Assembly (NCBI GenBank): GCA_965248445.1
Contig: CBDFJG010000003.1
Coordinates: 1,395,069 to 1,459,068, forward strand
Reading direction: 5' to 3'
Length of the DNA: 64,000 bases
Source: Planctomycetota bacterium
Lineage (GTDB): Bacteria; Planctomycetota; JAJSAM01; JAJVHW01
In this document: piece after piece, positions 1 through 64,000 of the stretch
How the letters are laid out: each line of letters opens with the position of its first letter
Numbering within the stretch: position 1 is the first letter of the stretch
Notes under the pieces: model-generated
The model's input: only the letters and a program-made list of their open reading frames with translations
Told to the model about the DNA's origin: nothing
Database searches by the model: none
Program-made: the position numbers and the translations under genes

Positions 1-1
1 C

Positions 2-355
2 TTACAAGCTCGTGTTGGGCCGCGGAACGGAGGCGAAGCCTGACTCGGGGGCAGCGCCGGCACGCCGTTGATCCCCCTGCGACGCGTCGGCGTTCGTGCC
101 CACCTCCGCGCCATCGCCAGGCCCCGCGTCCGAACGGGTGTGGATTGCATCGAACAGTGGGCGACCACACACGCGGCACGGACGCGTGGTCGCCAGTACC
201 CCGAAGTCGCCACCGTGGAACATGTGCGACTGAGCGGGGTCGATGCCGGAGATGTCCGGTGGCGTCGCCCTCCGCCTGCGCTCGTCTTCCACGCCGGCTG
301 CGCGCGCAGCGTCGAGGGCGAAGGCGACGGCGCGGATGTTGGGCGCCTTCGTCAC
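2..355 (-). CDS. hypothetical protein (117 aa), weakly supported
   Basis: ATG-to-TAA ORF divergent from the HTH fragment. No recognisable motif. Spurious ORFs are common at this GC content. Confidence 0.25.
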   Translation of the reverse strand: MTKAPNIRAVAFALDAARAAGVEDERRRRATPPDISGIDPAQSHMFHGGDFGVLATTRPCRVCGRPLFDAIHTRSDAGPGDGAEVGTNADASQGDQRRAGAAPESGFASVPRPNTSL

Positions 356-366
356 GGACGCATGAG

Positions 367-556
367 GTGGCGTTGCCCTTTGCCCACCTCAAGCTCCGAG
401 CCTGGAGAGCACCGTACCCCGGCTACCCGCGCGAGCTTCGTCACATCGGCGACCACCTCCGCCGCCGCCGCCTAGAGCTCGGTCAACACCAAGGAGGTGC
501 GGCAATACAGATGGGCGTGAGCACAGCCGCGGTGATCAAGTGGGAGCTGCGGGACG
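367..556 (+). pseudogene. XRE/Cro-type helix-turn-helix regulator, 3'-truncated by the IS3 insertion
   Basis: Translation VALPFAHLKLRAWRAPYPGYPRELRHIGDHLRRRRLELGQHQGGAAIQMGVSTAAVIKWELRD has the HTH pattern (LRRRRLELG..Q...A...GVS...V..WE). The frame runs straight into the IS3 left inverted repeat at 557. The GTG start is a guess. Confidence 0.5.
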
Positions 557-589
557 TGTCAACGACTTTGAGACACCGCGTCTTCGAGT

Positions 590-1672
590 TTAGTGAGCAG
601 CCTCCTGTGTCGCAGTCTCCAGCGCCGCGAGTTCCCGGGCCGGCGGGTTGATCCACGTCTCGGTCGGCAGAGCCGGCGGCGTCGGCGCACGGCGCACGAA
701 GCGCTCGGGATGCGCCGCGTACGCGGCATCGAGCACGACCGAGCGCGCGGCGACGGCCGCTTCGGCGCGGCCGTAGTGCACGGTCTCGGGCGTCAGCAGC
801 CCGAGACTCGAGTGACGATGCTCGCGGTTGTACCAGTGGAAAAAGGCGCGGCAGTGCGCCCGCGCGTCCTCGATGCAGCCGAAGCGCGCTGGGAAGTCCG
901 GCCGGTACTTCAGCGTGCGGAATTGGCTCTCGGAAAACGGATTGTCATTCGACGTGTACGGCCGGCTGTGCGACTTCGTCACGCCGAGATCGGCGAGCAG
1001 AAAGGCCACCGGCTTGCTGATCATCGGCGGCCCCCGATCGGAGTGGATCGTGAGCTGCTCCGCCGCGATCCCCTGCTTCTCGCAGGACTGCTCGATGAGT
1101 GCCGTCGCCAGCGCACCGCTCTCGCAGTCCGCCAGCATCCAGCCCACGACGTTGCGGGAGTAGATGTCGAGCACGACGTAGAGATAGAAGTAGCTCCACT
1201 TCACCGGGCCGCGGAGCTTGGTGATGTCCCAGCTCCAGACCTGGTTCGGGGAGGTCGCGAGGAGCTCGGGCTTCTTGTACGCGGGATGACGCAGCTGGTT
1301 GCGGCGCTCACGCACAGCACCAGCCGCACCGAGGATGCGGTACATCGTGCGCACCGAGCACAGGTAGCGTCCCTCGTCGAGCAGGATCGCCCACGCCGCA
1401 AGCGGTGACAGATCGCAGAAGCGCTCCTCGCTCAGCACCGCGAGTACGGTAAGACGCTCGTCGATCGTGAGGGCGCGCGGCGAGCGCCGGCGCGGCTGCT
1501 GGGGCCGGGGGCACGTGCGTGCCGTTCGGCGCCGATAGAGCGTGGCGCGCGTGACTCCGAGCGCGCGGCACGCGGGGGCGACGCCCACGCGTCCCCCCAG
1601 CTCCTCCGCCGCAATCACGTGTCGCTCCCGCTCGTCTCGGGCATCTCGATGCCCAGCAGCCGTGAGACTTTT
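590..1672 (-). CDS. IS3-family transposase OrfB (DDE integrase core), expressed as an OrfAB fusion by -1 frameshift
   Basis: rve-type core: WSWDITKL..YFYLYVVLDIYSRNVVGW..HSDRGPPMISK..SHSRPYTSNDNPFSESQFRTLKY..YNREHRHSSLG. The frame is open from 1843, in the -1 frame relative to orfA. The upper bound is set at the slippery site. Confidence 0.85.
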   Translation of the reverse strand, partial: KSLTAAGHRDARDERERHVIAAEELGGRVGVAPACRALGVTRATLYRRRTARTCPRPQQPRRRSPRALTIDERLTVLAVLSEERFCDLSPLAAWAILLDEGRYLCSVRTMYRILGAAGAVRERRNQLRHPAYKKPELLATSPNQVWSWDITKLRGPVKWSYFYLYVVLDIYSRNVVGWMLADCESGALATALIEQSCEKQGIAAEQLTIHSDRGPPMISKPVAFLLADLGVTKSHSRPYTSNDNPFSESQFRTLKYRPDFPARFGCIEDARAHCRAFFHWYNREHRHSSLGLLTPETVHYGRAEAAVAARSVVLDAAYAAHPERFVRRAPTPPALPTETWINPPARELAALETATQEAAH

Positions 1673-2133
1673 CGCTGCACGTCGATGATCACCTCGGCCG
1701 TCTCGAGCCGCTTCTCGAGACGGGCGACTTCGCGCTCGAGCTGCTCGTTGCGCTTCTTGAGCGCACGGTCCGGATCGGGCTTGGGACCACGCCGCTTGGG
1801 CGAGAGCGCCTCGAGCTGGCCCTGGTCCCGCGCGCGCCGCCACGTCAACAAGTGCGAGGAGTACAGCCCCTCACGGCGCAAGAGAGCGCCGATCTCGCCG
1901 GGCTTCGTGCACGCGTCCGCCGCCTCGATGATCCGTAGCTTGTACGCGGCGCCAAAGCGCCGCCGCGAGGCGCGCGGCACGACCTCGGGGTCGCGCACCC
2001 CAACGTCCCCCGGGCCGCGCGCCCCGGGGGAGCCCCCTCCGCCTCGATCGCGCTCGCTATGCTCGCCCTCCCTCGGCTCCGGGATCTCCCCCGGCGCTGT
2101 GTTGTGGTTGTTCGTCATCGCTGGTTCCTCCAC
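1615..2133 (-). CDS. IS3-family transposase OrfA (HTH / leucine-zipper part)
   Basis: 172 aa containing KLRIIEAADACTKPGEIGALLRREGLYSSHLLTWRRARDQG and a coiled-coil tail (NEQLEREVARLEKRLETAEVIIDVQRK), typical of IS3 OrfA. Confidence 0.85.
   Translation of the reverse strand: MEEPAMTNNHNTAPGEIPEPREGEHSERDRGGGGSPGARGPGDVGVRDPEVVPRASRRRFGAAYKLRIIEAADACTKPGEIGALLRREGLYSSHLLTWRRARDQGQLEALSPKRRGPKPDPDRALKKRNEQLEREVARLEKRLETAEVIIDVQRKVSRLLGIEMPETSGSDT
1634..1674 (-). promoter_or_regulatory. programmed -1 ribosomal frameshift signal of the IS3 (A_AAA_G slippery site plus downstream stem-loop)
   Basis: Minus strand reads CAG CGA AAA GTC in the orfA frame, and the orfB frame is exactly -1 here (GCG AAA AGT). 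Immediately downstream is GTCTC-ACGGCTGCT-GGGCATC-GA-GATGCCC-GAGAC, a nested perfect stem. Confidence 0.6.
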
Positions 2134-2380
2134 CGCCCTGCACAGTAATCATCCGTGGGGTCGGTGTCTCAGCCACGTTGGCACAGAGGGCTCTGCCGCC
2201 GCCCTGCCCTGGTAGGCGTGCGTCACGTTCGCGGCTCTCCGCGGCGGGGTCCGGCGAGGCGTTTCATCCGTCACACCCTCTTTGGTGCCGGGGAGAGCGC
2301 GAATATACCCACTTTCTCAGGGCAGGAGTTCACGAGTGCTGAGCCGACACACTGGCTCGGGACCCGCATGTCGTACGTCG

Positions 2381-2605
2381 TCAGTCCGGTTGGGCGTCGG
2401 CCGGAGAGTCCGGCTGGGCGTTCTCTCGGGAGTTCGGCTGGGCGTCGGCCGGAGAGTCCGGCTGGGCGTTCTCTCGGGAGTCTGGCTGGGCGTCGGCCGG
2501 AGAGTCCGGAGCGGCATTGGTGGGAGAGCGGGGGGACGCGTTCGCGGCGTCCTCGGTGCAGTCTCCGCAGCCGGCCACGAAAACCGTCGCGAGGGTGAGG
2601 CGGAG
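2381..2605 (-). pseudogene. lipoprotein gene remnant (5' end removed by the IS66-family insertion) with repetitive acidic/proline tail
   Basis: At the IS66 boundary the frame reads LRLTLATVFVAGCGDC (h-region plus lipobox), but the Met and n-region codons lie inside the IS. The rest is PDSPADAQ / PDSRENAQ repeats. The fragment is boxed between IS3 (ends 2183) and IS66 (starts 2606). Confidence 0.45.
2384..2510. repeat. tandem repeat, alternating 24-bp units (48-bp period), about 5 units
   Basis: GTCCGGYTGGGCGT followed alternately by CGGCCGGAGA or TCTCTCGGGA, read directly. In-frame on the minus strand. Confidence 0.9.
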
Positions 2606-4137
2606 GTACCCGTTCAGGGTATGACGGTCCGCGGCCTCAGCGCGTGATCGGGAGCGCGACGAGAGCCGGCGGCGAGCGGTTGTGCGCGAGTGCCGCGCTG
2701 ACGTCTGCGAGGTAATCGAAGACGCTCTCGCCACGCTGGCGGAGCGTGGCGGTGACGGTCAGGATGCGCTCGACGAAGCGGAGTCCGCGCTCGCTCTGAC
2801 TTCCGTGCGTTGCGCGTCTCCACAGGACCGGCTTGCGCACCGCGCGCTCAGCGGCGTTGTTCGTCGGGGAGACGCCAGGGACGTCGGCGAAGGTCCACAG
2901 AGCCTCCGCTCGGTCGAGCAGATGCCGAGTCGTTCCGCGTACTCGGCGGTGCTTGCTGTCTGCGCCGCGCACGAGCAGCGTCAGGAGTCGGTCCCATGTG
3001 AGACGCAGCTCACGCCGCATGCGGTCGCGGTCCCCGTGCTCGCCGAAGTGACGCTGAGCTCGCATGACAGCCTGGGCGAGACGCACGGCCTGCTTGCCGA
3101 AGCGCCGGCCGCCGCGCGAGCCCTCGGCCAGCGCTCGAAAGTCCCTCTCGAGATGCGCCCAGCAGATCTGGCGGCGCTCGGTGGGATGCTGGTCGTAAGC
3201 GCCCATACGGTCGGTCACGAGGACGCCCCTGAAGCGCTTGCCCACGAGTCGCCGCATGGCCTTGGCGCTCCTGCGCCGATCGATACGATGGACCGTGGCG
3301 TGCTCACAGACCGCGCTCCACAGCCAATGCAGCGTGCCACGACGCGACCACGGTGTCTCGTCTACATAGGCGACGCTGCTCGTGCGTACGGCCCCGAGGG
3401 CCTCGATGTGCGCTGAGGAGATGGCTCCCGACACCCGCTCCTCGATCGCACTGACCGTGCCCGGTGACATCGAGACGCCGATGACGTCACGCAACAGACG
3501 ACTGGTCTCGCGCCGCGACAGGCGGAAGACGCCGACCAGAGCCGCGGTGAGCGCACAGAGTCGCGGGCCGAAGGGACTCGCCGTCACACCGCTTGGCAGC
3601 GAGGCAGTGGACGTGGCGCCACAGTCCGTGCACCGTGCCCGGTGCAACCGGTGCTCGGTCACCTGGATCAGCCGTGGCGGGACCTCGAAGACCTGCTGGC
3701 GTGTCGGGGCGCGATCGATCGGGACGAGCACGTCGCTCCCACACGCGCTGCACTCGCGCGGGCGGTGGTCCTCTACGCCATCGACCTCGGACTCGTCCAC
3801 GAGCTTGCGCGTCGCCCCTTTGTGGCCGGGCTGCGCACCCTGGCGCTTGTCCGACGGCGGCTTGCGCCGCCGCCGCTTCTTGGACCACGACGGATCCGAG
3901 GACGGTGGGCGCGAGGAGGTGCGGGAGTCCCGGCGAAGACGGCTCTCGAGATCGTCGATCCGTGCCGCCTGCCGCTCGATCACCTCCGCCTGCTCGGCAA
4001 TCGTCTCGTCCCGAGCGTCCAGACGACGGGTCAGGCGCTCGACCAGATCACGCAGCTCATCGGTGCCCACATCCGATTCATCGACCGAACGGAAAGCGAT
4101 CTGGATCCGAGCTCAGAACCAAGGGCTGAACGGGTAC
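2606..4137 (-). mobile_element. IS66-family insertion sequence, single-ORF (ISBst12-like) type, copy 1
   Basis: 12-bp perfect terminal inverted repeat GTACCCGTTCAG (2606..2617 and the reverse complement of 4126..4137), with the GTA start typical of IS66 ends. About 1.5 kb with only the TnpC-like ORF. No 8-bp target duplication seen (AGGCGGAG against GCGTAGCG). Confidence 0.75.
2637..4070 (-). CDS. IS66-family transposase (TnpC-like)
   Basis: 477 aa. N-terminal leucine-zipper-like region, GAQPGHKG, zinc-finger CSACG...CTDCG, DDE region YVDETPW...LWSAV, ICWAHLERDF, and SPTNNAAERAVRKPVLWRR. Confidence 0.9.
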   Translation of the reverse strand: MGTDELRDLVERLTRRLDARDETIAEQAEVIERQAARIDDLESRLRRDSRTSSRPPSSDPSWSKKRRRRKPPSDKRQGAQPGHKGATRKLVDESEVDGVEDHRPRECSACGSDVLVPIDRAPTRQQVFEVPPRLIQVTEHRLHRARCTDCGATSTASLPSGVTASPFGPRLCALTAALVGVFRLSRRETSRLLRDVIGVSMSPGTVSAIEERVSGAISSAHIEALGAVRTSSVAYVDETPWSRRGTLHWLWSAVCEHATVHRIDRRRSAKAMRRLVGKRFRGVLVTDRMGAYDQHPTERRQICWAHLERDFRALAEGSRGGRRFGKQAVRLAQAVMRAQRHFGEHGDRDRMRRELRLTWDRLLTLLVRGADSKHRRVRGTTRHLLDRAEALWTFADVPGVSPTNNAAERAVRKPVLWRRATHGSQSERGLRFVERILTVTATLRQRGESVFDYLADVSAALAHNRSPPALVALPITR

Positions 4138-4140
4138 GCG

Positions 4141-4243
4141 TAGCGAGCGGCGTGACACCCCGGAGTGAGCCGCCTCCGTAGCAGAGACTGCGTAGGAGGG
4201 AGACAAACTGACAAGGAGCGGCGCAAGGATCGCTGCACGATCC
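4141..4243 (+). repeat. structured two-hairpin repeat element, copy 1 (5' part apparently cut by the IS66 end)
   Basis: TAGCGAG..GCGTGAC..CCTCC-GTA-GCAG-aga-CTGC-GTA-GGAGG-GAGACAA, then hairpin GGATCG-ctgca-CGATCC. Homologous to 34118..34261. The transcribed strand is unknown. Confidence 0.5.
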
Positions 4244-4259
4244 GAGTGACGCGACGCAG

Positions 4260-4796
4260 TCAGTCTTCGACGTAGATCTCAGTGGCGTTCACGACGAGCA
4301 CACCCGGATCCGGGCGCGGGCCGACGGTGCCCTTCACGATGAGCACGCTCAGCTCCTTCATCCCGCCGGCACCGTCCAGCGTCGCCTTGAGCGGGCGGCC
4401 GTCGGCGCCGACGACCTGGAGCGTCAGCGTTCCGGCCACGATGGCCTCCTGCGTCATGCAGCAGTAGTCCCACGGCGTTTCGCAGCCGTCGCCCATGACG
4501 TCACACGACTCGATCGAGACGTCGCTGCCGAGCATCAACGCGGCGCGACCGGCAACGAATGGCTTGTCGCCGCCGGCGACCTTGCCGCGCACGATCACGA
4601 CGTCGCCCTCCTTCGTGCTCTTCTTGACCTCTGTGACGTCGAGGGCGCCGTCGGGCGCCGCATCGACGAAGAGCGTCGCCGGGAGCGCGACCGCGGTGGC
4701 CGTGCCGTTGTCCTTCGGCGGCGCGTCCTCACCGTTGCACGCGGGAAGCGCGAGAGCCATCGCCAGTAGTGCGGCCAGAGTGATTCGTTTCGTCAT
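4260..4796 (-). CDS. Cys-rich lipoprotein (178 aa), last gene of the ABC export operon
   Basis: MTKRITLAALLAMALALPAC signal plus lipobox, with Cys cluster C-x6-C-x6-CC (SIESCDVMGDGCETPWDYCCM). The start was chosen at the signal peptide; the 384-aa ORF in the track is an Arg-rich upstream extension overlapping the permease gene. Confidence 0.75.
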   Translation of the reverse strand: MTKRITLAALLAMALALPACNGEDAPPKDNGTATAVALPATLFVDAAPDGALDVTEVKKSTKEGDVVIVRGKVAGGDKPFVAGRAALMLGSDVSIESCDVMGDGCETPWDYCCMTQEAIVAGTLTLQVVGADGRPLKATLDGAGGMKELSVLIVKGTVGPRPDPGVLVVNATEIYVED

Positions 4797-4834
4797 GGTG
4801 TCCCTCGGAACAGTTGGTGTGTGTGTGTTGAACT

Positions 4835-6001
4835 TCATCCTGATCGCAACGCCTGCGCCACGGGTACCGACAGGCAGCGTATGGCGGGCGGCAGTGCACC
4901 GAACACGCCGACCAGTATCCCGGCGACGAGGCCCGTGAGGACCACACCGCCGTCGATCGAGAGCCCGAAGGCGCCCATCGAGATCTTCACCGCCAGACCG
5001 TCCAGGAGAGCGAATCCAGTGAGCGTCGCGAGAAGTGCTCCGATCACCGACCCGAGCACGGACTCCTGCACGAGCGAGATCACGATCGCCAGGCGCGAGT
5101 ACCCCACCGCCTGGAGCGTCGCGAGTTCGCGGATGCGCGCAGAGAACGCGGCGTAGAGCGTGTTCAGCCCGCCGAGCAGAGCGCCGTCCGCGACGAGGAA
5201 CGCGGTAACCCAGACCATCCAGCGCACCGGCGCGTAGAACGCGAAAAGGTCGTCGTAGTACTCCTGCTCGGGGATCGCGACCAGTTCGAGGTCGAGACGC
5301 TGCTTGGTGAAGAGATCGGCATCCTCGAAGCCTTCCGCCGTGTCCATGGTCAGCACGACGGACGAGAGGTGGTCCCGCTTCGTCGTCACGCGCAAGTCCT
5401 CGAGGCCGACCCACAACTCCGCCTCCATGACCGTGCTGGGCGCCTCGAACGTGCCGACCACCGTGAAGTCGCGATCGTCGAGACGGATGACCGCGCCGGG
5501 ACGCAAGTCGTCCGGGTCCACACCCAGCCGGGCGGACGCGAGTCGGCCGGCGACGATCTCGTCGGGGCCCGGCGTGCGTCCCTCGATCAGCCGGAACTCC
5601 GGATGCACAAGATAGGCGGCGTCGCGCACGCCGCGGAACGTCGCGAACACCGTACGGGTCTCCTTGCCCTTCAGTTCGGCCACGGTCGCGAAGACGATCT
5701 CCGGCGACACATAGCGCACGCCGAAGCGTTCACGGATGCCCGGGATCGAAGCCGATGCGATCCCCGGCGCGGCGCTCGAGATCTCGCTTCGTTCGAGACT
5801 CTCCTCGCTGCCCGCTCCGAGCAGCACGACGTTCGTGCCGACCGCCCGCGCACCGAGGCTCTCGCGCATCCCGTGGACGAAGGCGGCAGCTGCAACGATC
5901 AGCAGCACCACCAGGAACGTGCCGAACACCGTCAGCGCGAAGCGCCACGGCGCGCGTGCGGCGTTGCGCACGGCGTAGTCCCAGGGGATGAGCTTCGGCA
6001 T
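4835..6001 (-). CDS. ABC transporter permease, FtsX/MacB-type
   Basis: 388 aa. N-terminal TM, large periplasmic domain, then the C-terminal FtsX TM bundle (RELATLQAVGYSRLAIVISLVQESVLGSVIGALL). The start overlaps the upstream stop by 1 nt. Confidence 0.85.
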   Translation of the reverse strand: MPKLIPWDYAVRNAARAPWRFALTVFGTFLVVLLIVAAAAFVHGMRESLGARAVGTNVVLLGAGSEESLERSEISSAAPGIASASIPGIRERFGVRYVSPEIVFATVAELKGKETRTVFATFRGVRDAAYLVHPEFRLIEGRTPGPDEIVAGRLASARLGVDPDDLRPGAVIRLDDRDFTVVGTFEAPSTVMEAELWVGLEDLRVTTKRDHLSSVVLTMDTAEGFEDADLFTKQRLDLELVAIPEQEYYDDLFAFYAPVRWMVWVTAFLVADGALLGGLNTLYAAFSARIRELATLQAVGYSRLAIVISLVQESVLGSVIGALLATLTGFALLDGLAVKISMGAFGLSIDGGVVLTGLVAGILVGVFGALPPAIRCLSVPVAQALRSG

Positions 6002-7152
6002 CAGACCGCCCGGAAGGACTCCGCGATGGAGATCCGCGACGCGCGCACGGCCGGAATGACACCGGCCAGCATGCCGAGTCCGGCCGCGACGCCGATCGCG
6101 AACAGCACGCCGATCGGACGGGCCTCGGCGGCGATCGAGAGTCCCTCGTTGGAGAGGCTGAAGTCGTTGAAGGCGAGCAAACCGGCAGCCATGCCGGCGC
6201 CCAACACACCTCCCAGCAATCCGAGGAGCAGACCCTCGGCGACGATCATCCGCCCCACCAGGCCACTCGTGTACCCGAGGGTCTGCAACACGGCGATGTC
6301 GCGCACTCGATCATGCACCGACAGCACGATCGAGTTGGCGACAAGCGCGAGGACGGCCAGCACACAGCTCAACGCAATCCATTTCGTGAATCCGAGCAGC
6401 TCGACCGCCTCGGACGCCGCCCGGGCCACGAACGCCTTCTCGGGGCTCGTGTGCGTCGGCTCCTGCGCGTGCTCGAACTCCGCATCGATGGCCGCGGAGA
6501 CCGTCTCGGCTTCGGTCGGGTCATCGATGTTGACGTTGAACTGCGTGACGATCCCGTCGCCGGACGAGCCCGGTGCGCGCTGGATGAACTCGAGGTCGAC
6601 GTAGGCGACGTTGACGTCTTGCGGCTCGTCCGAGTCGAAGATCCCGGCGACGGTGACCGTGACGCCGTTGGCGTCGAAGCGCTGCCCCACCTTGAAGCCG
6701 CGGCGTTCCGCGAGCGTGCGTCCGACGATCGCCGCGTCGCTGCGGCGCAGCCACGCCTCGAACGAGCCGTCGACGAACGAGAGCCGCTCGCCCTCGGTCG
6801 CCGCGAACCGTGCAGGTCGCACTCCGCGGAACGTCACGACATCGAGACTCGCGCGGCAGTTGCTGACGAGGATCTTCATCGGCGTGACGCTGCGGACGCC
6901 CGGCACCTTGCGGATGCGGGCCTCGTAGTCCTCGGGCAGCTGGCTGGTGAACGGGCAGAAGCGGTTCTCGCGATAGACGACCAGCGTCGTGTCCTCCGCC
7001 GACTTGCCCGTCGCCTCCTCGACGCCGCGCTGGAGCGAGTCCACGAGCGTCAGCAGCAGCATCGCGGACGCGATGCCACCGACAGTGAGCAGCGTGCGGA
7101 TCCGCTGCCTGCGGATCGTCTTGCCCACCAGCGAGAGAAATCTCCACCTCAT
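6001..7152 (-). CDS. ABC transporter permease, FtsX/MacB-type (second paralogue)
   Basis: 383 aa with the same architecture (RDIAVLQTLGYTSGLVGRMIVAEGLLLGLLGG). ATGA overlap with the ATPase gene. Confidence 0.85.
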   Translation of the reverse strand: MRWRFLSLVGKTIRRQRIRTLLTVGGIASAMLLLTLVDSLQRGVEEATGKSAEDTTLVVYRENRFCPFTSQLPEDYEARIRKVPGVRSVTPMKILVSNCRASLDVVTFRGVRPARFAATEGERLSFVDGSFEAWLRRSDAAIVGRTLAERRGFKVGQRFDANGVTVTVAGIFDSDEPQDVNVAYVDLEFIQRAPGSSGDGIVTQFNVNIDDPTEAETVSAAIDAEFEHAQEPTHTSPEKAFVARAASEAVELLGFTKWIALSCVLAVLALVANSIVLSVHDRVRDIAVLQTLGYTSGLVGRMIVAEGLLLGLLGGVLGAGMAAGLLAFNDFSLSNEGLSIAAEARPIGVLFAIGVAAGLGMLAGVIPAVRASRISIAESFRAV

Positions 7153-7847
7153 GATGCGTCCGTCACAGCAGCCGCCGGTTCGATGAGGCGTCCCTTGCGC
7201 AGGTGCACGACGCGCTCGGCACGTTCCGCCGCGCGCGGGTCGTGCGTCACCATGATGAAGGTCTTCCCGAGCTGCGTGTGCAACTCGCCGAGCAGGTCGA
7301 GAATCGCGTTCGCCGAGTCTTCGTCGAGGTCCCCTGTCGGCTCGTCGGCCACGACGATCGGAGGGTCGACGACGATCGCCCGCGCGATCGCAACGCGCTG
7401 CTCCTGACCGCCCGAGAGCTGGCGCGGAAAGTGGTCCGCGCGATCGGTCAGCCCGACCAGTTCGAGAGCCAGCGACACGCGCCGGTGGCGCTCCGTACGC
7501 GATCCCTCGTGCAGGAGCAGCGGCAACTCGACGTTCTCGTAGGCCGTGAGTGTGGGGATCAGGTTGTAGAGCTGGAAGATGTAGCCGATGTTGTGCGAGC
7601 GCCAGCGGGCCAGCGCGTCGCGCCCGAGACTCGTGATGTCCACGCCGTTCACTTCTAGAGAACCGGCGGTCGGCGAGTCGATGCCCGCGATCAGGTTGAG
7701 CAGCGTCGACTTCCCGCTGCCCGACGGGCCCATCAGCGCGACGTACTCGCCCTCGGCGACGTCGAGGTCCAGTTCATCGAGCGGCTTGATGACCTCAGAG
7801 CCCTTCGTGTACGTGCGGGTCAGGCCGCGGCATCGGATCAGAGCCAC
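7149..7847 (-). CDS. ABC transporter ATP-binding protein (MacB/LolD/DevA-like)
   Basis: Walker A GPSGSGKSTLLN, signature LSGGQEQRVAIARA, Walker B VVADEPTGDLD, and the H-loop region MVTHD. Confidence 0.95.
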   Translation of the reverse strand: MALIRCRGLTRTYTKGSEVIKPLDELDLDVAEGEYVALMGPSGSGKSTLLNLIAGIDSPTAGSLEVNGVDITSLGRDALARWRSHNIGYIFQLYNLIPTLTAYENVELPLLLHEGSRTERHRRVSLALELVGLTDRADHFPRQLSGGQEQRVAIARAIVVDPPIVVADEPTGDLDEDSANAILDLLGELHTQLGKTFIMVTHDPRAAERAERVVHLRKGRLIEPAAAVTDAS

Positions 7848-9400
7848 TGTGTCACTCCCGACTCACCCGTGACGTGAACGCGGTCGCCGTCGTCGAGCGT
7901 CACGTTCCGCGCGTCGATCACCGCGTCGCCCGGAGCCAGCCCCGTCAGGACCTGCGCCCAGCCGTCGCGCAGCGCGGAACTGACGGTCACCACGCGGCGC
8001 TCCGCAGTCGAGTTGCCCTCGTCGACGACGAACACCGCCGCGCTGTCGCCGACGCGGTCGAACAAGAGCGCCGCGGGCACGTACACGGAGACCCCGCGCG
8101 AGGGCGTCGCGCTCCCGCCAGTCGATGCAACGGAGCCGAGGAAGCGCACGCGCGCGAGCATCTCGGGCTTCAGGTCGTCGGTCGGATCCTCGATCGCGAC
8201 CTTCACCTGGATCGTGTTCTTCTGCACGTCCGCCTCGCGCACGATGCGCGTGACCGCGCCCTGGAACACCTGGTCGGGCAGGACTTCGACGATGACCTCG
8301 GCGCGCTGACCGACGCCCACGCCCGCGGCATCCGCGAGCGGCACGTCCACGCGCACCTGCAGCTTGGCCGGGTCGTAGAGATGGATCACGTGCGCGGAGT
8401 GCATCGAGTCCATCGCCATCATGACCTTCGCCCCGGGGGCCACGAGCCGGATCATCACGGCGCCGTCCTGCGGCGCGCGGATGACCATGCGGTCGAGACG
8501 GAGCTTTGCCTCGTCCCGCGCAGCGGCAAGCCCCTCGCGCTGTGCGGTGGCCCTCTCGACGGCTGCCTTCGCGGCCTCGAGCCGGCGCTTCTCCTCGATG
8601 CGCAGCTCGAAGTCGCGCTTGGCCGCGTCCCGCCTGGCCCGCGCGCCGTCGAGTTCAGCAACGAGGACCGACTTGCGCGCCTCGGACGCGGCGAGCGTGG
8701 CTTCGGCGGTCGCAAGCTTCAGCCGCGTCTGGGAGACGTCGAACCCGCCAGTTGCGCCGCCCGCGTGCTCGCGCTCCGCGCGCTGCAGGTCGTCGCGCAA
8801 TCGCGCAACCTCCGCGGCGTTCCCGGCGATCTTGCTCGCCAACTCGGCTTGATCGGAGACGACGCCGGCGACCTCAGCCTCGGTCTCGCGCACGGCGCGT
8901 TCCCGGGCGACGGGGTTGTCCCAGTCGCGCTGCGCGGCGTCGCGCTCGGCATTCGCAACGCCGACCGCAGCTGCCATCTCGGCGAGCTTCGCGTCCGCAC
9001 GGCGAAGCGCGATCTCGGCGTCGTCGGGCACCAGGCGCGCCACGGCCTGACCCTCCTTCACGTGGTCGCCCTCGAGCACCAGCACGTCCCGAACGACTCC
9101 GTCGGCCAACGCGGCGACGTAGATCGGGAACGGATCCGGTTCGACCCAGCCGGCCGCCTGCGCGACGACCGCGCCGGCCGCTGCCACCGGTCCGCCGGGC
9201 TGGTCGCGCACGACGACCTGCACCACCTCGACGTCGGTGCTCGGCAGGAGCGCGTCGCGGGCGGCGAAGAGCACGACACCGATGAACGCCGCAGCCAGCC
9301 CGAGCGGCAACACGACGCGCGTCCCGAAGCGACGACGCGGCGGTGCGATCTCGACCGCAGCGCGATCGCGGCGCAGTCCAGAGACGTCGGTGGCGGTCAT
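7838..9400 (-). CDS. HlyD/MacA-family periplasmic adaptor (membrane fusion protein)
   Basis: N-terminal TM (VVLPLGLAAAFIGVVLFA), lipoyl-like segment, long coiled coil rich in A/E/R, and a C-terminal beta-barrel. The ATG at 9400 forms an ATGA overlap with the ArsR stop; the track ORF extends further upstream. Confidence 0.85.
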   Translation of the reverse strand: MTATDVSGLRRDRAAVEIAPPRRRFGTRVVLPLGLAAAFIGVVLFAARDALLPSTDVEVVQVVVRDQPGGPVAAAGAVVAQAAGWVEPDPFPIYVAALADGVVRDVLVLEGDHVKEGQAVARLVPDDAEIALRRADAKLAEMAAAVGVANAERDAAQRDWDNPVARERAVRETEAEVAGVVSDQAELASKIAGNAAEVARLRDDLQRAEREHAGGATGGFDVSQTRLKLATAEATLAASEARKSVLVAELDGARARRDAAKRDFELRIEEKRRLEAAKAAVERATAQREGLAAARDEAKLRLDRMVIRAPQDGAVMIRLVAPGAKVMMAMDSMHSAHVIHLYDPAKLQVRVDVPLADAAGVGVGQRAEVIVEVLPDQVFQGAVTRIVREADVQKNTIQVKVAIEDPTDDLKPEMLARVRFLGSVASTGGSATPSRGVSVYVPAALLFDRVGDSAAVFVVDEGNSTAERRVVTVSSALRDGWAQVLTGLAPGDAVIDARNVTLDDGDRVHVTGESGVTQWL

Positions 9401-9753
9401 GACGCGATCCCGTTCGATAGCAGCGCGTGCACGCGCTCGGGCACGGCAGGAGCGTAGAACACGAAGCGGCCGTCGCTGCGCGACGTGAGCAGTCCGACCG
9501 CCTTCAAACGCCGCAGGTGCTGCGACGCGGTCGAGACGGGGATCTGCAGTGTGTGGGCCACGTCGCAGACGCAGCACTCCTCGAGTGCGACGAGATGAAG
9601 GACCGCGAGCCGCCCGGGGTGCCCGACGGCCTTGAGCGCACTCGCCCGCGAGGTCAGGCAGCCCTCCTCGGGCAGGGACTCCCGCAGCTTCTCGACCTTC
9701 TCCTCATGGAAGCAGAGGGCCTGTTCACCGGGTGTGGGGCATCTTTCTCTCAT
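9397..9753 (-). CDS. ArsR/SmtB-family metal-responsive transcriptional repressor
   Basis: HPGRLAVLHLVALEECCVCDVAHTLQIPVSTASQHLRRLKAVGLL: winged HTH with a CVC thiolate site in the alpha-3 position. First gene of the operon. Confidence 0.85.
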   Translation of the reverse strand: MRERCPTPGEQALCFHEEKVEKLRESLPEEGCLTSRASALKAVGHPGRLAVLHLVALEECCVCDVAHTLQIPVSTASQHLRRLKAVGLLTSRSDGRFVFYAPAVPERVHALLSNGIAS

Positions 9754-9761
9754 TACTGGAA

Positions 9762-9767
9762 ACTATA
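9762..9767 (-). promoter_or_regulatory. possible -10 box (TATAGT) of the arsR operon in an AT-rich patch
   Basis: Minus strand reads TTCTATAGTTTCCAGTAATG. TATAGT ends about 8 nt before the ATG, which would give a near-leaderless mRNA. No convincing -35 box. Confidence 0.25.
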
Positions 9768-9835
9768 GAACGAACGACGCAGGAGGGAAGTTCCCGTCCG
9801 AGTTTCCCCGGCGGGCGGGCGGCCCGGCCTCGGGC

Positions 9836-10000
9836 GTGGCAAACGTCTTGGTCAGAACGTCGAGACGCTGGCTCGCCGGTTCGGACAAGTACCGCGTCCG
9901 CCAGGGGGCCTACCGGATCGTCCACACGGTCCATGGCGACGTGATCACGGTGACCATCGTGCGCGACCGGCACCGGCGAGACGTCTACCGGCGATCGTAG
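9836..10000 (+). pseudogene. RelE/ParE-family toxin remnant (C-terminal half only), no antitoxin
   Basis: WLAGSDKYRVRQGAYRIVHTVHGDVITVTIVRDRHRRDVY matches the RelE/ParE C-terminal pattern (G..YRiRvGdYRiiY......v.V..vghRkdvY). The N-terminal half is unrecognisable. Confidence 0.55.
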
Positions 10001-10043
10001 CGCGATCGCGGGCCAGCCTACGTGGTACCGGTCCGCGCGGCTG

Positions 10044-11558
10044 TCAGCGGAACGGGAACGCGAGGATGTTGGTGGTCGGGCCGCCGAGGAAGACGCGGTC
10101 GTCGTAGACACCGTCGTGGCAGAACGTCACCCCGACTGCGCCGGGCTCCTTGCCGGCGAACACGGCCCCGTAGAGCCCCTCGTACTTCACGTGCACGTCG
10201 TCATTCACAATTGTCCCGTTCGCCCGGATGCGGCGGAAACGGACTTCGATGTCGTTGACGAAGACGACGATCGGCGCAATGAACTCCTCGCGGTCGGGAC
10301 TCCACGCAATCGTGCCGGCAATGCCGAACGGGTGAGAACTCGTTCCCGAAAGGTCCACTGCCGCTGGCGGAGTGATGACGCCCAGTTCCGTCAAGGGAAC
10401 GTACTGGGTGTTGGTCAAGTCGTCCTGCCGGATGTACTCGAACGCGACGATCACCGTCCCGTTGGGTTGCGCGGCCAGGTAGGGGGGATAGACCGCCTTC
10501 CAGGTAGCGCTGGATGCCACTACGAGCGAGGGGTGGAGGAGGGAGAGCGCGTCGTCAACGACCATGACGCGGTATCCGAGGGCAAGACCTGACGGCGGTG
10601 CCGTTGCATAACCGATGACCAACGTGTCGTCGGCCTGACGCACGATCGCCGGCGCGTGGATGAAGGAGACGGTGTCCTCCAACAGCAGCCGAGGACTGCC
10701 GGGTGCCAGCGTCCCGTCCGGCTGAACCCGCGCCCCCCACAGCCGGGCGATGGAGTTGGCGGAGAGATCGTCCTCGTCCCACACGACGATGTAGCCGCCG
10801 TCCACGGGATCAGCGGCGACGTCGAGGCGTGAGATGCGCGCTGACGATGCGAGCGGTAGGTCCACGACGACATCGCTGAGGTCGTTCTCTCGGACAATGC
10901 GGAAGTATGCATCGTCAACGCTGGTCGTCGAGTTCACGCTCGCCAGACCCCACGTCTTGTCCTTCTCGTTCCACGCGACCGTGGGCGAGAAACGCACGGC
11001 GCCGCTTCCGATCGGAGGATCGTTGACGGTCTCCTCGGCGAGGTACGTTGCCCCGTCGAGGCGCACGAAGCGCGCCGCCTGCCCCGCCGCCGACGCGGTC
11101 GCTCCGATGGCGAGCACGACACCGCTGCCGTTGTCGGTCATCGCCGCATCCGCGACGTATGCAGCCGCGAACCCGCCTGACGAGTACGGGGTCGCGATGA
11201 CCTCCGGGCCGGACTTCCCGAGCGCCTCGAACACCGCTTGCGACGTGGTCTCGCCCCCGTCGGGATCGCGCGCGGTGATCGAGTACGTCCCTGTCATGAA
11301 CGGCGCGAGTTGAAGATCGACTTCGACACGATCGTGCCTGAGACGCCGAACGGCGGTCGGGACGACGGCGGTCTGATCGGTGTCCCGCACGAACGTGAGC
11401 GTCGCGCTCGGATCGATCCCACCACCGGCAAGCGTGACCGTCAGCGGGACGTCGGGTCGAATGGGGTTCGGTGACACCGACCCCACGAACGGCAGACGAT
11501 TGTCGAGATCGAGAACTCCTGCCAGCACGAAGTCGTTTCCCAGCGGCGAGACGTCCAT
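10044..11558 (-). CDS. hypothetical protein with N-terminal IPT/TIG-like Ig domain and beta-rich C-terminal region
   Basis: 504-aa ORF. The VGSVSPNPIRPDVPLTVTLAGGGI...TGTYSITARDPDGGET segment looks Ig-like. No signal peptide at the annotated Met. The start is uncertain because of the 118-nt overlap with the upstream ORF. Confidence 0.6.
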   Translation of the reverse strand: MDVSPLGNDFVLAGVLDLDNRLPFVGSVSPNPIRPDVPLTVTLAGGGIDPSATLTFVRDTDQTAVVPTAVRRLRHDRVEVDLQLAPFMTGTYSITARDPDGGETTSQAVFEALGKSGPEVIATPYSSGGFAAAYVADAAMTDNGSGVVLAIGATASAAGQAARFVRLDGATYLAEETVNDPPIGSGAVRFSPTVAWNEKDKTWGLASVNSTTSVDDAYFRIVRENDLSDVVVDLPLASSARISRLDVAADPVDGGYIVVWDEDDLSANSIARLWGARVQPDGTLAPGSPRLLLEDTVSFIHAPAIVRQADDTLVIGYATAPPSGLALGYRVMVVDDALSLLHPSLVVASSATWKAVYPPYLAAQPNGTVIVAFEYIRQDDLTNTQYVPLTELGVITPPAAVDLSGTSSHPFGIAGTIAWSPDREEFIAPIVVFVNDIEVRFRRIRANGTIVNDDVHVKYEGLYGAVFAGKEPGAVGVTFCHDGVYDDRVFLGGPTTNILAFPFR

Positions 11559-12307
11559 TGAGTGATGTGTGGCGGGGCCTCGACGTTCTTGGCGACGACA
11601 ACCCGTCGCTTCACTGACGGAGCCTTCAGCTTGACCGTGGCGCGGAACGTACCGGGGCCGCCGGAGACGCGCAGTTGGTACGTGTCGAGTTCATCGAGGA
11701 GATGCGGGCCGAGCTTCACCTTGCCGGCCTTGGTCTGCACGTTGCCGATGAGCAGTTCGCCGCGGGAGTTCCGCACCTCCACGTTCGCGATGAACGAGGG
11801 GTTGCCCCGCGACTTGACCTGCAGTGTCATGGCCGAACCGGGAAGGGCGCCGAACTCGAACACCTCAACCGTTCCCGCGTCGGCGAGCGCTCCGTCGAAG
11901 CGGTGACGCTTGGGCGACGATCCCTTGACGCTGACGACCGCATCGCCCAGTCCGTCGGCAGCTCCGACTGTCAACCGCCAGAGCCCGGTGTCATCGAACG
12001 ACAGCTTCTTGATCGTCGCGGACTTCTTCGTCAGCTTGAGCGCCTTGCCGAGCACCACCGGGTCGCCACCCGGCGCGAGCAGCGAGAGCTCGGGCGACAC
12101 GTCGCCGCCCTTGGCTCGTTTGGCCTTGATCGTGACGCGCTGACCGGCAACGCCGGCAATGCCCAGCGACGGCTCGACCGCGCCGCCCAGCGTCACGGTC
12201 ACGCGGTCGCCGGGAAGGACGACCTGATCCAGCGTCTCACCGGCGAACACAGGCGCTGCCAGAAGGCAGATCGCTGTCGTCGCCGTCACCCTCCAAGGTC
12301 GGAGCAT
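11441..12307 (-). CDS. secreted hypothetical protein (signal peptide, beta-rich)
   Basis: GAGGAG 7 nt upstream of the ATG. MLRPWRVTATTAICLLAAPVFAGE signal peptide. The last ~39 codons are W/R/C-rich and overlap the next gene, so the true 3' end is doubtful. Confidence 0.6.
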   Translation of the reverse strand: MLRPWRVTATTAICLLAAPVFAGETLDQVVLPGDRVTVTLGGAVEPSLGIAGVAGQRVTIKAKRAKGGDVSPELSLLAPGGDPVVLGKALKLTKKSATIKKLSFDDTGLWRLTVGAADGLGDAVVSVKGSSPKRHRFDGALADAGTVEVFEFGALPGSAMTLQVKSRGNPSFIANVEVRNSRGELLIGNVQTKAGKVKLGPHLLDELDTYQLRVSGGPGTFRATVKLKAPSVKRRVVVAKNVEAPPHITQWTSRRWETTSCWQEFSISTIVCRSWGRCHRTPFDPTSR

Positions 12308-12365
12308 AGAAGTCTCCTCGACGAGTGGACCATCGTAGCGCCCCGACGCCCCTCGACGGCCGGTG

Positions 12366-12773
12366 TCACTCCCCTGGGGTTGACATTTCAGCCTCAGCGT
12401 GGAAGGCGAGCTTCTCGCAGTACCCTCGGACGCCCCAGGTGTCCCAGAACGGGCGGCCGCGCAGGGCGTCGGTGAAGCCCGTGATCGGGCCGCCGGCCGG
12501 TGCGACCAGAGTCGCGATCGGCCACAGGTTGCCGGGGTGGGCACCTACGAGCGGCGACACGATCGGATCGAGTAAGGGCACCAGGGTGTCGATGACGATG
12601 TTCGGCACCACGTTCACCGGGAACGCGAGCAGTGCCGCGGTGCACCCCCTTGTTTCGACGGCGCCGCACGTCACCCTGTACTCCGCACGCGAGTCCGGAG
12701 CCGGATCCGGCGGACAGTGCGTCGCGCAGCCAGCGACGACCAGAGTCGCGACGGCCGCGGCCGCGAGCCGCAT
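12366..12773 (-). CDS. lipoprotein, possibly YceK/YidQ-like (DUF1375)
   Basis: MRLAAAAVATLVVAGC lipobox. FPVNVVPNIVIDTLVPLLDP resembles the YceK DTLxxPxD motif. The start shares 1 nt with the lepB stop (TGATG). Confidence 0.6.
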   Translation of the reverse strand: MRLAAAAVATLVVAGCATHCPPDPAPDSRAEYRVTCGAVETRGCTAALLAFPVNVVPNIVIDTLVPLLDPIVSPLVGAHPGNLWPIATLVAPAGGPITGFTDALRGRPFWDTWGVRGYCEKLAFHAEAEMSTPGE

Positions 12774-14395
12774 CAGGGCAGGAAACGCGGTCGCCAGTCG
12801 GCGATCGGGGGGAACGGGAAGAAGATCACGAACGCGCGGCCGACCAGGTCGCGACGGCGCACGAACGGAGCCGGCACGTTGGTCTGCACGTCGGTTCCCT
12901 CGACCGGGACCTCACGCAGGACGCCCTCGACGTCCAGGAACCGCCACTTCCCGTCGTTCTGTTTCAGGCGGACGACGCGGCCGTCCTCGAGCTTGACGGA
13001 GTCTTCGGCCTTGTAGACCGTGCCGTTCGCCGTGGTGATCACGTTCACGTACCACTTGCGGCTGTCCTTCGAGCCGCCCACGTTGTCGCCGAGCATGAAG
13101 AACTCGTCCTTGCCGATCTTCCACTCCTTGCGCCCCTGGTACTCGATGTCGCGTTCGACACGGACGTCGTGGATCGCGCCCTTCCCTCCGCTGAATCCGA
13201 TGCTCGCCGCGCCCAATTGTGCGCCGCCGTTGCTCTTGTCCGCGGTCTCGATGCGCGCCACAAGACGGCCGTTCACGTAGAGGCGCGCGACGCGGTCCGC
13301 GACGCCGAGGCCGTACTCGGTCTCCGGATCGTCGGTCAGGCGCGCGTCCGGCACCGAGAGAGCGTCCATCCCGGGAGCGTCGAGCGTCCCGCCGTCGACC
13401 CCAAACGTCGCCTCGACGCGGCGGCGGCCGCCCTCGACGGTGATCTTCACCGCACCGGACTCCGCGCTGCGCTGGAGAGTCAGCTTCGCGTTGACGCGCA
13501 GGTCCTCTGCGCCGAGCGACTGGATGAACCGCACACGACTCGTCTGATCAGCGGGAACCTCGACGGTCGCAGCGTCCTTCCCGATCGACCAGGTCGCCAC
13601 CTGATCGTCCTGCTCCAACTCGGTAGAGAGGTCGTCCCGCGCGTTCGCCGCGCGGTACAGCGGGAACCAGAGCGTCTCCTGCACCTCCTCGGGCTTCGCG
13701 ACGACGTTGCCGTTGACGTAGATGTCTCCGTCACGGATCTCGAGCCTCTCTCCGGGCAGACCGACGAGGCGCTTGATGTAGTTCACCGGCCGGAACAGCG
13801 GGTACTTGAACACGACGATCGACCAGCGCGGAGGGTCGCCCAGGAACATCTGCACCTTGCTCGCGAGCAGACGATCGCCGGGCTTGTTCTTGCGCGCATT
13901 CGCCCCGAGGATCGTCGGCTCCATCGACGACGTCGGGATCTGGAAAGCCTCGTACACGAACGTCTTGACCGTGAGGGCGAGGATCAGCGCCATGGCGATG
14001 GCTTCGACGTTCTCGCGCACGTGGTCGGCACCCGTCATCTCAGGAGGCGGCGCGAGGTCGTCCTCGCCCGCGGGCCTGCGGACCCACGACAGCGCGCCCA
14101 TCGCGACGAACAGGAGCGACGCCACACCGGCCCAGGCCGCGCCAACCGCGAACTGAGCACCCGCGTGGACGATGAGCACGGCGAGCGACAGGCCGCCGCG
14201 CTCGGCGGTGAAGCGGGCGAGGAGACCCGCCACCACCAAGAGCGCCGTCGTGACGATCCGGTCCGACGACGTCTCGGTCCCCGCCGACGCGGCCTGTGGG
14301 AACAGGAAGTAGACCAGCAGCCCGAGGGTCACGAGCAGCGTCGAGGCGCGCCGTGCGGTCGTCGCCAGCCTGTCGGGCACGAGTACGTTCAACAT
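12773..14395 (-). CDS. lepB: signal peptidase I (S26 family), long form
   Basis: PTSSMEPT (catalytic Ser box), GDRLLASK, IVVFKYP, NYIKRLVGLPGERLEIRDGDIYVNG, FFMLGDNVGGSKDSR. Sits directly downstream of lepA, the classical arrangement. The ATG at 14395 was chosen ahead of the N-terminal TM region. Confidence 0.9.
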   Translation of the reverse strand: MLNVLVPDRLATTARRASTLLVTLGLLVYFLFPQAASAGTETSSDRIVTTALLVVAGLLARFTAERGGLSLAVLIVHAGAQFAVGAAWAGVASLLFVAMGALSWVRRPAGEDDLAPPPEMTGADHVRENVEAIAMALILALTVKTFVYEAFQIPTSSMEPTILGANARKNKPGDRLLASKVQMFLGDPPRWSIVVFKYPLFRPVNYIKRLVGLPGERLEIRDGDIYVNGNVVAKPEEVQETLWFPLYRAANARDDLSTELEQDDQVATWSIGKDAATVEVPADQTSRVRFIQSLGAEDLRVNAKLTLQRSAESGAVKITVEGGRRRVEATFGVDGGTLDAPGMDALSVPDARLTDDPETEYGLGVADRVARLYVNGRLVARIETADKSNGGAQLGAASIGFSGGKGAIHDVRVERDIEYQGRKEWKIGKDEFFMLGDNVGGSKDSRKWYVNVITTANGTVYKAEDSVKLEDGRVVRLKQNDGKWRFLDVEGVLREVPVEGTDVQTNVPAPFVRRRDLVGRAFVIFFPFPPIADWRPRFLP

Positions 14396-14411
14396 GCGTG
14401 GCGGGCCGTCC

Positions 14412-16237
<1,826 letters not shown>

Positions 16238-16241
<4 letters not shown>

Positions 16242-16855
16242 GCGACGCCCTCCGCCGCGAGCCACGTCGTGAGTTGCGCGCGCAGATCCGCGAGTGCGTT
16301 GGCGCGATGGCTGACGGCGTTCTTCTCCTCCGCCGTGACCTCCGCGAACGTCTTCCCAAGGGGCTCCACCAAGAAGTGCGGGTCGTAGCCGAACCCGCTC
16401 GTGCCGCGCGGCTCCTCGATCAGGACGCCTTCGCACGCCCCGTCCCCACGCAGCGCGATCGTGCCGTCCGGCCGCGCGAGCGAGACCACGCAGCGGAACC
16501 GGGCGAGCGGCCGTTCGAGCCCCGCCTCGCGAGCCTCGGCGATCAGCTTGCGGTTGTTGTCGAGGTCGGTCGCGCCCGGACCGGCGTAGCGCGCCGAGTA
16601 GACTCCGGGCCGGCAGTTCAGCGCCGGGACCTCCAAGCCGGAGTCGTCGGCCAGCGCGTGCAAGCCGGTGGACCGCGCCGCGTGCGTCGCTTTCAGATCG
16701 GCGTTCGCGGCGAACGTCGTCCCCGTCTCCTCCGCCGCCTCAAATGGCCGGTCGACGTCCGTGGGACCGAAGAAGCGCAGCGGTAGGTCCGCAAGCATGG
16801 TGCGCAACTCCGCGAGCTTGTGCGGATTGCCGGTGGCGAGAACGACGTCGATCAC
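16238..16855 (-). CDS. rdgB: non-canonical purine NTP pyrophosphatase (RdgB/HAM1 family)
   Basis: [23 protein letters not shown]...[23 protein letters not shown]. Confidence 0.9.
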
Positions 16856-17580
16856 CCGTTACCGCCCTCGCGCGCCGTGCGCTGCAGCCGGAACATCTCG
16901 CCGGCGCCGTGGTAGGCGAGGTCCACGAGTTCGTCGAGTCGGGAGCGCGGGAACGGGACGCCCTCGGCGGCGCCCTGGATCTCGACGATGTCGCCCGATC
17001 CGTCGATCACGACGTTCATGTCCACGTCGGCCGCAGCGTCTTCCTCGTACGGGAGATCGAGGCGCGGTTCGCCCTCGATCACACCGACCGATACCGCGGC
17101 CAGTTGTGTTCGCACGGGAGTTGACACGAGCAGCCCCTCGGCCACGAGCTTGTCGCAGGCATCGGCCAGCGCGACCCACGCGCCGGAGATCGCCGCGGTG
17201 CGCGTCCCGCCGTCGGCCACCAGGACGTCGCAGTCCACCCAGATCGTGCGCTCGCCGAGCGCCTGCATGTCGACGACGGCGCGCAGAGCGCGGCCGATCA
17301 GCCGGCCGATCTCGACGCCGCGTCCGTCGCGCTTGCCGCGCGTCGACTCGCGTGCCTTCCGCGGCTCGGTGGACCCGGGGAGCATCGCGTACTCGGCGGT
17401 CAGCCAGCCGGTTCCGCGGCCCCGCATCCAGCGCGGCACCGCCTCCTCGACCGACACCGTGCAGAGCACCCGCGTGCGGCCGGTCTCGACCAGCACGGAG
17501 CCGTGCGCCGAATCGGTGAAGGCCCGCACGAATCGTACGGTCCTGAGCTCGTCGTTGGCACGTCCGTCAGACCTGGGCAC
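16852..17580 (-). CDS. rph: ribonuclease PH
   Basis: [85 protein letters not shown]-type overlap with rdgB. Confidence 0.95.
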
Positions 17581-17732
17581 GCTGGATCTCTCCTGGGCGG
17601 ATCAAGCGGACACCGCCGTCCCCCGATCGAGCGGGCGATGATCCCATCCATGCGCGACCCCCCGTAGAAGCGGCGAGGGGTCCGCGCCGATGTCCGTCAG
17701 CACCGTACACGGACATTTGTCCGTCTCGGCTG

Positions 17733-19409
17733 CTAGCCCGAATCGTTCACCAGCCGGGAATCTGAGCGGGCCGTCGTCTGTCTAAGTGCTCGTACTCGCT
17801 AGTACTTGCACCGACAGGAGCGCCGGCCCGATGACGACAGACTGTAGCCCGCAGGGGACCCTCTTCGCGGGCATCTGTGGACGCACCGCGGTGACGCGCT
17901 TCGACGCCGGTACCGTGACGAGCGACGGGGGCGTGCTGCTGCTCGAGCGGACCGATCGTCGCATCGATCTGCTCTCGCGGTTTGCGCGCTGCTTCGGGGA
18001 CCACCGGGACCCGCGTCGGGTCGAGCACACGGTCGGCCAGATGCTGCGTCAGCGGGTCTTCGGGCTGTGCGCGGGCTACGAGGATCTGGTGGACCACGAC
18101 CATGTCGGCAAGGACCCGCTGTTTGCCGCGGCGTGCGGCAAGCGCGAGGGTGCTCTGGCCACGCACCCGACGCTCTCGCGGCTCGAGACCACGCAGCTCG
18201 GCGCCACGGCACAGACGCGCTACGCCAAGATCGAGATGGACCAGGAGCGCGTGGACAGCGTGCTCAGCGACGTCTTCTGCGAGGCCATGGGGCCGGAGGA
18301 TCCGGGCCTGCTCGTGCTGGACCTGGACCACTCCGACGTGCGGCTGCACGGCCGGCAGGAGGGCCGCTTCTTCCACGGCTACTACGGGCACTACTGCTAC
18401 CTGCCGCTGTACGTCTTCTGCGGCGAGCACCTCTTGCTCGCTCGGCTCCAGACCGCTGACAGAGATCCCGCGCGCGGAGTCGTGGACGAGCTCCGTGCGC
18501 TGGTCTTACGTCTGCGGCGCCGCTGGCCCCGGGCCAAGGTGCTCGTGCGCGCAGACTCGGGCTTTTGCCGCGAGGAGCTGATGGCCTGGTGCGAGGCCGC
18601 CGGCCACTTCTACCTGCTGGGCATGGCGCGCAATGAGCGCCTTGAGCGACACGTCGAAGACGCGCTCGATGAGGCCGCAGCCCGTGCCGTGCAGACCGGC
18701 CGAGCAGCCCGGGTCTTTCGCGACTTTGCCTGGACCACGCTGGGGAGCTGGAGCCAGAGGCGTCGCGTGGTCGCCAAGGCCGAGCACCTGCCGGGCGGCA
18801 AGCGCAATCCCCGCTTCGTGGTGACCAATCTGCCGCCTCGTAGCTGGAGCAGCAAGCGTCTCTACGAGCAGCTCTACTGCGCCCGGGGCGAGGCGGAGAA
18901 TCGCATCAAGGAGCAGCAGCTCGAGCTCTTCGGCACCCGTCTGTCGGTGCACACGATGCAGGGCAACGCCGTGCGGATGGCCATGTCGGCCATGGCCTAC
19001 GTCCTGACCTGTGCGCTGCGACGCATCGGTCTCGCCGGCACCGAGATGGCGCGTGCGCAAGCCGGCACGATCCGCCTGCGGCTGCTCAAGATCGGCGCGC
19101 TCGTGCGGATCACGACGCGCCGGATCTGGGTCTCGATGTCCTCGTCGTGGCCCTGGCAGCACGTCTTCGAGCGCTGCGCGCAACGACTGCTGGCATCCCC
19201 GAAGCCGACCTGACGTCCCGCCGCGCCGTCCGCCACACCACCGCCCGGCCTACGGTCTGCCCACACCGCAGAATCCGCGCCGTTTCGGCCGCTCACTCGC
19301 GTTGCCCTTGTGGCAACGACGACAGCATCCGCCCTCGCCTGGCCAAGATCTGACCCTGTGGACTCCGAAAGCACCGTCATCGCGACGTCTCGTGAACAGA
19401 TGCGGCTAG
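17733..19409 (+). mobile_element. IS1380-family insertion sequence
   Basis: Imperfect terminal inverted repeats CTAGCCCGAATCGTTCACCAG (17733..17753) and the reverse complement of 19389..19409, CTAGCCGCATCTGTTCACGAG (15 of 21 match). A direct repeat TCTCGGC lies 2 nt outside each end (17724..17730 and 19412..19418). Exact termini are uncertain by a few nt. Confidence 0.65.
17786..19213 (+). CDS. IS1380-family DDE transposase
   Basis: N-terminus FDAGTVTSDGGVLLLERTDRRIDLLSRFARCF.DHRDPRRVEH..MLRQRVFGLCAGYEDLVDHD is the IS1380 signature. Also LDLDHSD, GYYGHYCYLPLY, VRADSGF, and RGEAENRIKEQ. Confidence 0.9.
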   Translation: MLVLASTCTDRSAGPMTTDCSPQGTLFAGICGRTAVTRFDAGTVTSDGGVLLLERTDRRIDLLSRFARCFGDHRDPRRVEHTVGQMLRQRVFGLCAGYEDLVDHDHVGKDPLFAAACGKREGALATHPTLSRLETTQLGATAQTRYAKIEMDQERVDSVLSDVFCEAMGPEDPGLLVLDLDHSDVRLHGRQEGRFFHGYYGHYCYLPLYVFCGEHLLLARLQTADRDPARGVVDELRALVLRLRRRWPRAKVLVRADSGFCREELMAWCEAAGHFYLLGMARNERLERHVEDALDEAAARAVQTGRAARVFRDFAWTTLGSWSQRRRVVAKAEHLPGGKRNPRFVVTNLPPRSWSSKRLYEQLYCARGEAENRIKEQQLELFGTRLSVHTMQGNAVRMAMSAMAYVLTCALRRIGLAGTEMARAQAGTIRLRLLKIGALVRITTRRIWVSMSSSWPWQHVFERCAQRLLASPKPT

Positions 19410-19419
19410 TCTCTCGGCC

Positions 19420-20277
19420 ATGCACGAGACGACACTCCACTCAGAGCGCGCCTTCGCCGTCGGCGAACACATCTCGCTGGGCGCGACCTCCGATCCGTAT
19501 TCGCCCCTCGAGCGACAGACGCGGTCCACCCGCGCTTCCCTGCGGGAGTTCGCCCGAGAGGCCACGCGGGGAGACGGCCTGCGCATCTCGATCACGACCC
19601 GCTCCCCGCTCGTCACGCGCGACATCGACGTCTTGCGTCGCATCGCCCGAAGGAGCGCGGTGCACGCCAACATGGCCGTGACCACGCTCGACGCTCGCCT
19701 GGCCGAGGTGCTCGAACCGCAGGCACCCGAGCGACAAGAAAGTGGGCCGAAGGCGCGGCTCCGCGCCCTTCGGCGGCTCCGCGAAGCCGGGATCCGTGCT
19801 GGGCTGTACGTCGCGCCGTTCTTGCCCGGTGTGACGGACGTGGACGCCGAGATGACTGCACTCCTTCGCGGCGCACGAGACGCCGGGGCGCTGTGGGTCG
19901 GGTGGCAGGCCGATCACCTGCGGGAACCGGACCGCTCGGTGCTGCTGCGCGCGCTGAAGAACCGCTACCCGCGCGTCGGAGCGCGCTACGAGGTGTCGCT
20001 GCGATTTGGGACGCTGCGATCCGGCCCCGGTGGATCCGGCCCCGGTGGATCCGGCCCCGGTGGATCCGGCTTGGGGGGATCCGGCCCGAGGGGATCCGGC
20101 CCGGGGGGATCCGGCTCGGGGGGACTCGGGTCGCGGCGGGACGGCCGACTCGCGTGCGACGCGGAGCACCGGCTGCGCTGCATCGCGCGACGACTCGGTC
20201 TTGCCGCAGCGCCACACGGCCAGCTGCCCAGCCCGGAGCGCGTGGAGCAGGCTAAGTTCGCGTTCGGACGAGCATGA
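19420..20277 (+). pseudogene. radical-SAM (PA0069/Rv2578c-like) family remnant lacking the CxxxCxxC segment, with an internal Gly/Ser repeat
   Basis: ISLGATSDPYSPLE, ISITTRSPLVTRDIDVL, VTTLDARLAEVLEPQAP, LREAGIRAGLYVAPFLPGVTD match the core and C-terminal parts of that family, but no Cys triad exists upstream. The IS1380 sits immediately 5'. Confidence 0.5.
20020..20124. repeat. 15-bp tandem repeat, 7 units (TCCGGCCCCGGTGGA and variants)
   Basis: Read directly. In frame it encodes GPGGS-like pentapeptides (SGPGGSGPGGSGPGGSGLGGSGPRGSGPGGSGSGG). Confidence 0.9.
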
Positions 20278-20287
20278 CGGAACGCCG

Positions 20288-21067
20288 CTAAGGGCTGATG
20301 CCGCGCACCGCGGCCAGGATCGCGTCCGGGTCCGCGCGGTCGGCGACGTCCTCTCCGACGCGCACCCAGGTAATCCGCCCCTCGGCATCCAGCACGATGG
20401 TGGTCGGATACGGCACGGGTCCGCGGCCGAACGGCTCGGGGTGCACGACGCCTAGGCTCGTCGCAACCGTGGCCTCCGGGTCGGAGATTATCGGAAACTC
20501 GAGACCCAGGTCCGCGGCCAACTCGGCCGCTCCCTCGGGCGAGTCCGTGCCGATCGCGACCACACTGGCCGATGTCCCGAGCTCGTCCGCGACGCCTTGG
20601 AGCTGCACCAGCTCCGCCTGGCAGAAGTCTCACCAGTGTCCGCGGTAGAGCATCACGACCGCCGGGCGGCCGGCGAGATCGCGCACGGACATCTCCCCGC
20701 CGCCCACAGCGGGCAGCGGATCCTGGAATCCCACCAGTGGCTGGCCGACCTCTGTGTGCGGCGGGCCCGAGATCGCGGGAAGAGCGAGGAAGTAGAGGAG
20801 CGTGGCGCCGAGAAGCGCGGCGAGACCGGCATTCAGCACGAGGGCCGGCGCGAGTGACGGCAACGAGACCGGCGGTTTGACCCTCCGCCGGCCTCCGAAA
20901 GCCACGATCCCGAGGATGAAGCCCGCCGTTGCCAGCATGGCCGCCGTCCAGGCGATCGAGACCTCGAGACGGAGCTGGATGAGCTCCAGCCACAAGACCG
21001 TGAGCACCATCCCCACGGCGAACGCCGCGTAGGAGATGAAACGAACCAGGCGCGGACGACTGCTCAT
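20288..21067 (-). CDS. membrane-anchored peroxiredoxin-like/redoxin protein with in-frame TGA at the first Cys of the CxxC motif (candidate selenoprotein; alternatively a nonsense pseudogene)
   Basis: ORFs 20630..21121 and 20288..20608 share one frame. The junction reads AVVMLYRGHW-TGA-DFCQAELVQLQ, where related redoxins carry WCPxC. The downstream part (VVAIGTDSPE...LEFPIISDPE...PTTIVLDAEGRI) is the rest of the thioredoxin fold. The N-terminus has three hydrophobic segments. Confidence 0.6.
20599..20615 (-). promoter_or_regulatory. SECIS-like hairpin 14 nt downstream of the in-frame UGA
   Basis: Minus strand reads GGAGCUG-GUG-CAGCUCC, a perfect 7-bp stem with a G/U-containing apical loop about 21 nt from the UGA. 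Confidence 0.45.
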
Positions 21068-21145
21068 GCGACTACCAACTCCCCATCGACCGATCCTCTT
21101 CCCGGCAGCGCGCCGGCGCACGCGGATTCTGGCGATCCGTCGTGA

Positions 21146-22132
21146 TCAGTCCTGATCCCGTCGCATGAGCTCGCGTGGATACGGACGCAGGTAGGTCTGG
21201 TTCCGTGCCCAGTCACGCTCGGGGAGAAGCCGCAGGCGATCCGCGAGCAGCGCCAGGGGGACCTGCAGCGGCTCCGCACCCGACCCGTACGCGTCGATGG
21301 CGCCCGCCAGCTCCGCACGGTCAGGTGTGTCGAGCCGCCCCGAGACATGCCCGGCGAAGTGCCGCAGCACGTTCACGTGGCGCCCGCGCGTCGCGTGGAC
21401 GGACAGGCAGTCCATGAGCAGGTCTCCGTACGCATCGACTGTCCGGTTGATGCCGGCATCCCCGACTCCCGCAACCAGCCCATCGAGTGCTCGATAGCTC
21501 GCTGGCGAGTGTGAGAGCAGCTGGTACTTGTGCTGCGCGTGAAAGTGGATCAGGTCGCGGGCCCGTGGTGCGATCGACAGCAGCTCGCGCCAGCGGCGCC
21601 GCGCGAACACGCGCTCCACGAACGACTCGCGCAGGGAGGGATCATCCAGCCGGCCTTCTTCCTCTACCGGCAGCGCCGGGAGCCCGTCGGCGCCCACGCC
21701 GGCGAAGAGGCCGCGACCCTCGTGCTTGGCCGGCTTCGTCGGTCCGGGATAGACCTTCACCCGGAAGAGCCCGCACGACGGCGAGTTGCTCTTGAACAGG
21801 TAGCCGTCGAGTCCGGCAACGCGCAGGCCACCGACGCGCTGCGCCGACCACGCAGACATCTCGTCGGTGAGGTCCCGCCGAGACTCGTTGGCGATCATCC
21901 GCGGTGACTCCGCGGTCCCTTCGAGGCGGACCGACTCGCGCGGGACGCCGAGTCCGAACTCGACCTCGGGACACACGGGGACCCCGTCGCAGAACTTCCC
22001 GAGCACATCGGTAGCGAACGGGTCGCGCTTGTGCCCGCCGTCGTGGCGGACCCGCTCACCCAGCAGACACGCGCTCACGCCCAGCCTCGGCCGGTCCGGA
22101 GCATCGGATACGCGGGTCTCGTCGGAGGTCAT
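21146..22132 (-). CDS. DUF523 (TudS-like Fe-S) / DUF1722 (YbgA-like) fusion protein
   Basis: RLGVSACLLGERVRHDGGHKRD (DUF523 N-terminus), then FHAQHKYQLLSHSPASYRALDGLV... (DUF1722). The ATG at 22132 was chosen; the track ORF starts 39 codons earlier. Confidence 0.75.
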   Translation of the reverse strand: MTSDETRVSDAPDRPRLGVSACLLGERVRHDGGHKRDPFATDVLGKFCDGVPVCPEVEFGLGVPRESVRLEGTAESPRMIANESRRDLTDEMSAWSAQRVGGLRVAGLDGYLFKSNSPSCGLFRVKVYPGPTKPAKHEGRGLFAGVGADGLPALPVEEEGRLDDPSLRESFVERVFARRRWRELLSIAPRARDLIHFHAQHKYQLLSHSPASYRALDGLVAGVGDAGINRTVDAYGDLLMDCLSVHATRGRHVNVLRHFAGHVSGRLDTPDRAELAGAIDAYGSGAEPLQVPLALLADRLRLLPERDWARNQTYLRPYPRELMRRDQD

Positions 22133-22242
22133 CTGCTCATTCTCCGCGCGGAATCCTGTAGGCGTGAGACCCCTGTCCCGTTTCCGATCATGGGTCGCAC
22201 GAGGACGCAGGTCGCGTTCGCGTCGCCCCGGAGGTTCCTGCC

Positions 22243-22674
22243 ATGCCATATCCCGAAGAGATGGTCGCCCCTATGCGCGCCGAGGTCGTGGACCTGGGCG
22301 TCCAGGAGCTCCGTACCGCCGCCGACGTCAAGGAGGCCATGGCCGACTCGACGGGGACGTCACTGTACTTCATCAACTCGGTCTGTGGCTGCGCCGCAGG
22401 CTCGGCGCGACCCGGCCTCGCCGCGTCGCTGCGCAACCCGAAGCGTCCCGATCGCATCTACACCGTGTTCGCGGGCCAGGACGCGGAGGCGACGGCCGAG
22501 GTGCGCAACAACATCCTCGGCATCCCGCCGAGCTCGCCGGCGATCGCGCTGTTCAAGAACGGCGCCCTGGTCGAGATGGTCGAGCGCCATCACATCCAGG
22601 GCGCATCGCCCGAGCAGCTCGGTCAGAGCCTGGCCGGTCTCTACGACGAGCACTGCTCATCGTCCGGAGTCTAG
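22243..22674 (+). CDS. bacilliredoxin-like protein (BrxA/BrxB, YphP/YqiW, DUF1094)
   Basis: MPYPEEMVAPMRAEV..ELRTAADV...SLYFINSVCGCAAGSARPG...FAGQD...IALFKNGALV: family pattern with the CGC redox motif. Confidence 0.8.
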   Translation: MPYPEEMVAPMRAEVVDLGVQELRTAADVKEAMADSTGTSLYFINSVCGCAAGSARPGLAASLRNPKRPDRIYTVFAGQDAEATAEVRNNILGIPPSSPAIALFKNGALVEMVERHHIQGASPEQLGQSLAGLYDEHCSSSGV

Positions 22675-22729
22675 GCGCCCGGCGTCTAGGCGGTTCGACG
22701 CTGCAGCGGGCGGGGGTGGAACCCCGCCC

Positions 22730-23254
22730 CTACGAACTCGGGAACGCTTGCGCGTGCCAGGACTCGTGGAACGGCAGCTCGAACTGCCCGCCGCGCCACG
22801 ACTCCATCCGTGAGATGGCCGTGTCGAACACGGGCGTGTTGGCACCGATCTCGCCTGAGGCCACCTTCTCGGCGAACTCGTGCCGTCGGAGCGACGCAAC
22901 CGCGCCGTCACTTGCGCGGTAGTGCATCGTCATGCGGTCGACGAGCTTGAGCCCCGTCTCGCGCTCGAGCCGCATGATGAACGACATCATGGCGTCGACG
23001 CTGCAGCCGTCCATGCCGATGCGCGTCTCGTCCGACCCGACGAACAGGAATCGGTCCTCGACCAGTTCGTAGCAGCCGCGGATCTCCGCCTGCTTCATGA
23101 CCCACTTCTCGAGCACCTTGTCCATCACCGCCACGAGTTGCTTGCGCTCCTCGGGCGTGAAGGCACGCGGCGCGGCGTACACCCAGATGCGCGCATCGTC
23201 TCCGAGCGCTTCGAACGTGGTCTTCGTGTCGCGGCTGGGTGCTGGTCCGGGCAT
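22730..23254 (-). CDS. conserved hypothetical protein (174 aa)
   Basis: Clean ORF: ARIWVYAAPRAFTPEE...LEKWVMKQAEIRGCYELVEDRFLFVGSDETRIGMDGCSVDAMMSFIMRLE. Resembles a widespread uncharacterised family. No function assigned. Confidence 0.65.
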   Translation of the reverse strand: MPGPAPSRDTKTTFEALGDDARIWVYAAPRAFTPEERKQLVAVMDKVLEKWVMKQAEIRGCYELVEDRFLFVGSDETRIGMDGCSVDAMMSFIMRLERETGLKLVDRMTMHYRASDGAVASLRRHEFAEKVASGEIGANTPVFDTAISRMESWRGGQFELPFHESWHAQAFPSS

Positions 23255-23347
23255 GCCCCTGTCCTAACCGCTCAGGAGGCCGCTCACCCAGTCGATTACG
23301 GGCCGGGCAATCGGCAATGAGCGAGCCGGACGGGCTTCAAGCGGCAG

Positions 23348-24304
23348 GTGCGCGCAACCGATCTCGATCCCATGGGAACGCGCACTGTCGAACGGGAGAC
23401 CGCCGGGCTCGCAGAGCGAGACGCTCTCCCTAGACGACCGCGCGGGGCGCACGCCCGCGTGGTGCTGGGGCGCCTCGCGCTTGGAGCACTCGGCTGGGCC
23501 GTCCTGGCCCCGATGGCGCCCGCCTTCGTTCCTGAGGGCGCCGCTCGGTCGACGGTGGAACGCTGCATCTCCGAGCCCGTGCGGGACGGTTGGAGCTGGG
23601 CGATCGGATGGACCCGCGGTCCCACGTGCTGCGGAGGCGACGAGACGAGCGCAATCGTGACACTCAGGAGCCTCCACTCGGCCCAGACTCGCTTCCAGGA
23701 TGCCGCGATCATCGACTTGGATCGCGACGGTGTAGGTGAGTTCGGGTCGCTGAGCGAGATGAGCGGAGGAGTCGCCGTACGAGGCAGCGATGCCTGCGAG
23801 GCGGGATGCAGGAAACACGTCCACCGGACCGGCGACGCAGCGGAACCGTGCATCCGGAGGCCGAACAGCTGCAGCCCTCACCGTGCCGTGGAGGGCGCCG
23901 TACGTAGCGCTCTGTTGTCCGGAGTCTTTCGAAACGCCGATCGCTTCGGCGTGGTGATGCGGAGCGGATTCTCGTTTCGCGTGTATCTGATCGATTCCGA
24001 GGGATCCCCGGTCTCACCGGACTGCCGCGGCATGACCAGTGACCGCGTGACCGCTGACTCGGGAGAGAGCCGCTGGATTGCGTATGCGTGGCCGAACAAC
24101 CCATCGGGCGAGTACGCGAACCGCACGTTCGCGGTCGACCAGACCGGGAGTATTTCGTGGACACGCAATTCCGCCTATCTGGGTTCGCGCTTCGGGCCTC
24201 CGGCCGGCGCCGCGCTCGGGGGCGGGGGCTTCGACGCGGCGGGCGGCGCACTCGTCACCGCGGGCGTGGGACAAGACGGCGCGACATGGACGGACGCCTA
24301 CTGA
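23348..24304 (+). CDS. hypothetical secreted protein with pseudopilin-like segment
   Basis: ETSAIVTLRSLHSAQTRFQ...DRDGVGEFGSLSEMSG...GFSFRVYL...WIAYAWP resembles the body of PulG/DUF1559-type proteins, but no prepilin cleavage/methylation motif is seen. Start uncertain. Confidence 0.45.
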   Translation: MRATDLDPMGTRTVERETAGLAERDALPRRPRGAHARVVLGRLALGALGWAVLAPMAPAFVPEGAARSTVERCISEPVRDGWSWAIGWTRGPTCCGGDETSAIVTLRSLHSAQTRFQDAAIIDLDRDGVGEFGSLSEMSGGVAVRGSDACEAGCRKHVHRTGDAAEPCIRRPNSCSPHRAVEGAVRSALLSGVFRNADRFGVVMRSGFSFRVYLIDSEGSPVSPDCRGMTSDRVTADSGESRWIAYAWPNNPSGEYANRTFAVDQTGSISWTRNSAYLGSRFGPPAGAALGGGGFDAAGGALVTAGVGQDGATWTDAY

Positions 24305-24311
24305 GCTGCGG

Positions 24312-24716
24312 TCATCCCGAGGTCCGCGGCTCGCGACGCTTGGTCTTTTTCGGCTTCCTCGGCTTCTTCGGCTTCTTCTTCGGAGGCAGCGTGCGCGTCC
24401 AGGTTGCCGACCGGTCGAACCAGGACGCGAGCTTCGGGAGATCGACGTGCCAGGCGGCGGGCAGGACCACGTACTCCTTCATGGGGCGTCCCCCCATCGG
24501 ATCGAAGCGCGACGCGCCCTTGATCGCGAGGAGCTCGTCGCGCTCCTCCTCCGGCAGGCGCACGAAGAGCTGCTTGCCGAAGATCCCGGCGAACATGTTC
24601 CCGCCGACGAAGCCGGCGGCATTGCCGAACATCTTCTTCACCTCGGCGCCGTCCACCGCCGCGACGAGTTGGTCGAGTAGCTCCCGCGTCCCGGGGTCGG
24701 CCTTCGCGAATCCCAT
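24312..24716 (-). CDS. TfoX/Sxy N-terminal domain protein with Lys-rich tail
   Basis: VKKMFGNAAGFVGGNMFAGIFGKQLFVRLPEEERDELL...FDPMGGRPMKEYVVLP is the TfoX_N pattern. The C-terminus is PPKKKPKKPRKPKKTKRR. Confidence 0.7.
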   Translation of the reverse strand: MGFAKADPGTRELLDQLVAAVDGAEVKKMFGNAAGFVGGNMFAGIFGKQLFVRLPEEERDELLAIKGASRFDPMGGRPMKEYVVLPAAWHVDLPKLASWFDRSATWTRTLPPKKKPKKPRKPKKTKRREPRTSG

Positions 24717-24737
24717 GCGATCCTCCGTGCTCGTCCG

Positions 24738-25367
24738 TCAGATGATGACGGGTGGCGTGTGGTGCGTCCCTCGGTAAGGCAAGCGCCGCAACACCTCGAC
24801 GCGGAACGAACCGTCGTCGCGGATGACCTCTCGCAACAGATAGGGACCCGACTTGGCGCCCGAGCTGAGCCACACCGGCCGATCAAAGTGCCACTCGTCG
24901 CCGTGTCTCTCGGCCGACGAGAACTCCGGGATGCCCCAGGCTTCCGCGTCCTCCGCCAGGAACGTGGCGGCGCCGTAGAAGCGCCGGCGTTCGCGTTCAA
25001 AGACCAACGGTGTCCCGGCGATCCGCACGTTCAGCGCCCGAATCAGGCCGAACGCTTGAAGCGCATCCACATCGGTGTCGCGCGGCCGCATCAGTGTCAG
25101 CGCTTGCGCCGGCGTTCGAATCAGATACAGATCCCCGTCGTGCTCGATCGCGCTCGATCGCGGCGGGATGATCACGTGGCGCTGGGCCACGTCGAAGACC
25201 TGAACACCGTCTTGCAGGAATGGGTGCGACAAGGCGCGTCCGCGACGCCACTTCGCGTCCTCGATCGGCGGATGGCTCGTGATCTCCGAGATCGGTGAGT
25301 CACCGGTCGACGCGCAGGCGCCGAGCGCCAGAATCACCAACAGCACCGCCGTCACCGCGTTTCGCAT
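24738..25367 (-). CDS. hypothetical lipoprotein
   Basis: MRNAVTAVLLVILALGAC lipobox at the chosen ATG. The remainder has ordinary globular composition. Confidence 0.6.
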   Translation of the reverse strand: MRNAVTAVLLVILALGACASTGDSPISEITSHPPIEDAKWRRGRALSHPFLQDGVQVFDVAQRHVIIPPRSSAIEHDGDLYLIRTPAQALTLMRPRDTDVDALQAFGLIRALNVRIAGTPLVFERERRRFYGAATFLAEDAEAWGIPEFSSAERHGDEWHFDRPVWLSSGAKSGPYLLREVIRDDGSFRVEVLRRLPYRGTHHTPPVII

Positions 25368-25386
25368 GGCCGTCAGCGTGGTTCCG

Positions 25387-26205
25387 TCAGCTCTCGAAAA
25401 TCTGCGCGATGCCGCCGAGCACGGAGCCCTCGCCCTTGCTCGAGCCGCCGGCGCGTGGCGCGTGGGCAATGATCGTGTTGGCGAGGCGCGAGAACGGGAG
25501 GCTCTGCAGCCAGACGCGGCCGTGGCCGCTGAGCGTCGCGAGGAACAGGCCTTCGCCGCCGAACAGCATCGACTTGAGGCCGCCCGCCCGCTCGATGTCG
25601 TATTCGATGCTCGGGCTGAACGCGACGATGCAGCCCGTGTCTACGCGCAGCGTCTCGCCGTTCAGCTCGCGCTCGACGACGGTTCCGCCCGCGTGCATGA
25701 AGGCCATGCCGTCACCCTGCAGGCGCTGCAGGATGAAGCCCTCGCCGCCGAAGAACCCGGCGCCGAGCTTCTTCTGGAACGCGATCGTGACCTGCGTACC
25801 GAGCGCGGCGCACAGGAACGCGTCCTTCTGGCAGATCAGGTCGCCGCCGACGTCATCGAGGTCGGTGGCGATGATCTTGCCGGGATACGGCGCGGCGAAC
25901 GCGACGTGCCGCTTGCGGTCACCGTTGTTGGTGAAGTGCGTCATGAAGATTGACTCGCCCGTGAGCACGCGCTTGCCGACCTGCAGGAGCTTGCCGAAGA
26001 TGCCCTTGTCGGGCTGCGCGCCGTCGCCCATGCGCGCTTCGAAGGAGATGCCGTCCTCCATGTAGTTCATGGCGCCGGCCTCGGCGATCACTGTCTCGCC
26101 CGGGTCGAGCTCGATCTCGACCATCTGCAGATCGTCTCCGATGATCTGGAAGTCCACCTCGTGACTGCGCATACCGCCCCCTGTGTTCGCCAGCTCGGAC
26201 ATCAC
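25387..26205 (-). CDS. AIM24/TIGR00266 (DUF124) family protein
   Basis: [46 protein letters not shown]...[23 protein letters not shown]...[21 protein letters not shown]. Confidence 0.8.
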
Positions 26206-26259
26206 TCACCTCCCGTTGCGATCGGGCCATCCGATGCAACCCCTCAGATACTGCCGGGT

Positions 26260-27243
26260 TCAGACCGCTCTCGAAAGGAGCCCGTCAGCCAGTTCCGCTG
26301 CAACGTGGTGCGCCGACCTGTCTTCGGCCTCCGCCCGAGCGAGCACGCTCCGCACCCGTTCCGGGATGGCGAGCAGACGGGCCTCCACCAATTCGCTCTC
26401 CCCCAGCGCATCGGAGGCGCCCTTGATGACCGCGCCCGCGTTCGCGAGGACATCGGGGACGTACTGGATGCCACGTGCGTGCAGCCGGTCCGCGTCCGCC
26501 TCCTCGGCGAACGGGTTGTTGGTTCCGCCGCAGACGAGCCGGCACGAGAGGAGAGGGATGGTCTGCGCCGTGAGCACCGCACCCGTGGCGCACGGCGACC
26601 AGACATCGCACGGGACGCCGTACGCGTCCTTCGGCGCAACGACCTGAGCGCCGGGCACGCTGCAAGCCGCGCTCTCGCTCATGTCGCTCACCGTCACAGC
26701 CGTACCGTTCTTGAGCAGATCCGTAGCGACGCCGTGGCCGACGGCGCCCAGTCCCTGCACCAGCGCCGTCGCTGGATCCAGAACGGCGCGGATCGACGCG
26801 AGCACGCTACGCGCCGTCCAGGATCCGAGGTCGCGGCAGGCGAAGTGCTCGGTCGCGGAAGACACGTTGCTCTCGTCCTCGGCGCTGAATCCCATGTCCG
26901 CGCCGCAGTGGTACCGGCCGCGGAGCGACTGCACGAACGCGCCGAGCCGCCGCATCACGTCCGCGCGCTGCTCACTCGTCCACCCCGACGCCGGCACACA
27001 CACGACGCTCTTCGCCCCGCCGGCCGGGATGTCCGAGAGGATGACCTTGCGGCTCATCGTACGGGACAGGAGACGAGCGTCGTCGATCGCGGCTCCCTCG
27101 TCCCGGTACTCCTGCACGCGAATGCCGCCGAACGCCTTCCCGTGAACAGCACGGTGGATCACGACGAACGCCGTCGCCACGCCCAGTTCCAGACGGTAGG
27201 CATCGTCCCAGCCGGCGATCTCGAAGCGCGCGGGTTCTGTCAA
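26260..27243 (-). CDS. Glu/Leu/Phe/Val dehydrogenase family protein (leucine-dehydrogenase-like)
   Basis: VIHRAVHGKAFGGIRVQEYRDEGAAIDDARLLSRTMSRKVILSDIPAGGAKSVV (catalytic Lys region) and Rossmann segment VQGLGAVGHGVATDL...CGGTNNPF. The only sensible start is the TTG at 27243, which overlaps the lhr stop (TTGA). Confidence 0.75.
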   Translation of the reverse strand: MTEPARFEIAGWDDAYRLELGVATAFVVIHRAVHGKAFGGIRVQEYRDEGAAIDDARLLSRTMSRKVILSDIPAGGAKSVVCVPASGWTSEQRADVMRRLGAFVQSLRGRYHCGADMGFSAEDESNVSSATEHFACRDLGSWTARSVLASIRAVLDPATALVQGLGAVGHGVATDLLKNGTAVTVSDMSESAACSVPGAQVVAPKDAYGVPCDVWSPCATGAVLTAQTIPLLSCRLVCGGTNNPFAEEADADRLHARGIQYVPDVLANAGAVIKGASDALGESELVEARLLAIPERVRSVLARAEAEDRSAHHVAAELADGLLSRAV

Positions 27244-30200
27244 GCGACGACAACCTCGCCGCGCGTCGCGGGCGAGATCCACTCGCCGGGAGTGAGGATG
27301 CCCCGCAGGTTCAGCGGATCGGCGGCGGCGACGGTCAAGGGCGCGAACTCCGGCTCCCCGTCCTTCCTTCGCGCCGCGCGCAGGGGCTTCACAGCACCGG
27401 GTAGCGCGTACTGCTCGCCGGAGAACCCCGCGACGAAGCGGCCGCCGCGGACCTCGCCCCGCAGTTCCATCCGCCGGAGCACCTTCAGCAACAACCGCCA
27501 CGGCACGGCGATGCGCTCGCGCAGCGTGACGCGCCGGAACACGACGCCCCATCGTCGCAGGAGCAGTCGAGCGACGACTTCGGCAGCGGCTTCGTCGGGT
27601 GCCACCACGTCCTCCGACCGGAACGGGCTCCACCGGCCGACGGCGGGCATCCCGACGAGCGTGTTGCGACGGCGAGAGGGCGGGATGATCAAGCGGCGCA
27701 GTCCGGCGAACGAGTCGCACGATGCCAGACCGTGCGCAACGAGATCGCCGAGCCCCTTGTCCAGTTGCGCGGGTAGGAGGCCGCTGGTGCGGACGAGATC
27801 CTGGGCGAACGCAGCGCCTCGGCGACGCAAGGCCTCATGAGCGTGCTCACCGTCCCGCTGCAGGTCGGCAGAGTCGGCGGGACCCGCCAGCCCCTCCAGC
27901 ACATGCAGCCACTCGCGCGGCACAAACGCGATGGGCGTCGCGCGAATGGCCGAGCGTCCCGCACCCCACAGCCGCCCCCACGCGAATTCGCCCGACAGCG
28001 TTACGTGATCCAACCACTCCCTCCGGTAGCCGCGGACACGCGTCTTCAGGATCGACGCTTCCCACGAAGCAGCCGGCGCCTCGTAACCGGCGAGCTGGCG
28101 CAGCACCTCTGCGACCCCGGGCTGACCATCGAGGAGATGCTCCGGGTCGACGTGCTGCCACCGCCCGAGGAAGCGCAGGAAGTCGGCTGCGGGGACCGGA
28201 CGGATCTCACGGCGTAGCCGGTCGAGCGTGTAGCGGTGCACGCGCGCGAGCAAGCGCCGCTGACACCAGAGCGTCTCGCCCTCGTGCCGGACGCGCAAGA
28301 CGTCGCCCCGCTGCTCGAGCTGGAGCAGCATCGCTTCGGTCGCGCCCACGCGCTCTGCGGGGACGGGGCCGAGTGCTTCCAAGCGGCTGCGCACGATCTC
28401 GAGAGGGTCCCGCGACGCCTCGGCCGCGAACCACCGGCCGTCCTCGCAGACGACGCGCCCGGCGACCCGCAGTTCATCGAGCCACGCGCTCCACGGTGCG
28501 CCCTCGGCGGCCGTGAGGAAGCCCATCCAGAGCAGCGCCTCGTGGACCTCGTCGGCGGAGTCCGCGTCCGGCCACGCCTCCTCGCACACGCGGCGCACGG
28601 CCTCCGCGTCGAGCGCACCGAGGGAATCGGCCCTCGCCTCCGTCAGCGCGTGACGCGTCTGCACCGCGCGGGTGCGGCGCTCCTCGAGCGGCGCGTCATC
28701 GAGGAACGTGTAGACGGGGCCGTTCAGGATCGCGAGCGCAAGCACAGACGGCGACGGCCGGTCGATTGCCACGCGCTCGATCGAGCCGTCGCGCAGACCG
28801 CGCAGCACGTCGAGGAAACCGTCGACGTCCATCGCCTCGAACAGGCAGTCCTCGACGGTCTGCCGAACGAGCGGCCGGTCCATCGGGATCTCGAGCGGCC
28901 CGTGGTCGAGAGTTTCGGGGCACGCCAGCACTGCGGGGAACTGCTGCGCGAGCGCGTCGTCGGCCCGCATCCGCAGCAGCGGCGCCGGCACGCGGCGGCC
29001 CCCCTGGAAACGCGGGACCACGAGCGCCCTCGTCACGTTCCAGCGCCACCGGGTTCCGAACATGGGCGCCGGCAGCATCGCCTGCACGAGCACCTCGCGC
29101 GCGGTGTTCGGGTGCAGGTAGTCGAACACCTCCTCGAGCGGGAAGCTGTGCTGCAGTCCGATCGACAGGACGATCGACTCCTCGTTCGCCGCGGCTTGCA
29201 GCTCGAACCCGAACCCGACGCAGAACTTCTTCCGCAGAGCGAGTCCCAGCGCGCGGTTCACGCGACTACCGAACGGGGCGTGCAGCACGACCTGCATCCC
29301 TCCCGTCTCGTCGAAGAACCTCTCGAGCACGAGCCGCTCTCGAGTGGGCATGGCGCCCAGCTCCTCGAAGCCCTGATCGAGGTAGGCCTCGACTTGCTCG
29401 GCCGCTGACTCCGGTATCCCGGGATCTGCGGTCATCTCCGCAACCCTGGGACGCTCTTCGCGCAGACGCGAGAGCGCGTCGGACAACTCCGCCGACCGCG
29501 CAGGCGCCTCGCCGACCCAGAACGGCAGCGACGGCGGCGCTCCCTCGGCGTCGGCAACGCGCATCACGCCCTCGGAGACGCGCAACACGCGCCAGGACGT
29601 CGCGCCGAGCTCGAAGATGTCGCCCGCAGACGACTCGATCGCGAAGTCCTCGTGGACCTGGCCCACGAGCGTGCCGGCGGGCTCCTCGAGAACGCGGTAC
29701 TGCGCGTTGTCGGGGATCGCCCCACCGCCGGTGATGGCGGGGATGCGCGCACGGCGCGTGGCGCGCAGCCGGCCGCCGACGCTGTCGCGGTGCAGCAACG
29801 CGCGTCGGCCCTCCGTGTGGACGTGCACGGTCTCGTCGAATTCGGCGCGGGTCAACTCGCGATACGGCCACGCTCGCAGCAGGCGCGCGTACAACTCGTC
29901 CTCGACCTGCTCGTCCCCGACACATTCGGCCACGATGTGCTGGAGCAGGATATCGAGCGGCGCCCGCGGCTGCGGCGTGCGGTCGAGGTCGCCTGCGCGT
30001 ACGGAGCGGAACAGTGCGACCGACGCGACCAGTTCGTCGCGGGTGAGCGGGAAGATGCGACCTCGCGGAACGCGCCCGAGCGCGTGACCGGCTCGACCGA
30101 CGCGCTGCAGGAACGCTGCGATGGTCGGCGTCATCGCGCACTGGATGACCAGATCGACGTCGCCGACGTCGATCCCGAGTTCGAGCGATGCGGTCGAGAC

Positions 30201-31166
30201 CAGAGCCCGCAGACGCCCGGCCTTGAGACGCTGCTCCGCGTCGAGGCGCCGCTCCTTCGACAGACTCCCGTGATGGCAGGCGACGAGGCTCTTGCCAACG
30301 ACTTCTTCGAGCCGAGCGCTCACCCGTTCCGCGAGCTTGCGTGTGTTGACGAAGACGAGCGTCGTCCGGTGATCAGCGACGAGTTCGGCGATGCGCCCGT
30401 AGATCTCCTCCCACGTCTCGTGAGAACAGACGGTCTCGAGGGGCGTCTCCGGCACCTCGATCGCGATGTCGATCTCGCGCAGGTGTCCGGCGTCGACCTC
30501 GACGCAGTCGCGCCCGACTCCGACGAGGAAGCGCGCGACGTCGGAAAGCGGCTTCTGCGTCGCCGAGAGGCCGACACGCTGAACCGGTGTCCCCGCAAGA
30601 CCCGACAGCCGCTCGAGGGAGAGCGACAGGTGCGAGCCGCGCTTGCTGCCGAGCACGGCGTGGATCTCGTCCACGATCACCGTCCGCACCGTCGACAGCA
30701 TGGCGCGGCCGGACTGCGAGGTGAGCAGGATGTAGAGCGACTCCGGCGTCGTGACCAGGACGTGCGGCGGGCGGCGCCGCATCTTGGCGCGCTCGCTCTG
30801 CCGCGTGTCGCCCGATCGGACCAGAACGCGCACTTCCGGGAGTGCGGGGTCCATCTCGCGCATTTCAGCGAGTGGCGCCCGCAGGTTCTTCTGGACGTCG
30901 TTGCCGAGCGCCTTGAGCGGCGAGATGTAGAGCACTCGTGTCTCGTCGGGGAGGTCCCCACCATCACCCGGCCCTGGTTCGGAGAACAGTTCGTCGAGCG
31001 CGTGCAGGAACGCCGCAAGCGTCTTGCCCGAGCCCGTCGGCGCGGCAATCAGCGTGTGCCGCCCGGCGCGGATCTCCGGCCATCCGCGGCGCTGCGGCTC
31101 GGTGACGGTGTCGAATCGGCTCTCGAACCAGCGGCGGACGGTCGGATGGAAGGCGGTGAGCGGCAA
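27240..31166 (-). CDS. lhr: Lhr-family ATP-dependent DEAD/DEAH-box helicase
   Basis: FHPTVRRWFESRF..TEPQRRGWPEI..LIAAPTGSGKTLAAFL (motif I), VIVDEIHA (motif II), HHGSLS, RVGRAGH, and a long Lhr-type C-terminal (DEAD-associated) region. A TTG start at 31166 is proposed, because the upstream extension overlaps the DUF2071 coding frame on the other strand. Confidence 0.85.
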   Translation of the reverse strand: MPLTAFHPTVRRWFESRFDTVTEPQRRGWPEIRAGRHTLIAAPTGSGKTLAAFLHALDELFSEPGPGDGGDLPDETRVLYISPLKALGNDVQKNLRAPLAEMREMDPALPEVRVLVRSGDTRQSERAKMRRRPPHVLVTTPESLYILLTSQSGRAMLSTVRTVIVDEIHAVLGSKRGSHLSLSLERLSGLAGTPVQRVGLSATQKPLSDVARFLVGVGRDCVEVDAGHLREIDIAIEVPETPLETVCSHETWEEIYGRIAELVADHRTTLVFVNTRKLAERVSARLEEVVGKSLVACHHGSLSKERRLDAEQRLKAGRLRALVSTASLELGIDVGDVDLVIQCAMTPTIAAFLQRVGRAGHALGRVPRGRIFPLTRDELVASVALFRSVRAGDLDRTPQPRAPLDILLQHIVAECVGDEQVEDELYARLLRAWPYRELTRAEFDETVHVHTEGRRALLHRDSVGGRLRATRRARIPAITGGGAIPDNAQYRVLEEPAGTLVGQVHEDFAIESSAGDIFELGATSWRVLRVSEGVMRVADAEGAPPSLPFWVGEAPARSAELSDALSRLREERPRVAEMTADPGIPESAAEQVEAYLDQGFEELGAMPTRERLVLERFFDETGGMQVVLHAPFGSRVNRALGLALRKKFCVGFGFELQAAANEESIVLSIGLQHSFPLEEVFDYLHPNTAREVLVQAMLPAPMFGTRWRWNVTRALVVPRFQGGRRVPAPLLRMRADDALAQQFPAVLACPETLDHGPLEIPMDRPLVRQTVEDCLFEAMDVDGFLDVLRGLRDGSIERVAIDRPSPSVLALAILNGPVYTFLDDAPLEERRTRAVQTRHALTEARADSLGALDAEAVRRVCEEAWPDADSADEVHEALLWMGFLTAAEGAPWSAWLDELRVAGRVVCEDGRWFAAEASRDPLEIVRSRLEALGPVPAERVGATEAMLLQLEQRGDVLRVRHEGETLWCQRRLLARVHRYTLDRLRREIRPVPAADFLRFLGRWQHVDPEHLLDGQPGVAEVLRQLAGYEAPAASWEASILKTRVRGYRREWLDHVTLSGEFAWGRLWGAGRSAIRATPIAFVPREWLHVLEGLAGPADSADLQRDGEHAHEALRRRGAAFAQDLVRTSGLLPAQLDKGLGDLVAHGLASCDSFAGLRRLIIPPSRRRNTLVGMPAVGRWSPFRSEDVVAPDEAAAEVVARLLLRRWGVVFRRVTLRERIAVPWRLLLKVLRRMELRGEVRGGRFVAGFSGEQYALPGAVKPLRAARRKDGEPEFAPLTVAAADPLNLRGILTPGEWISPATRGEVVVA

Positions 31167-31200
31167 GGGACCGGGGATCCTAACGTTCCGGGCCCCATCG

Positions 31201-31488
31201 ATGACGACGTCTGACCTGTACGACGACCATCTCCCCTGGCCGCGTCCGGACCGTCCGTTCGCGATGCACCAGCGGTGGTGCGACCTCCTGTTCGCGCACT
31301 GGCCTGTACCCGTCGCGGCGCTCCGACCGCTCGTGCCTGCGGGGCTGGAGATCGACACTTTCGACGGTGAAGCCTGGCTCGGCGTCGTTCCGTTCCGCAT
31401 GAGCGGCGTGCGGCTCCGCGGGCTCCCCGCGGTCCCGGGCACGTCGGCGTTCCCAGAGCTCAACGTCCGGACGTACGTGCGGCACGGA
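31201..31488 (+). pseudogene. DUF2071 (YqjF-like) gene, 3'-truncated by the IS66-family insertion
   Basis: MTTSDLYDDHLPWPRPDRPFAMHQRWCDLLFAHWPVPVAALRPLVPAGLEIDTFDGEAWLGVVPFRMSGVRLRG...FPELNVRTYVRHG matches the DUF2071 N-terminal half. The frame runs into the IS inverted repeat at 31489. Confidence 0.7.
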
Positions 31489-32988
31489 GTAACCGTTCAC
31501 CCCTTGACAGCGTGTGAGCCTCAGCGTGCGACGGGCATCGGGACCATGACGGGCGGGTCGGCGCCGGTGAGGTGCGCGGCGACCGAGTCGGCGAGGAAGT
31601 CGAAGACTTGGTCGCCACGGCGTCGCAGCGTGGCCGCGGCGGTCAACACGCGCTCGGCGAAGCGGAGTCCGCGAGCGGACTGGCTTCCGAAGGAGCCCTT
31701 GCGCCAGAGCACCGCTTTGCGGACCGCGCGCTCGGCGGCGTTGTTCGTCGGACTCACGTCCTGGGTCCGCGCATAGGTGAAGAGGGCGACCACGCGGGGG
31801 CGCAGATGGTTGGCCAGAGCCGAGTCGTCGTTCGCGATCAGTCGCTCGAGCCGTCCGCGCAGCACAGCGGCTTCGCCTTGCAGCCGGTCACGGTCGCCGT
31901 GCTCACCGAAGAGCCGGTAGCTGCGCATGACCGACTGCGCGATCATGACGCCCTTGTTGCCGAAGCGGCGATGTCCTCGCGGGCCTTCGGCCAGCGCACG
32001 GAAGGCGCGCTCGATGTGCGCCCAGCAGAGCTGGCGGCGGGCAAGTGGGTGTGACTCGTAGGCACCCATCCGGTCGCTGATCACCGTGCCACCGAAACGC
32101 CGCCCGATCAGCCGCCCTTTCGCCTTGGCACTGCGGCGGCGATCGATCCCGAAGGCTGTGGCGTGCTCGCTCTCCGCCGCCCACAGCCAGCACACCCGGC
32201 CCCGTTCCTTCCACGACGTCTCGTCCACGTTGGCTCGCAGCGACGTGCGGACTGCCCCGAGGGCTTCGAGGTACGACGAGTGCAGAGCGTCACTGAGCCG
32301 ACGCTCACAGTCGCTGATCTTGCCCAGCGACATCTTCACACCGAAGATCTCACCGAGCAGCCGCTGCGTCTCCCGCACGCTCACGCGGTACACGCCGCGC
32401 AGCGCGCCGGCAAGTGTGGTCAGCCGCGGACCGAAGGCCCCGGTCGGCACGCCATCGGGCAGGACCGCCGTCGTGACCGCACGACAGCGCCGGCACCGCG
32501 CCTTGTGCAGCCGGTGCTCCCGCACCGTGACGAGCACGCGCGGGAGCACCGTCACCTGGTGCCGGTACGGATCGCCGATGCCCTGCTCGAGATCGTCGTG
32601 TCCGCACGCGTCGCAGAGGTCGGGACGGTGCTCCTTGGTCTCATCGACGTTGGACGGATCCACCAGCTCGCGCGCCGTGCCCTCATGGCCCGGCTGTCCG
32701 CCCTGCTTGCGACCGCTACGCGGCCTTCGGCCGCGACGGCGCTTGGACCACGCCGGGTCCGACGACGGAGGCCTCGAGCTGTTGCGGGAGTCACGCTTCA
32801 GACGCGACTCGAGCTCGTCGATGCGGCGCAGATGCTTCGCTTCGCGACGCTCCAGCTCCTCGATCCAGGCCAGAAGGCCCTCGACCATCGCCCGCAGATC
32901 CTCGTCCTGCCGCTCGCCCACAACATCTTGATCGACCGATGGCCGAACGATCTGGATCCTGGCTCGCGACGAAGGGGTGAACGGTTAC
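31489..32988 (-). mobile_element. IS66-family insertion sequence, single-ORF type, copy 2 (diverged from copy 1)
   Basis: 17-bp perfect terminal inverted repeats GTAACCGTTCACCCCTT (31489..31505 and the reverse complement of 32972..32988). About 1.5 kb. No 8-bp target duplication (GGCACGGA against CGTTCTTC). Confidence 0.8.
31521..32921 (-). CDS. IS66-family transposase (TnpC-like), paralogue of 2637..4070
   Basis: Same motif series as copy 1: GGQPGHEG, CDACG...CRRC, VDETSW, LCWAHIERAF, SPTNNAAERAVRKAVLWRK. Clearly homologous to copy 1 but substantially diverged by eye. Confidence 0.9.
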   Translation of the reverse strand: MGERQDEDLRAMVEGLLAWIEELERREAKHLRRIDELESRLKRDSRNSSRPPSSDPAWSKRRRGRRPRSGRKQGGQPGHEGTARELVDPSNVDETKEHRPDLCDACGHDDLEQGIGDPYRHQVTVLPRVLVTVREHRLHKARCRRCRAVTTAVLPDGVPTGAFGPRLTTLAGALRGVYRVSVRETQRLLGEIFGVKMSLGKISDCERRLSDALHSSYLEALGAVRTSLRANVDETSWKERGRVCWLWAAESEHATAFGIDRRRSAKAKGRLIGRRFGGTVISDRMGAYESHPLARRQLCWAHIERAFRALAEGPRGHRRFGNKGVMIAQSVMRSYRLFGEHGDRDRLQGEAAVLRGRLERLIANDDSALANHLRPRVVALFTYARTQDVSPTNNAAERAVRKAVLWRKGSFGSQSARGLRFAERVLTAAATLRRRGDQVFDFLADSVAAHLTGADPPVMVPMPVAR

Positions 32989-33067
32989 CGTTCTTCCGCA
33001 TCGCCGAGGTCGCGCTGACGTCACTCTTCCTGTTCCTGACCGCGGTCTACACGGGTGCCGCCGCGGG

Positions 33068-34060
33068 GTGGATCGGACCGGGTCCTGTCACGTGATCGCC
33101 GACGCGTATCTGCCGACGTCGCCGGGGGTGTTCAGCGCCATCGCGTGGACGCTCGTGGTCGTGGCGCTCGTGGGGTTCTGCGTCGCGCGCATCCGAAGCG
33201 CCGCAATCGCTCGGCTCCTCGCGTGGTCGATCGTCCTCGGGACGGTGGGCGCGTTGCACATCGGGCTCCTGTGGCAGCCGGGCGGGTTCCGGATGCTGGC
33301 GCTGGTGGGCGGTCTCCTGTTCGCGATGAAGGCCGTGGTCGCGGTCGAGGCGCGCCAGGAGGGCACGTCTCTCGACCTGCTGTCGTATCTCGGCTTCACC
33401 GCCCTGTGGTTCGGGATGCGTCCACGGATCTTCGCAGAGCGGTCGGCGGCGGCGCGCAACGGAGCCGGCGGTCTCGTGCGCCGCGGGATCGTGCGCATGG
33501 CGATGGGTGTGGTGTTGATCGGTGCGGCGCGCGCGGTCGCGCAGGAGACCGGATCGCGACTCGCCGCAACGCTCCTGCTGCTGCCGGGACTCAGCCTGCT
33601 GTTGCACTTCGGTCTGTTCAACGTGGCTGCGGGGGCGTGGCGCCGGTGGGGAGTCGACGCGCGGGCGCTGTTCCGCGCGCCGCTCCTCGCACAGTCACTC
33701 GACGAGTTCTGGAGCCGGCGCTGGAACGTCGGCTACTCGGAGATGACGTCGCTCGCGGTGTTCCGTCCGCTCCGCTCGACCCTCGGATCGACTGCGGCGA
33801 CCATCGCTGCGTTCCTGTTCTCCGGGCTGCTGCACGAACTGGCGATCAGCGTGCCGGTGCGGGCCGGCTACGGACTGCCGTTCGTGTACTTCGCCTTGCA
33901 TGGCGTCGCGATGGTCGCGGAACGCCGGCTCCGCGCGGGCGGGTGGCTGTCCGGGATGATGGGGCGGATCTGGACGGTCGGCTGGGTCGTGCTCCCCACG
34001 CCGATCCTGTTCCACCGCCCGTTCCTGGAGGGCACGATCTGGCCCCTGATCGGGGCGTGA
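33068..34060 (+). CDS. MBOAT_2 / wax-synthase-like membrane-bound O-acyltransferase family protein
   Basis: Multi-TM protein with SLDEFWSRRWNVGYSEM and FSGLLHELAISVP (the conserved His region of MBOAT_2). The N-terminus is uncertain: a TM-like segment in another frame (32990..33095) abuts the IS. Confidence 0.65.
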   Translation: MDRTGSCHVIADAYLPTSPGVFSAIAWTLVVVALVGFCVARIRSAAIARLLAWSIVLGTVGALHIGLLWQPGGFRMLALVGGLLFAMKAVVAVEARQEGTSLDLLSYLGFTALWFGMRPRIFAERSAAARNGAGGLVRRGIVRMAMGVVLIGAARAVAQETGSRLAATLLLLPGLSLLLHFGLFNVAAGAWRRWGVDARALFRAPLLAQSLDEFWSRRWNVGYSEMTSLAVFRPLRSTLGSTAATIAAFLFSGLLHELAISVPVRAGYGLPFVYFALHGVAMVAERRLRAGGWLSGMMGRIWTVGWVVLPTPILFHRPFLEGTIWPLIGA

Positions 34061-34117
34061 ACAAGCCGCCTCCGCCGAGCGATTGCACGGGAAGAGAGTT
34101 CCTCGCAACCGCCCGGA

Positions 34118-34261
34118 TAGCGAGGGCACGCGGCTTGCGGAGCCAGCCGCGTGACCGAAGCCCTCCGTAGCGTCCGGAGGACGCGTAGGAGGGAGACAAC
34201 CCCACGCCGAAGGCGTGCGGGTTGTGGCCCGCAGATCGCCACGCGATCTGCGGGCCACAAC
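34118..34261 (+). repeat. structured two-hairpin repeat element, copy 2 (complete)
   Basis: TAGCGAG..GCGTGAC..CCTCC-GTA-GCGTCC-gga-GGACGC-GTA-GGAGG-GAGACAA, then CCCACGCC-gaa-GGCGTG(C)GGG, then a 19-bp perfect hairpin GTTGTGGCCCGCAGATCGC-cac-GCGATCTGCGGGCCACAAC (34221..34261). Lies in a convergent intergenic region. Confidence 0.55.
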
Positions 34262-34266
34262 AGTCC

Positions 34267-34311
34267 GTCAAGTAGTGGCTCCGGCGCGAAGCGCCGGAGC
34301 CACTACTTGAC
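34267..34311. terminator. 21-bp perfect hairpin, likely bidirectional terminator
   Basis: GTCAAGTAGTGGCTCCGGCGC-gaa-GCGCCGGAGCCACTACTTGAC. The TAG stop of the minus-strand VWA gene lies inside the 3' arm. No U-tract, as is common in GC-rich genomes. Confidence 0.55.
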
Positions 34312-35952
34312 GGCGGTCGTCCCACCCGTGTCTTTAGCGAGCCCCGCCATGAACTCCGTATCGGCATCCTTGCCGAGCGCGATCGTGTGGATCTGAATTC
34401 GGCGGGACTTGTTGAGGTCCACGATGGCCTTGCGGATCTGCTTGGTATCCGTCAGTTCGCCCACCGTGGGGCGGCCGTCGCTCAGGAGGATGACAGTGTC
34501 CACGGCGGCGTCACCCGAGGGATCGCTGCCACGCTTCTTGCCCCTCCCGACGTCTCCGAGGTCGAACGCGGCGACCAACGCGTCGTACGTTGCGGTGCCA
34601 CCCACGACCGGTGATTCGCGGATGAACTCGACGGCCTCGAGGCGTGTCTCCCGCGATGCGACGATCATCGTCCTGCGCCACATGCGCACGTCGCTCGAGT
34701 AGAAGACCATGTTGAACATCGCGCCGTCTTCGAGCGCGAGGACCGCGCGCTCGAGCTCGGCCTTGGCGAGTTCGGCGCGAGTGCGTTTCTTGCCCTTCTC
34801 ACCGACCTTCTCGTTCATCGAGCCGGAGACGTCGATGACGAACACGAGCCGCCGGCTGCGGGTGTCGACGCCGAAGAACCCCGTATCCGAGTCGCGCGGA
34901 TCCTTCTCGGCATCCACGTCAGTCGTGGCGGTCTCCGGGTCCACACCACCGTCGCCGCCCTCCGCCGTGGGGTCGTCCTCGTCCTTCTCGGGCTCCGGTT
35001 CCGGCGGCCCGGCGTACGCCTCGCGGTTGACGTTCCACCACGCCGACCAGCGCTCGGCGTTGAGGCCGTACTGCTCGCCCGTGAGCGTGGTGAGCGCGCG
35101 CGCGCAGTCGTCGATCAGCCGTCCGTCCTCCGCGCCCATCGCCGCCAACAGCGCGTCGATCGTGTCCTTGGACGGCGTCCGCTCGAGCGCTGCGACTGCC
35201 GCCACGCGCACCAGCCAGCGCGCGTCCCCCAGCCGTTCGCGCAGCACCGGCAGGACACGGGCGACGTCCCGCCCGCCGAGTCCGTCGAGCACCTCGACGA
35301 GCACCCGCGGGTCGGACTCCTTGACCGCGGCGGCGAGCAACATTTCGAGTGCCCACGCGGTCGGCACGCCGCCGACCAGGTCCCACTGGGGCGCTCGCAC
35401 GCCCCAGTCCTTGTCGACGAGCGGCCCCTTCTGCCACTCCTCGCGGACCGCAGTCTGATCCTCGGCGGAGAGACCCGCCACCAACGACCCGTGGGCCGTG
35501 AGCGCGCGGTCGAGGAGGTCGAGTTGCTCGTTCAATCGCCGCTGCGCCGTCTTGCGCTGGGCAGTCAGCTCGTCCAGCTCCATACGAATGGGCCAGCGGG
35601 GGTGCGTCTTCGGCTGCGGCTTCTTCTGCTTCTCGAACTGCTTGAGGTACTTCTGCAGCTTGTCGTCGTACGCCTCGCGGACCGGGCCGAGCTTCTTGTC
35701 GAGCTTGTCGGCCACGTCCTGCGCGTCGTCGATCCGGTCCCGCGTGACGTCCATGCACCAGAGCAGTGCGCCGAGTGCCTTGCGCTCCCCGGATACCGCG
35801 AGTTCCTCGATGACCTCCTCGCGCTCGGAGAGGTAGCTGCCCTTGCTGAACCGCTTCTTGTACGTCTTCAGGACGTCGCCGCCGGCCAGCGCGATCCCGG
35901 CCAGGACCAGGAGTCCGAGCACGACGGCGACGGCGCGGGAGCGGATCTGCAT
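34303..35952 (-). CDS. secreted/anchored protein with HEAT-like repeats and a C-terminal von Willebrand factor A domain
   Basis: N-terminal signal/anchor MQIRSRAVAVVLGLLVLAGIALAG. Central helical repeats (ARWLVRVAAVAALE...). VWA MIDAS start LVFVIDVSGSMN...DTVILLSDGRPT. Confidence 0.75.
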   Translation of the reverse strand: MQIRSRAVAVVLGLLVLAGIALAGGDVLKTYKKRFSKGSYLSEREEVIEELAVSGERKALGALLWCMDVTRDRIDDAQDVADKLDKKLGPVREAYDDKLQKYLKQFEKQKKPQPKTHPRWPIRMELDELTAQRKTAQRRLNEQLDLLDRALTAHGSLVAGLSAEDQTAVREEWQKGPLVDKDWGVRAPQWDLVGGVPTAWALEMLLAAAVKESDPRVLVEVLDGLGGRDVARVLPVLRERLGDARWLVRVAAVAALERTPSKDTIDALLAAMGAEDGRLIDDCARALTTLTGEQYGLNAERWSAWWNVNREAYAGPPEPEPEKDEDDPTAEGGDGGVDPETATTDVDAEKDPRDSDTGFFGVDTRSRRLVFVIDVSGSMNEKVGEKGKKRTRAELAKAELERAVLALEDGAMFNMVFYSSDVRMWRRTMIVASRETRLEAVEFIRESPVVGGTATYDALVAAFDLGDVGRGKKRGSDPSGDAAVDTVILLSDGRPTVGELTDTKQIRKAIVDLNKSRRIQIHTIALGKDADTEFMAGLAKDTGGTTAVK

Positions 35953-36048
35953 TCCCCGATGGTAGCGGCGAGGGGCGCCCGTCCCACACCCGGAGACCGC
36001 CGGAGACCGCCCGAGACCGCCCCGCCACGGCCGCCCGCTGCGTGCCCG

Positions 36049-37194
36049 CTACCCGGTCTCGTCCGGGTCGAGCAGGACCGGCACGGGCTCGTCCGAGGCG
36101 TAGACCTGGCTCTCGTCCGTCCCGTCCACCTCCCGGCGCAGCAGGAAGTAGAGGTCGGTCAGGCCGCCCACGGCGTACGAGATCATGAACCCGCGCACCA
36201 GCGACATCGCAAGAGCCGTCATCAGCCAGGCAACCCAGACGTTCAGCACGGCGCCGCCCTCGACGACGGAGGAGTCCGGCCACGAGAGCGTGCGCCCGGC
36301 AGCGAATCCCTCCTGCAACGCCACGGCTGCCGTGTCGTTCCACGAAGCGCCCAGCGTGAACGCCTGGAGCCACACGTAGTCGATGAACCAGTGACCCAGT
36401 TTCCAGATGATGCCGGAGACCACCGCGACGACACCCACTCCGGCAACGAACGTGACCGGCCGCGAGAAGGCGTAGGAGTACGTGCGCGAAACCGCGTCCA
36501 GCATGCCGTTGCGCTCCGTCGCGAGTGCCGCGTGCAGCAGCGGCACTCCGAAGATGCCGCCGAGTGCAATCACCATGACAACGAGACTCGCGAGGAGCGC
36601 CACCGGATGCGCCACGATCTGGAGGACGCCGCCTGCCCACGGCACCGCGGACAGCGCACCGCATGCCGCCGTCACGGCGACGAAGAACGCCGCAGCTCCG
36701 ACGATGAACAACGGCGCGAACAGGAATGCACGCAGGTTCTTGAAGACGAAGCCCAACGCGTCATCGGGACCGACGGTCTCGTCCCGCGCAATCCGCACGG
36801 CGTGGACGCGCGCGAGCGATCCGGAGACGATCGACCAGACGATCACGAGCAGCACGGTGATCAGCACGTACTGCCAGACGTGCAGTCCCTCGCCGACCTG
36901 CACCGCGGCGCCGGACATGGGATTGACGTCCGGATTCCCGAAGCCGAACTCCTGCAGGATCTGGCGCAGGAACGGCAGGTTCCCGAGCTGCTCGGTGAAC
37001 TCGGTCACAAAACGCTGCTGGAGCACGCTCGAGTCGGCGTGGCCGCGACCGCTGCCACCCAGGGCGGACGCGAGGCCCCGCCAGAGGACCATGAGAAGGA
37101 GGTAGCCGATCGTGCCCAGCGCCAGCCCGCTGAGGTCGAAGTCGACCCTCGGCAGCTGGAGCGCCGCGCGGCGACGCTGGCCCGGACCCTGCAT
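36049..37194 (-). CDS. hypothetical polytopic membrane protein
   Basis: 381-aa ORF with about 7-8 hydrophobic segments (LALGTIGYLLLMVLW, YVLITVLLVIVWSIV, LFAPLFIVGAAAFFVAV, VALLASLVVMVIALGGIF...). No known motif. Confidence 0.6.
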   Translation of the reverse strand: MQGPGQRRRAALQLPRVDFDLSGLALGTIGYLLLMVLWRGLASALGGSGRGHADSSVLQQRFVTEFTEQLGNLPFLRQILQEFGFGNPDVNPMSGAAVQVGEGLHVWQYVLITVLLVIVWSIVSGSLARVHAVRIARDETVGPDDALGFVFKNLRAFLFAPLFIVGAAAFFVAVTAACGALSAVPWAGGVLQIVAHPVALLASLVVMVIALGGIFGVPLLHAALATERNGMLDAVSRTYSYAFSRPVTFVAGVGVVAVVSGIIWKLGHWFIDYVWLQAFTLGASWNDTAAVALQEGFAAGRTLSWPDSSVVEGGAVLNVWVAWLMTALAMSLVRGFMISYAVGGLTDLYFLLRREVDGTDESQVYASDEPVPVLLDPDETG

Positions 37195-37352
37195 CTCCGT
37201 CTCCTCCCGGCTCGGCCTCCCGCGAGGCCAGCCGGGATGCTACCCCGGGGCCGTTCGGATCGACGCGGGAGACCGCCGGTCGGTCAGGGTCAAGTCCGGT
37301 CCGCCGCATCCCCGATGCGGATGTGGCAAGGCTCAGCGTGGAAGGACCGGAA

Positions 37353-37697
37353 ATGCGCGCGCACTCATCGCACGGAATCCGAGTCGAGGATCTCGACCTG
37401 GAGACCGCCGTGCTGACGCCTCAGAACGGGTTCCTGACGCACGCCTTCGCAGACCAGCTACGGGGGCAGTTCCGCGACATCATGGCCGCTCGGCTGGCTG
37501 ACGGGTTCCTGACGATCGTCGTGGATCTCCAGAACGTCACCGAGGTGGACTCTTCGGGCCTGGCGCTCCTCCTGGGGATCAGGAGGCGCGCGGAGGCCGG
37601 GAGCGCGATGTTCACGCTCCGGGGCCTCACGCCGCCGGTCAAGCGGATGATCCAGCTGACCAACTCCGGCCCTGCGCTCGGCCTCGACCAAGACTGA
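37353..37697 (+). CDS. STAS-domain protein (anti-sigma-factor antagonist-like)
   Basis: LTPQNGFLTHAFADQLRGQF...TIVVDLQNVTEVDSSGLALLLGIRRRAEAGSAMFTLRGLTPPVKRMIQLT: SpoIIAA-like pattern including DSSG. Confidence 0.75.
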   Translation: MRAHSSHGIRVEDLDLETAVLTPQNGFLTHAFADQLRGQFRDIMAARLADGFLTIVVDLQNVTEVDSSGLALLLGIRRRAEAGSAMFTLRGLTPPVKRMIQLTNSGPALGLDQD

Positions 37698-37812
37698 GCG
37701 TGGCCAGTCTCAGCGCCACCCCAAGGGGGGCTGTCTCTCTAGTCCAGGGTCAAGTCCAAGGCTGGCCGGTGCCGATGAGGCGGAGGAGCCCCATGCGGGG
37801 AGGTAAACACCC

Positions 37813-38199
37813 ATGAACGCTCACACAGCATTGCGAATGAAGGTCGAGGACGATCCCGACCGCTCGATCACGACCCTCACACCGAAGGACGCGTACCTCA
37901 ACTACGCGTTCGCCGACCAGTTGCGCGGCCCGGTGAAGGAGATCGTCTCCGAGCGTATGAAGGGCGGCGTTCGTCACATCGTCATGGACCTGCAGAACGT
38001 CGACGTGATGGACTCGTGCGGCCTCTCGGTTCTGATCGGACTCAAGAAGCTCGCCGAAGAGGGCCAGGCCACGTTCTCCGTGTGCGGGCTCGCTCCGATG
38101 GTGCGGCGCCTGTTCAAGCTCACCAAGCTCGAGCGCGTCTTCGACATGCACGAAGACGCCGAGACGGCCCGCGAGGCTGTCGCCTCCGCATCCGCCTAG
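37813..38199 (+). CDS. STAS-domain protein, tandem paralogue
   Basis: LTPKDAYLNYAFADQLRGPV...HIVMDLQNVDVMDSCGLSVLIGLKKLAEEGQATFSVCGLAPMVRRLFKLTKLERVF. Has DSCG in place of DSSG. Confidence 0.8.
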   Translation: MNAHTALRMKVEDDPDRSITTLTPKDAYLNYAFADQLRGPVKEIVSERMKGGVRHIVMDLQNVDVMDSCGLSVLIGLKKLAEEGQATFSVCGLAPMVRRLFKLTKLERVFDMHEDAETAREAVASASA

Positions 38200-38262
38200 T
38201 CGCTACCACGAACGACAACACGGCCCGGCGAGTGCTGACAGCACTCGCCGGGCCGCTTCGCG

Positions 38263-38922
38263 TCAGCGGGCGCCGCGGCCGTCAGGGGAGACGCGCATCT
38301 GCAGGCGCCGCTGAATGGCGTCGGCGAACCACGCGATGTCGTTGACGCGGCGCCGCAGTTCCCGGGCGCGCGGAACCGCGAAGCGCTCGGCAACCGCGGG
38401 CAACGTGCAATGGTCGTGGTCGTAGTCCAGGACCGTCACCAGGTCGCTCTTGTGCGGCACTTCATGCGCTTCGAGCAAGCCGTCGAACGGCTCGAGACTC
38501 GGTGACCACAGCGAAAGCAGCTTGTGGTCGTCGAGGAACACCTCGAGTGTGCTCGCGGGGTCGTACGCGCCGAACCCCACCATCCCGTCCTGGAGCAGTT
38601 GGAAGCTGTAGCGGCGGAAGACCGACAGCACGGTCTTCCGCTCGGTGAGCGGGCTCACGTAGCGATCGACCTCGGGCCCGTCCGGGTCGCGGTCGAACTC
38701 TGCGTCGCTACGCCGCACCTCGAGAACGGCATGCACCTGGCGCGGCAGGCAGGACATCGCCGCCGGGACGATCCGCGCGAGGCGGAGGACGCTGACCTGC
38801 GCCGTGAAGACGTAGTGAGGAGGCTCGTCCTGGCGCCACGCCAAGTCATAGCCCTCCTCGAGCGTCTTCTCCGGCGTCGCGAGGACGTCCAGGCCGATCG
38901 GTAGCACGAACTCTGCAGGCAC
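38263..38922 (-). CDS. hypothetical protein (219 aa)
   Basis: Clean ORF with balanced composition. No motif recognised. Confidence 0.55.
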   Translation of the reverse strand: MPAEFVLPIGLDVLATPEKTLEEGYDLAWRQDEPPHYVFTAQVSVLRLARIVPAAMSCLPRQVHAVLEVRRSDAEFDRDPDGPEVDRYVSPLTERKTVLSVFRRYSFQLLQDGMVGFGAYDPASTLEVFLDDHKLLSLWSPSLEPFDGLLEAHEVPHKSDLVTVLDYDHDHCTLPAVAERFAVPRARELRRRVNDIAWFADAIQRRLQMRVSPDGRGAR

Positions 38923-38979
38923 GCCGGAAGAGTACCCCTCCCCGGCCGCCCCACTGCTTCTGAAGGGGGGACACCTCGC

Positions 38980-39648
38980 TCAGAAAGGCGCGGCGCACTC
39001 CGCATCGTCGTTGCGGGGTGTGTTCACGCGGGTGCTCACAGTGAACGTCTCGAGCTCGGGATCGTGTCCCGGCGACAGCAGCGGAACCACGCGCGCCGCG
39101 TCCGTGACGTCCGGGTCCAGCCAGAGGCCGTGGTCCGCCGTCCGAAGGACGCAGGGCATGCGGTCGTGAATGTCCCGCAGCTGCGCATTCGCAGCCTTCG
39201 TGAGGATGGTGAACGTCTCGAGCAGCTCGTCCCCACGGCCCCATCGCTCCCACAGCCCTGCGAACCCGAACGGCACGGCGTCGCGCTGCTGTATCCGCGT
39301 TGGAACCTTGCCATCGGCGGTCCGCTGCCACTCGTAGAACCCGTCCGCGAGGACCAGACAGCGCCGGCGCTTCATCGCGTCTCGGAACGAGGGCTTCACG
39401 GACGCTGTCTCCGAACGCGCGTTGATCATGCGGTTGCCGATCTTCACGTCCTTGGCCCAGAACGGCACCAGCCCCCAGCGCAAGAGCGCGCCCTCCTGCT
39501 TCCCGCCGTCCTCCCCCACCCGCACCACGAGCGACTGCTGCGTCGGAGCGATGTTCCAGCGCGGCACGAGATCCGCCGGCAGATCCCCCAGCTCGAAGAG
39601 CTCGGCAATCACATCCCCCGGAGCCGCCAACGAGTACCGCCCACACAT
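38980..39648 (-). CDS. SOS-response-associated peptidase (SRAP/YedK, DUF159)
   Basis: Starts MCGRYSL (catalytic Cys2). Also WNIAPTQ, LLRWGLVPFWAKD, INARSET, RRCLVLADGFYEW, FAGLWERW. The ATG at 39648 was chosen. Confidence 0.9.
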   Translation of the reverse strand: MCGRYSLAAPGDVIAELFELGDLPADLVPRWNIAPTQQSLVVRVGEDGGKQEGALLRWGLVPFWAKDVKIGNRMINARSETASVKPSFRDAMKRRRCLVLADGFYEWQRTADGKVPTRIQQRDAVPFGFAGLWERWGRGDELLETFTILTKAANAQLRDIHDRMPCVLRTADHGLWLDPDVTDAARVVPLLSPGHDPELETFTVSTRVNTPRNDDAECAAPF

Positions 39649-39996
39649 GGGCAGGAGGGTACCGCGCACCGGCGCCACACCGACGTGGGCTCGCAAGTGG
39701 AGAGGCTAGACCCGGTCTCGGAGGCGCGGTCTCGGGAGCGCCTCGTACGGCCGACCGGCGGGCGAGGGCGGAACCCTGCCCCTACGGAACAAAGTCCGCC
39801 CCCACCGTCGGAGCGCAGCTCAGCACCGGCTGGAGATCGGCGCGCCGCAGAGCGCGCCTACGCGGAGCGCGGGCGAAGGCCCGCGGCGGAGCGGAGAACA
39901 AGAATCGGGAACAGGACTCCGTCCTGTCCTCACTCATCGTCCAGGGGAGGCGCGACGTGTGCGGCAGCACCCGTCGTGACCCCCATCGGAATCGAA

Positions 39997-40025
39997 GAAG
40001 GCGCCGGCCAAGGGCCGGCGCCTTC
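39997..40025 (-). terminator. 13-bp perfect hairpin downstream of the DUF11 gene
   Basis: GAAGGCGCCGGCC-aag-GGCCGGCGCCTTC, followed on the minus strand by TTCGATTCC. Confidence 0.5.
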
Positions 40026-40037
40026 GAGTTTCCGGGG

Positions 40038-40064
40038 TCCCGGCGGAGCAGAGCTCCGCCGGGA
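40038..40064 (-). terminator. 12-bp perfect hairpin immediately after the DUF11 gene stop
   Basis: TCCCGGCGGAGC-aga-GCTCCGCCGGGA, 14 nt from the stop at 40078. Confidence 0.5.
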
Positions 40065-40077
40065 CTGGAGATCTGGA

Positions 40078-42345
40078 TCAGTACTGGTGCGTCGACTCGG
40101 TCTCGGTGACCGGGCCAGCCGTGGTGCTGTCAGCGGTCAGGCTGACACCCAGACGCACGTCGCCCTCGGCCGTCGCCTTGACGACGACGCGATAGGTGGC
40201 GCGAGCCTTGGGCTGCAGCGGACCGAAGGGCGCGAACGTGACGACCTGGCCACTCACAGAGTGGCTGGTGCCGGCGTGGCCCTGGGCGCTGACGAACGAC
40301 TGTTGCGGAGGCAGCGTGACCACGATCACGACGTTGTTGTCCGGGGCGGTGCCCTGGTTCGTCACGTCGATCACGTACGTCTCTGTTCCACCGACCTCGA
40401 TGGGGTCATCCACATCGATGCACTCGAGCAAGATGGCGGGGAGGCCCTCGACCCGGACCTCTGCGTCCGCACTGACGTCCGGCGCACAGTATGCGCGCGC
40501 GCTCGCCGTGTTGCGGACAGTGCCCTGGGTGTTGGCCGTCGTGACCATGTTGACAGTGCGGGACTCACCGACGTTCAGCGTTCCGAGGTTCCAGACAACC
40601 TGGTTGCCCTGGAGCGAGCCACCGTTGTCGGCGCTCTTGAACGTGGTGTCTGCGGGGACCGAGTCGGAAAGGACGACATCCTTCGCCGCCACGTCGCCGT
40701 TGCTTGTGACCGTCATGGTCCAAGTGATCGGGCGTCCCAACTTCCAAACCTGACCGTTGCTGCTCTTGGTGATCGCGAGCGAAGGCTGCTTGACCGTCGT
40801 GGTGCAGCTGGCGTCCGCCGTGTTGGCGTTGGACGAGCTGACCGTGCAGGTGCGCGTGAACGTACCCGCGTTCGCGGCTGTGCAGTTCGCTTCGATCGAG
40901 CGGCTCTCGCCCGGCATAAGGGTGCCGATGAAGTGCTCGCCCGCAGGAGCGCAGTTGAGACCGGCCGGGTTCGTGCAACGAACCACCACGCCTTCGGCCG
41001 CGCCGTCACCGTTGTTGGTGACCGTGCAGCGCCAGACGATCGGGTCGCAGCGGATGACCTCGGACGGGCAGGTGCAAGTGATCGAGAGCTGCGGCGTGCG
41101 CTTCGGCTCGATCTGCGTCGTTGCCTGGCAGTCGTGCGTCAGTGCGCCGTTCTCTGCGGAGACAGTGGCGCGGTTGTTCGCGCTGCCGGCGCCGGTCGCG
41201 GTGACCGTGACGCTCATGCTGCGAGATCCGCCTGCCTCGAGGCTGCCGACGTTCCACGTGACGGTGTTGCCACCGCCGGAACCACCAGCCGAAGCCGACA
41301 CGAAGCTGACGTTGTTCGGCAGCGTGTCAGTCACCGTCACACCACGCGCGTCGATGTCCGACGGGTTGTTGATGGTGATGTTGTAGTCGAACGTGTCGCC
41401 GACCGTGACCATCGACGGTCCGGTCTTCGAGCAGTTGATCTCAGGCTTGACCCACGTCTTGCGGACGACGCCCGAGATGATGTGCTTCTCGGGGATGCAG
41501 CAGGCGGCGTTGGCCGGCTGGACGATCGAGATCTCGACGTCGTTCGTGCCGACCTGACCACTGCCGTTCAGCGTCGCGCTCGCGACACCCGACGAGTCGG
41601 TCATGACCATGACGGACTGACCGCCGCCCTGGAAGGACGCGGACGGCCCACCGATGATCTCGTAGTTGACGTGGTAACCGACGAGCGGCGTGCCGTCGCT
41701 GTAACGCATCACGCGAGTCGTGAACGTGTGAGGCGAGCCAATGCGGTTCGTGGCATCGACCGGCCACTCCCACGTGACGTCCATCCAGTTCTTCGTCGCG
41801 AACGCCTTGTGCTTGTCCCAGTTCGAGATGTTGGGCGCATAGGCGATGACGTTCGAGGTGCCCTCGGACGCCGACGTGATCACGGCCCAGGTCTGACCCG
41901 GTCCGATCTGGACGTCATCCGACGAATCGGCGTTGCCGCGGTCCAGCACGTAGCCGCTCGATGCGGTGCGCGACATGGCGTAGCCATTGTCGACCTTCTC
42001 ACCACCATCGACGTCGACGATCGCGCCGTCACCGGTCAGCATCCACTCGACCTTCTCGCCGGCCATCGGGTTGCCGTTCTGGTCGCGCACGGTCGCCACG
42101 AGGACGTGCTGTGTGCGAACAGGGTTGACGGCGACCTCGGGCGAGATCGTGATGCCGGGCGAACCGACGTAGACCACCGGCGGCGGCGCAGGAACCACGA
42201 CGACGACCGGGGGTTGAACAACAACAGGGGCCGGCGGCCTAGGCGACTTGGGCTTCGTGTAGCACGAAGTACAACCCGACAGGCCGATGGCGACTGTGGC
42301 GAGCCCTGTGGCAAGCGACAGCCTCACGAAACTTCCGCTCAGCAT
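40078..42345 (-). CDS. large surface lipoprotein with Big_1 (invasin/intimin-like Ig) domains and DUF11 repeats
   Basis: GAGGAG 6 nt upstream of the ATG. MLSGSFVRLSLATGLATVAIGLSGC lipobox, then a Pro-rich linker. Big_1-like VATVRDQNGNPMAGEKVEW. Repeated DUF11-type modules (F.Y.ITI.N.G...A..V.V.D.LP....FVSA.....G..V.W.LG.L..G.S....V). The track ORF extends upstream over the tRNA antisense. Confidence 0.8.
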   Translation of the reverse strand: MLSGSFVRLSLATGLATVAIGLSGCTSCYTKPKSPRPPAPVVVQPPVVVVVPAPPPVVYVGSPGITISPEVAVNPVRTQHVLVATVRDQNGNPMAGEKVEWMLTGDGAIVDVDGGEKVDNGYAMSRTASSGYVLDRGNADSSDDVQIGPGQTWAVITSASEGTSNVIAYAPNISNWDKHKAFATKNWMDVTWEWPVDATNRIGSPHTFTTRVMRYSDGTPLVGYHVNYEIIGGPSASFQGGGQSVMVMTDSSGVASATLNGSGQVGTNDVEISIVQPANAACCIPEKHIISGVVRKTWVKPEINCSKTGPSMVTVGDTFDYNITINNPSDIDARGVTVTDTLPNNVSFVSASAGGSGGGNTVTWNVGSLEAGGSRSMSVTVTATGAGSANNRATVSAENGALTHDCQATTQIEPKRTPQLSITCTCPSEVIRCDPIVWRCTVTNNGDGAAEGVVVRCTNPAGLNCAPAGEHFIGTLMPGESRSIEANCTAANAGTFTRTCTVSSSNANTADASCTTTVKQPSLAITKSSNGQVWKLGRPITWTMTVTSNGDVAAKDVVLSDSVPADTTFKSADNGGSLQGNQVVWNLGTLNVGESRTVNMVTTANTQGTVRNTASARAYCAPDVSADAEVRVEGLPAILLECIDVDDPIEVGGTETYVIDVTNQGTAPDNNVVIVVTLPPQQSFVSAQGHAGTSHSVSGQVVTFAPFGPLQPKARATYRVVVKATAEGDVRLGVSLTADSTTAGPVTETESTHQY

Positions 42346-42761
42346 TCCCATCTCCTCACTAAGACTTCCAGGCACCCGGAGTTGGCGCGAACTCATCATC
42401 CGCCAAATCGGAAAACGCCGTTCCCGGCCTAGCCCAACGCAGCGCAATCTAAGCAGTCCGCTGTGCGTGACAAGGGGAATTTCGGCCTCCCAGGAACCGA
42501 TCCCGGGAGCCCCGAAGCCGCCTCGACCGGATCGCCGCCGCCAAGAACGGCGGCAGCCTGGCCGAAGAGACCTCTGCGCTTTCCTCCGAATCCGACGCCC
42601 CCACTCGGGGCGCACCGACCCATTCCTATGGAACGGTCGGCCTTCCGCGTGCCCTCTAGTTGACTTCCAGGAGGCTGTGAGCACATCCCCCGTCGCCCCA
42701 CGCGACGGACGAAAAGATGTCCCCAAACACGCCTTCCCGGCAACAATCCGCGACCCACGGA

Positions 42762-42836
42762 GCGGGCGTAACTCAGCGGTAGAGTGGCAGCTTCCCAAGC
42801 TGCAGGTCGTGGGTTCGATTCCCATCGCCCGCTCCA
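42762..42836 (+). tRNA. tRNA-Gly (anticodon CCC)
   Basis: Folded by hand. Acceptor GCGGGCG/CGCCCGC, D arm ACTC-AGCGGTA-GAGT, anticodon arm GCAGC-TTCCCAA-GCTGC, 5-nt variable loop, T arm GTGGG-TTCGATT-CCCAT, discriminator T, encoded CCA. Confidence 0.95.
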
Positions 42837-42856
42837 CTCCGGCCTGAGCACCCCGC

Positions 42857-42878
42857 CCCCCGAACACGAGCTCGGGGG
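42857..42878 (+). terminator. hairpin after the tRNA
   Basis: CCCCCGA-acacgagc-TCGGGGG, 21 nt after the tRNA 3' end. Confidence 0.35.
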
Positions 42879-43156
42879 CCGTCTCAGTCTCGCGCACGCA
42901 CGGCCAGTCAAGTTCACTGCACCGTCCGTCCGCGATCTCGCGGCGCCGCAGGGGTCCCTCGTGCGTGTGACCGCACTGCCCGGGAAGGGCTCCTAGGAGC
43001 GACTTCCACCTCTTTGGCGCCTCGAAGACTACGACGCTATCCCGCCACTTCGTTCGCCATAGTTAAGAGCGAGCGAAGGTGTACGGAAAGCCCGAGCCTT
43101 CGCTTGAGCAAATGCACACGGCGTGCCGAGTCGTTCCCAGGCTCCCTCGGACGGGC

Positions 43157-44167
43157 TCAGCCGCCGATCTGGTGCATGCGGCGTCCCTTGGCGTGGACTC
43201 CCCTGTCGAGCGCATGACCCGTCGGCTTGCCGGCCACCGCACTGAGCAGGATCTGGGACACCTGTTCACGACGCTCCGAAGCGGCGACCGGCGAGCGCAG
43301 CGCCGCGCGGACGTCGAGTTCCGTATCGTGGAGCAGACACAGGTGGAAGCGGCCGTCTGCGGTCAGGCGCATTCGGTTGCAGCTGCCGCAATAGGGCTTG
43401 CTGACGGGCGAGATGAACCCGATGACCCCGGGTGCGCCCGCGAGTCGGAAGTTCTCGCTCTCGTCCGCCGGGTTCCTGCTCGGCACGGAGGTGAGCGGAC
43501 CGAGCGCGGCCTCGACACGCTGACGTGTCTCCACGTTCGAGACGTACTGCGTGACCGAGACCCGCGCCTCCTCGCCACCCCCGAGAGGCATCAGCTCGAT
43601 GAACCGGACGTGCCAGGCGTTCTCGATCGTGAGTCGTGCGAGGTCGGCCACCTGCGTGTCGTTCAGACCCTTGACGACAACGGCGTTCAGCTTCATGGGC
43701 ACGAGACCGGCGCGTTCGGCCCCACGGATGCCGGCGAGCACGCGGTCGAGCCGCCCGAGGCGCATGATCTCGGGCAGCGTGCGGGCGGACAGCGTGTCCA
43801 GGTGGACGTTGACGCGGTCGAGGCCCGCCGCGGCCAGGTCCTCCGCCATCTCCGGAAGCCGCACGGCGTTGGTCGTCATCGAGAGATCCTCGACGCCGGG
43901 AACCGCAGCGATGCGCCGCACGACGTCGAGCACGTCGCGCCGCAACGTCGGCTCGCCGCCGGTGAGCCGGAACTTGCGGAAGCCCAGAACGGTGGCGACG
44001 CGCACGACCTCCTCGATCTCGGCGGCGGTCAGGATGTCCGCGGAGTCCGCTAGGTCCGGCTGGGCGAGCGGCATGCAGTACACGCAACGCAGGTTGCAGC
44101 GATCCGTGAGCGAGATGCGGAGGTAGTCGATGACCCGCCCGAATCGATCACGCGGCGCGTCGCGCAT
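43157..44167 (-). CDS. moaA: GTP 3',8-cyclase (molybdenum cofactor biosynthesis protein A)
   Basis: DRFGRVIDYLRISLTDRCNLRCVYCMP (radical SAM CxxxCxxC), FRLTGGEPTLR, C-terminal CGSCNRMRLTADGRFHLCL cluster, and the ending IGG. The ATG at 44167 was chosen; the track ORF is a long upstream extension over nadA. Confidence 0.95.
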   Translation of the reverse strand: MRDAPRDRFGRVIDYLRISLTDRCNLRCVYCMPLAQPDLADSADILTAAEIEEVVRVATVLGFRKFRLTGGEPTLRRDVLDVVRRIAAVPGVEDLSMTTNAVRLPEMAEDLAAAGLDRVNVHLDTLSARTLPEIMRLGRLDRVLAGIRGAERAGLVPMKLNAVVVKGLNDTQVADLARLTIENAWHVRFIELMPLGGGEEARVSVTQYVSNVETRQRVEAALGPLTSVPSRNPADESENFRLAGAPGVIGFISPVSKPYCGSCNRMRLTADGRFHLCLLHDTELDVRAALRSPVAASERREQVSQILLSAVAGKPTGHALDRGVHAKGRRMHQIGG

Positions 44168-44202
44168 CTTGCCCGTCGACGGGACCGGCTGCTCCGCCTC
44201 GG

Positions 44203-45300
44203 TCACGCAGATATCTCCAGCATGCGCTTGATCGGCGCCAGTGCGCGGCGCCGGATCTCCTCGTCGAGTTCGAGCCGCGGCTCGAGGTCCCTCAGACAAA
44301 GGAACAGCTTGCGCATGGTGTTCTTGCGCATGTGCGGACAGATCGCGCACGCGCATCCGTGCTCGGGATCGATCGCGAGCGTCTCGCCGCCGGCCTCGCG
44401 CTCTCCGGCGCGCGGGATCGTCGCGATCGTCGCTGCGCCCAGCACGTTGCTGCGCGACGGCGGCAATGGGACCACCTTGGCGTTCGGCACACGGCGACGG
44501 ATCTCGTGCAGGAGTCCGGACTCGGTTGCGATGATGAACGTCGCGTCCGGCTCGTCCTGGACGCGCTTGATCAGGCCCGAGGTCGAGCCGACGAAGTCCG
44601 CCAGTTCGAGGACGTCGGGAGGACACTCCGGGTGCGCGATCACGATCGCGTCCGGCAACTCCATCATCAACTGCTCGAGTTGTTCGACCGCGAACGCGTC
44701 GTGCACCATGCAGCGCCCGGGCCAGAGCGTCATGTCGCGCCCGGTCTTGCCGCGAAGCCAGTTCCCGAGGTGCTCGTCGGGGGCGAAGAGGATCGGCCGT
44801 CCTTCCTCGATGGACTGAACGACGCGCTCCGCGTTGCTGGACGTGCAGATCACGTCGGACATGGACTTCACCGCCGCCGAGCAGTTGATGTAGCTGATCA
44901 CCGCGGCGCCGGGGTGCGCGTCGACCCACTCGCGGAACGGCTCGGCGGGCGCGCTCTCGTCGAGAGAGCAGCCCGCATCCAGATCGGGGACGACCACGAT
45001 CTTGTCCGGATTGAGGATCTTCGCGGTCTCCGCCATGAAGTGCACGCCGGCGAACGCGATCACGTCGGCGTCGGTCGCGGCCGCCTGCTGGGCCAGCCCG
45101 AGGCTGTCGCCGACGTAGTCCGCGATGTCCTGGATCGCGCCCACCTGGTAGTAGTGCGCGAGGATGATCGCGTTGCGTTCAGTGCGCAGGCGGTCGATGC
45201 CTTCCCGCAGCCCCTCGAGGGTGTCCGGGACGTCGTCCGCCCCTGAGACATCGCTGGCGGCATCGCGGGGGTCGGCGGTGGTGGTGCTGTCGGTCGTCAC
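44203..45300 (-). CDS. nadA: quinolinate synthase
   Basis: RNAIILAHYYQ, DYVGDSL, FAGVHFMAE, CSLD, ISYINCSA, ICTSSNA, MVHD, AHPECP, STSG, IATE, and the C-terminal CACAICPHM. A GTG at 45300 with GGAGA upstream is proposed as the start. Confidence 0.9.
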   Translation of the reverse strand: MTTDSTTTADPRDAASDVSGADDVPDTLEGLREGIDRLRTERNAIILAHYYQVGAIQDIADYVGDSLGLAQQAAATDADVIAFAGVHFMAETAKILNPDKIVVVPDLDAGCSLDESAPAEPFREWVDAHPGAAVISYINCSAAVKSMSDVICTSSNAERVVQSIEEGRPILFAPDEHLGNWLRGKTGRDMTLWPGRCMVHDAFAVEQLEQLMMELPDAIVIAHPECPPDVLELADFVGSTSGLIKRVQDEPDATFIIATESGLLHEIRRRVPNAKVVPLPPSRSNVLGAATIATIPRAGEREAGGETLAIDPEHGCACAICPHMRKNTMRKLFLCLRDLEPRLELDEEIRRRALAPIKRMLEISA

Positions 45301-45352
45301 GGGGTTCTCCGGAAGCGTGTCAGAGTACCGGGGGGGACTGCCCCACCGGGAA

Positions 45353-47575
45353 CTACTCCAAGCGGCCGAGGAACTCCCGCAAACCCTCGTCCACCGTCTC
45401 CACCTGTCCCGCGAAGACGGACAGGAACAGCCGGCGCCCCTCCGAGTCCGCCGACCCGGGTGACGGAGCACGCTCCTCCATCGCCTGCTGCCAGCGGGCG
45501 AAGCGCCGCATCGCCTCAGCGGGCGCCTCGGACATCAGCCAGTGGTGCAGCGCCCACGCCTGGACGTACCAGAGCCGGCGGTCTTGTCCGTCGAGCTTGC
45601 GTGGGTCGCGGGCGAGGAACGTAGACACGTCCTCGAGGTCCCCTGCTGCCGCTGCGGCTCGCAGCAGCCGCGCTTCGATGCCCGAGACCGAGTGTCCCGC
45701 GCTGTACGACGACCCGTCCCACCCGGCGGTGCGGTACGTCGGGTTCCCGAACCAGGACGCGCGCCCCTCGGAGAACCACGTCGGCCACGAGGTGCCGGTC
45801 GCCTCGTGCAGGAACAGCTTCGCCATGTAGTTGAACGACCAGTACGGCGCGTACCGCTTGTCGAAGCGGATGAACGCGACACCGCGGTCCATGTCCTCGA
45901 AGCGGCCCCACGCCTTACGCGACGTGTACTCGTCGTGCTCGTCGCAGAACGCCTCGAACTCGGCTTTCTCGCGGAACACGAGCACGGAGAGCGGGAGCGC
46001 CTCGCGCGGTGGTTCGCGGCCGATCACGCGCACCATCTCGGTATAGGCGGCTTCGAGCCCGGCGAGGTACCAGTCGGCCCACTCCTTCGGCAGGTTGGTG
46101 CGGATGCGGACGTGTTCCGTGCGCAGGTCCCACGGCGTCTCCCAGTTGCCTCTCACGGCGTCCGCGCGGGCGGGAGTGAACCAGTACCCGTCCACGAACA
46201 CCTTGCCCTCGGCGACAGAGTCCTCGCGCTCGCGGAGGTAGTGGCCGATCAGTTCCGAGGCCTCCTTGCGGTCCGCTTCCTTCGCGTCCACCTCGTACCG
46301 GAAGTGCCACGGGAGCTCCGGCCGCACGACCTGCCAGGCCAGCAGCCGTGCGGCGCGGTCCCCCTCGTAGAGGAGGCGCGCGATCGAACGGACGACGTCG
46401 CCGTCGGCCGCGCCGCGTTCCATCAGCGACTCCGCGGCCCGGATGCGAATCACGAGCGGCAGATCGGTGAGGCCGACCAGACGCCCGACGTCGGCCGGAT
46501 CCACGAGTTCGTTCTTTCCGTCTTTCGCGTCCTCGGGAGGAGCGGCCGTGGCGTCCTGGACGAGGTAGCGCTCGATCATCTGAGCGGCGGTCTTCGACTT
46601 CCCCTTGAAGCCGTTGCCGGGGTGCAGCAGGTCCGAGGCGACGTGCGGGAGCACGTCGTGCACCGGGAACCACTCGGGATCGAGCTTCCCCTCGATCTCG
46701 AGCGGCCCGAAGTCCGCACGCGCCGCCGCGACGTAGAGACCCGGCGTGAAGCGCGTCATCGCGGTGTCGGTGTCGTCACCCGCCAGCTTCACGGACTTCT
46801 TCCCATCGGGGGTGATCGTGAACGTCGTGTGCCCGACGGTCCGGAGCACCTCGAGCTCCACGTGATCGCCCGGCGCGAGCTTCGGCTGCTTCTTGCGGTC
46901 GATGTAACGGAACTCCGTGACGCCCGGCGCGGTGGCCGGGATTCCACCCATCTTGTTGATCATCGTGGAGTTGCCGGCGGCGCCGTCGAACCGGGTGAAG
47001 AACCGGTCCTGCACGAGGCAGAGGATCGACTCGTCGGACACATCGGGTTTCACCAGCACGACTCCGAGGTCGTGCGGGTCGATCAGCTTCGCGTCGGTGC
47101 GGACCGACAGGTCGGAGACCATGCCGAGCCGCAGGCGGATTCCGGCGGTTCCTCGCGCCTTCACGATGGCCGACGACGTGTCTTCGGCCGGCACGACCCG
47201 GAAGTCGCCGGTCAGGCCGGAACGCACGGGGATGAACGGATCGAAGTCCTCGAGGTGGGCTGGATCGCTCCAGTCCCAGCGCAGCTTGATCCGCTCGCCG
47301 TCGAACTCGACGATCTCGCCGCGCAGGTGGCGGTCGAGGGGCACCGGCAGCGGGGCCGGCAGTGCGATGTCGTCGCTGAACGGCAGACGGCGTCCGGACT
47401 CGTCCTGCGCGTGCGACGGCAGCGCGGTCAGCGCGACGAGAATCCCGAACGCCAGCACGCGCGTCACGCGGCCGTCCATGCGCTCAGCGAGCCGGTTCAC
47501 TCGTCCGTCCAACCCACTGACTCCACTGCTCTCCGGATTCTGCCGCCACTCCATTGGACGCTCGAACACGCGCAT
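45353..47575 (-). CDS. hypothetical secreted protein
   Basis: Long ORF with ordinary composition. A signal peptide (MDGRVTRVLAFGILVALTALPSHAQ) begins at the internal ATG 47479. The ATG at 47575 overlaps the upstream stop (TAATG), so the start is ambiguous. A C-terminal LFLHEATG...WFSEGRASWFG segment may be peptidase-MA-like, which is unproven. Confidence 0.65.
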   Translation of the reverse strand: MRVFERPMEWRQNPESSGVSGLDGRVNRLAERMDGRVTRVLAFGILVALTALPSHAQDESGRRLPFSDDIALPAPLPVPLDRHLRGEIVEFDGERIKLRWDWSDPAHLEDFDPFIPVRSGLTGDFRVVPAEDTSSAIVKARGTAGIRLRLGMVSDLSVRTDAKLIDPHDLGVVLVKPDVSDESILCLVQDRFFTRFDGAAGNSTMINKMGGIPATAPGVTEFRYIDRKKQPKLAPGDHVELEVLRTVGHTTFTITPDGKKSVKLAGDDTDTAMTRFTPGLYVAAARADFGPLEIEGKLDPEWFPVHDVLPHVASDLLHPGNGFKGKSKTAAQMIERYLVQDATAAPPEDAKDGKNELVDPADVGRLVGLTDLPLVIRIRAAESLMERGAADGDVVRSIARLLYEGDRAARLLAWQVVRPELPWHFRYEVDAKEADRKEASELIGHYLREREDSVAEGKVFVDGYWFTPARADAVRGNWETPWDLRTEHVRIRTNLPKEWADWYLAGLEAAYTEMVRVIGREPPREALPLSVLVFREKAEFEAFCDEHDEYTSRKAWGRFEDMDRGVAFIRFDKRYAPYWSFNYMAKLFLHEATGTSWPTWFSEGRASWFGNPTYRTAGWDGSSYSAGHSVSGIEARLLRAAAAAGDLEDVSTFLARDPRKLDGQDRRLWYVQAWALHHWLMSEAPAEAMRRFARWQQAMEERAPSPGSADSEGRRLFLSVFAGQVETVDEGLREFLGRLE

Positions 47576-47931
47576 TAGGTCCGGAGAGACGCGATGGCCG
47601 TGTGCAGCGTGGCCCGGCTCGTGAAGTTCGCGCCCGGGTAGAGCGCCCGCGCCAGCTCCAGTCCCACGGCGTCGCTGCCGCAGAACAGCAGGCCCGCCAC
47701 CCGCGCGGCGCGGGCCTCCAGGAGCACGCCGACGCGCGATAGCACCTCACTGGCATCGGTCTCCAGGACGCCGACCACGACCTGCGGCCGGCTCTCCTTT
47801 GCGAACTCGAGGGCCCGCTCCGGCTCGTCGCCCGACGCCCATGCGTCGTAGCCCGCGTCGTGGAGCTCGGCCGTCAGTTCATCCGCTGCTGCCCCATCGG
47901 GGTCGATCACGAGTACTCGCATGACAACCAT
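47575..47931 (-). CDS. small CheY-like receiver-fold protein (single domain)
   Basis: MRVLVIDPDGAAADELTAELHDAGYDAWASGDEPERALEFAKESRPQVVV resembles a receiver N-terminus, but the canonical phospho-acceptor context is unclear. Starts 1 nt after the rhomboid stop. Confidence 0.5.
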   Translation of the reverse strand: MVVMRVLVIDPDGAAADELTAELHDAGYDAWASGDEPERALEFAKESRPQVVVGVLETDASEVLSRVGVLLEARAARVAGLLFCGSDAVGLELARALYPGANFTSRATLHTAIASLRT

Positions 47932-47932
47932 T

Positions 47933-50044
47933 TCACCGCATGGGCGCCACGGAGGCCCGGATCTGCTGGACCACGTCGCGGTACGCCTCTGCGGCCGGGC
48001 CCTCGGGCAGCAGGACGAGCGCAAACGCCGCCCCGTTGGACACGCGCAGGATGCGCAGCCCGTCCGGGTAGTCCTCGCCGAGATCTTCGCGATCGCGATC
48101 GTCCTCGGGCCTCACGACGACCGGCGAAGTGCCCACCCGGACGTTGGCGCGATGCCGGAGGAACACACGCCGCAGACCACTCCCCGCCGGGAGGAGCCGC
48201 AGCGCGTTCGGCTCGGCCCGCGGCTCCGCACCGAGATAGATGCGAATCTCCCACGGTCGGCCGTCGGCGATCAGCCCGCCGAGCTCGTGCCGCCTGACAT
48301 GCAGGAACCCGGGAAGTTCCGCGGTGACGCCCTGCTCCGCCACCACGAGGGGTTCCTGCCAGCGCCGTCCCTCGAGGTATGCAGAGACTTCCGACCAGCC
48401 GAGCAGCGCGAGCAGAAGCAGCGCCCCGACGCGGAGACCGGTCGTGACGACCGCGCCCGTCGGACGCGGCAGCAGCGCCAGCGCGAGGAGTGCCCCCGCG
48501 ACCAGTCCGACGCCGTGCGCAGCATTGTCGATGAACCGATGCTCGACGATCCCGATCGCGGCGGTCGCCGCGATGCAGAGCCACAACACGAACAGCCACC
48601 GGCTGCGCTGCGCGCGGGGGAACGACTTCGCTCTGAGCAGGAGGATCACGAGCAGGGCGCCGATCAGCCCCATGGCCGCGCCGCTCGCTCCGACGCCGAC
48701 GTCGGTGTGGTTGACGTACACACTGGCGAGCGAGCCCATCACACCGGAACCGAGGTAGACGATCACGGTGCGCGCCCACCCAATGCGCCGCTCCAGCGGC
48801 CATCCGATGAGCAGAATGGAACCGAGGTTCATGCCGAGGTGCACCCAGCCACCGTGCAGGTCCATGGTCGAGAGAAGACGCCACCACTGCCCCTGCTCGA
48901 TGATCAGCGGCGCGCTGAGCGCCCCGCCGAGCAGCAGTTCGAACGCACCCGCGGAGAACGGGTTCCCGTCATCGCCCACGAACAGGAAGGTGCCGACCGA
49001 CACGATGAACGCGATTAACGAGAGCAGCGGCACCGCGATCACACGGCTACTCGTGGACTTCGGCGTGAGCCTCGCTTCGTCGCGGCATCGCGCTTCGAGC
49101 GCCCGCAGCTCTTCCATCTCGTCGGCGGTCGGTGCGCCGAGACGAGAGCTGCCCGCGGCGATCCGCGTACGGCCCGCGACGGCCTCCCGCCGTTGCGCGC
49201 GAAGCGTCTCGCGCTCTGCCCGCTCGTACAGCCGCGACGCGAGGTCCGCCTCGCCGGCGGCCTCGCGCGCGCGCGCTCGGGCGAGCAGCCCCGCACCGGC
49301 CGACCCGGCCATCAGCGGCCAGTCCATGTGGTCGGCCTCGTCGAGCACGTCGGTCCGTCCCGCGCACGCGAGGACCGCGCGCCTGGTCTGCGCGTGCAAC
49401 GTGGCGACGCCGGAGTGCGCCTCGACCGAGCGGCAGGTGCGCAGCGCGCGGCTCAGGTCCCCTGTCTCGGCCGCAGCGCGGGACTCGAGCGACTGGACCG
49501 CCGGCGCCGTGCTGGGGAGTTCTTCGACGGCCGCGAGGACCGCCGGCCAGTCGCGGTCGGCCGCCGCCGGAAGCACGCGCGCCAGCGTCGCCCCGCCGTG
49601 CGCGCCGGGCAGCATCCCGCGGCGCGCGAGCGCCTCGAGCCGCTCCGTCGCCCGCGCCCGATGGCCGCGGTCAGCGTCGTCGATGGCCGAGTAGAACGAC
49701 GCTTCGCCGCGGGTGGGGCCGGGAAAGCCGAGCAGCGCGGACGCGCTGTGTGCCATCCACGCCGCGAGCCGGTAGCGCCGCTCCGGAACGGCGCGGCGGG
49801 CGCCCATCAGGAAGAGCGACGGCAGCAGACTGAACACCGCGAACGCGAGGAACAACGGCACCGACAGAACGACGGTGCGGCCGTCATCGCCCAGCGCCCA
49901 GACCGTCGCTGCGAGGAGGATGCCGAGCAGGAACGCGTGGAACCAGAACGCACGCGCCCGACGGTGGAGCAGGACGTAGAGACCGAGCGCCGCGCCGAGC
50001 GCCACGGCGTAGAGCAGGAACCGCGCCTCTACTGACGACTGCAC
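47933..50044 (-). CDS. rhomboid-family intramembrane serine protease with N-terminal TM/TPR-like region and C-terminal extension
   Basis: Rhomboid core WWRLLSTMDLHGGWVHLGMNLGSILLIGWPLERRIGW...YLGSGVMGSLAS...GASGAAMGLIGALL (GxSG Ser and downstream His region). Confidence 0.85.
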   Translation of the reverse strand: MQSSVEARFLLYAVALGAALGLYVLLHRRARAFWFHAFLLGILLAATVWALGDDGRTVVLSVPLFLAFAVFSLLPSLFLMGARRAVPERRYRLAAWMAHSASALLGFPGPTRGEASFYSAIDDADRGHRARATERLEALARRGMLPGAHGGATLARVLPAAADRDWPAVLAAVEELPSTAPAVQSLESRAAAETGDLSRALRTCRSVEAHSGVATLHAQTRRAVLACAGRTDVLDEADHMDWPLMAGSAGAGLLARARAREAAGEADLASRLYERAERETLRAQRREAVAGRTRIAAGSSRLGAPTADEMEELRALEARCRDEARLTPKSTSSRVIAVPLLSLIAFIVSVGTFLFVGDDGNPFSAGAFELLLGGALSAPLIIEQGQWWRLLSTMDLHGGWVHLGMNLGSILLIGWPLERRIGWARTVIVYLGSGVMGSLASVYVNHTDVGVGASGAAMGLIGALLVILLLRAKSFPRAQRSRWLFVLWLCIAATAAIGIVEHRFIDNAAHGVGLVAGALLALALLPRPTGAVVTTGLRVGALLLLALLGWSEVSAYLEGRRWQEPLVVAEQGVTAELPGFLHVRRHELGGLIADGRPWEIRIYLGAEPRAEPNALRLLPAGSGLRRVFLRHRANVRVGTSPVVVRPEDDRDREDLGEDYPDGLRILRVSNGAAFALVLLPEGPAAEAYRDVVQQIRASVAPMR

Positions 50045-50060
50045 TGTCGTCCGGACGCGG

Positions 50061-50765
50061 TCAGCGACCGACGGTGCGGGACGGCATCGGATCGCAGACC
50101 TCGCACGGGTCGAATCCGAAGTTCAGCGCGTCGTACATCGTGTCGAAGTCCCGCCGTTGTCCCGTAGCCGTCGCGCTGAGCACCTTGCACTCGCCGCGGT
50201 GGAACTTCTGGTTGACCGACTCGGCCACGAAGCGCGACGGCGCCGCCTCCGTGACACGGTTCTTCGCGGTGAAAACGTAGTCGGGGACCTCCTTGAGCAT
50301 CTCGGTGCGGATCATCGCGAGCTCGGGGATGTCCAGGAACTCGGCCTCGACGCGAATCTCGTCGCCGTCCGCCCGCACAAAGTATGCGCGCGCGCCAAGC
50401 TCGTTCTGCTCCGTGCCCGGCTCGGCATGCATGACGGCGGGAAGCTCGTCGAAGTTCGCGGCCAGCAGCGCGGTGTAGATGTTCTGGAGGTGGTCTTCGC
50501 TGACCTCGAACGCGCCCGACGAACGGTCCCGTCGCGGAGCCCGGACGAACGTGTCATATGTGACGCTGCCCGACCGTTCGAACGTCAGCGTGTAGTCCAC
50601 GGCCGGTTGGGTCGCCGAGTGGACACTGTGCACGAACCGGAAGTCGTTCGGCATGATGTCGGGCAGCCGCTGCGAGCTGCCGAAGAGGCCGCATGCGGGC
50701 AGCAGCAGGCTGACCGCCAGCAGCAGCAGCGGCGCGGCAAGCGGGCGGATCGAACGAGTCAACAT
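50061..50765 (-). CDS. lipoprotein with C-terminal Ada-type zinc-binding motif
   Basis: MLTRSIRPLAAPLLLLAVSLLLPAC lipobox. The C-terminus FHRGECKVLSATATGQRRDFDTMYDALNFGFDPCEVCDP fits the Ada_Zn_binding pattern (H..C...........F.....A...GF.PC..C.P). Confidence 0.7.
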   Translation of the reverse strand: MLTRSIRPLAAPLLLLAVSLLLPACGLFGSSQRLPDIMPNDFRFVHSVHSATQPAVDYTLTFERSGSVTYDTFVRAPRRDRSSGAFEVSEDHLQNIYTALLAANFDELPAVMHAEPGTEQNELGARAYFVRADGDEIRVEAEFLDIPELAMIRTEMLKEVPDYVFTAKNRVTEAAPSRFVAESVNQKFHRGECKVLSATATGQRRDFDTMYDALNFGFDPCEVCDPMPSRTVGR

Positions 50766-50943
50766 GAGCGGGCCTCCGTCATCACACCCTCACCTCGGGG
50801 CACGAACCCCGGATCTTACTCCCCCCAGTGTGGTGCGCCACGAACCGGGAGGGGTGCTAGTCAGGGTTGGCCCGGCGTCCGGCGGGGCGACTACCGTCTC
50901 TCCTCGGAGGCGGCCGTACGAGGCGCGAAGCCGGAGACACTCT

Positions 50944-50977
50944 GGGGCGGAGAAACTGGGGGGGCGGAGAAACTGGG
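50944..50977. repeat. perfect 17-bp tandem duplication GGGGCGGAGAAACTGGG x2
   Basis: Read directly. Ends 5 nt before the dgt ATG. Each unit contains a GGAG core. Confidence 0.9.
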
Positions 50978-50982
50978 GGCCC

Positions 50983-52122
50983 ATGCGCACGCGCGAAGAG
51001 CTCGAACGGTCCGAGGATGCCGCGCTGGCGCCGTACGCCATGCGAAGCGCGGCATCCGAGGGGCGGGAGCACGCCGAGGACGAGCACCCCTACCGAACCG
51101 TCTATCAGCGGGACCGCGACCGGATCGTCCACTGCGAGGCCTTCCGCCGCCTCGAGTACAAGACGCAGGTGTTCGTCAACACCGAGGGCGACTCGTACCG
51201 CACGCGGCTCACCCACACAATCGAGGTGGCGCAGATCGCCCGCACCATCGCGCGCACCCTCGGACTGAACGAGGACCTGATCGAGACGCTCGCCCTGGTC
51301 CACGATCTCGGACACGCTCCGTTCGGACACGCCGGTCAGGACGCGCTGGCGGAGTGCATGGCGGACCACGGGGGATTCGAGCACAACCGCCAGGGCCTCC
51401 GCATCGTCACGCGTCTCGAGCGGCGCTACCCGTCGTTCCTCGGTCTGAACCTCTCGTTCGAGGCGCGCGAGGGCATGGCGAAGCACGGGGACTTCCGCGC
51501 CAGCGGAGCGGCCCGCGACTTTCGACCCGACGACGCACCGCTGCTCGAGGCGCTGGTCGCCGACAAGGCCGACCGTCTGGCCTACAACCACCACGATCTG
51601 GACGACGGCCTGACCGCCGGGATACTGACTGAGCACGACGTACGCGGACTCCCCCACGTGAATGCAGCATTCGAGGCGGTCGACCGCGAGGCGCCGGGCC
51701 TGCCGTTCCGCGTCCGCGTGAATCAGGTCTTCATCCGGCTGATGAACGGCGCGGTGACCGACCTCGTGGGCGAGACGTCGCGGCGCCTGGCTGCGGCCGG
51801 AACCGCCTCGGTCGCCGAGGCGCGCGCGACGGCGGCCCCGCTTGCGGGATTCTCAGACGACGGGCAGCGCCGGGAGAGCGAGCTGCACCGCTTCCTCTTC
51901 GCGAACTTCTACTCGCACTGGCGGGTGGCGCGGATGCAGGAGAACGCGAAGCGCTTCCTCTCGACGGTCTTCTCGTACTTCGTCGAGCATCCCCGGACGC
52001 TCCCGCCCGTGGTCCGCGCGCGGGCCGAGGAGGACGGCTTGCACCGGGCGGTCTGCGACCACGTGGCCGCCATGACCGACCGCGAGCTGCACGCGGAGTA
52101 CCGCGGAATCACGCAGCCCTAG
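50983..52122 (+). CDS. dgt: dGTPase-family deoxynucleoside triphosphate triphosphohydrolase (HD domain)
   Basis: YRTVYQRDRDRIVHCEAFRRLEYKTQVF......DSYRTRLTHTIEVAQIARTIAR.LGLNEDLIETLALVHDLGHAPFGHAG. Confidence 0.9.
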   Translation: MRTREELERSEDAALAPYAMRSAASEGREHAEDEHPYRTVYQRDRDRIVHCEAFRRLEYKTQVFVNTEGDSYRTRLTHTIEVAQIARTIARTLGLNEDLIETLALVHDLGHAPFGHAGQDALAECMADHGGFEHNRQGLRIVTRLERRYPSFLGLNLSFEAREGMAKHGDFRASGAARDFRPDDAPLLEALVADKADRLAYNHHDLDDGLTAGILTEHDVRGLPHVNAAFEAVDREAPGLPFRVRVNQVFIRLMNGAVTDLVGETSRRLAAAGTASVAEARATAAPLAGFSDDGQRRESELHRFLFANFYSHWRVARMQENAKRFLSTVFSYFVEHPRTLPPVVRARAEEDGLHRAVCDHVAAMTDRELHAEYRGITQP

Positions 52123-52171
52123 CAGGTACGGGAAGCGCCCCACCGGCCGGGGGACCGATGAGGCGCGTGTT

Positions 52172-52190
52172 CGGCAGCCCGTGGCTGCCG
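52172..52190 (+). terminator. hairpin downstream of dgt
   Basis: CGGCAGCC-cgt-GGCTGCCG, an 8-bp perfect stem 50 nt after the stop. Confidence 0.35.
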
Positions 52191-52378
52191 GGGAGAGACT
52201 TGTCGACGTCGGGCTGGTTGGATTTGAGAGAGAGAGACCATTCTCGGCGTCAATGCTCTAATCGGAACCTTACTGTGCGACTCTAGGTATAGATCCCGCC
52301 GAAGAGGGGTTTTCGCTCGAGAAGGCCCTCTCCAGGCTCGGATCCCGGATCTTGCTCCTGCGCTGAGAAGTGGCCGGA

Positions 52379-53359
52379 TCAGCTCTTGGCGGCCTGAATC
52401 TGCTCGGTCAGCGCCGGCAGGACCTCGAAGACGTCCCCCACGATCCCGTAGTCGGCGACCTTGAAGATCGGTGCCTCGGCGTCCTTGTTCACGGCCACGA
52501 TCACCTTGCTCGAGGACATCCCGGCCAGGTGCTGGATGGCACCGGAGATCGCGCAGGCCACGTACAGCTTGGGTGAGACCGTCTTTCCGGTCTGTCCGAC
52601 CTGCTCGTCGTGGGGCCGCCAGCCGGCGTCCACGACCGCCCGGCTGGCTCCGACCACACCGCCGAGCGCAGCGGCCAGCTCCTCGACCAGGTGGAAGTTC
52701 TCGGGGCCCTTCAAGCCGCGCCCTCCCGAGACCACGATCTCGGCCTCCGTCAGGTCGACCGACCGGACCTCCGGCGCCCGAACCTCCTCCACCCGCGCGG
52801 CGGGAGCCCCCGCCGCTGCTGCCGGCAACGCCAGCGCGCGGATCTCGGCGCTCGACAGAGCGACGGCGGGCGCGAACGCGTTCGGGCGAAGCCCTATGCA
52901 GAACGGCGTCCGCTTGGCTTCGACCGTCTGGATCACTTTGCCCGCGTACACCGGTCGCGTGATGCGCACCGCGCCGCCCTCGACGGAGATCGACGTGGCG
53001 TCCGCAGCAAGACCGGCGCCGAGCGCGCCCGCCACGGTCGCCAAGATGTCGCGACCGCAGACGGTCGCTGGGAACAGCAGGAACCCCGCCCCCGCGGCAT
53101 CGGCGGCGGCGCGCACGGCGCGCGTGTGGGGCCCCGAGAGGGACGTGTCGAGTGACGCGTCCTCCACCACGTGCAGCACGACGGCGCCGGGCGCGCCCTT
53201 CGCTGCGGCGATGGCGTTCGCATCCGGCGCGGCGAGCACCGCGTGCAGTTCGACGCCCAGCGCCGTTGCCAGAGCCGCGCCGGCACCCAGACCCTCGCGC
53301 GCCGGCTTGCGGAGCGCACCACCGGCGCTCTCCAGGTAGACGAGTACGTTGCCGCTCAT
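52379..53359 (-). CDS. etfA: electron transfer flavoprotein subunit alpha
   Basis: [10 protein letters not shown]..., and the C-terminal FAD-binding region [14 protein letters not shown]...[16 protein letters not shown]...[29 protein letters not shown]...[19 protein letters not shown]. Confidence 0.95.
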
Positions 53360-53373
53360 TGACCTCAACCTTC

Positions 53374-54126
53374 CTAGAGAACGCCCACTTCGTCGCGCAG
53401 CACGCGCACGAGTTCGGGCACCGCGTCCACTCCTTCGCCCAGCATGCGCACGCCCGCGCGCGCCGGCGGCGCGGTCACCGACACGATGTCGGACGCGTTC
53501 TCCGTGACCGCCGCCGCCTTCTGCTCCAGCGGCTTCTTCTTCGCCATCATGATCCCCTTCAGCGACGCGAAGCGGGGTTCGGCCAGGCCGCGCTGGGCGG
53601 TCAGCACGCACGGCGTCGGCACGAACACGACCTCCTCGCTGCCCTCCACCTCGCGGCGCACGCGAAGCCCGCCGTCGGCGCCGTCGACGCCGACCACGAA
53701 CGACGCATACGCGTAGTCGAGCATCGCCGCGAGCATGCCGCCGACCGCCGCCGAGTCGTCGTCGATCGCCTTCCAGCCACAGAACACGACCGCCGGTTCG
53801 AGCTCGCGAACAGCGGCCGCGAGGGCCCCTGCCGTTGCGGCCGGGTCGCGGAACGGCAGTTCATCGACCAGGAGCACCGCATCGTCGGCGCCCATGGCCA
53901 TCGCCTTGCGGACCTCCTTGGTCGCGGTGGAGGGGCCGAGGCAGAGGACCGTCACCTGCGTGGCGACTCCGGCCTCTTTGAGCTGGACGGCCTTCTCGAG
54001 CGCCATCTCGTCGTACGGCGAGATGATGAACTCGACCCCCTGGGGGTCGATGCCGCGGCCGTCCGCGGACGGCTTGATCTTGGCGGTGGTGTCGGGAACA
54101 CGCTTCAGGCACACGACGATGCGCAT
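53374..54126 (-). CDS. etfB: electron transfer flavoprotein subunit beta
   Basis: [18 protein letters not shown]...[14 protein letters not shown]....VTVLCLGP...[15 protein letters not shown]. Confidence 0.95.
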
Positions 54127-54277
54127 GGGGCCTCCGGACGGCTTTCGAGGGGGATGGCGAAGCCGAAGACCGGGAGGCTAGCGCGGAGGGCGGCGGCGTC
54201 CTCGCGGATCCCGATGTGACAGGGCGGCAGTAGTGCGGGCGGACGCGGCGACCCGCCCCAACCGGTTCATCGCGCGA

Positions 54278-55466
54278 TTAGCACGGCTGGGCCAACTCAC
54301 CATCATCCACCCGGCGATCGGAGCGGGATGAGGCGAGGGGCTCGAAGACGACACCCTGTTCGCAGAGGTCTTCGAGGGCGTCCACCGCGATCGGGTCGAA
54401 GTGAGACCCGCGGCCGGCGCGGATGATCTCGCGCACCGTCTCCTCGGGCAGGCCCATGCGGTAGGCGCGATCGCTGTACAGCGCGTCGCACACATCGGCG
54501 ACGGCCAGGACGCGCGCCAGTTCGGGGATGTCCTCGCCGCCGAGCTTGTCGGGATATCCGGTGCCGTCCCAGCGTTCGTGGTGACAGCGGACGGGACCGC
54601 ACACGGGCGCGAGCGCCTGGATCGGGGCGAGAATGTTCGCGCAAAACCACAGGGTGCAACCGGATGTGTTCCCACTCCGCGTCGGTCAGCGACGACGGCT
54701 TGTTGAGGACATGGTCGGGGGTGCCGATCTTGCCGATGTCGTGCAACGTGCCGGCGCGATAGAGCAGTTCGATCTGCTCTTCGTCCTTACCCATGTAGCG
54801 GCCCATGAGCGCAGCGATCTGGCCGACGCGCTCCATGTGTCCGCGCGTGTAGTTGTCCTTGGCATAGACGGCTTCGACCAGCGCCTGCACGGCCTGCGAC
54901 GCGTGCTCTTCCTGCGCCTCGATGCGCACCGCGAGAGTGTGCGCGGCGTGCGCGTCGCGGCGCAGGCACCGGCGCTCCTGCAATCGCTGGATGGTGAACG
55001 TCATCTGGTCGAAGGAGAAGGGCTTGGCGAAGTAGTCGTACGCGCCGCGGCGCAACGCATCGACCGCGACCTTCTCGCCCGGCTTACCCGTCACGATGAT
55101 GACGTCGGGCGACTTCGGATCACTCGGCGGCGCGATGCGCTGGATCTCGCTGAGGAGTTCCAGACCGGAGAGGCCCGGCATCTGGACGTCGGTGATCACG
55201 AGGAAGAAGCCGCCGTCGTTCAGGAACTCGAGAGCCCTCTCGGCATCGGGAGCCGTGGTGACCTCGAAGCCGAGGCGGCGCAGGAACACGGTGAGCAGAC
55301 TGCGAATGCCCGGCTCGTCGTCCACGACCAAGATGCGGCGCTCCCCGCCGGACCCCAGGTCCAGCCGGTCGGTCTCCGCTTCCACGATCACGGGTGCTTC
55401 GGTGCTCACTAACCCCTCGGAGCCATCCCCCTCGCTGTCCGAGGGTGGGGTGCTAGGCGAGCTCAA
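54278..55466 (-). pseudogene. response regulator with HD-GYP domain (RpfG-like c-di-GMP phosphodiesterase), disrupted by a 1-nt frameshift
   Basis: REC: ILVVDDEPGIRSLL...LVITDVQMPGLSGLELL...KPF. HD-GYP first half: TRGHMERVGQIA...LYRAGTLHDIGKIGTPDHVL...EWEHIRLHPVV, then the frame is lost. The second half (ILAPIQALAPVCGPVRCHHERWDGTGYPDKLGGEDIP..ARVLAVADVCDAL) continues in ORF 54278..54604. The break is at an A4/T4 run at 54643..54646. Confidence 0.8.
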
Positions 55467-56278
55467 CGACCGGTCCAGGTACGACGATCCGGCCGCGACT
55501 CTCCCGGTCTCTCATCGGCATCCTTCCGTGAGGACTGGAGTTCGGGCATATCGAACCGATCACCCAGGTAGATCTCGCGGACGACCGGGTCCTCGACCAG
55601 CTCCGAGGAGGTCCCCTGACGCAGGATCTCGCCCTCGTAGATGATGTAGGCCCGGTCGGTGATCGTGAGCGTCTCGCGCACGCTGTGATCGGTCAACAGG
55701 ACACCCATGCCGCGCTCCCGCAGGCGCAGCACGATGTCCTGGATCTCGGAGACCGCGATCGGGTCGACGCCGCTGAACGGTTCATCGAGCAGCAGCAGTC
55801 GCGGCGAGGTGACGAGCGAGCGCGTGATCTCGAGGCGGCGTCGCTCGCCGCCGGAAAGCGATTGCGCAACGGACTTCCGGATCGGCAGCAGACCCAGTTC
55901 CCCGAGGTGGTCCTCGAGCCGCTGCATGCGTTCGCGGCGAGGCAGCGACAACGTCTCGAGAATGGCGAGCACGTTCTGCTCGACGGTGAGCCCACGGAAA
56001 ATCGACGGCTGCTGGCTCAGGTAGCCCATGCCGCGCCGCGCGCGCCTGTACATCGGCAAGCGGCTCACGTCATGACCGCCGAATCGCACTTCGCCCGCGT
56101 CCGCGCGCAGCATTCCGACGGTCATGCGAAACGTCGTCGTCTTACCGGCGCCGTTCGGACCGAGCAGCCCGACGATCTCGCCGGGTTCGACGTCGAACGA
56201 CACTTCTTTCACGACGCGTCCGCGACCGCGGTACGACTTCACCAACCGCCGGGCTTCAAGGAGTGGCATCGGACGCAT
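55463..56278 (-). CDS. lptB: LPS export ABC transporter ATP-binding protein
   Basis: LEARRLVKSYRGRGRVVKEVSFDVEPGEIVGLLGPNGAGKTTTF, RARRGMGYLSQQPSIFRGLTV.QN, LSGGERRRLEITRSL, LLLDEPFSGVDP, and C-terminal GTSSELVEDPVVREIYLG. Confidence 0.9.
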   Translation of the reverse strand: MRPMPLLEARRLVKSYRGRGRVVKEVSFDVEPGEIVGLLGPNGAGKTTTFRMTVGMLRADAGEVRFGGHDVSRLPMYRRARRGMGYLSQQPSIFRGLTVEQNVLAILETLSLPRRERMQRLEDHLGELGLLPIRKSVAQSLSGGERRRLEITRSLVTSPRLLLLDEPFSGVDPIAVSEIQDIVLRLRERGMGVLLTDHSVRETLTITDRAYIIYEGEILRQGTSSELVEDPVVREIYLGDRFDMPELQSSRKDADERPGESRPDRRTWTGR

Positions 56279-56300
56279 GGTAGCGCCCCGGCGGGTCGAC

Positions 56301-56741
56301 CTACGGGACTTGAGACGTGCGCCGGCGAATTCCGTACGTCCACCGCGCGAGGATCATCGCGGCAACGACTCCGGCCAGGATTCCGTTTCGCAACAGAGCA
56401 TCGTCGATCGTCGCCGTGTCCCCGAAGCAGCCGCACGCGAACGTCCCGCCCCACACGGAACGCACGCGGAGCAGCGCCGTCGTGAATACGAGCAGCAGGC
56501 CGAGCGACGCATAGAGTCCGCGGACCACGCGGAGACTCATCAGTGCACCCAGCAGGACCTCGGCGCCCACGATCGCGGCGAACGTGGCGTGCGCCGTCCC
56601 GCCGCCGCCCACGTCCGCCGCGATCAGTTCGTACGCGGGCAGGGGACTCAACAGCTTCGCGGCGGCCGAGACGAGCCACATCGCGGCCAGCGCGCACTCC
56701 AGGAGGTGCCATGCGCCGCGGAGGATGAGAGGCAGCCGCAT
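56301..56741 (-). CDS. MauE/DoxX-family redox-associated membrane protein
   Basis: Four TM segments, AAKLLSP near the N-terminus, and the family-typical FACGCFG motif. The ATG at 56741 shares 1 nt with the upstream stop. Confidence 0.7.
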   Translation of the reverse strand: MRLPLILRGAWHLLECALAAMWLVSAAAKLLSPLPAYELIAADVGGGGTAHATFAAIVGAEVLLGALMSLRVVRGLYASLGLLLVFTTALLRVRSVWGGTFACGCFGDTATIDDALLRNGILAGVVAAMILARWTYGIRRRTSQVP

Positions 56742-57121
56742 CACCGCAGCCGCCACTCTTCCAGGTCGACCTCGTACGTCCTGTCAACACGCCCGGTCTG
56801 GACGATCCGGACCGCTGCCGGAACGGTGGTCTCGCCGATCACGGTCACCTGCACGTTGAACTGCGTGCCCGGCGCCGGTCGCTCGACACGCCCCGGGCCG
56901 ACGATGCCGACCGGTCCGCGGAGCACCTCGATGGCGAGGAGATCCGCCGGCTCGCCCCCGCGAAGCTCGATCCGGATGGCGTAGATCGAGCGGTCTTCCT
57001 GGTGCAACTCGCGCCGGACGGTGATCTCGAGGTGCGGCTCCAGCGGGCGGGCCCGCGCATACGCAGCACCGGCCGCAAGGAGGGCCAGCACGAGGGCGAC
57101 GGCGAGGCGGGCGCGGTTCAT
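56741..57121 (-). CDS. small secreted hypothetical protein (126 aa)
   Basis: MNRARLAVALVLALLAAGAAYA signal peptide, then a beta-rich body. First gene of the run that continues into MauE. Confidence 0.6.
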   Translation of the reverse strand: MNRARLAVALVLALLAAGAAYARARPLEPHLEITVRRELHQEDRSIYAIRIELRGGEPADLLAIEVLRGPVGIVGPGRVERPAPGTQFNVQVTVIGETTVPAAVRIVQTGRVDRTYEVDLEEWRLR

Positions 57122-57168
57122 TCGACGAGGATACGGCCAGGCGCCGCGTCTTCCCGCGGGACTACACT

Positions 57169-57627
57169 GTGCGCCTCCCCGGAGGGACGATGGCGCGCGG
57201 CAAACTCACTGATCTCGGACTGCTCCTGCTTCGGGGCACCGGCGGCCTGATGGCCACCCACGGCTGGGCGAAGCTCCAGTGGGCGCTGGAGGACGACCCG
57301 CAGACCAAGTGGGAGGGGTTCGTGTGGCGCGTGCAGTCGCTGGGATTCCCGCAGCCCGAGTTCTTCGCGTGGGCGGCGATCCTCTCCGAGCTCGTCGCGG
57401 GCGTCTGCGTGCTGCTCGGCCTCTTCACGCGCGTCAGCGCGTCGTTCATCGCATTCACCATGTTCGTCGCAGCGTTCATCCGCCACTGGGACGACTCCTT
57501 CGAGAAGAAGGAACTCGCGCTCGTCTACCTCGCGATCATGCTCTGCCTGGCGTGCCTCGGCGGCGGGAAGTGGACCGTCGAGTCGGCCTGGCAGAAGAAG
57601 CGGTCGGCGGCGCGCGCGCAGGCCTGA
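57169..57627 (+). CDS. DoxX-family membrane protein
   Basis: LGLLLLRGTGGLMATHGWAKL....GFP.PEFFAWAAILSELVAGVCVLLGLFTRVSASFIAFTMFVAAF. An alternative ATG lies 7 codons in. Confidence 0.8.
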   Translation: MRLPGGTMARGKLTDLGLLLLRGTGGLMATHGWAKLQWALEDDPQTKWEGFVWRVQSLGFPQPEFFAWAAILSELVAGVCVLLGLFTRVSASFIAFTMFVAAFIRHWDDSFEKKELALVYLAIMLCLACLGGGKWTVESAWQKKRSAARAQA

Positions 57628-57632
57628 ACCCC

Positions 57633-58124
57633 ATGCCCCGCACTAAATCGACCCGCGCGAAGCACTACTGGCTGATGAAGAGCGAGCCCGACGTCTACTC
57701 GATCGAGGATCTCGAGAAGGACGGCAGGACTCACTGGGACGGCGTCCGCAACTACCAGGCGCGGAACACGATGCGCGACGACATGAAGAAGGGCGACGGC
57801 GTGCTCTTCTACCACTCGCGCGTGCCGCCGATGGGTGTGTCCGGCGTGGCGAGGGTTGTCCGCGAGGGCTACGCCGATCCGTCCCAGTTCGACAAGAAGT
57901 CGAAGTACCACGACGAGAAGGCCACCAAGGACGCACCACGTTGGTTCTGCGTCGACATCGCGTTCGAGAAGCAGCTGGCGCGCGTCGTCACGCTGGCCGA
58001 GATGAAGGGCGAGAAAGCCCTCGCGAAGATGATGGTGACGCAGCGTGGCGCCCGCCTCTCCGTGCAGCCGGTGACGGCCGCGGAGTTCAAGAAGGTGGTG
58101 TCGCTGGCGCGTCGTCCGGGCTGA
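57633..58124 (+). CDS. EVE-domain (PUA-like, thymocyte nuclear protein 1-like) protein
   Basis: HYWLMKSEPDVYSIEDLEKDGRTHWDGVRNYQARNTMRDDMKKGDGVLFYHS...GVSGVARVVREGYADPSQFD. Confidence 0.85.
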   Translation: MPRTKSTRAKHYWLMKSEPDVYSIEDLEKDGRTHWDGVRNYQARNTMRDDMKKGDGVLFYHSRVPPMGVSGVARVVREGYADPSQFDKKSKYHDEKATKDAPRWFCVDIAFEKQLARVVTLAEMKGEKALAKMMVTQRGARLSVQPVTAAEFKKVVSLARRPG

Positions 58125-58704
58125 CGCTGTCGCCGGAGTCGGGGCTGGGCGGGGAGTCGGAGCCCGGTTCGACTTCCGGATTCAGGAACGGATCCGGCGT
58201 TTCGAACGGATCCGGTTCCGCGAAGAGTCCCGGTTGAGCTGACGTAGCTGCCGGGGCGACGTCCTGGCGGGCCAGCACGCGCTGCTCGATGTCCCACAGG
58301 ATCAGCTGTCGCTTGTCGACGTTGCCGCTGAGTGCCGCGTCGATCCGGCCGTGGGCGGTCTCGAGCCGGAACCGCGTCACGCCGCCGATGCGCCCGCCAT
58401 ACAGGCAGAGAGCGAGCGCCCCGAAACCGGCCGTGACGAAGACGGCCGCGACGATCGAGTTGTCGGCGAGCTCCCACGCCAGCGCCGCGGCAAGAGCGCT
58501 CGCGAACAAGAACGCACCGATCGTCCGCACGTAGCTGCGTCGGTCGTCCCACGCGAGCATCCGTGTCACGTCGCGATAGGCAACGCGCCGCAGCGTTTCG
58601 CGCGCGAACAACTCGATGCGGCCGACGCTGACGACGTCGTCCGCGACGTAGACGGCGTACGCGGTGATTCCGTCCTGACTGACGCGCACGGCGGGGCGGT
58701 TCAC
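58087..58704 (-). CDS. hypothetical membrane protein with acidic Pro/Asp/Ser-rich tail (last gene of the MoxR-linked run)
   Basis: The GTG start forms a GTGA overlap with the upstream stop. Two TM segments (IGAFLFASALAAALAW, IVAAVFVTAGFGALALCLYGG). The tail is EPDPFETPDPFLNPEVEPGSDSPPSPDSGDS. Confidence 0.55.
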   Translation of the reverse strand: MNRPAVRVSQDGITAYAVYVADDVVSVGRIELFARETLRRVAYRDVTRMLAWDDRRSYVRTIGAFLFASALAAALAWELADNSIVAAVFVTAGFGALALCLYGGRIGGVTRFRLETAHGRIDAALSGNVDKRQLILWDIEQRVLARQDVAPAATSAQPGLFAEPDPFETPDPFLNPEVEPGSDSPPSPDSGDSVSPDDAPATPPS

Positions 58705-59261
58705 GACATGGCCCCCCACATGATCAGCGCGACCAGGAGGATCGCCGCGAGGTTGAGTGCTGCTGCGATCGCCACGAGACCCGGCCGCAGCCACCGGTCC
58801 TTGCGCAGGCGGAAGAGCATCCAGACGGAGAGCGGGACCGAGAAGAGGAGCGAACCCCAGCACGTGAACGGTGCCATGCAGGTCAGGAGCAGGACAAGGG
58901 AGTCCCAGCGTGTGCGGCTGGTCTGCGTCGTGGCGAGCTGCCCGCGGGTGTGCAGCAGGGAGAAGCAGTCGGGGCAGTACAGGTCCTCGCCCGTACGCGT
59001 CACGCACACGTCGCACACAAACGCGCCGCAGCGTGCGCAACCGTTCGATGCGTCCTTGCCGGGGTGATTGGCGCAGCGCCCGGCTCCGGCCGCCAACTCC
59101 GCCGCGTCCAGAAGCGGCGTGAACTCGATCACGCGATAGCGAGCGAGGCACTTCGGGCAGCGTCCCCAGCTCGTCCCCGTCGCCGGCACACGCCGATGGC
59201 AGCGCGGACAGGGCACCCGCGGTGCCCTGTCGGGCACAGCGGCCGGGACGGACGCCGTCAT
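58701..59261 (-). CDS. zinc-ribbon plus B-box-like zinc-finger membrane protein
   Basis: CPRCHRRV...CPKC (ribbon), then CANHPGKDASNGCARCGAFVCDVCVTRTGEDLYCPDC (B-box-like), then 3 TM segments. Confidence 0.65.
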   Translation of the reverse strand: MTASVPAAVPDRAPRVPCPRCHRRVPATGTSWGRCPKCLARYRVIEFTPLLDAAELAAGAGRCANHPGKDASNGCARCGAFVCDVCVTRTGEDLYCPDCFSLLHTRGQLATTQTSRTRWDSLVLLLTCMAPFTCWGSLLFSVPLSVWMLFRLRKDRWLRPGLVAIAAALNLAAILLVALIMWGAMS

Positions 59262-59272
59262 CTACGACCCTG

Positions 59273-60214
59273 TCAGTTCGCCGCTGCGCCGACGATCGCG
59301 ATCACGAGGAAGATCCCGCCGAAGATGCAGCCGCACAGGACCGCGATCCACAAGAGCGACGCGATGGCGTGTAGCCAGCCGCACTTGTGGAGGCGGTTGA
59401 TCATGATGACCTCCGCCACGATCGTCCAGATCCCCCCCACGATCTGGTTCAGGAAGGGGATCGGGATCAGGAGCAGCAGCTGGGGTGCATGGGCGTAACA
59501 GAGTCCGCGCATCGTCTGCTGGTACGGCACGCGCGCGAGCTTCGTCACGTACAGGTAGAGATGCATCAGACCTGCGCCGACGAACACACCGATGATCGCC
59601 CCGATGGGCGCGAAGATGACGCCGATGAACCCCTGCACCCCGACGCCGAAGGGACCCGCCATTGCCTGTTCGAACTCGCCGCCGCCGCCCGCCACCGCCG
59701 CGATGATCCCGAACATCACCACGGAGTAGATCCAGTTCGCGATCGCCGCGAGCACCTGGACGATGACGGCGTAGAGAAGGCAGGTGAACGACTGGGAGTT
59801 CTTCTCCATCTTGTCGAAGAAGTCGTTCGGCGTGAGGATGACCGCCTTCGACGTCTGCCAGAACGCCCCGACGAGACCGAGCTCCTCCCGCCGCTCCCAG
59901 GGGGGCAGGACGCCGTCGCCGCTCACGCGGCCGCCGAACTCCAGGTCCGCGACCACCTGCGTCTTGCACTCGCCGCAGACGCGCTTCTCCTGGAACTCCA
60001 CCAGGCAGTCGGCGCAGTACGTCTCCGCGCAGATCTCGCAGTGCTCGATCCCCGTATCGACCAGCGGATGGTTGCGGCACGCCATACCCGGGCTCCCTCC
60101 TCTGTCCGTTGAATCGTCGGCCGTTGAATCGTCGGCCGTTGAATCGTCGGCCGTTGACTCGTCGGCCGTTGACTCGTCGGCCGTTGACTCGCCGGCCGTT
60201 GTCTCGTCGCCCAT
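59273..60214 (-). CDS. B-box-like zinc finger fused to a Yip1-type polytopic membrane domain, with N-terminal acidic pentapeptide repeats
   Basis: MGDETTAGE(STADE/STADD)x6, then CRNHPLVDTGIEHCEICAETYCADCLVEFQEKRVCGEC, then a 5-TM Yip1-like body. The start at 60214 is one of two options; the other is the MACRNHP Met. Confidence 0.65.
   Translation of the reverse strand: MGDETTAGESTADESTADESTADDSTADDSTADDSTDRGGSPGMACRNHPLVDTGIEHCEICAETYCADCLVEFQEKRVCGECKTQVVADLEFGGRVSGDGVLPPWERREELGLVGAFWQTSKAVILTPNDFFDKMEKNSQSFTCLLYAVIVQVLAAIANWIYSVVMFGIIAAVAGGGGEFEQAMAGPFGVGVQGFIGVIFAPIGAIIGVFVGAGLMHLYLYVTKLARVPYQQTMRGLCYAHAPQLLLLIPIPFLNQIVGGIWTIVAEVIMINRLHKCGWLHAIASLLWIAVLCGCIFGGIFLVIAIVGAAAN
60106..60210. 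repeat. 15-bp tandem repeat, 7 units (CCGTTGAATCGTCGG and variants)
   Basis: Read directly. In frame on the minus strand, encoding STAD(E/D) repeats. Confidence 0.9.
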
Positions 60215-60299
60215 TGTATCGTCAGAGCGCCGTCTCTCGGAGAGAACCGTTGCACGGTGCGTAGGTTCAGGTGGGCGCAGGTTCAGGCCGGTTGCAGGT

Positions 60300-61070
60300 T
60301 CAGGCGGGCCGGGCGAAGCGGTCGGCGGCCACCACTCCCACGATCCCACGCAGGATCGCGTCGTCCGGGAGGCTGCGCTGCTCCTCGAGACCGAGCGTCT
60401 CGCGGTAGTGCGAGGCCAGCCGCGCAGAGAGCGTGATGCGCCGCGACGCCTCGATGCGATCGGTGGCGGCGACGAACTCCGTCAGGATCGCGGCCTCGCG
60501 GGCGGACACACGACGCCGCACGCGGCGCACCGCGTTCGGGTCCTCGCGCAGGCTGTTCTGTTCGCGGGCCAGCACGCGGAGCGCGCGGGGCGGCTTGTGC
60601 CGGCGGTCCTGGATGACGACGGTCCCAGCCAGACGATCACCGACCCGCCGGGCCTGCGGATCGAGCGCGATCAGGAGGGCGCCGAGCAGGTGGAACATCG
60701 GGAGCTGGTCCACCATGCGCGCGACGTTGCGGATCACCGCCTGCCAGCCGAGCAGCGGGGTGCCGTTCGCCTGCACCACCCGGATACCGAGCACCTTCTT
60801 GCCCCACGTCTGCCCGTTCCACCGCTGCTCCGCCCAGATGCGGTAACCGAGGTCGAGGACGAAGCCGATGACGATCATAGCGGCCCAGAGAGGCAGCGCG
60901 GCGACGAACCCCGTCAGCACGCCGAGCAACGTGGCGACCGTGCCGAGCACGGTCATGGCGACGGCGATCAGGATCTCGTCGATGAGCCATGCCAGCGCGC
61001 GCTCGGCGGGTCCCGCGATGCGAAACTCGAGCGGCACGAGTTCGGGTGTCACGACGGAGAGGCGCCTCAT
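60300..61070 (-). CDS. RDD-family membrane protein
   Basis: FRIAGPAERALAWLIDEILIAV..., W.GQTWGKKVLGIRVV..NG, ...RRVGDRLAGTVVI. ATGA overlap with the upstream gene. Confidence 0.75.
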   Translation of the reverse strand: MRRLSVVTPELVPLEFRIAGPAERALAWLIDEILIAVAMTVLGTVATLLGVLTGFVAALPLWAAMIVIGFVLDLGYRIWAEQRWNGQTWGKKVLGIRVVQANGTPLLGWQAVIRNVARMVDQLPMFHLLGALLIALDPQARRVGDRLAGTVVIQDRRHKPPRALRVLAREQNSLREDPNAVRRVRRRVSAREAAILTEFVAATDRIEASRRITLSARLASHYRETLGLEEQRSLPDDAILRGIVGVVAADRFARPA

Positions 61071-62152
61071 TCGGCCGTCTCCGGCGGCGCTGTGCTGCGC
61101 CTGCGGCGGATCGCCCGCCGCACCTTCCCGGCCAGATCCAGGGTGGCGGCTCCGCCACCCGGCGACCAGAGCAGCAGGTACGCCCAGTAACCGCCGCCCA
61201 ACGCGACGGCGAACGCGATCTTCAGCGGATACGGCAGGTGCGGCTCGTGGATCTGGCTGAACGTGCCTTCGACGGCCCCGGCGACGAGCAGCGTCGCGGT
61301 GGCGCCGATGAGTAGCACCATCACGTCGCGGCCCGCAGCATGGAGCGCGGCCCTCCGTCCCGCGAGACCGGGCACGAATAGCGCCTTCGTCAGGATGAAG
61401 CCACCCGCGGCGCCGAGCAGAATCGCGGGAATCTCGATCACGCCGTGCGGCCCCACCCACGCGAAGAAGAACACGGCTTGCCCGTCGAGGACGTACTTCG
61501 CCCCCACCGCGCCGAGGTACGCGCCGTTGGCGAACACGAGCAGCACGATTCCGATGCCTCCCGACACCGCCAGCGCGAAGCACAGGTACGTGACGCGGCT
61601 GTTGTGCGTGAACAGCTGCGCGGCGAACGGAACACCGACCGCCGACTTGCCGAGGACGCCGAGCCCAGCGCCGGTCTCCTCCGTCTCGACGCGCTCGCTC
61701 GCGTCCATGTAGCGGTGTCCCATCGGCAGCAGCACTTCGCCGGTGCCGGGGTCGTTGACGAACGACACCGCGCCGAAGATCGCGCCCGCGACGAAGATCG
61801 CCGCCGCCAGCAGTACCGCCAGGAAGCGGCGCCGCACGACCTCTGGGAAGTCACGCACGAAGAACTGCTTCACGAGCGGCCAGATGCGCGGAGCCCGCCC
61901 GCGGTGCAGCATTCCGTGGGCGCGGCCGACCAGTCCGCGCAGGTACTCCGCGGTCGCCCCGCTCTCGTCCCGCCGCAGCTCCTCCAGCAGGTCGGAGGAC
62001 GCGGCCCGGTACAGAGCGCTCAGCTCGCGCGCCGCGGCCGAAGTGAGCTTCTTGGCTCCGCCGTCCTCCAACTTGTCGAGTAAGAAGGTCAGCCGCGTCC
62101 AGCGCGCTCGCCGGGGATCGGCGATCATCTGCGTGTCCTGCCGCTGGCTCAC
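61067..62152 (-). CDS. SpoIIM-like (stage II sporulation protein M family, DUF95) membrane protein
   Basis: N-terminal helical domain, then FTHNSRVTYLCFALAVSGGIGIVLLVFANGAYLG...PHGVIEIPAILLGAAGGF, typical of the family. A GTG start at 62152 (GTGA overlap) is proposed; an ATG at 62128 is the alternative. Confidence 0.7.
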   Translation of the reverse strand: MSQRQDTQMIADPRRARWTRLTFLLDKLEDGGAKKLTSAAARELSALYRAASSDLLEELRRDESGATAEYLRGLVGRAHGMLHRGRAPRIWPLVKQFFVRDFPEVVRRRFLAVLLAAAIFVAGAIFGAVSFVNDPGTGEVLLPMGHRYMDASERVETEETGAGLGVLGKSAVGVPFAAQLFTHNSRVTYLCFALAVSGGIGIVLLVFANGAYLGAVGAKYVLDGQAVFFFAWVGPHGVIEIPAILLGAAGGFILTKALFVPGLAGRRAALHAAGRDVMVLLIGATATLLVAGAVEGTFSQIHEPHLPYPLKIAFAVALGGGYWAYLLLWSPGGGAATLDLAGKVRRAIRRRRSTAPPETAE

Positions 62153-63459
62153 AGGAGCCCCCTCGACTTCGCCTCGAGGTAGCGGTTGACGGACGCGGCT
62201 GCGAGATCGCCGGGGGGCAGCTCGATGCACTGCGCACCGCCCTCGGAGACCCGCCTTCGCGCCCGGCGCTTCTCTTCGATGAGCTCGGCAGCCGCCAGCG
62301 ACGTCGCCAGTTCCCGGGCGTCCCCCGGCGCGTGCTCTGCCAGTTCCACGACGTCGCGGTCGACGACGGTGAAGCACGTCACCAGGTGACGGGCGCGCAA
62401 GAGAGGCAGGCAGCGCAGGAAGTCGTCTCCCGCCACGCGGTCCGGGAAGTCGGTGAGGAACACGATCAGGGAGCGCCGCGTCTGCCGCGTTGCGAGCGCA
62501 GTGCACGCGGCGCGGAACGACGCGTCGAAAAGAGAGGGTGTGACGTCGTACAGCACGTCGAGCGCACGGCGCACCGTGGTCTTCCCGCTGCGCGGCGCCA
62601 TCCACGTGCGCGCCTCTGAGTCGAAGACGAGGAGGCCAAAGCGGTCGCCGCCCTGCGTCACCACGTGCGCGAGCACGAGCGCCGCGTTGACCGCCTCGTC
62701 GAGCTTTGACAGCTCTCCCGACCGGGCGGTCATCACCCGCGATGCGTCGACCACGACGATGACGTCCTGGCTGCGTTCGGGGCGATACACGCGCGAGATC
62801 GGGTTGCCGCGGCGTGCCGTGGCCTTCCAGTCGATGTCGCGGAAGTCGTCGTCTTGGTGATACTCGCGCAGCCGGTCGAACTCGCGGCCCCGGGTGAACC
62901 CCCGGCCGACGTGGATGCCGAGAGCGGCGAGATTCCGGCTCTTCTGCAAAGTGTCGTACCTCACCACCGCGGAGAGCGCCGGCACGACGCGGGTCGCCGA
63001 GCGGCAGGGCGGCTTGTAACGGCGCATCGCCAGGCCCGCCGAGATCCCGACGCGCACCCAGGGCTCCGGGATCTCGACGCGCCCGCGGTGCTGCGGAGTC
63101 ACCTTGTACGAGAGATCGACCGCCCCGTGCGCGGGCACCCGCGCGTGCACCGGGAACAACTCCTCGAACGGCACCTCGGTCTCGAAGGCGTCCGGCACCG
63201 GCTCGACGACGCGCACCGTGACCGGCAGGCCCAGCCGATTGCGCACCCGGAGCGTCACCGTCGTCGGTTCGCCGAGATCGATGGATCGATCGATCGTGCG
63301 CGTGACGACGAGGGCGCCGTCCGGCCGCGACGCACTCGGACGCAGGAACAGCCGGCCCTCGATCAGCACCAGGGCGGCGACGAGGAACAATAGCAACAAC
63401 GCGATCACACCGACGCCGGGCAGAACCGGCGCGGTGAACGCGAGCGCCGAAAGCAGCAC
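62149..63459 (-). CDS. DUF58 domain protein (VWA-like, MoxR partner)
   Basis: Two N-terminal TM segments, GEFDRLREYHQDDDFRDIDWKATARRG (DUF58 signature), then the VVVDASRVM... VWA-like region. Confidence 0.85.
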   Translation of the reverse strand: MLLSALAFTAPVLPGVGVIALLLLFLVAALVLIEGRLFLRPSASRPDGALVVTRTIDRSIDLGEPTTVTLRVRNRLGLPVTVRVVEPVPDAFETEVPFEELFPVHARVPAHGAVDLSYKVTPQHRGRVEIPEPWVRVGISAGLAMRRYKPPCRSATRVVPALSAVVRYDTLQKSRNLAALGIHVGRGFTRGREFDRLREYHQDDDFRDIDWKATARRGNPISRVYRPERSQDVIVVVDASRVMTARSGELSKLDEAVNAALVLAHVVTQGGDRFGLLVFDSEARTWMAPRSGKTTVRRALDVLYDVTPSLFDASFRAACTALATRQTRRSLIVFLTDFPDRVAGDDFLRCLPLLRARHLVTCFTVVDRDVVELAEHAPGDARELATSLAAAELIEEKRRARRRVSEGGAQCIELPPGDLAAASVNRYLEAKSRGLL

Positions 63460-63491
63460 CCCCGCGAGGATCGCAGTGCGTGACGGAAGTG

Positions 63492-64000
63492 TCAGCGGGG
63501 CACCTCGACCAGGCGGAAGACGTCGCGCAGGACGTCTTTGACCGTGACTCCTTCGATCTCGGCTTCAGGACGGTAGAGCAGGCGATGGTCGAGGACGTCC
63601 GGCGCGAGACCCTGGACGTCGTCCGGGTTCACGTACTCGCGTCCCGCGATGAGTGCAGAGGCCTTCGACGCGCGCAAGAGCGCGAGCGATGCGCGCGGAC
63701 CGCCCCCGAGCCGGACTGCGTCGTGGGCGCGGGTCGCACGCACCACGTCGCGGATGTAGTCGAGCAACGCGTCCTCGACGCGCACCGCGGACATTGCCTC
63801 GCGTGCGGCCACGAGTCCCTCGACGTCGAGCACCTGCTCGATGCCCGCCATGTCGAGGTTCTCCGAGGGACGCCCGGCGTGCGCACGCCGCAGGATCTCG
63901 CTCTCGTCGTCCACCGTCGGGTAGTCGATGGTCACCTTCAGCAGAAAGCGGTCGCGCTGTGCCTCGGGGAGCGGATACGTGCCCTCGAACTCGATCGGAT
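63492..64000 (-). CDS. MoxR-family AAA+ ATPase (C-terminal part; gene continues beyond the window)
   Basis: IEFEGTYPLPEAQRDRFLLKVTIDYP..., ...VRLGGGPRASLALLRASKASALIAGREYVNPDDVQGLAPDVLDHRL: sensor-2 and lid region of MoxR. Confidence 0.85.
   Translation of the reverse strand, partial: PIEFEGTYPLPEAQRDRFLLKVTIDYPTVDDESEILRRAHAGRPSENLDMAGIEQVLDVEGLVAAREAMSAVRVEDALLDYIRDVVRATRAHDAVRLGGGPRASLALLRASKASALIAGREYVNPDDVQGLAPDVLDHRLLYRPEAEIEGVTVKDVLRDVFRLVEVPR

What the first reader, a model, noticed from the sequence alone, without database searches (positions are those of the whole stretch)
20288..21067. In-frame TGA at the first Cys position of a redoxin CxxC motif, followed by a perfect hairpin: candidate UxxC selenoprotein
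Two same-frame ORFs are separated only by the TGA at 20630..20632. Read through, the sequence is ...RPAVVMLYRGHW-[TGA]-DFCQAELVQLQGVADEL..., exactly where PRX_like2/AhpC-TSA redoxins have W-C-P-x-C. Both halves are needed for a complete thioredoxin fold. Fourteen nt after the TGA the mRNA forms GGAGCUG-GUG-CAGCUCC (20599..20615), whose G/U apical loop is about 21 nt from the UGA, within the spacing of bacterial SECIS elements. UxxC redoxins are a known class of bacterial selenoproteins. This one is unusual in being fused to a three-TM N-terminal anchor, and standard gene callers would split it or label it a pseudogene.
Basis: partly seen in the sequence, partly recalled or inferred. Interest (0 to 1): 0.7.

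Follow-up and report, generated by a model that had tools for sequence, protein, structure and literature searches.

The report
Membrane-anchored UxxC selenoprotein redoxin gene
A gene that looks broken by a stop codon almost certainly encodes one membrane-anchored redox enzyme with selenocysteine in its active site; this kind of protein is already known, but gene callers routinely split it in two.

Summary
On the minus strand, 21067..20288 is one 259-codon frame interrupted only by TGA at 20632..20630. That TGA sits where Cys-containing homologues have the first Cys of W-C-x-x-C. A 7-bp hairpin with a GUG loop (20615..20599) starts 14 nt downstream.

Comparative data support selenocysteine. 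All eleven independent related loci fetched carry TGA at the same codon. These comprise four from the window's own clade and seven from a distant clade whose contigs look planctomycete. All ten that extend far enough have a hairpin whose loop starts 20-21 nt after the UGA. Only 4 of 89 Cys-form loci pass the same hairpin test. dN/dS against the closest relative is 0.26 upstream and 0.17 downstream of the TGA. TGA is the commonest ordinary stop in the window.

Of the best 120 database hits, 115 are about 111-aa C-terminal fragments starting just after UxxC, and only 3 are full-length Cys forms.

The protein has three N-terminal hydrophobic segments, a peroxiredoxin-like thioredoxin fold and a U-x-x-C site. 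It matches the published "Prx-like thiol:disulfide oxidoreductase" selenoprotein class.

Not testable here: selA/selB/selC/selD in this genome (none lie in the 64 kb) and actual Se incorporation.

Verdict: a real feature and a new member of a known kind.

The parts
20288..21067 (-). Complete coding sequence of the selenoprotein: 259 codons including Sec146, ATG at 21067..21065, stop TAG at 20290..20288. The start codon is the gene caller's choice and was not verified. An in-frame GTG at 21121 is also open.
20630..20632 (-). In-frame UGA, predicted Sec146, the first residue of the U-D-F-C active site.
   Evidence: TGA is conserved at this codon in L001, L082-L085, L089, L092 and L093-L095. Cys occupies this position in 89 Cys-form loci.
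20621..20623 (-). Cys149 (TGC), the second residue of the UxxC motif and the predicted resolving partner.
   Evidence: invariant column C149
20599..20615 (-). Predicted bacterial SECIS core: 7-bp stem GGAGCUG/CAGCUCC with apical loop GUG (20608..20606). It encodes E-L-V-Q-L.
   Evidence: (-10.0 kcal/mol; loop starts 21 nt after the UGA)
20591..20629 (-). Possible extended lower stem around the core hairpin (MFE -15.9 kcal/mol for the 43 nt from the UGA). Predicted in the window only and not shown to be conserved.
20771..21049 (-). N-terminal membrane anchor: three hydrophobic segments (residues about 7-25, 38-56, 81-99). The N-terminus and the loop between segments 2 and 3 are positively charged.
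   Evidence: The Cys-form homologue P0009 is modelled with three N-terminal helices.
20366..20740 (-). AhpC/TSA-type (peroxiredoxin-like thioredoxin-fold) domain, residues 110-234, spanning the UGA.
22243..22674 (+). Neighbouring PF06491 (Disulph_isomer, bacilliredoxin-like) gene. The pairing with the redoxin gene is conserved in relative L093. A functional partnership is possible but only inferred.

Best explanation
21067..20288 (minus strand) is a single gene for a membrane-anchored redoxin of about 259 residues with a selenocysteine active site. The ribosome reaches UGA at 20632..20630. The hairpin 14 nt downstream, with its G-U loop, acts as a bacterial SECIS and is bound by SelB-GTP-Sec-tRNA(Sec), so Sec is inserted instead of terminating (inferred from the established bacterial mechanism). 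The product has three N-terminal transmembrane helices and a peroxiredoxin-like thioredoxin-fold domain with the motif W-U-D-F-C at the N-terminus of helix alpha-1. There Sec146 would be the nucleophile and Cys149 would resolve the selenylsulfide. Charge distribution follows the positive-inside rule, which places the redoxin domain on the outer face of the membrane (inferred). It would then act as a thiol:disulfide (selenylsulfide) oxidoreductase or reductant-dependent peroxidase. The substrate is unknown. Shown here: the interrupted frame, the domain spanning the stop, the conserved TGA, the conserved hairpin, purifying selection on both halves, and the hydrophobic anchor. Inferred: SelB dependence, topology and chemistry.
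For: 1. The domain spans the stop.
2. TGA sits at the same codon in all 11 independent related loci. Window clade: L001 87%, L093 38%, L094 33%, L095 28% (identities; TGA). Distant clade at about 32-36%: L082-L085, L089, L092.
3. A HMMER search of 1.84 billion representatives with the N-fragment returned four relatives, and all of them end exactly at ...YRGxW.
4. In the profile search, 115 of the best 120 hits are about 111-aa fragments starting M-x-E-L-V-Q-L just after UxxC, and 3 are full-length Cys forms.
5. dN/dS against L001 is 0.26 upstream (dS 0.44) and 0.17 downstream (dS 0.64).
6. The hairpin meets the published bSECIS constraints (PMC13188914: loop 3-9 nt, stem 4-16 bp, G in the first two loop positions, 16-37 nt spacing, MFE <= -7.5). 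The window has loop GUG, 7 bp, 21 nt and -10.0 kcal/mol.
7. All 10 Sec loci pass with the loop at 20-21 nt, against 4 of 89 Cys loci, and only one of those four is at the same position. L093 and L094 show the same hairpin.
8. One stem pair changes G-C to C-G between the clades.
9. The second Leu codon of the stem is CTC in 10 of 10 Sec forms, against 11 of 38 Cys forms with Leu there.
10. The loop residue is Val (GUN) in 112, Gly (GGN) in 2 and Ile in 1 of the 115 fragments, which matches the G[G|U] loop rule.
11. TGA ends 27 of the 43 ORFs listed, so there is no genome-wide reassignment.
12. The modelled Cys homologue has three helices plus a Prx-like fold (pLDDT 85; closest match Bcp4 3hjp, TM-score 0.87).
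Against: No selA, selB, selD or tRNA-Sec lies in the 64-kb window. The rest of the genome could not be reached, so the Sec trait of this organism is unverified. The window hairpin is not thermodynamically exceptional against shuffles. Covariation rests on one pair and probably one evolutionary event, and five stem pairs never vary. In three of four window-clade relatives the top pair is broken (CUC for CUG), which gives a 5-nt loop CGUGC. Stem conservation is confounded with conservation of the peptide E-L-V-Q-L. There is no experimental evidence for Se incorporation.
Confidence: 0.88

Rival explanations
1. Pseudogene: a Cys-form redoxin gene inactivated by a TGC/TGT-to-TGA nonsense mutation, with the downstream half no longer translated.
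For: Standard gene calling yields two fragments. No Sec machinery is seen in the window. The locus is flanked by an IS element and a truncated radical-SAM ORF, so there is local decay.
Against: The same TGA is present in 11 independent relatives down to 28% identity, with no second lesion in either half. dN/dS downstream of the TGA is 0.17 at dS 0.64. Sec-type fragments outnumber Cys forms 115 to 3 among the best hits. A position-fixed hairpin accompanies the TGA.
Confidence: 0.03
2. SelB-independent recoding: the UGA is read through by a near-cognate or suppressor tRNA (Trp, Cys or Gly). The hairpin would stimulate read-through, giving a non-Sec full-length protein.
For: The Sec machinery is unverified for this genome. 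The conservation and selection data show only that the UGA is decoded, not by which amino acid.
Against: The UGA replaces a redox-active Cys in a CxxC motif, which is the classic Sec/Cys pairing (PMC1088965, PMC2398784). The loop obeys the G[G|U] rule and the spacing of SelB-type SECIS elements (PMC13188914). TGA is the main ordinary stop in the window. A Trp or Gly at the nucleophile position would kill the active site.
Confidence: 0.05
3. Two separate functional genes: a small three-TM membrane protein ending at the TGA, and an independently initiated C-terminal half-redoxin.
For: A GTG (window) or ATG (distant clade) lies shortly after the UxxC. Both fragments are called as genes in many assemblies.
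Against: The split cuts the Pfam domain at its active site. The C-fragment would lack strands beta-1 and beta-2 and both active-site residues. The Met after UxxC is also conserved inside full-length Cys forms (CPVCMIEL in P0009, CPICMIEL in P0032), so it is an internal residue and not a start. In the window clade the putative internal start is at a different position.
Confidence: 0.03

Closest known systems
Prx-like thiol:disulfide oxidoreductase selenoproteins (PF00578, UxxC). Called 'Prx-like protein' in the Sargasso Sea study (PMC1088965) and 'Prx-like 1' in the GOS study (PMC2398784). Listed as 'predicted with high confidence' in PMC13188914.
   Same: AhpC/TSA domain above the Pfam threshold. 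A thioredoxin-like U-x-x-C motif instead of the peroxiredoxin T-x-x-U/C. Sec aligned with Cys in many homologues. A SECIS-type hairpin immediately downstream of the UGA.
   Different: The window protein and its relatives carry a three-TM N-terminal anchor, and Sec is nearly fixed in the family (115 Sec-type fragments against 3 Cys forms among the best hits). I could not compare directly with the published reference sequence (WP_010940744.1). Whether this membrane-anchored subgroup is already included in that class is therefore not established.
NCBIfam NF040769, SelL-related redox protein (the PRX_like2-type CxxC group)
   Same: It is the best NCBIfam match for both the window protein and L082, and it covers the active-site region.
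   Different: Scores of 44 and 54 bits are far below the curated cut-off of 120, so the protein is not a member by NCBI's criterion.
BCP/PrxQ and AhpE-type peroxiredoxins (PDB 3hjp, 5enu, 1xvw, 5iiz)
   Same: They are the closest solved folds to the modelled homologue (TM-score 0.82-0.87 normalised to the target) and the closest PDB sequence matches.
   Different: Canonical Prx enzymes have P-x-x-x-T-x-x-C with a peroxidatic Cys. Here the Thr position is Sec, the peroxidatic Cys position is Cys149, and the Pro position is not Pro (L-Y-R-G-H-W-U-D-F-C). The chemistry is expected to be Trx-like dithiol (selenol/thiol) exchange.
Membrane-anchored extracytoplasmic thiol-disulfide oxidoreductases ResA/TlpA/CcmG(DsbE)
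   Same: A W-C-x-x-C motif, an N-terminal membrane anchor and a predicted location outside the membrane. There are weak sequence matches (4pq1, 4nmu, 3c73; ResA and DsbE models).
   Different: These have a single anchor helix rather than three. NCBIfam scores (33 and 19 bits) are far below the cut-offs (170 and 123). No cytochrome-maturation genes lie next to the window gene.

Membership tests
Bacterial selenoprotein gene (Sec-UGA plus bSECIS) | The in-frame UGA aligns with Cys, normally a redox-active Cys, in homologues. | tested here: met
   89 Cys-form loci have TGC/TGT at this position in ...[YF]RGxW-C-x-x-C. Column C146 is invariant in A1.
Bacterial selenoprotein gene (Sec-UGA plus bSECIS) | The UGA is conserved in orthologues and both flanks are under purifying selection. 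| tested here: met
   11 of 11 related loci have TGA. dN/dS is 0.26 upstream and 0.17 downstream.
Bacterial selenoprotein gene (Sec-UGA plus bSECIS) | bSECIS model (PMC13188914, Fig. 2 legend): apical loop 3-9 nt, upper stem 4-16 bp, G in the first two loop positions, 16-37 nt between UGA and loop, MFE <= -7.5 kcal/mol. | tested here: met
   The window has loop GUG, 7 bp, 21 nt and -10.0 kcal/mol. All 10 Sec loci pass, against 4 of 89 Cys loci. This was my own implementation, not bSECISearch.
Bacterial selenoprotein gene (Sec-UGA plus bSECIS) | Covariation supports the hairpin as an RNA structure. | tested here: inconclusive
   One pair has a compensatory change (G-C to C-G) and five pairs are invariant. 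92% of cells pair, against 17-36% when the partners are slid. The result is confounded by the E-L-V-Q-L coding constraint.
Bacterial selenoprotein gene (Sec-UGA plus bSECIS) | The genome encodes selA, selB, selD and tRNA-Sec (selC). | not testable with these tools
   None lies in the 64-kb window.
Bacterial selenoprotein gene (Sec-UGA plus bSECIS) | Selenium is incorporated into the protein. | not testable with these tools
   This needs 75Se labelling or mass spectrometry.
Prx-like thiol:disulfide oxidoreductase (PF00578, UxxC) | AhpC/TSA domain above the Pfam gathering score. | tested here: met
   78.8 bits against a cut-off of 26, residues 110-234.
Prx-like thiol:disulfide oxidoreductase (PF00578, UxxC) | A U-x-x-C motif at the N-terminus of helix alpha-1 of a thioredoxin fold. 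| tested here: met
   W-U-D-F-C in the sequence. In the model of homologue P0009 the W-C-P-V-C lies just before helix 125-136. The model is a proxy at about 31-33% identity to the window fragments.
NCBIfam NF040769, SelL-related redox protein | Score at or above the curated cut-off (120 bits). | tested here: not met
   43.9 bits (window) and 53.7 bits (L082).
Canonical peroxiredoxin (Prx) | P-x-x-x-T-x-x-C active-site motif with a peroxidatic Cys. | tested here: not met
   The sequence is Y-R-G-H-W-U-D-F-C: Sec occupies the Thr position and there is no Pro four residues before it. PrxQ and AhpC equivalog scores of 19-22 bits are far below the cut-offs of 260-272.
ResA/TlpA/DsbE extracytoplasmic thiol-disulfide oxidoreductases | Score at or above the NCBIfam cut-offs. 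| tested here: not met
   ResA 32.6 bits against 170; DsbE 18.9 bits against 123.

The most novel reading that the evidence does not exclude
The window gene and its hundreds of split relatives may form a distinct family that has not been described as such: three-TM, outward-facing UxxC selenoredoxins, found in planctomycete-like contigs and in the window's own poorly sampled high-GC lineage. In this family Sec is almost never replaced by Cys, and the SECIS hairpin dictates the peptide E-L-V-Q-L in helix alpha-1. That would point to an extracytoplasmic redox task for which Cys is a poor substitute, and to systematic mis-annotation of the family as 111-aa 'AhpC/peroxiredoxin' proteins.
Probability: 0.3. 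Interest if true: 0.5.

Novelty: new member of a known kind. Interest (0 to 1): 0.4.

Why it matters
For annotation, the two called fragments (145 aa and 106 aa) should be merged into one Sec-containing CDS. The same correction applies to at least 115 database clusters now named 'peroxiredoxin' or 'AhpC subunit', which are really C-terminal halves of selenoproteins. For biology, the gene implies that this uncultured high-GC organism uses selenocysteine. Its proteins have no relative at 90% identity or more in a collection of 15 billion proteins. The result also points to a membrane-anchored, probably outward-facing selenoredoxin whose Sec is rarely replaced by Cys. In this case the SECIS visibly constrains the protein sequence, because the loop codon is limited to Val or Gly. 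None of this changes the understanding of Sec decoding. It is a well-supported instance of a known phenomenon.

Tried and rejected
1. The genome-contig scan with alignment A1 used only a peptide pattern spanning C-x-x-C with Cys. It therefore returned only Cys forms (427 relatives, 25-40% identity) and missed both the Sec forms and the window's own genome.

2. The metagenome scan with the C-terminal half returned one locus (L082).

The N-fragment P0001 was used instead.

4. The look-up of encoding contigs found no record for P0001, so the window's contig is not retrievable.

5. The listing of cluster members showed that all the window proteins found in the collection are singletons without names, which gave no taxon.

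6. A blastn of the IS1380 element against plasmids gave only distant proteobacterial IS matches and was uninformative for taxonomy.

7. Rfam gave nothing relevant at the site, either at gathering thresholds or at E <= 10.

8. Folding-energy z-scores of the window hairpin are not significant, so I rejected thermodynamic stability alone as an argument.

9. The other same-frame stop-separated ORF pairs are ordinary neighbouring genes or antisense frames, not further selenoprotein candidates. These are TGA at 38982 after a complete SRAP domain, and TAG at 36049.

10. I considered using the last protein search to look for SelD/SelB on a contig of the same length. I rejected it because only the best 120 hits are listed.

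Full report
**1. The observation**

The feature is on the minus strand. Translating 21067..20288 gives 259 codons with one internal stop, TGA at 20632..20630...AGRPAVVMLYRGHW-*-DFCQAELVQLQGVADELG... The frame ends at TAG 20290..20288.

With Cys put in place of the stop, Pfam AhpC-TSA scores 78.8 bits (cut-off 26) over residues 110-234, and Redoxin scores 66 bits. Both matches cross the stop. Third-position GC is 0.81 and 0.87 on the two sides in this frame. A window-wide scan for stops flanked on both sides by coding-like sequence found no other candidate inside a domain.

The hairpin GGAGCUG-GUG-CAGCUCC lies at 20615..20599. It starts 14 nt after the TGA, and its loop starts 21 nt after it. 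Hydropathy gives three hydrophobic segments, at residues about 7-25, 38-56 and 81-99. The public protein collection holds the two fragments as separate products: P0001 (145 aa) and P0005 (106 aa).

One caveat applies. The hairpin's folding energy is not unusual for 70% GC sequence (z = -0.3 and -0.6). On its own it proves nothing.

**2. Relatives with the same TGA**

The first protein search found one close relative, P0002. Its contig L001 has ...LYRGRW-TGA-GFCQAELVQLQQ... at the same codon. Nei-Gojobori estimates for window against L001 are:

- upstream of the TGA: dN/dS 0.26 (dS 0.44);
- downstream of the TGA: dN/dS 0.17 (dS 0.64).

Both halves are therefore under purifying selection, while the residues flanking the TGA differ (H to R, D to G).

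A metagenome scan with the C-terminal half found L082 at 32% identity. It reads ...FFRGRW-TGA-PFCMIELVQLERR..., is preceded by three hydrophobic segments, and has the hairpin UCGAGCUG-GUU-CAGCUCGA in the same place.

A profile of the three redoxin domains then returned 886 proteins. Of the best 120:

- 115 are about 111-aa proteins that begin M-x-E-L-V-Q-L, immediately after the second Cys of the motif;
- 3 are full-length Cys forms (P0009, P0030, P0032).

The Met is also conserved inside the Cys forms (CPVCMIEL, CPICMIEL), so it is an internal residue that gene callers take for a start.

DNA fetched for five of these fragments (L083, L084, L085, L089, L092) shows an upstream ORF ending in TGA nine bases before the "start". 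In each case the sequence reads W-TGA-P-x-C-M. The neighbouring genes on those contigs (SBP_bac_10/N_methyl, Sigma70_ECF, DUF4058) look planctomycete. That assignment is an inference from memory and was not tested.

A HMMER search of 1.84 billion representatives with the N-fragment P0001 gave four relatives at 28-86% identity. All four end exactly at ...YRG[NHP]W. The loci for three of them have TGA followed by x-F-C-[QR]-[AT]-E-L-V, and L093 and L094 continue with -Q-L-Q. These loci are L093, L094 and L095.

L093 is syntenic with the window. It shares AIM24, a divergent PF06491 gene, RNase PH, Ham1 and LepA. It therefore comes from a related organism.

In total, 11 of 11 independent relatives keep the TGA, and none has a second lesion.

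**3. The hairpin as a SECIS**

The published consensus for bacterial SECIS elements (PMC13188914, Fig. 2 legend) requires:

- a 3-9 nt apical loop;
- a 4-16 bp upper stem;
- a G in the first two loop positions, usually G[G|U];
- 16-37 nt between the UGA and the loop;
- MFE <= -7.5 kcal/mol.

I implemented these rules using contiguous stems of at least 5 bp. All 10 Sec-form loci then available pass, with the loop at 20-21 nt. The window has loop GUG, 7 bp and -10.0 kcal/mol. Only 4 of 89 Cys-form loci pass. Of those four, only L086 has the hairpin at the same position. L086 is the closest Cys form and its loop is GCU, so it looks like a fossil SECIS left after a Sec-to-Cys change. L093 and L094 have the same hairpin as L001. 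L095 ends inside the hairpin.

On an eight-sequence alignment, 92% of stem cells pair, against 17-36% when the partners are slid. One pair switches G-C to C-G between the clades, and five pairs never vary. Covariation is thus weak and rests on a single event.

Two observations at synonymous and loop positions add support:

- The second Leu of the stem is CTC in 10 of 10 Sec forms, against 11 of 38 Cys forms with Leu at that position.
- The loop codon encodes Val (GUN) in 112, Gly (GGN) in 2 and Ile in 1 of the 115 fragments. That matches the G[G|U] rule. Cys forms have Ala, Arg or Gly there.

In three of the four window-clade relatives the top pair is broken (CUC for CUG), which gives a 5-nt loop CGUGC at -7.7 kcal/mol. 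This still lies within the model. Rfam gave no match.

**4. Alternatives**

- A pseudogene is excluded by the conserved TGA, the low dN/dS downstream, and the 115:3 excess of Sec-type fragments.
- Genome-wide TGA reassignment is excluded because TGA ends 27 of the 43 ORFs listed in the window.
- Two separate genes are unlikely, because the split cuts the fold at the active site.
- SelB-independent read-through cannot be excluded by computation. It fits poorly with a UGA at a nucleophilic Cys position and with a SelB-type loop.

**5. What the protein is**

The best PDB sequence matches are a TlpA-like "electron transport related protein" (4pq1), BCP/PrxQ proteins and ResA.

An AlphaFold model of the full-length Cys homologue P0009 has pLDDT 85 overall and above 90 in the domain. 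It shows three N-terminal helices followed by a Prx-like thioredoxin fold, with W-C-P-V-C just before helix 125-136. The closest solved folds are Bcp4 (3hjp, TM-score 0.87) and AhpE.

The motif is Trx-like (U-x-x-C), not the Prx motif P-x-x-x-T-x-x-C. NCBIfam's best model is "SelL-related redox protein" at 44 bits, far below the cut-off of 120.

The N-terminus (+2) and the loop between segments 2 and 3 (+4) are positively charged. The positive-inside rule then puts the redoxin domain outside the membrane. This is an inference.

**6. Known or new**

UxxC "Prx-like" selenoproteins with a PF00578 domain are a long-known, abundant predicted class:

- 22 sequences in the Sargasso Sea study (PMC1088965);
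- 225 "Prx-like 1" sequences in the GOS study (PMC2398784);
- "Prx-like thiol:disulfide oxidoreductase" in Geobacter, Syntrophus and Desulfotalea (PMC1794560);
- listed as predicted with high confidence in a 2026 review (PMC13188914).

The window gene is therefore a new member of a known kind. A literature search found no description of a three-TM, planctomycete-rich subgroup. I could not compare it with the reference sequences, so its status as a distinct subfamily remains open.

**7. What remains untested**

No selA, selB, selD or tRNA-Sec lies in the 64 kb. The rest of the 1.81-Mb contig was unreachable. Selenium incorporation, topology and substrate need experiments.

Overall confidence that this is a genuine Sec-decoded gene is about 0.88.

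Noticed in passing
window 17786..19213 (+) and 19420..20277 (+): An IS1380-family transposase (DDE_Tnp_1_4, E 1e-141) sits next to a radical-SAM ORF. That ORF matches only profile positions 46-163 of 166, so it lacks the N-terminal part of the domain. The gene is probably truncated by the insertion.
   Followed up: partly
window 20018..20124: A 15-nt tandem repeat of about 7 copies (consensus GATCCGGCCCCGGGG) encodes GPGGS-type repeats in the tail of the truncated radical-SAM ORF, just downstream of and convergent with the redoxin gene.
   Followed up: no
window 2640..4070 (-) and 31524..32921 (-): Two IS66-family transposase genes (DDE_Tnp_IS66 plus DUF6444) lie in the window. Together with the IS1380 element this indicates an IS-rich genome region.
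   Followed up: no
window 21149..22249 (-): A DUF523 (2-thiouracil desulfurase, PF04463) plus DUF1722 gene lies 78 nt upstream of the redoxin gene on the same strand. DUF523/YbbK proteins were recently reported as a new selenoprotein family in other bacteria (PMC12013277). This copy has no in-frame TGA. The gene is absent from the syntenic locus L093.
   Followed up: partly
window 22243..22674 (+); L093 4756..5172 (-): A PF06491 (Disulph_isomer, bacilliredoxin-like) gene neighbours the selenoredoxin gene in both the window and the 38%-identical relative L093. It may be a redox partner.
   Followed up: partly
L086 3370..3412: The closest full-length Cys form (P0009, TGT at the Sec position) still has the hairpin UCGAGUUG-GCU-CAGCUCGA at the SECIS position. 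Its loop is GCU instead of GUN. It looks like a fossil SECIS after a recent Sec-to-Cys replacement.
   Followed up: partly
L001 about 470..2585: The contig carrying the closest relative changes composition abruptly after about nt 470. Its called 424-aa product fuses the redoxin C-half to a subtilase (PF00082). This is probably a chimeric assembly.
   Followed up: no
Proteins P0006-P0124: At least 115 database clusters of about 111 aa, many named 'peroxiredoxin' or 'alkyl hydroperoxide reductase subunit AhpC' by JGI, are C-terminal fragments of UxxC selenoproteins truncated at the Sec codon. This is a systematic annotation error.
   Followed up: yes
window 56304..57624: Adjacent MauE-like and DoxX/DoxD-like membrane protein genes are further thiol/quinone-redox membrane components in the window.
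   Followed up: no
window 60303..63998 (-): A cluster of RDD, SpoIIM-domain, DUF58/VWA and MoxR-type AAA genes. From memory this arrangement is common in Actinomycetota, which may hint at the organism's phylum. Every window protein found in the collection was a singleton at 90% identity.
   Followed up: no
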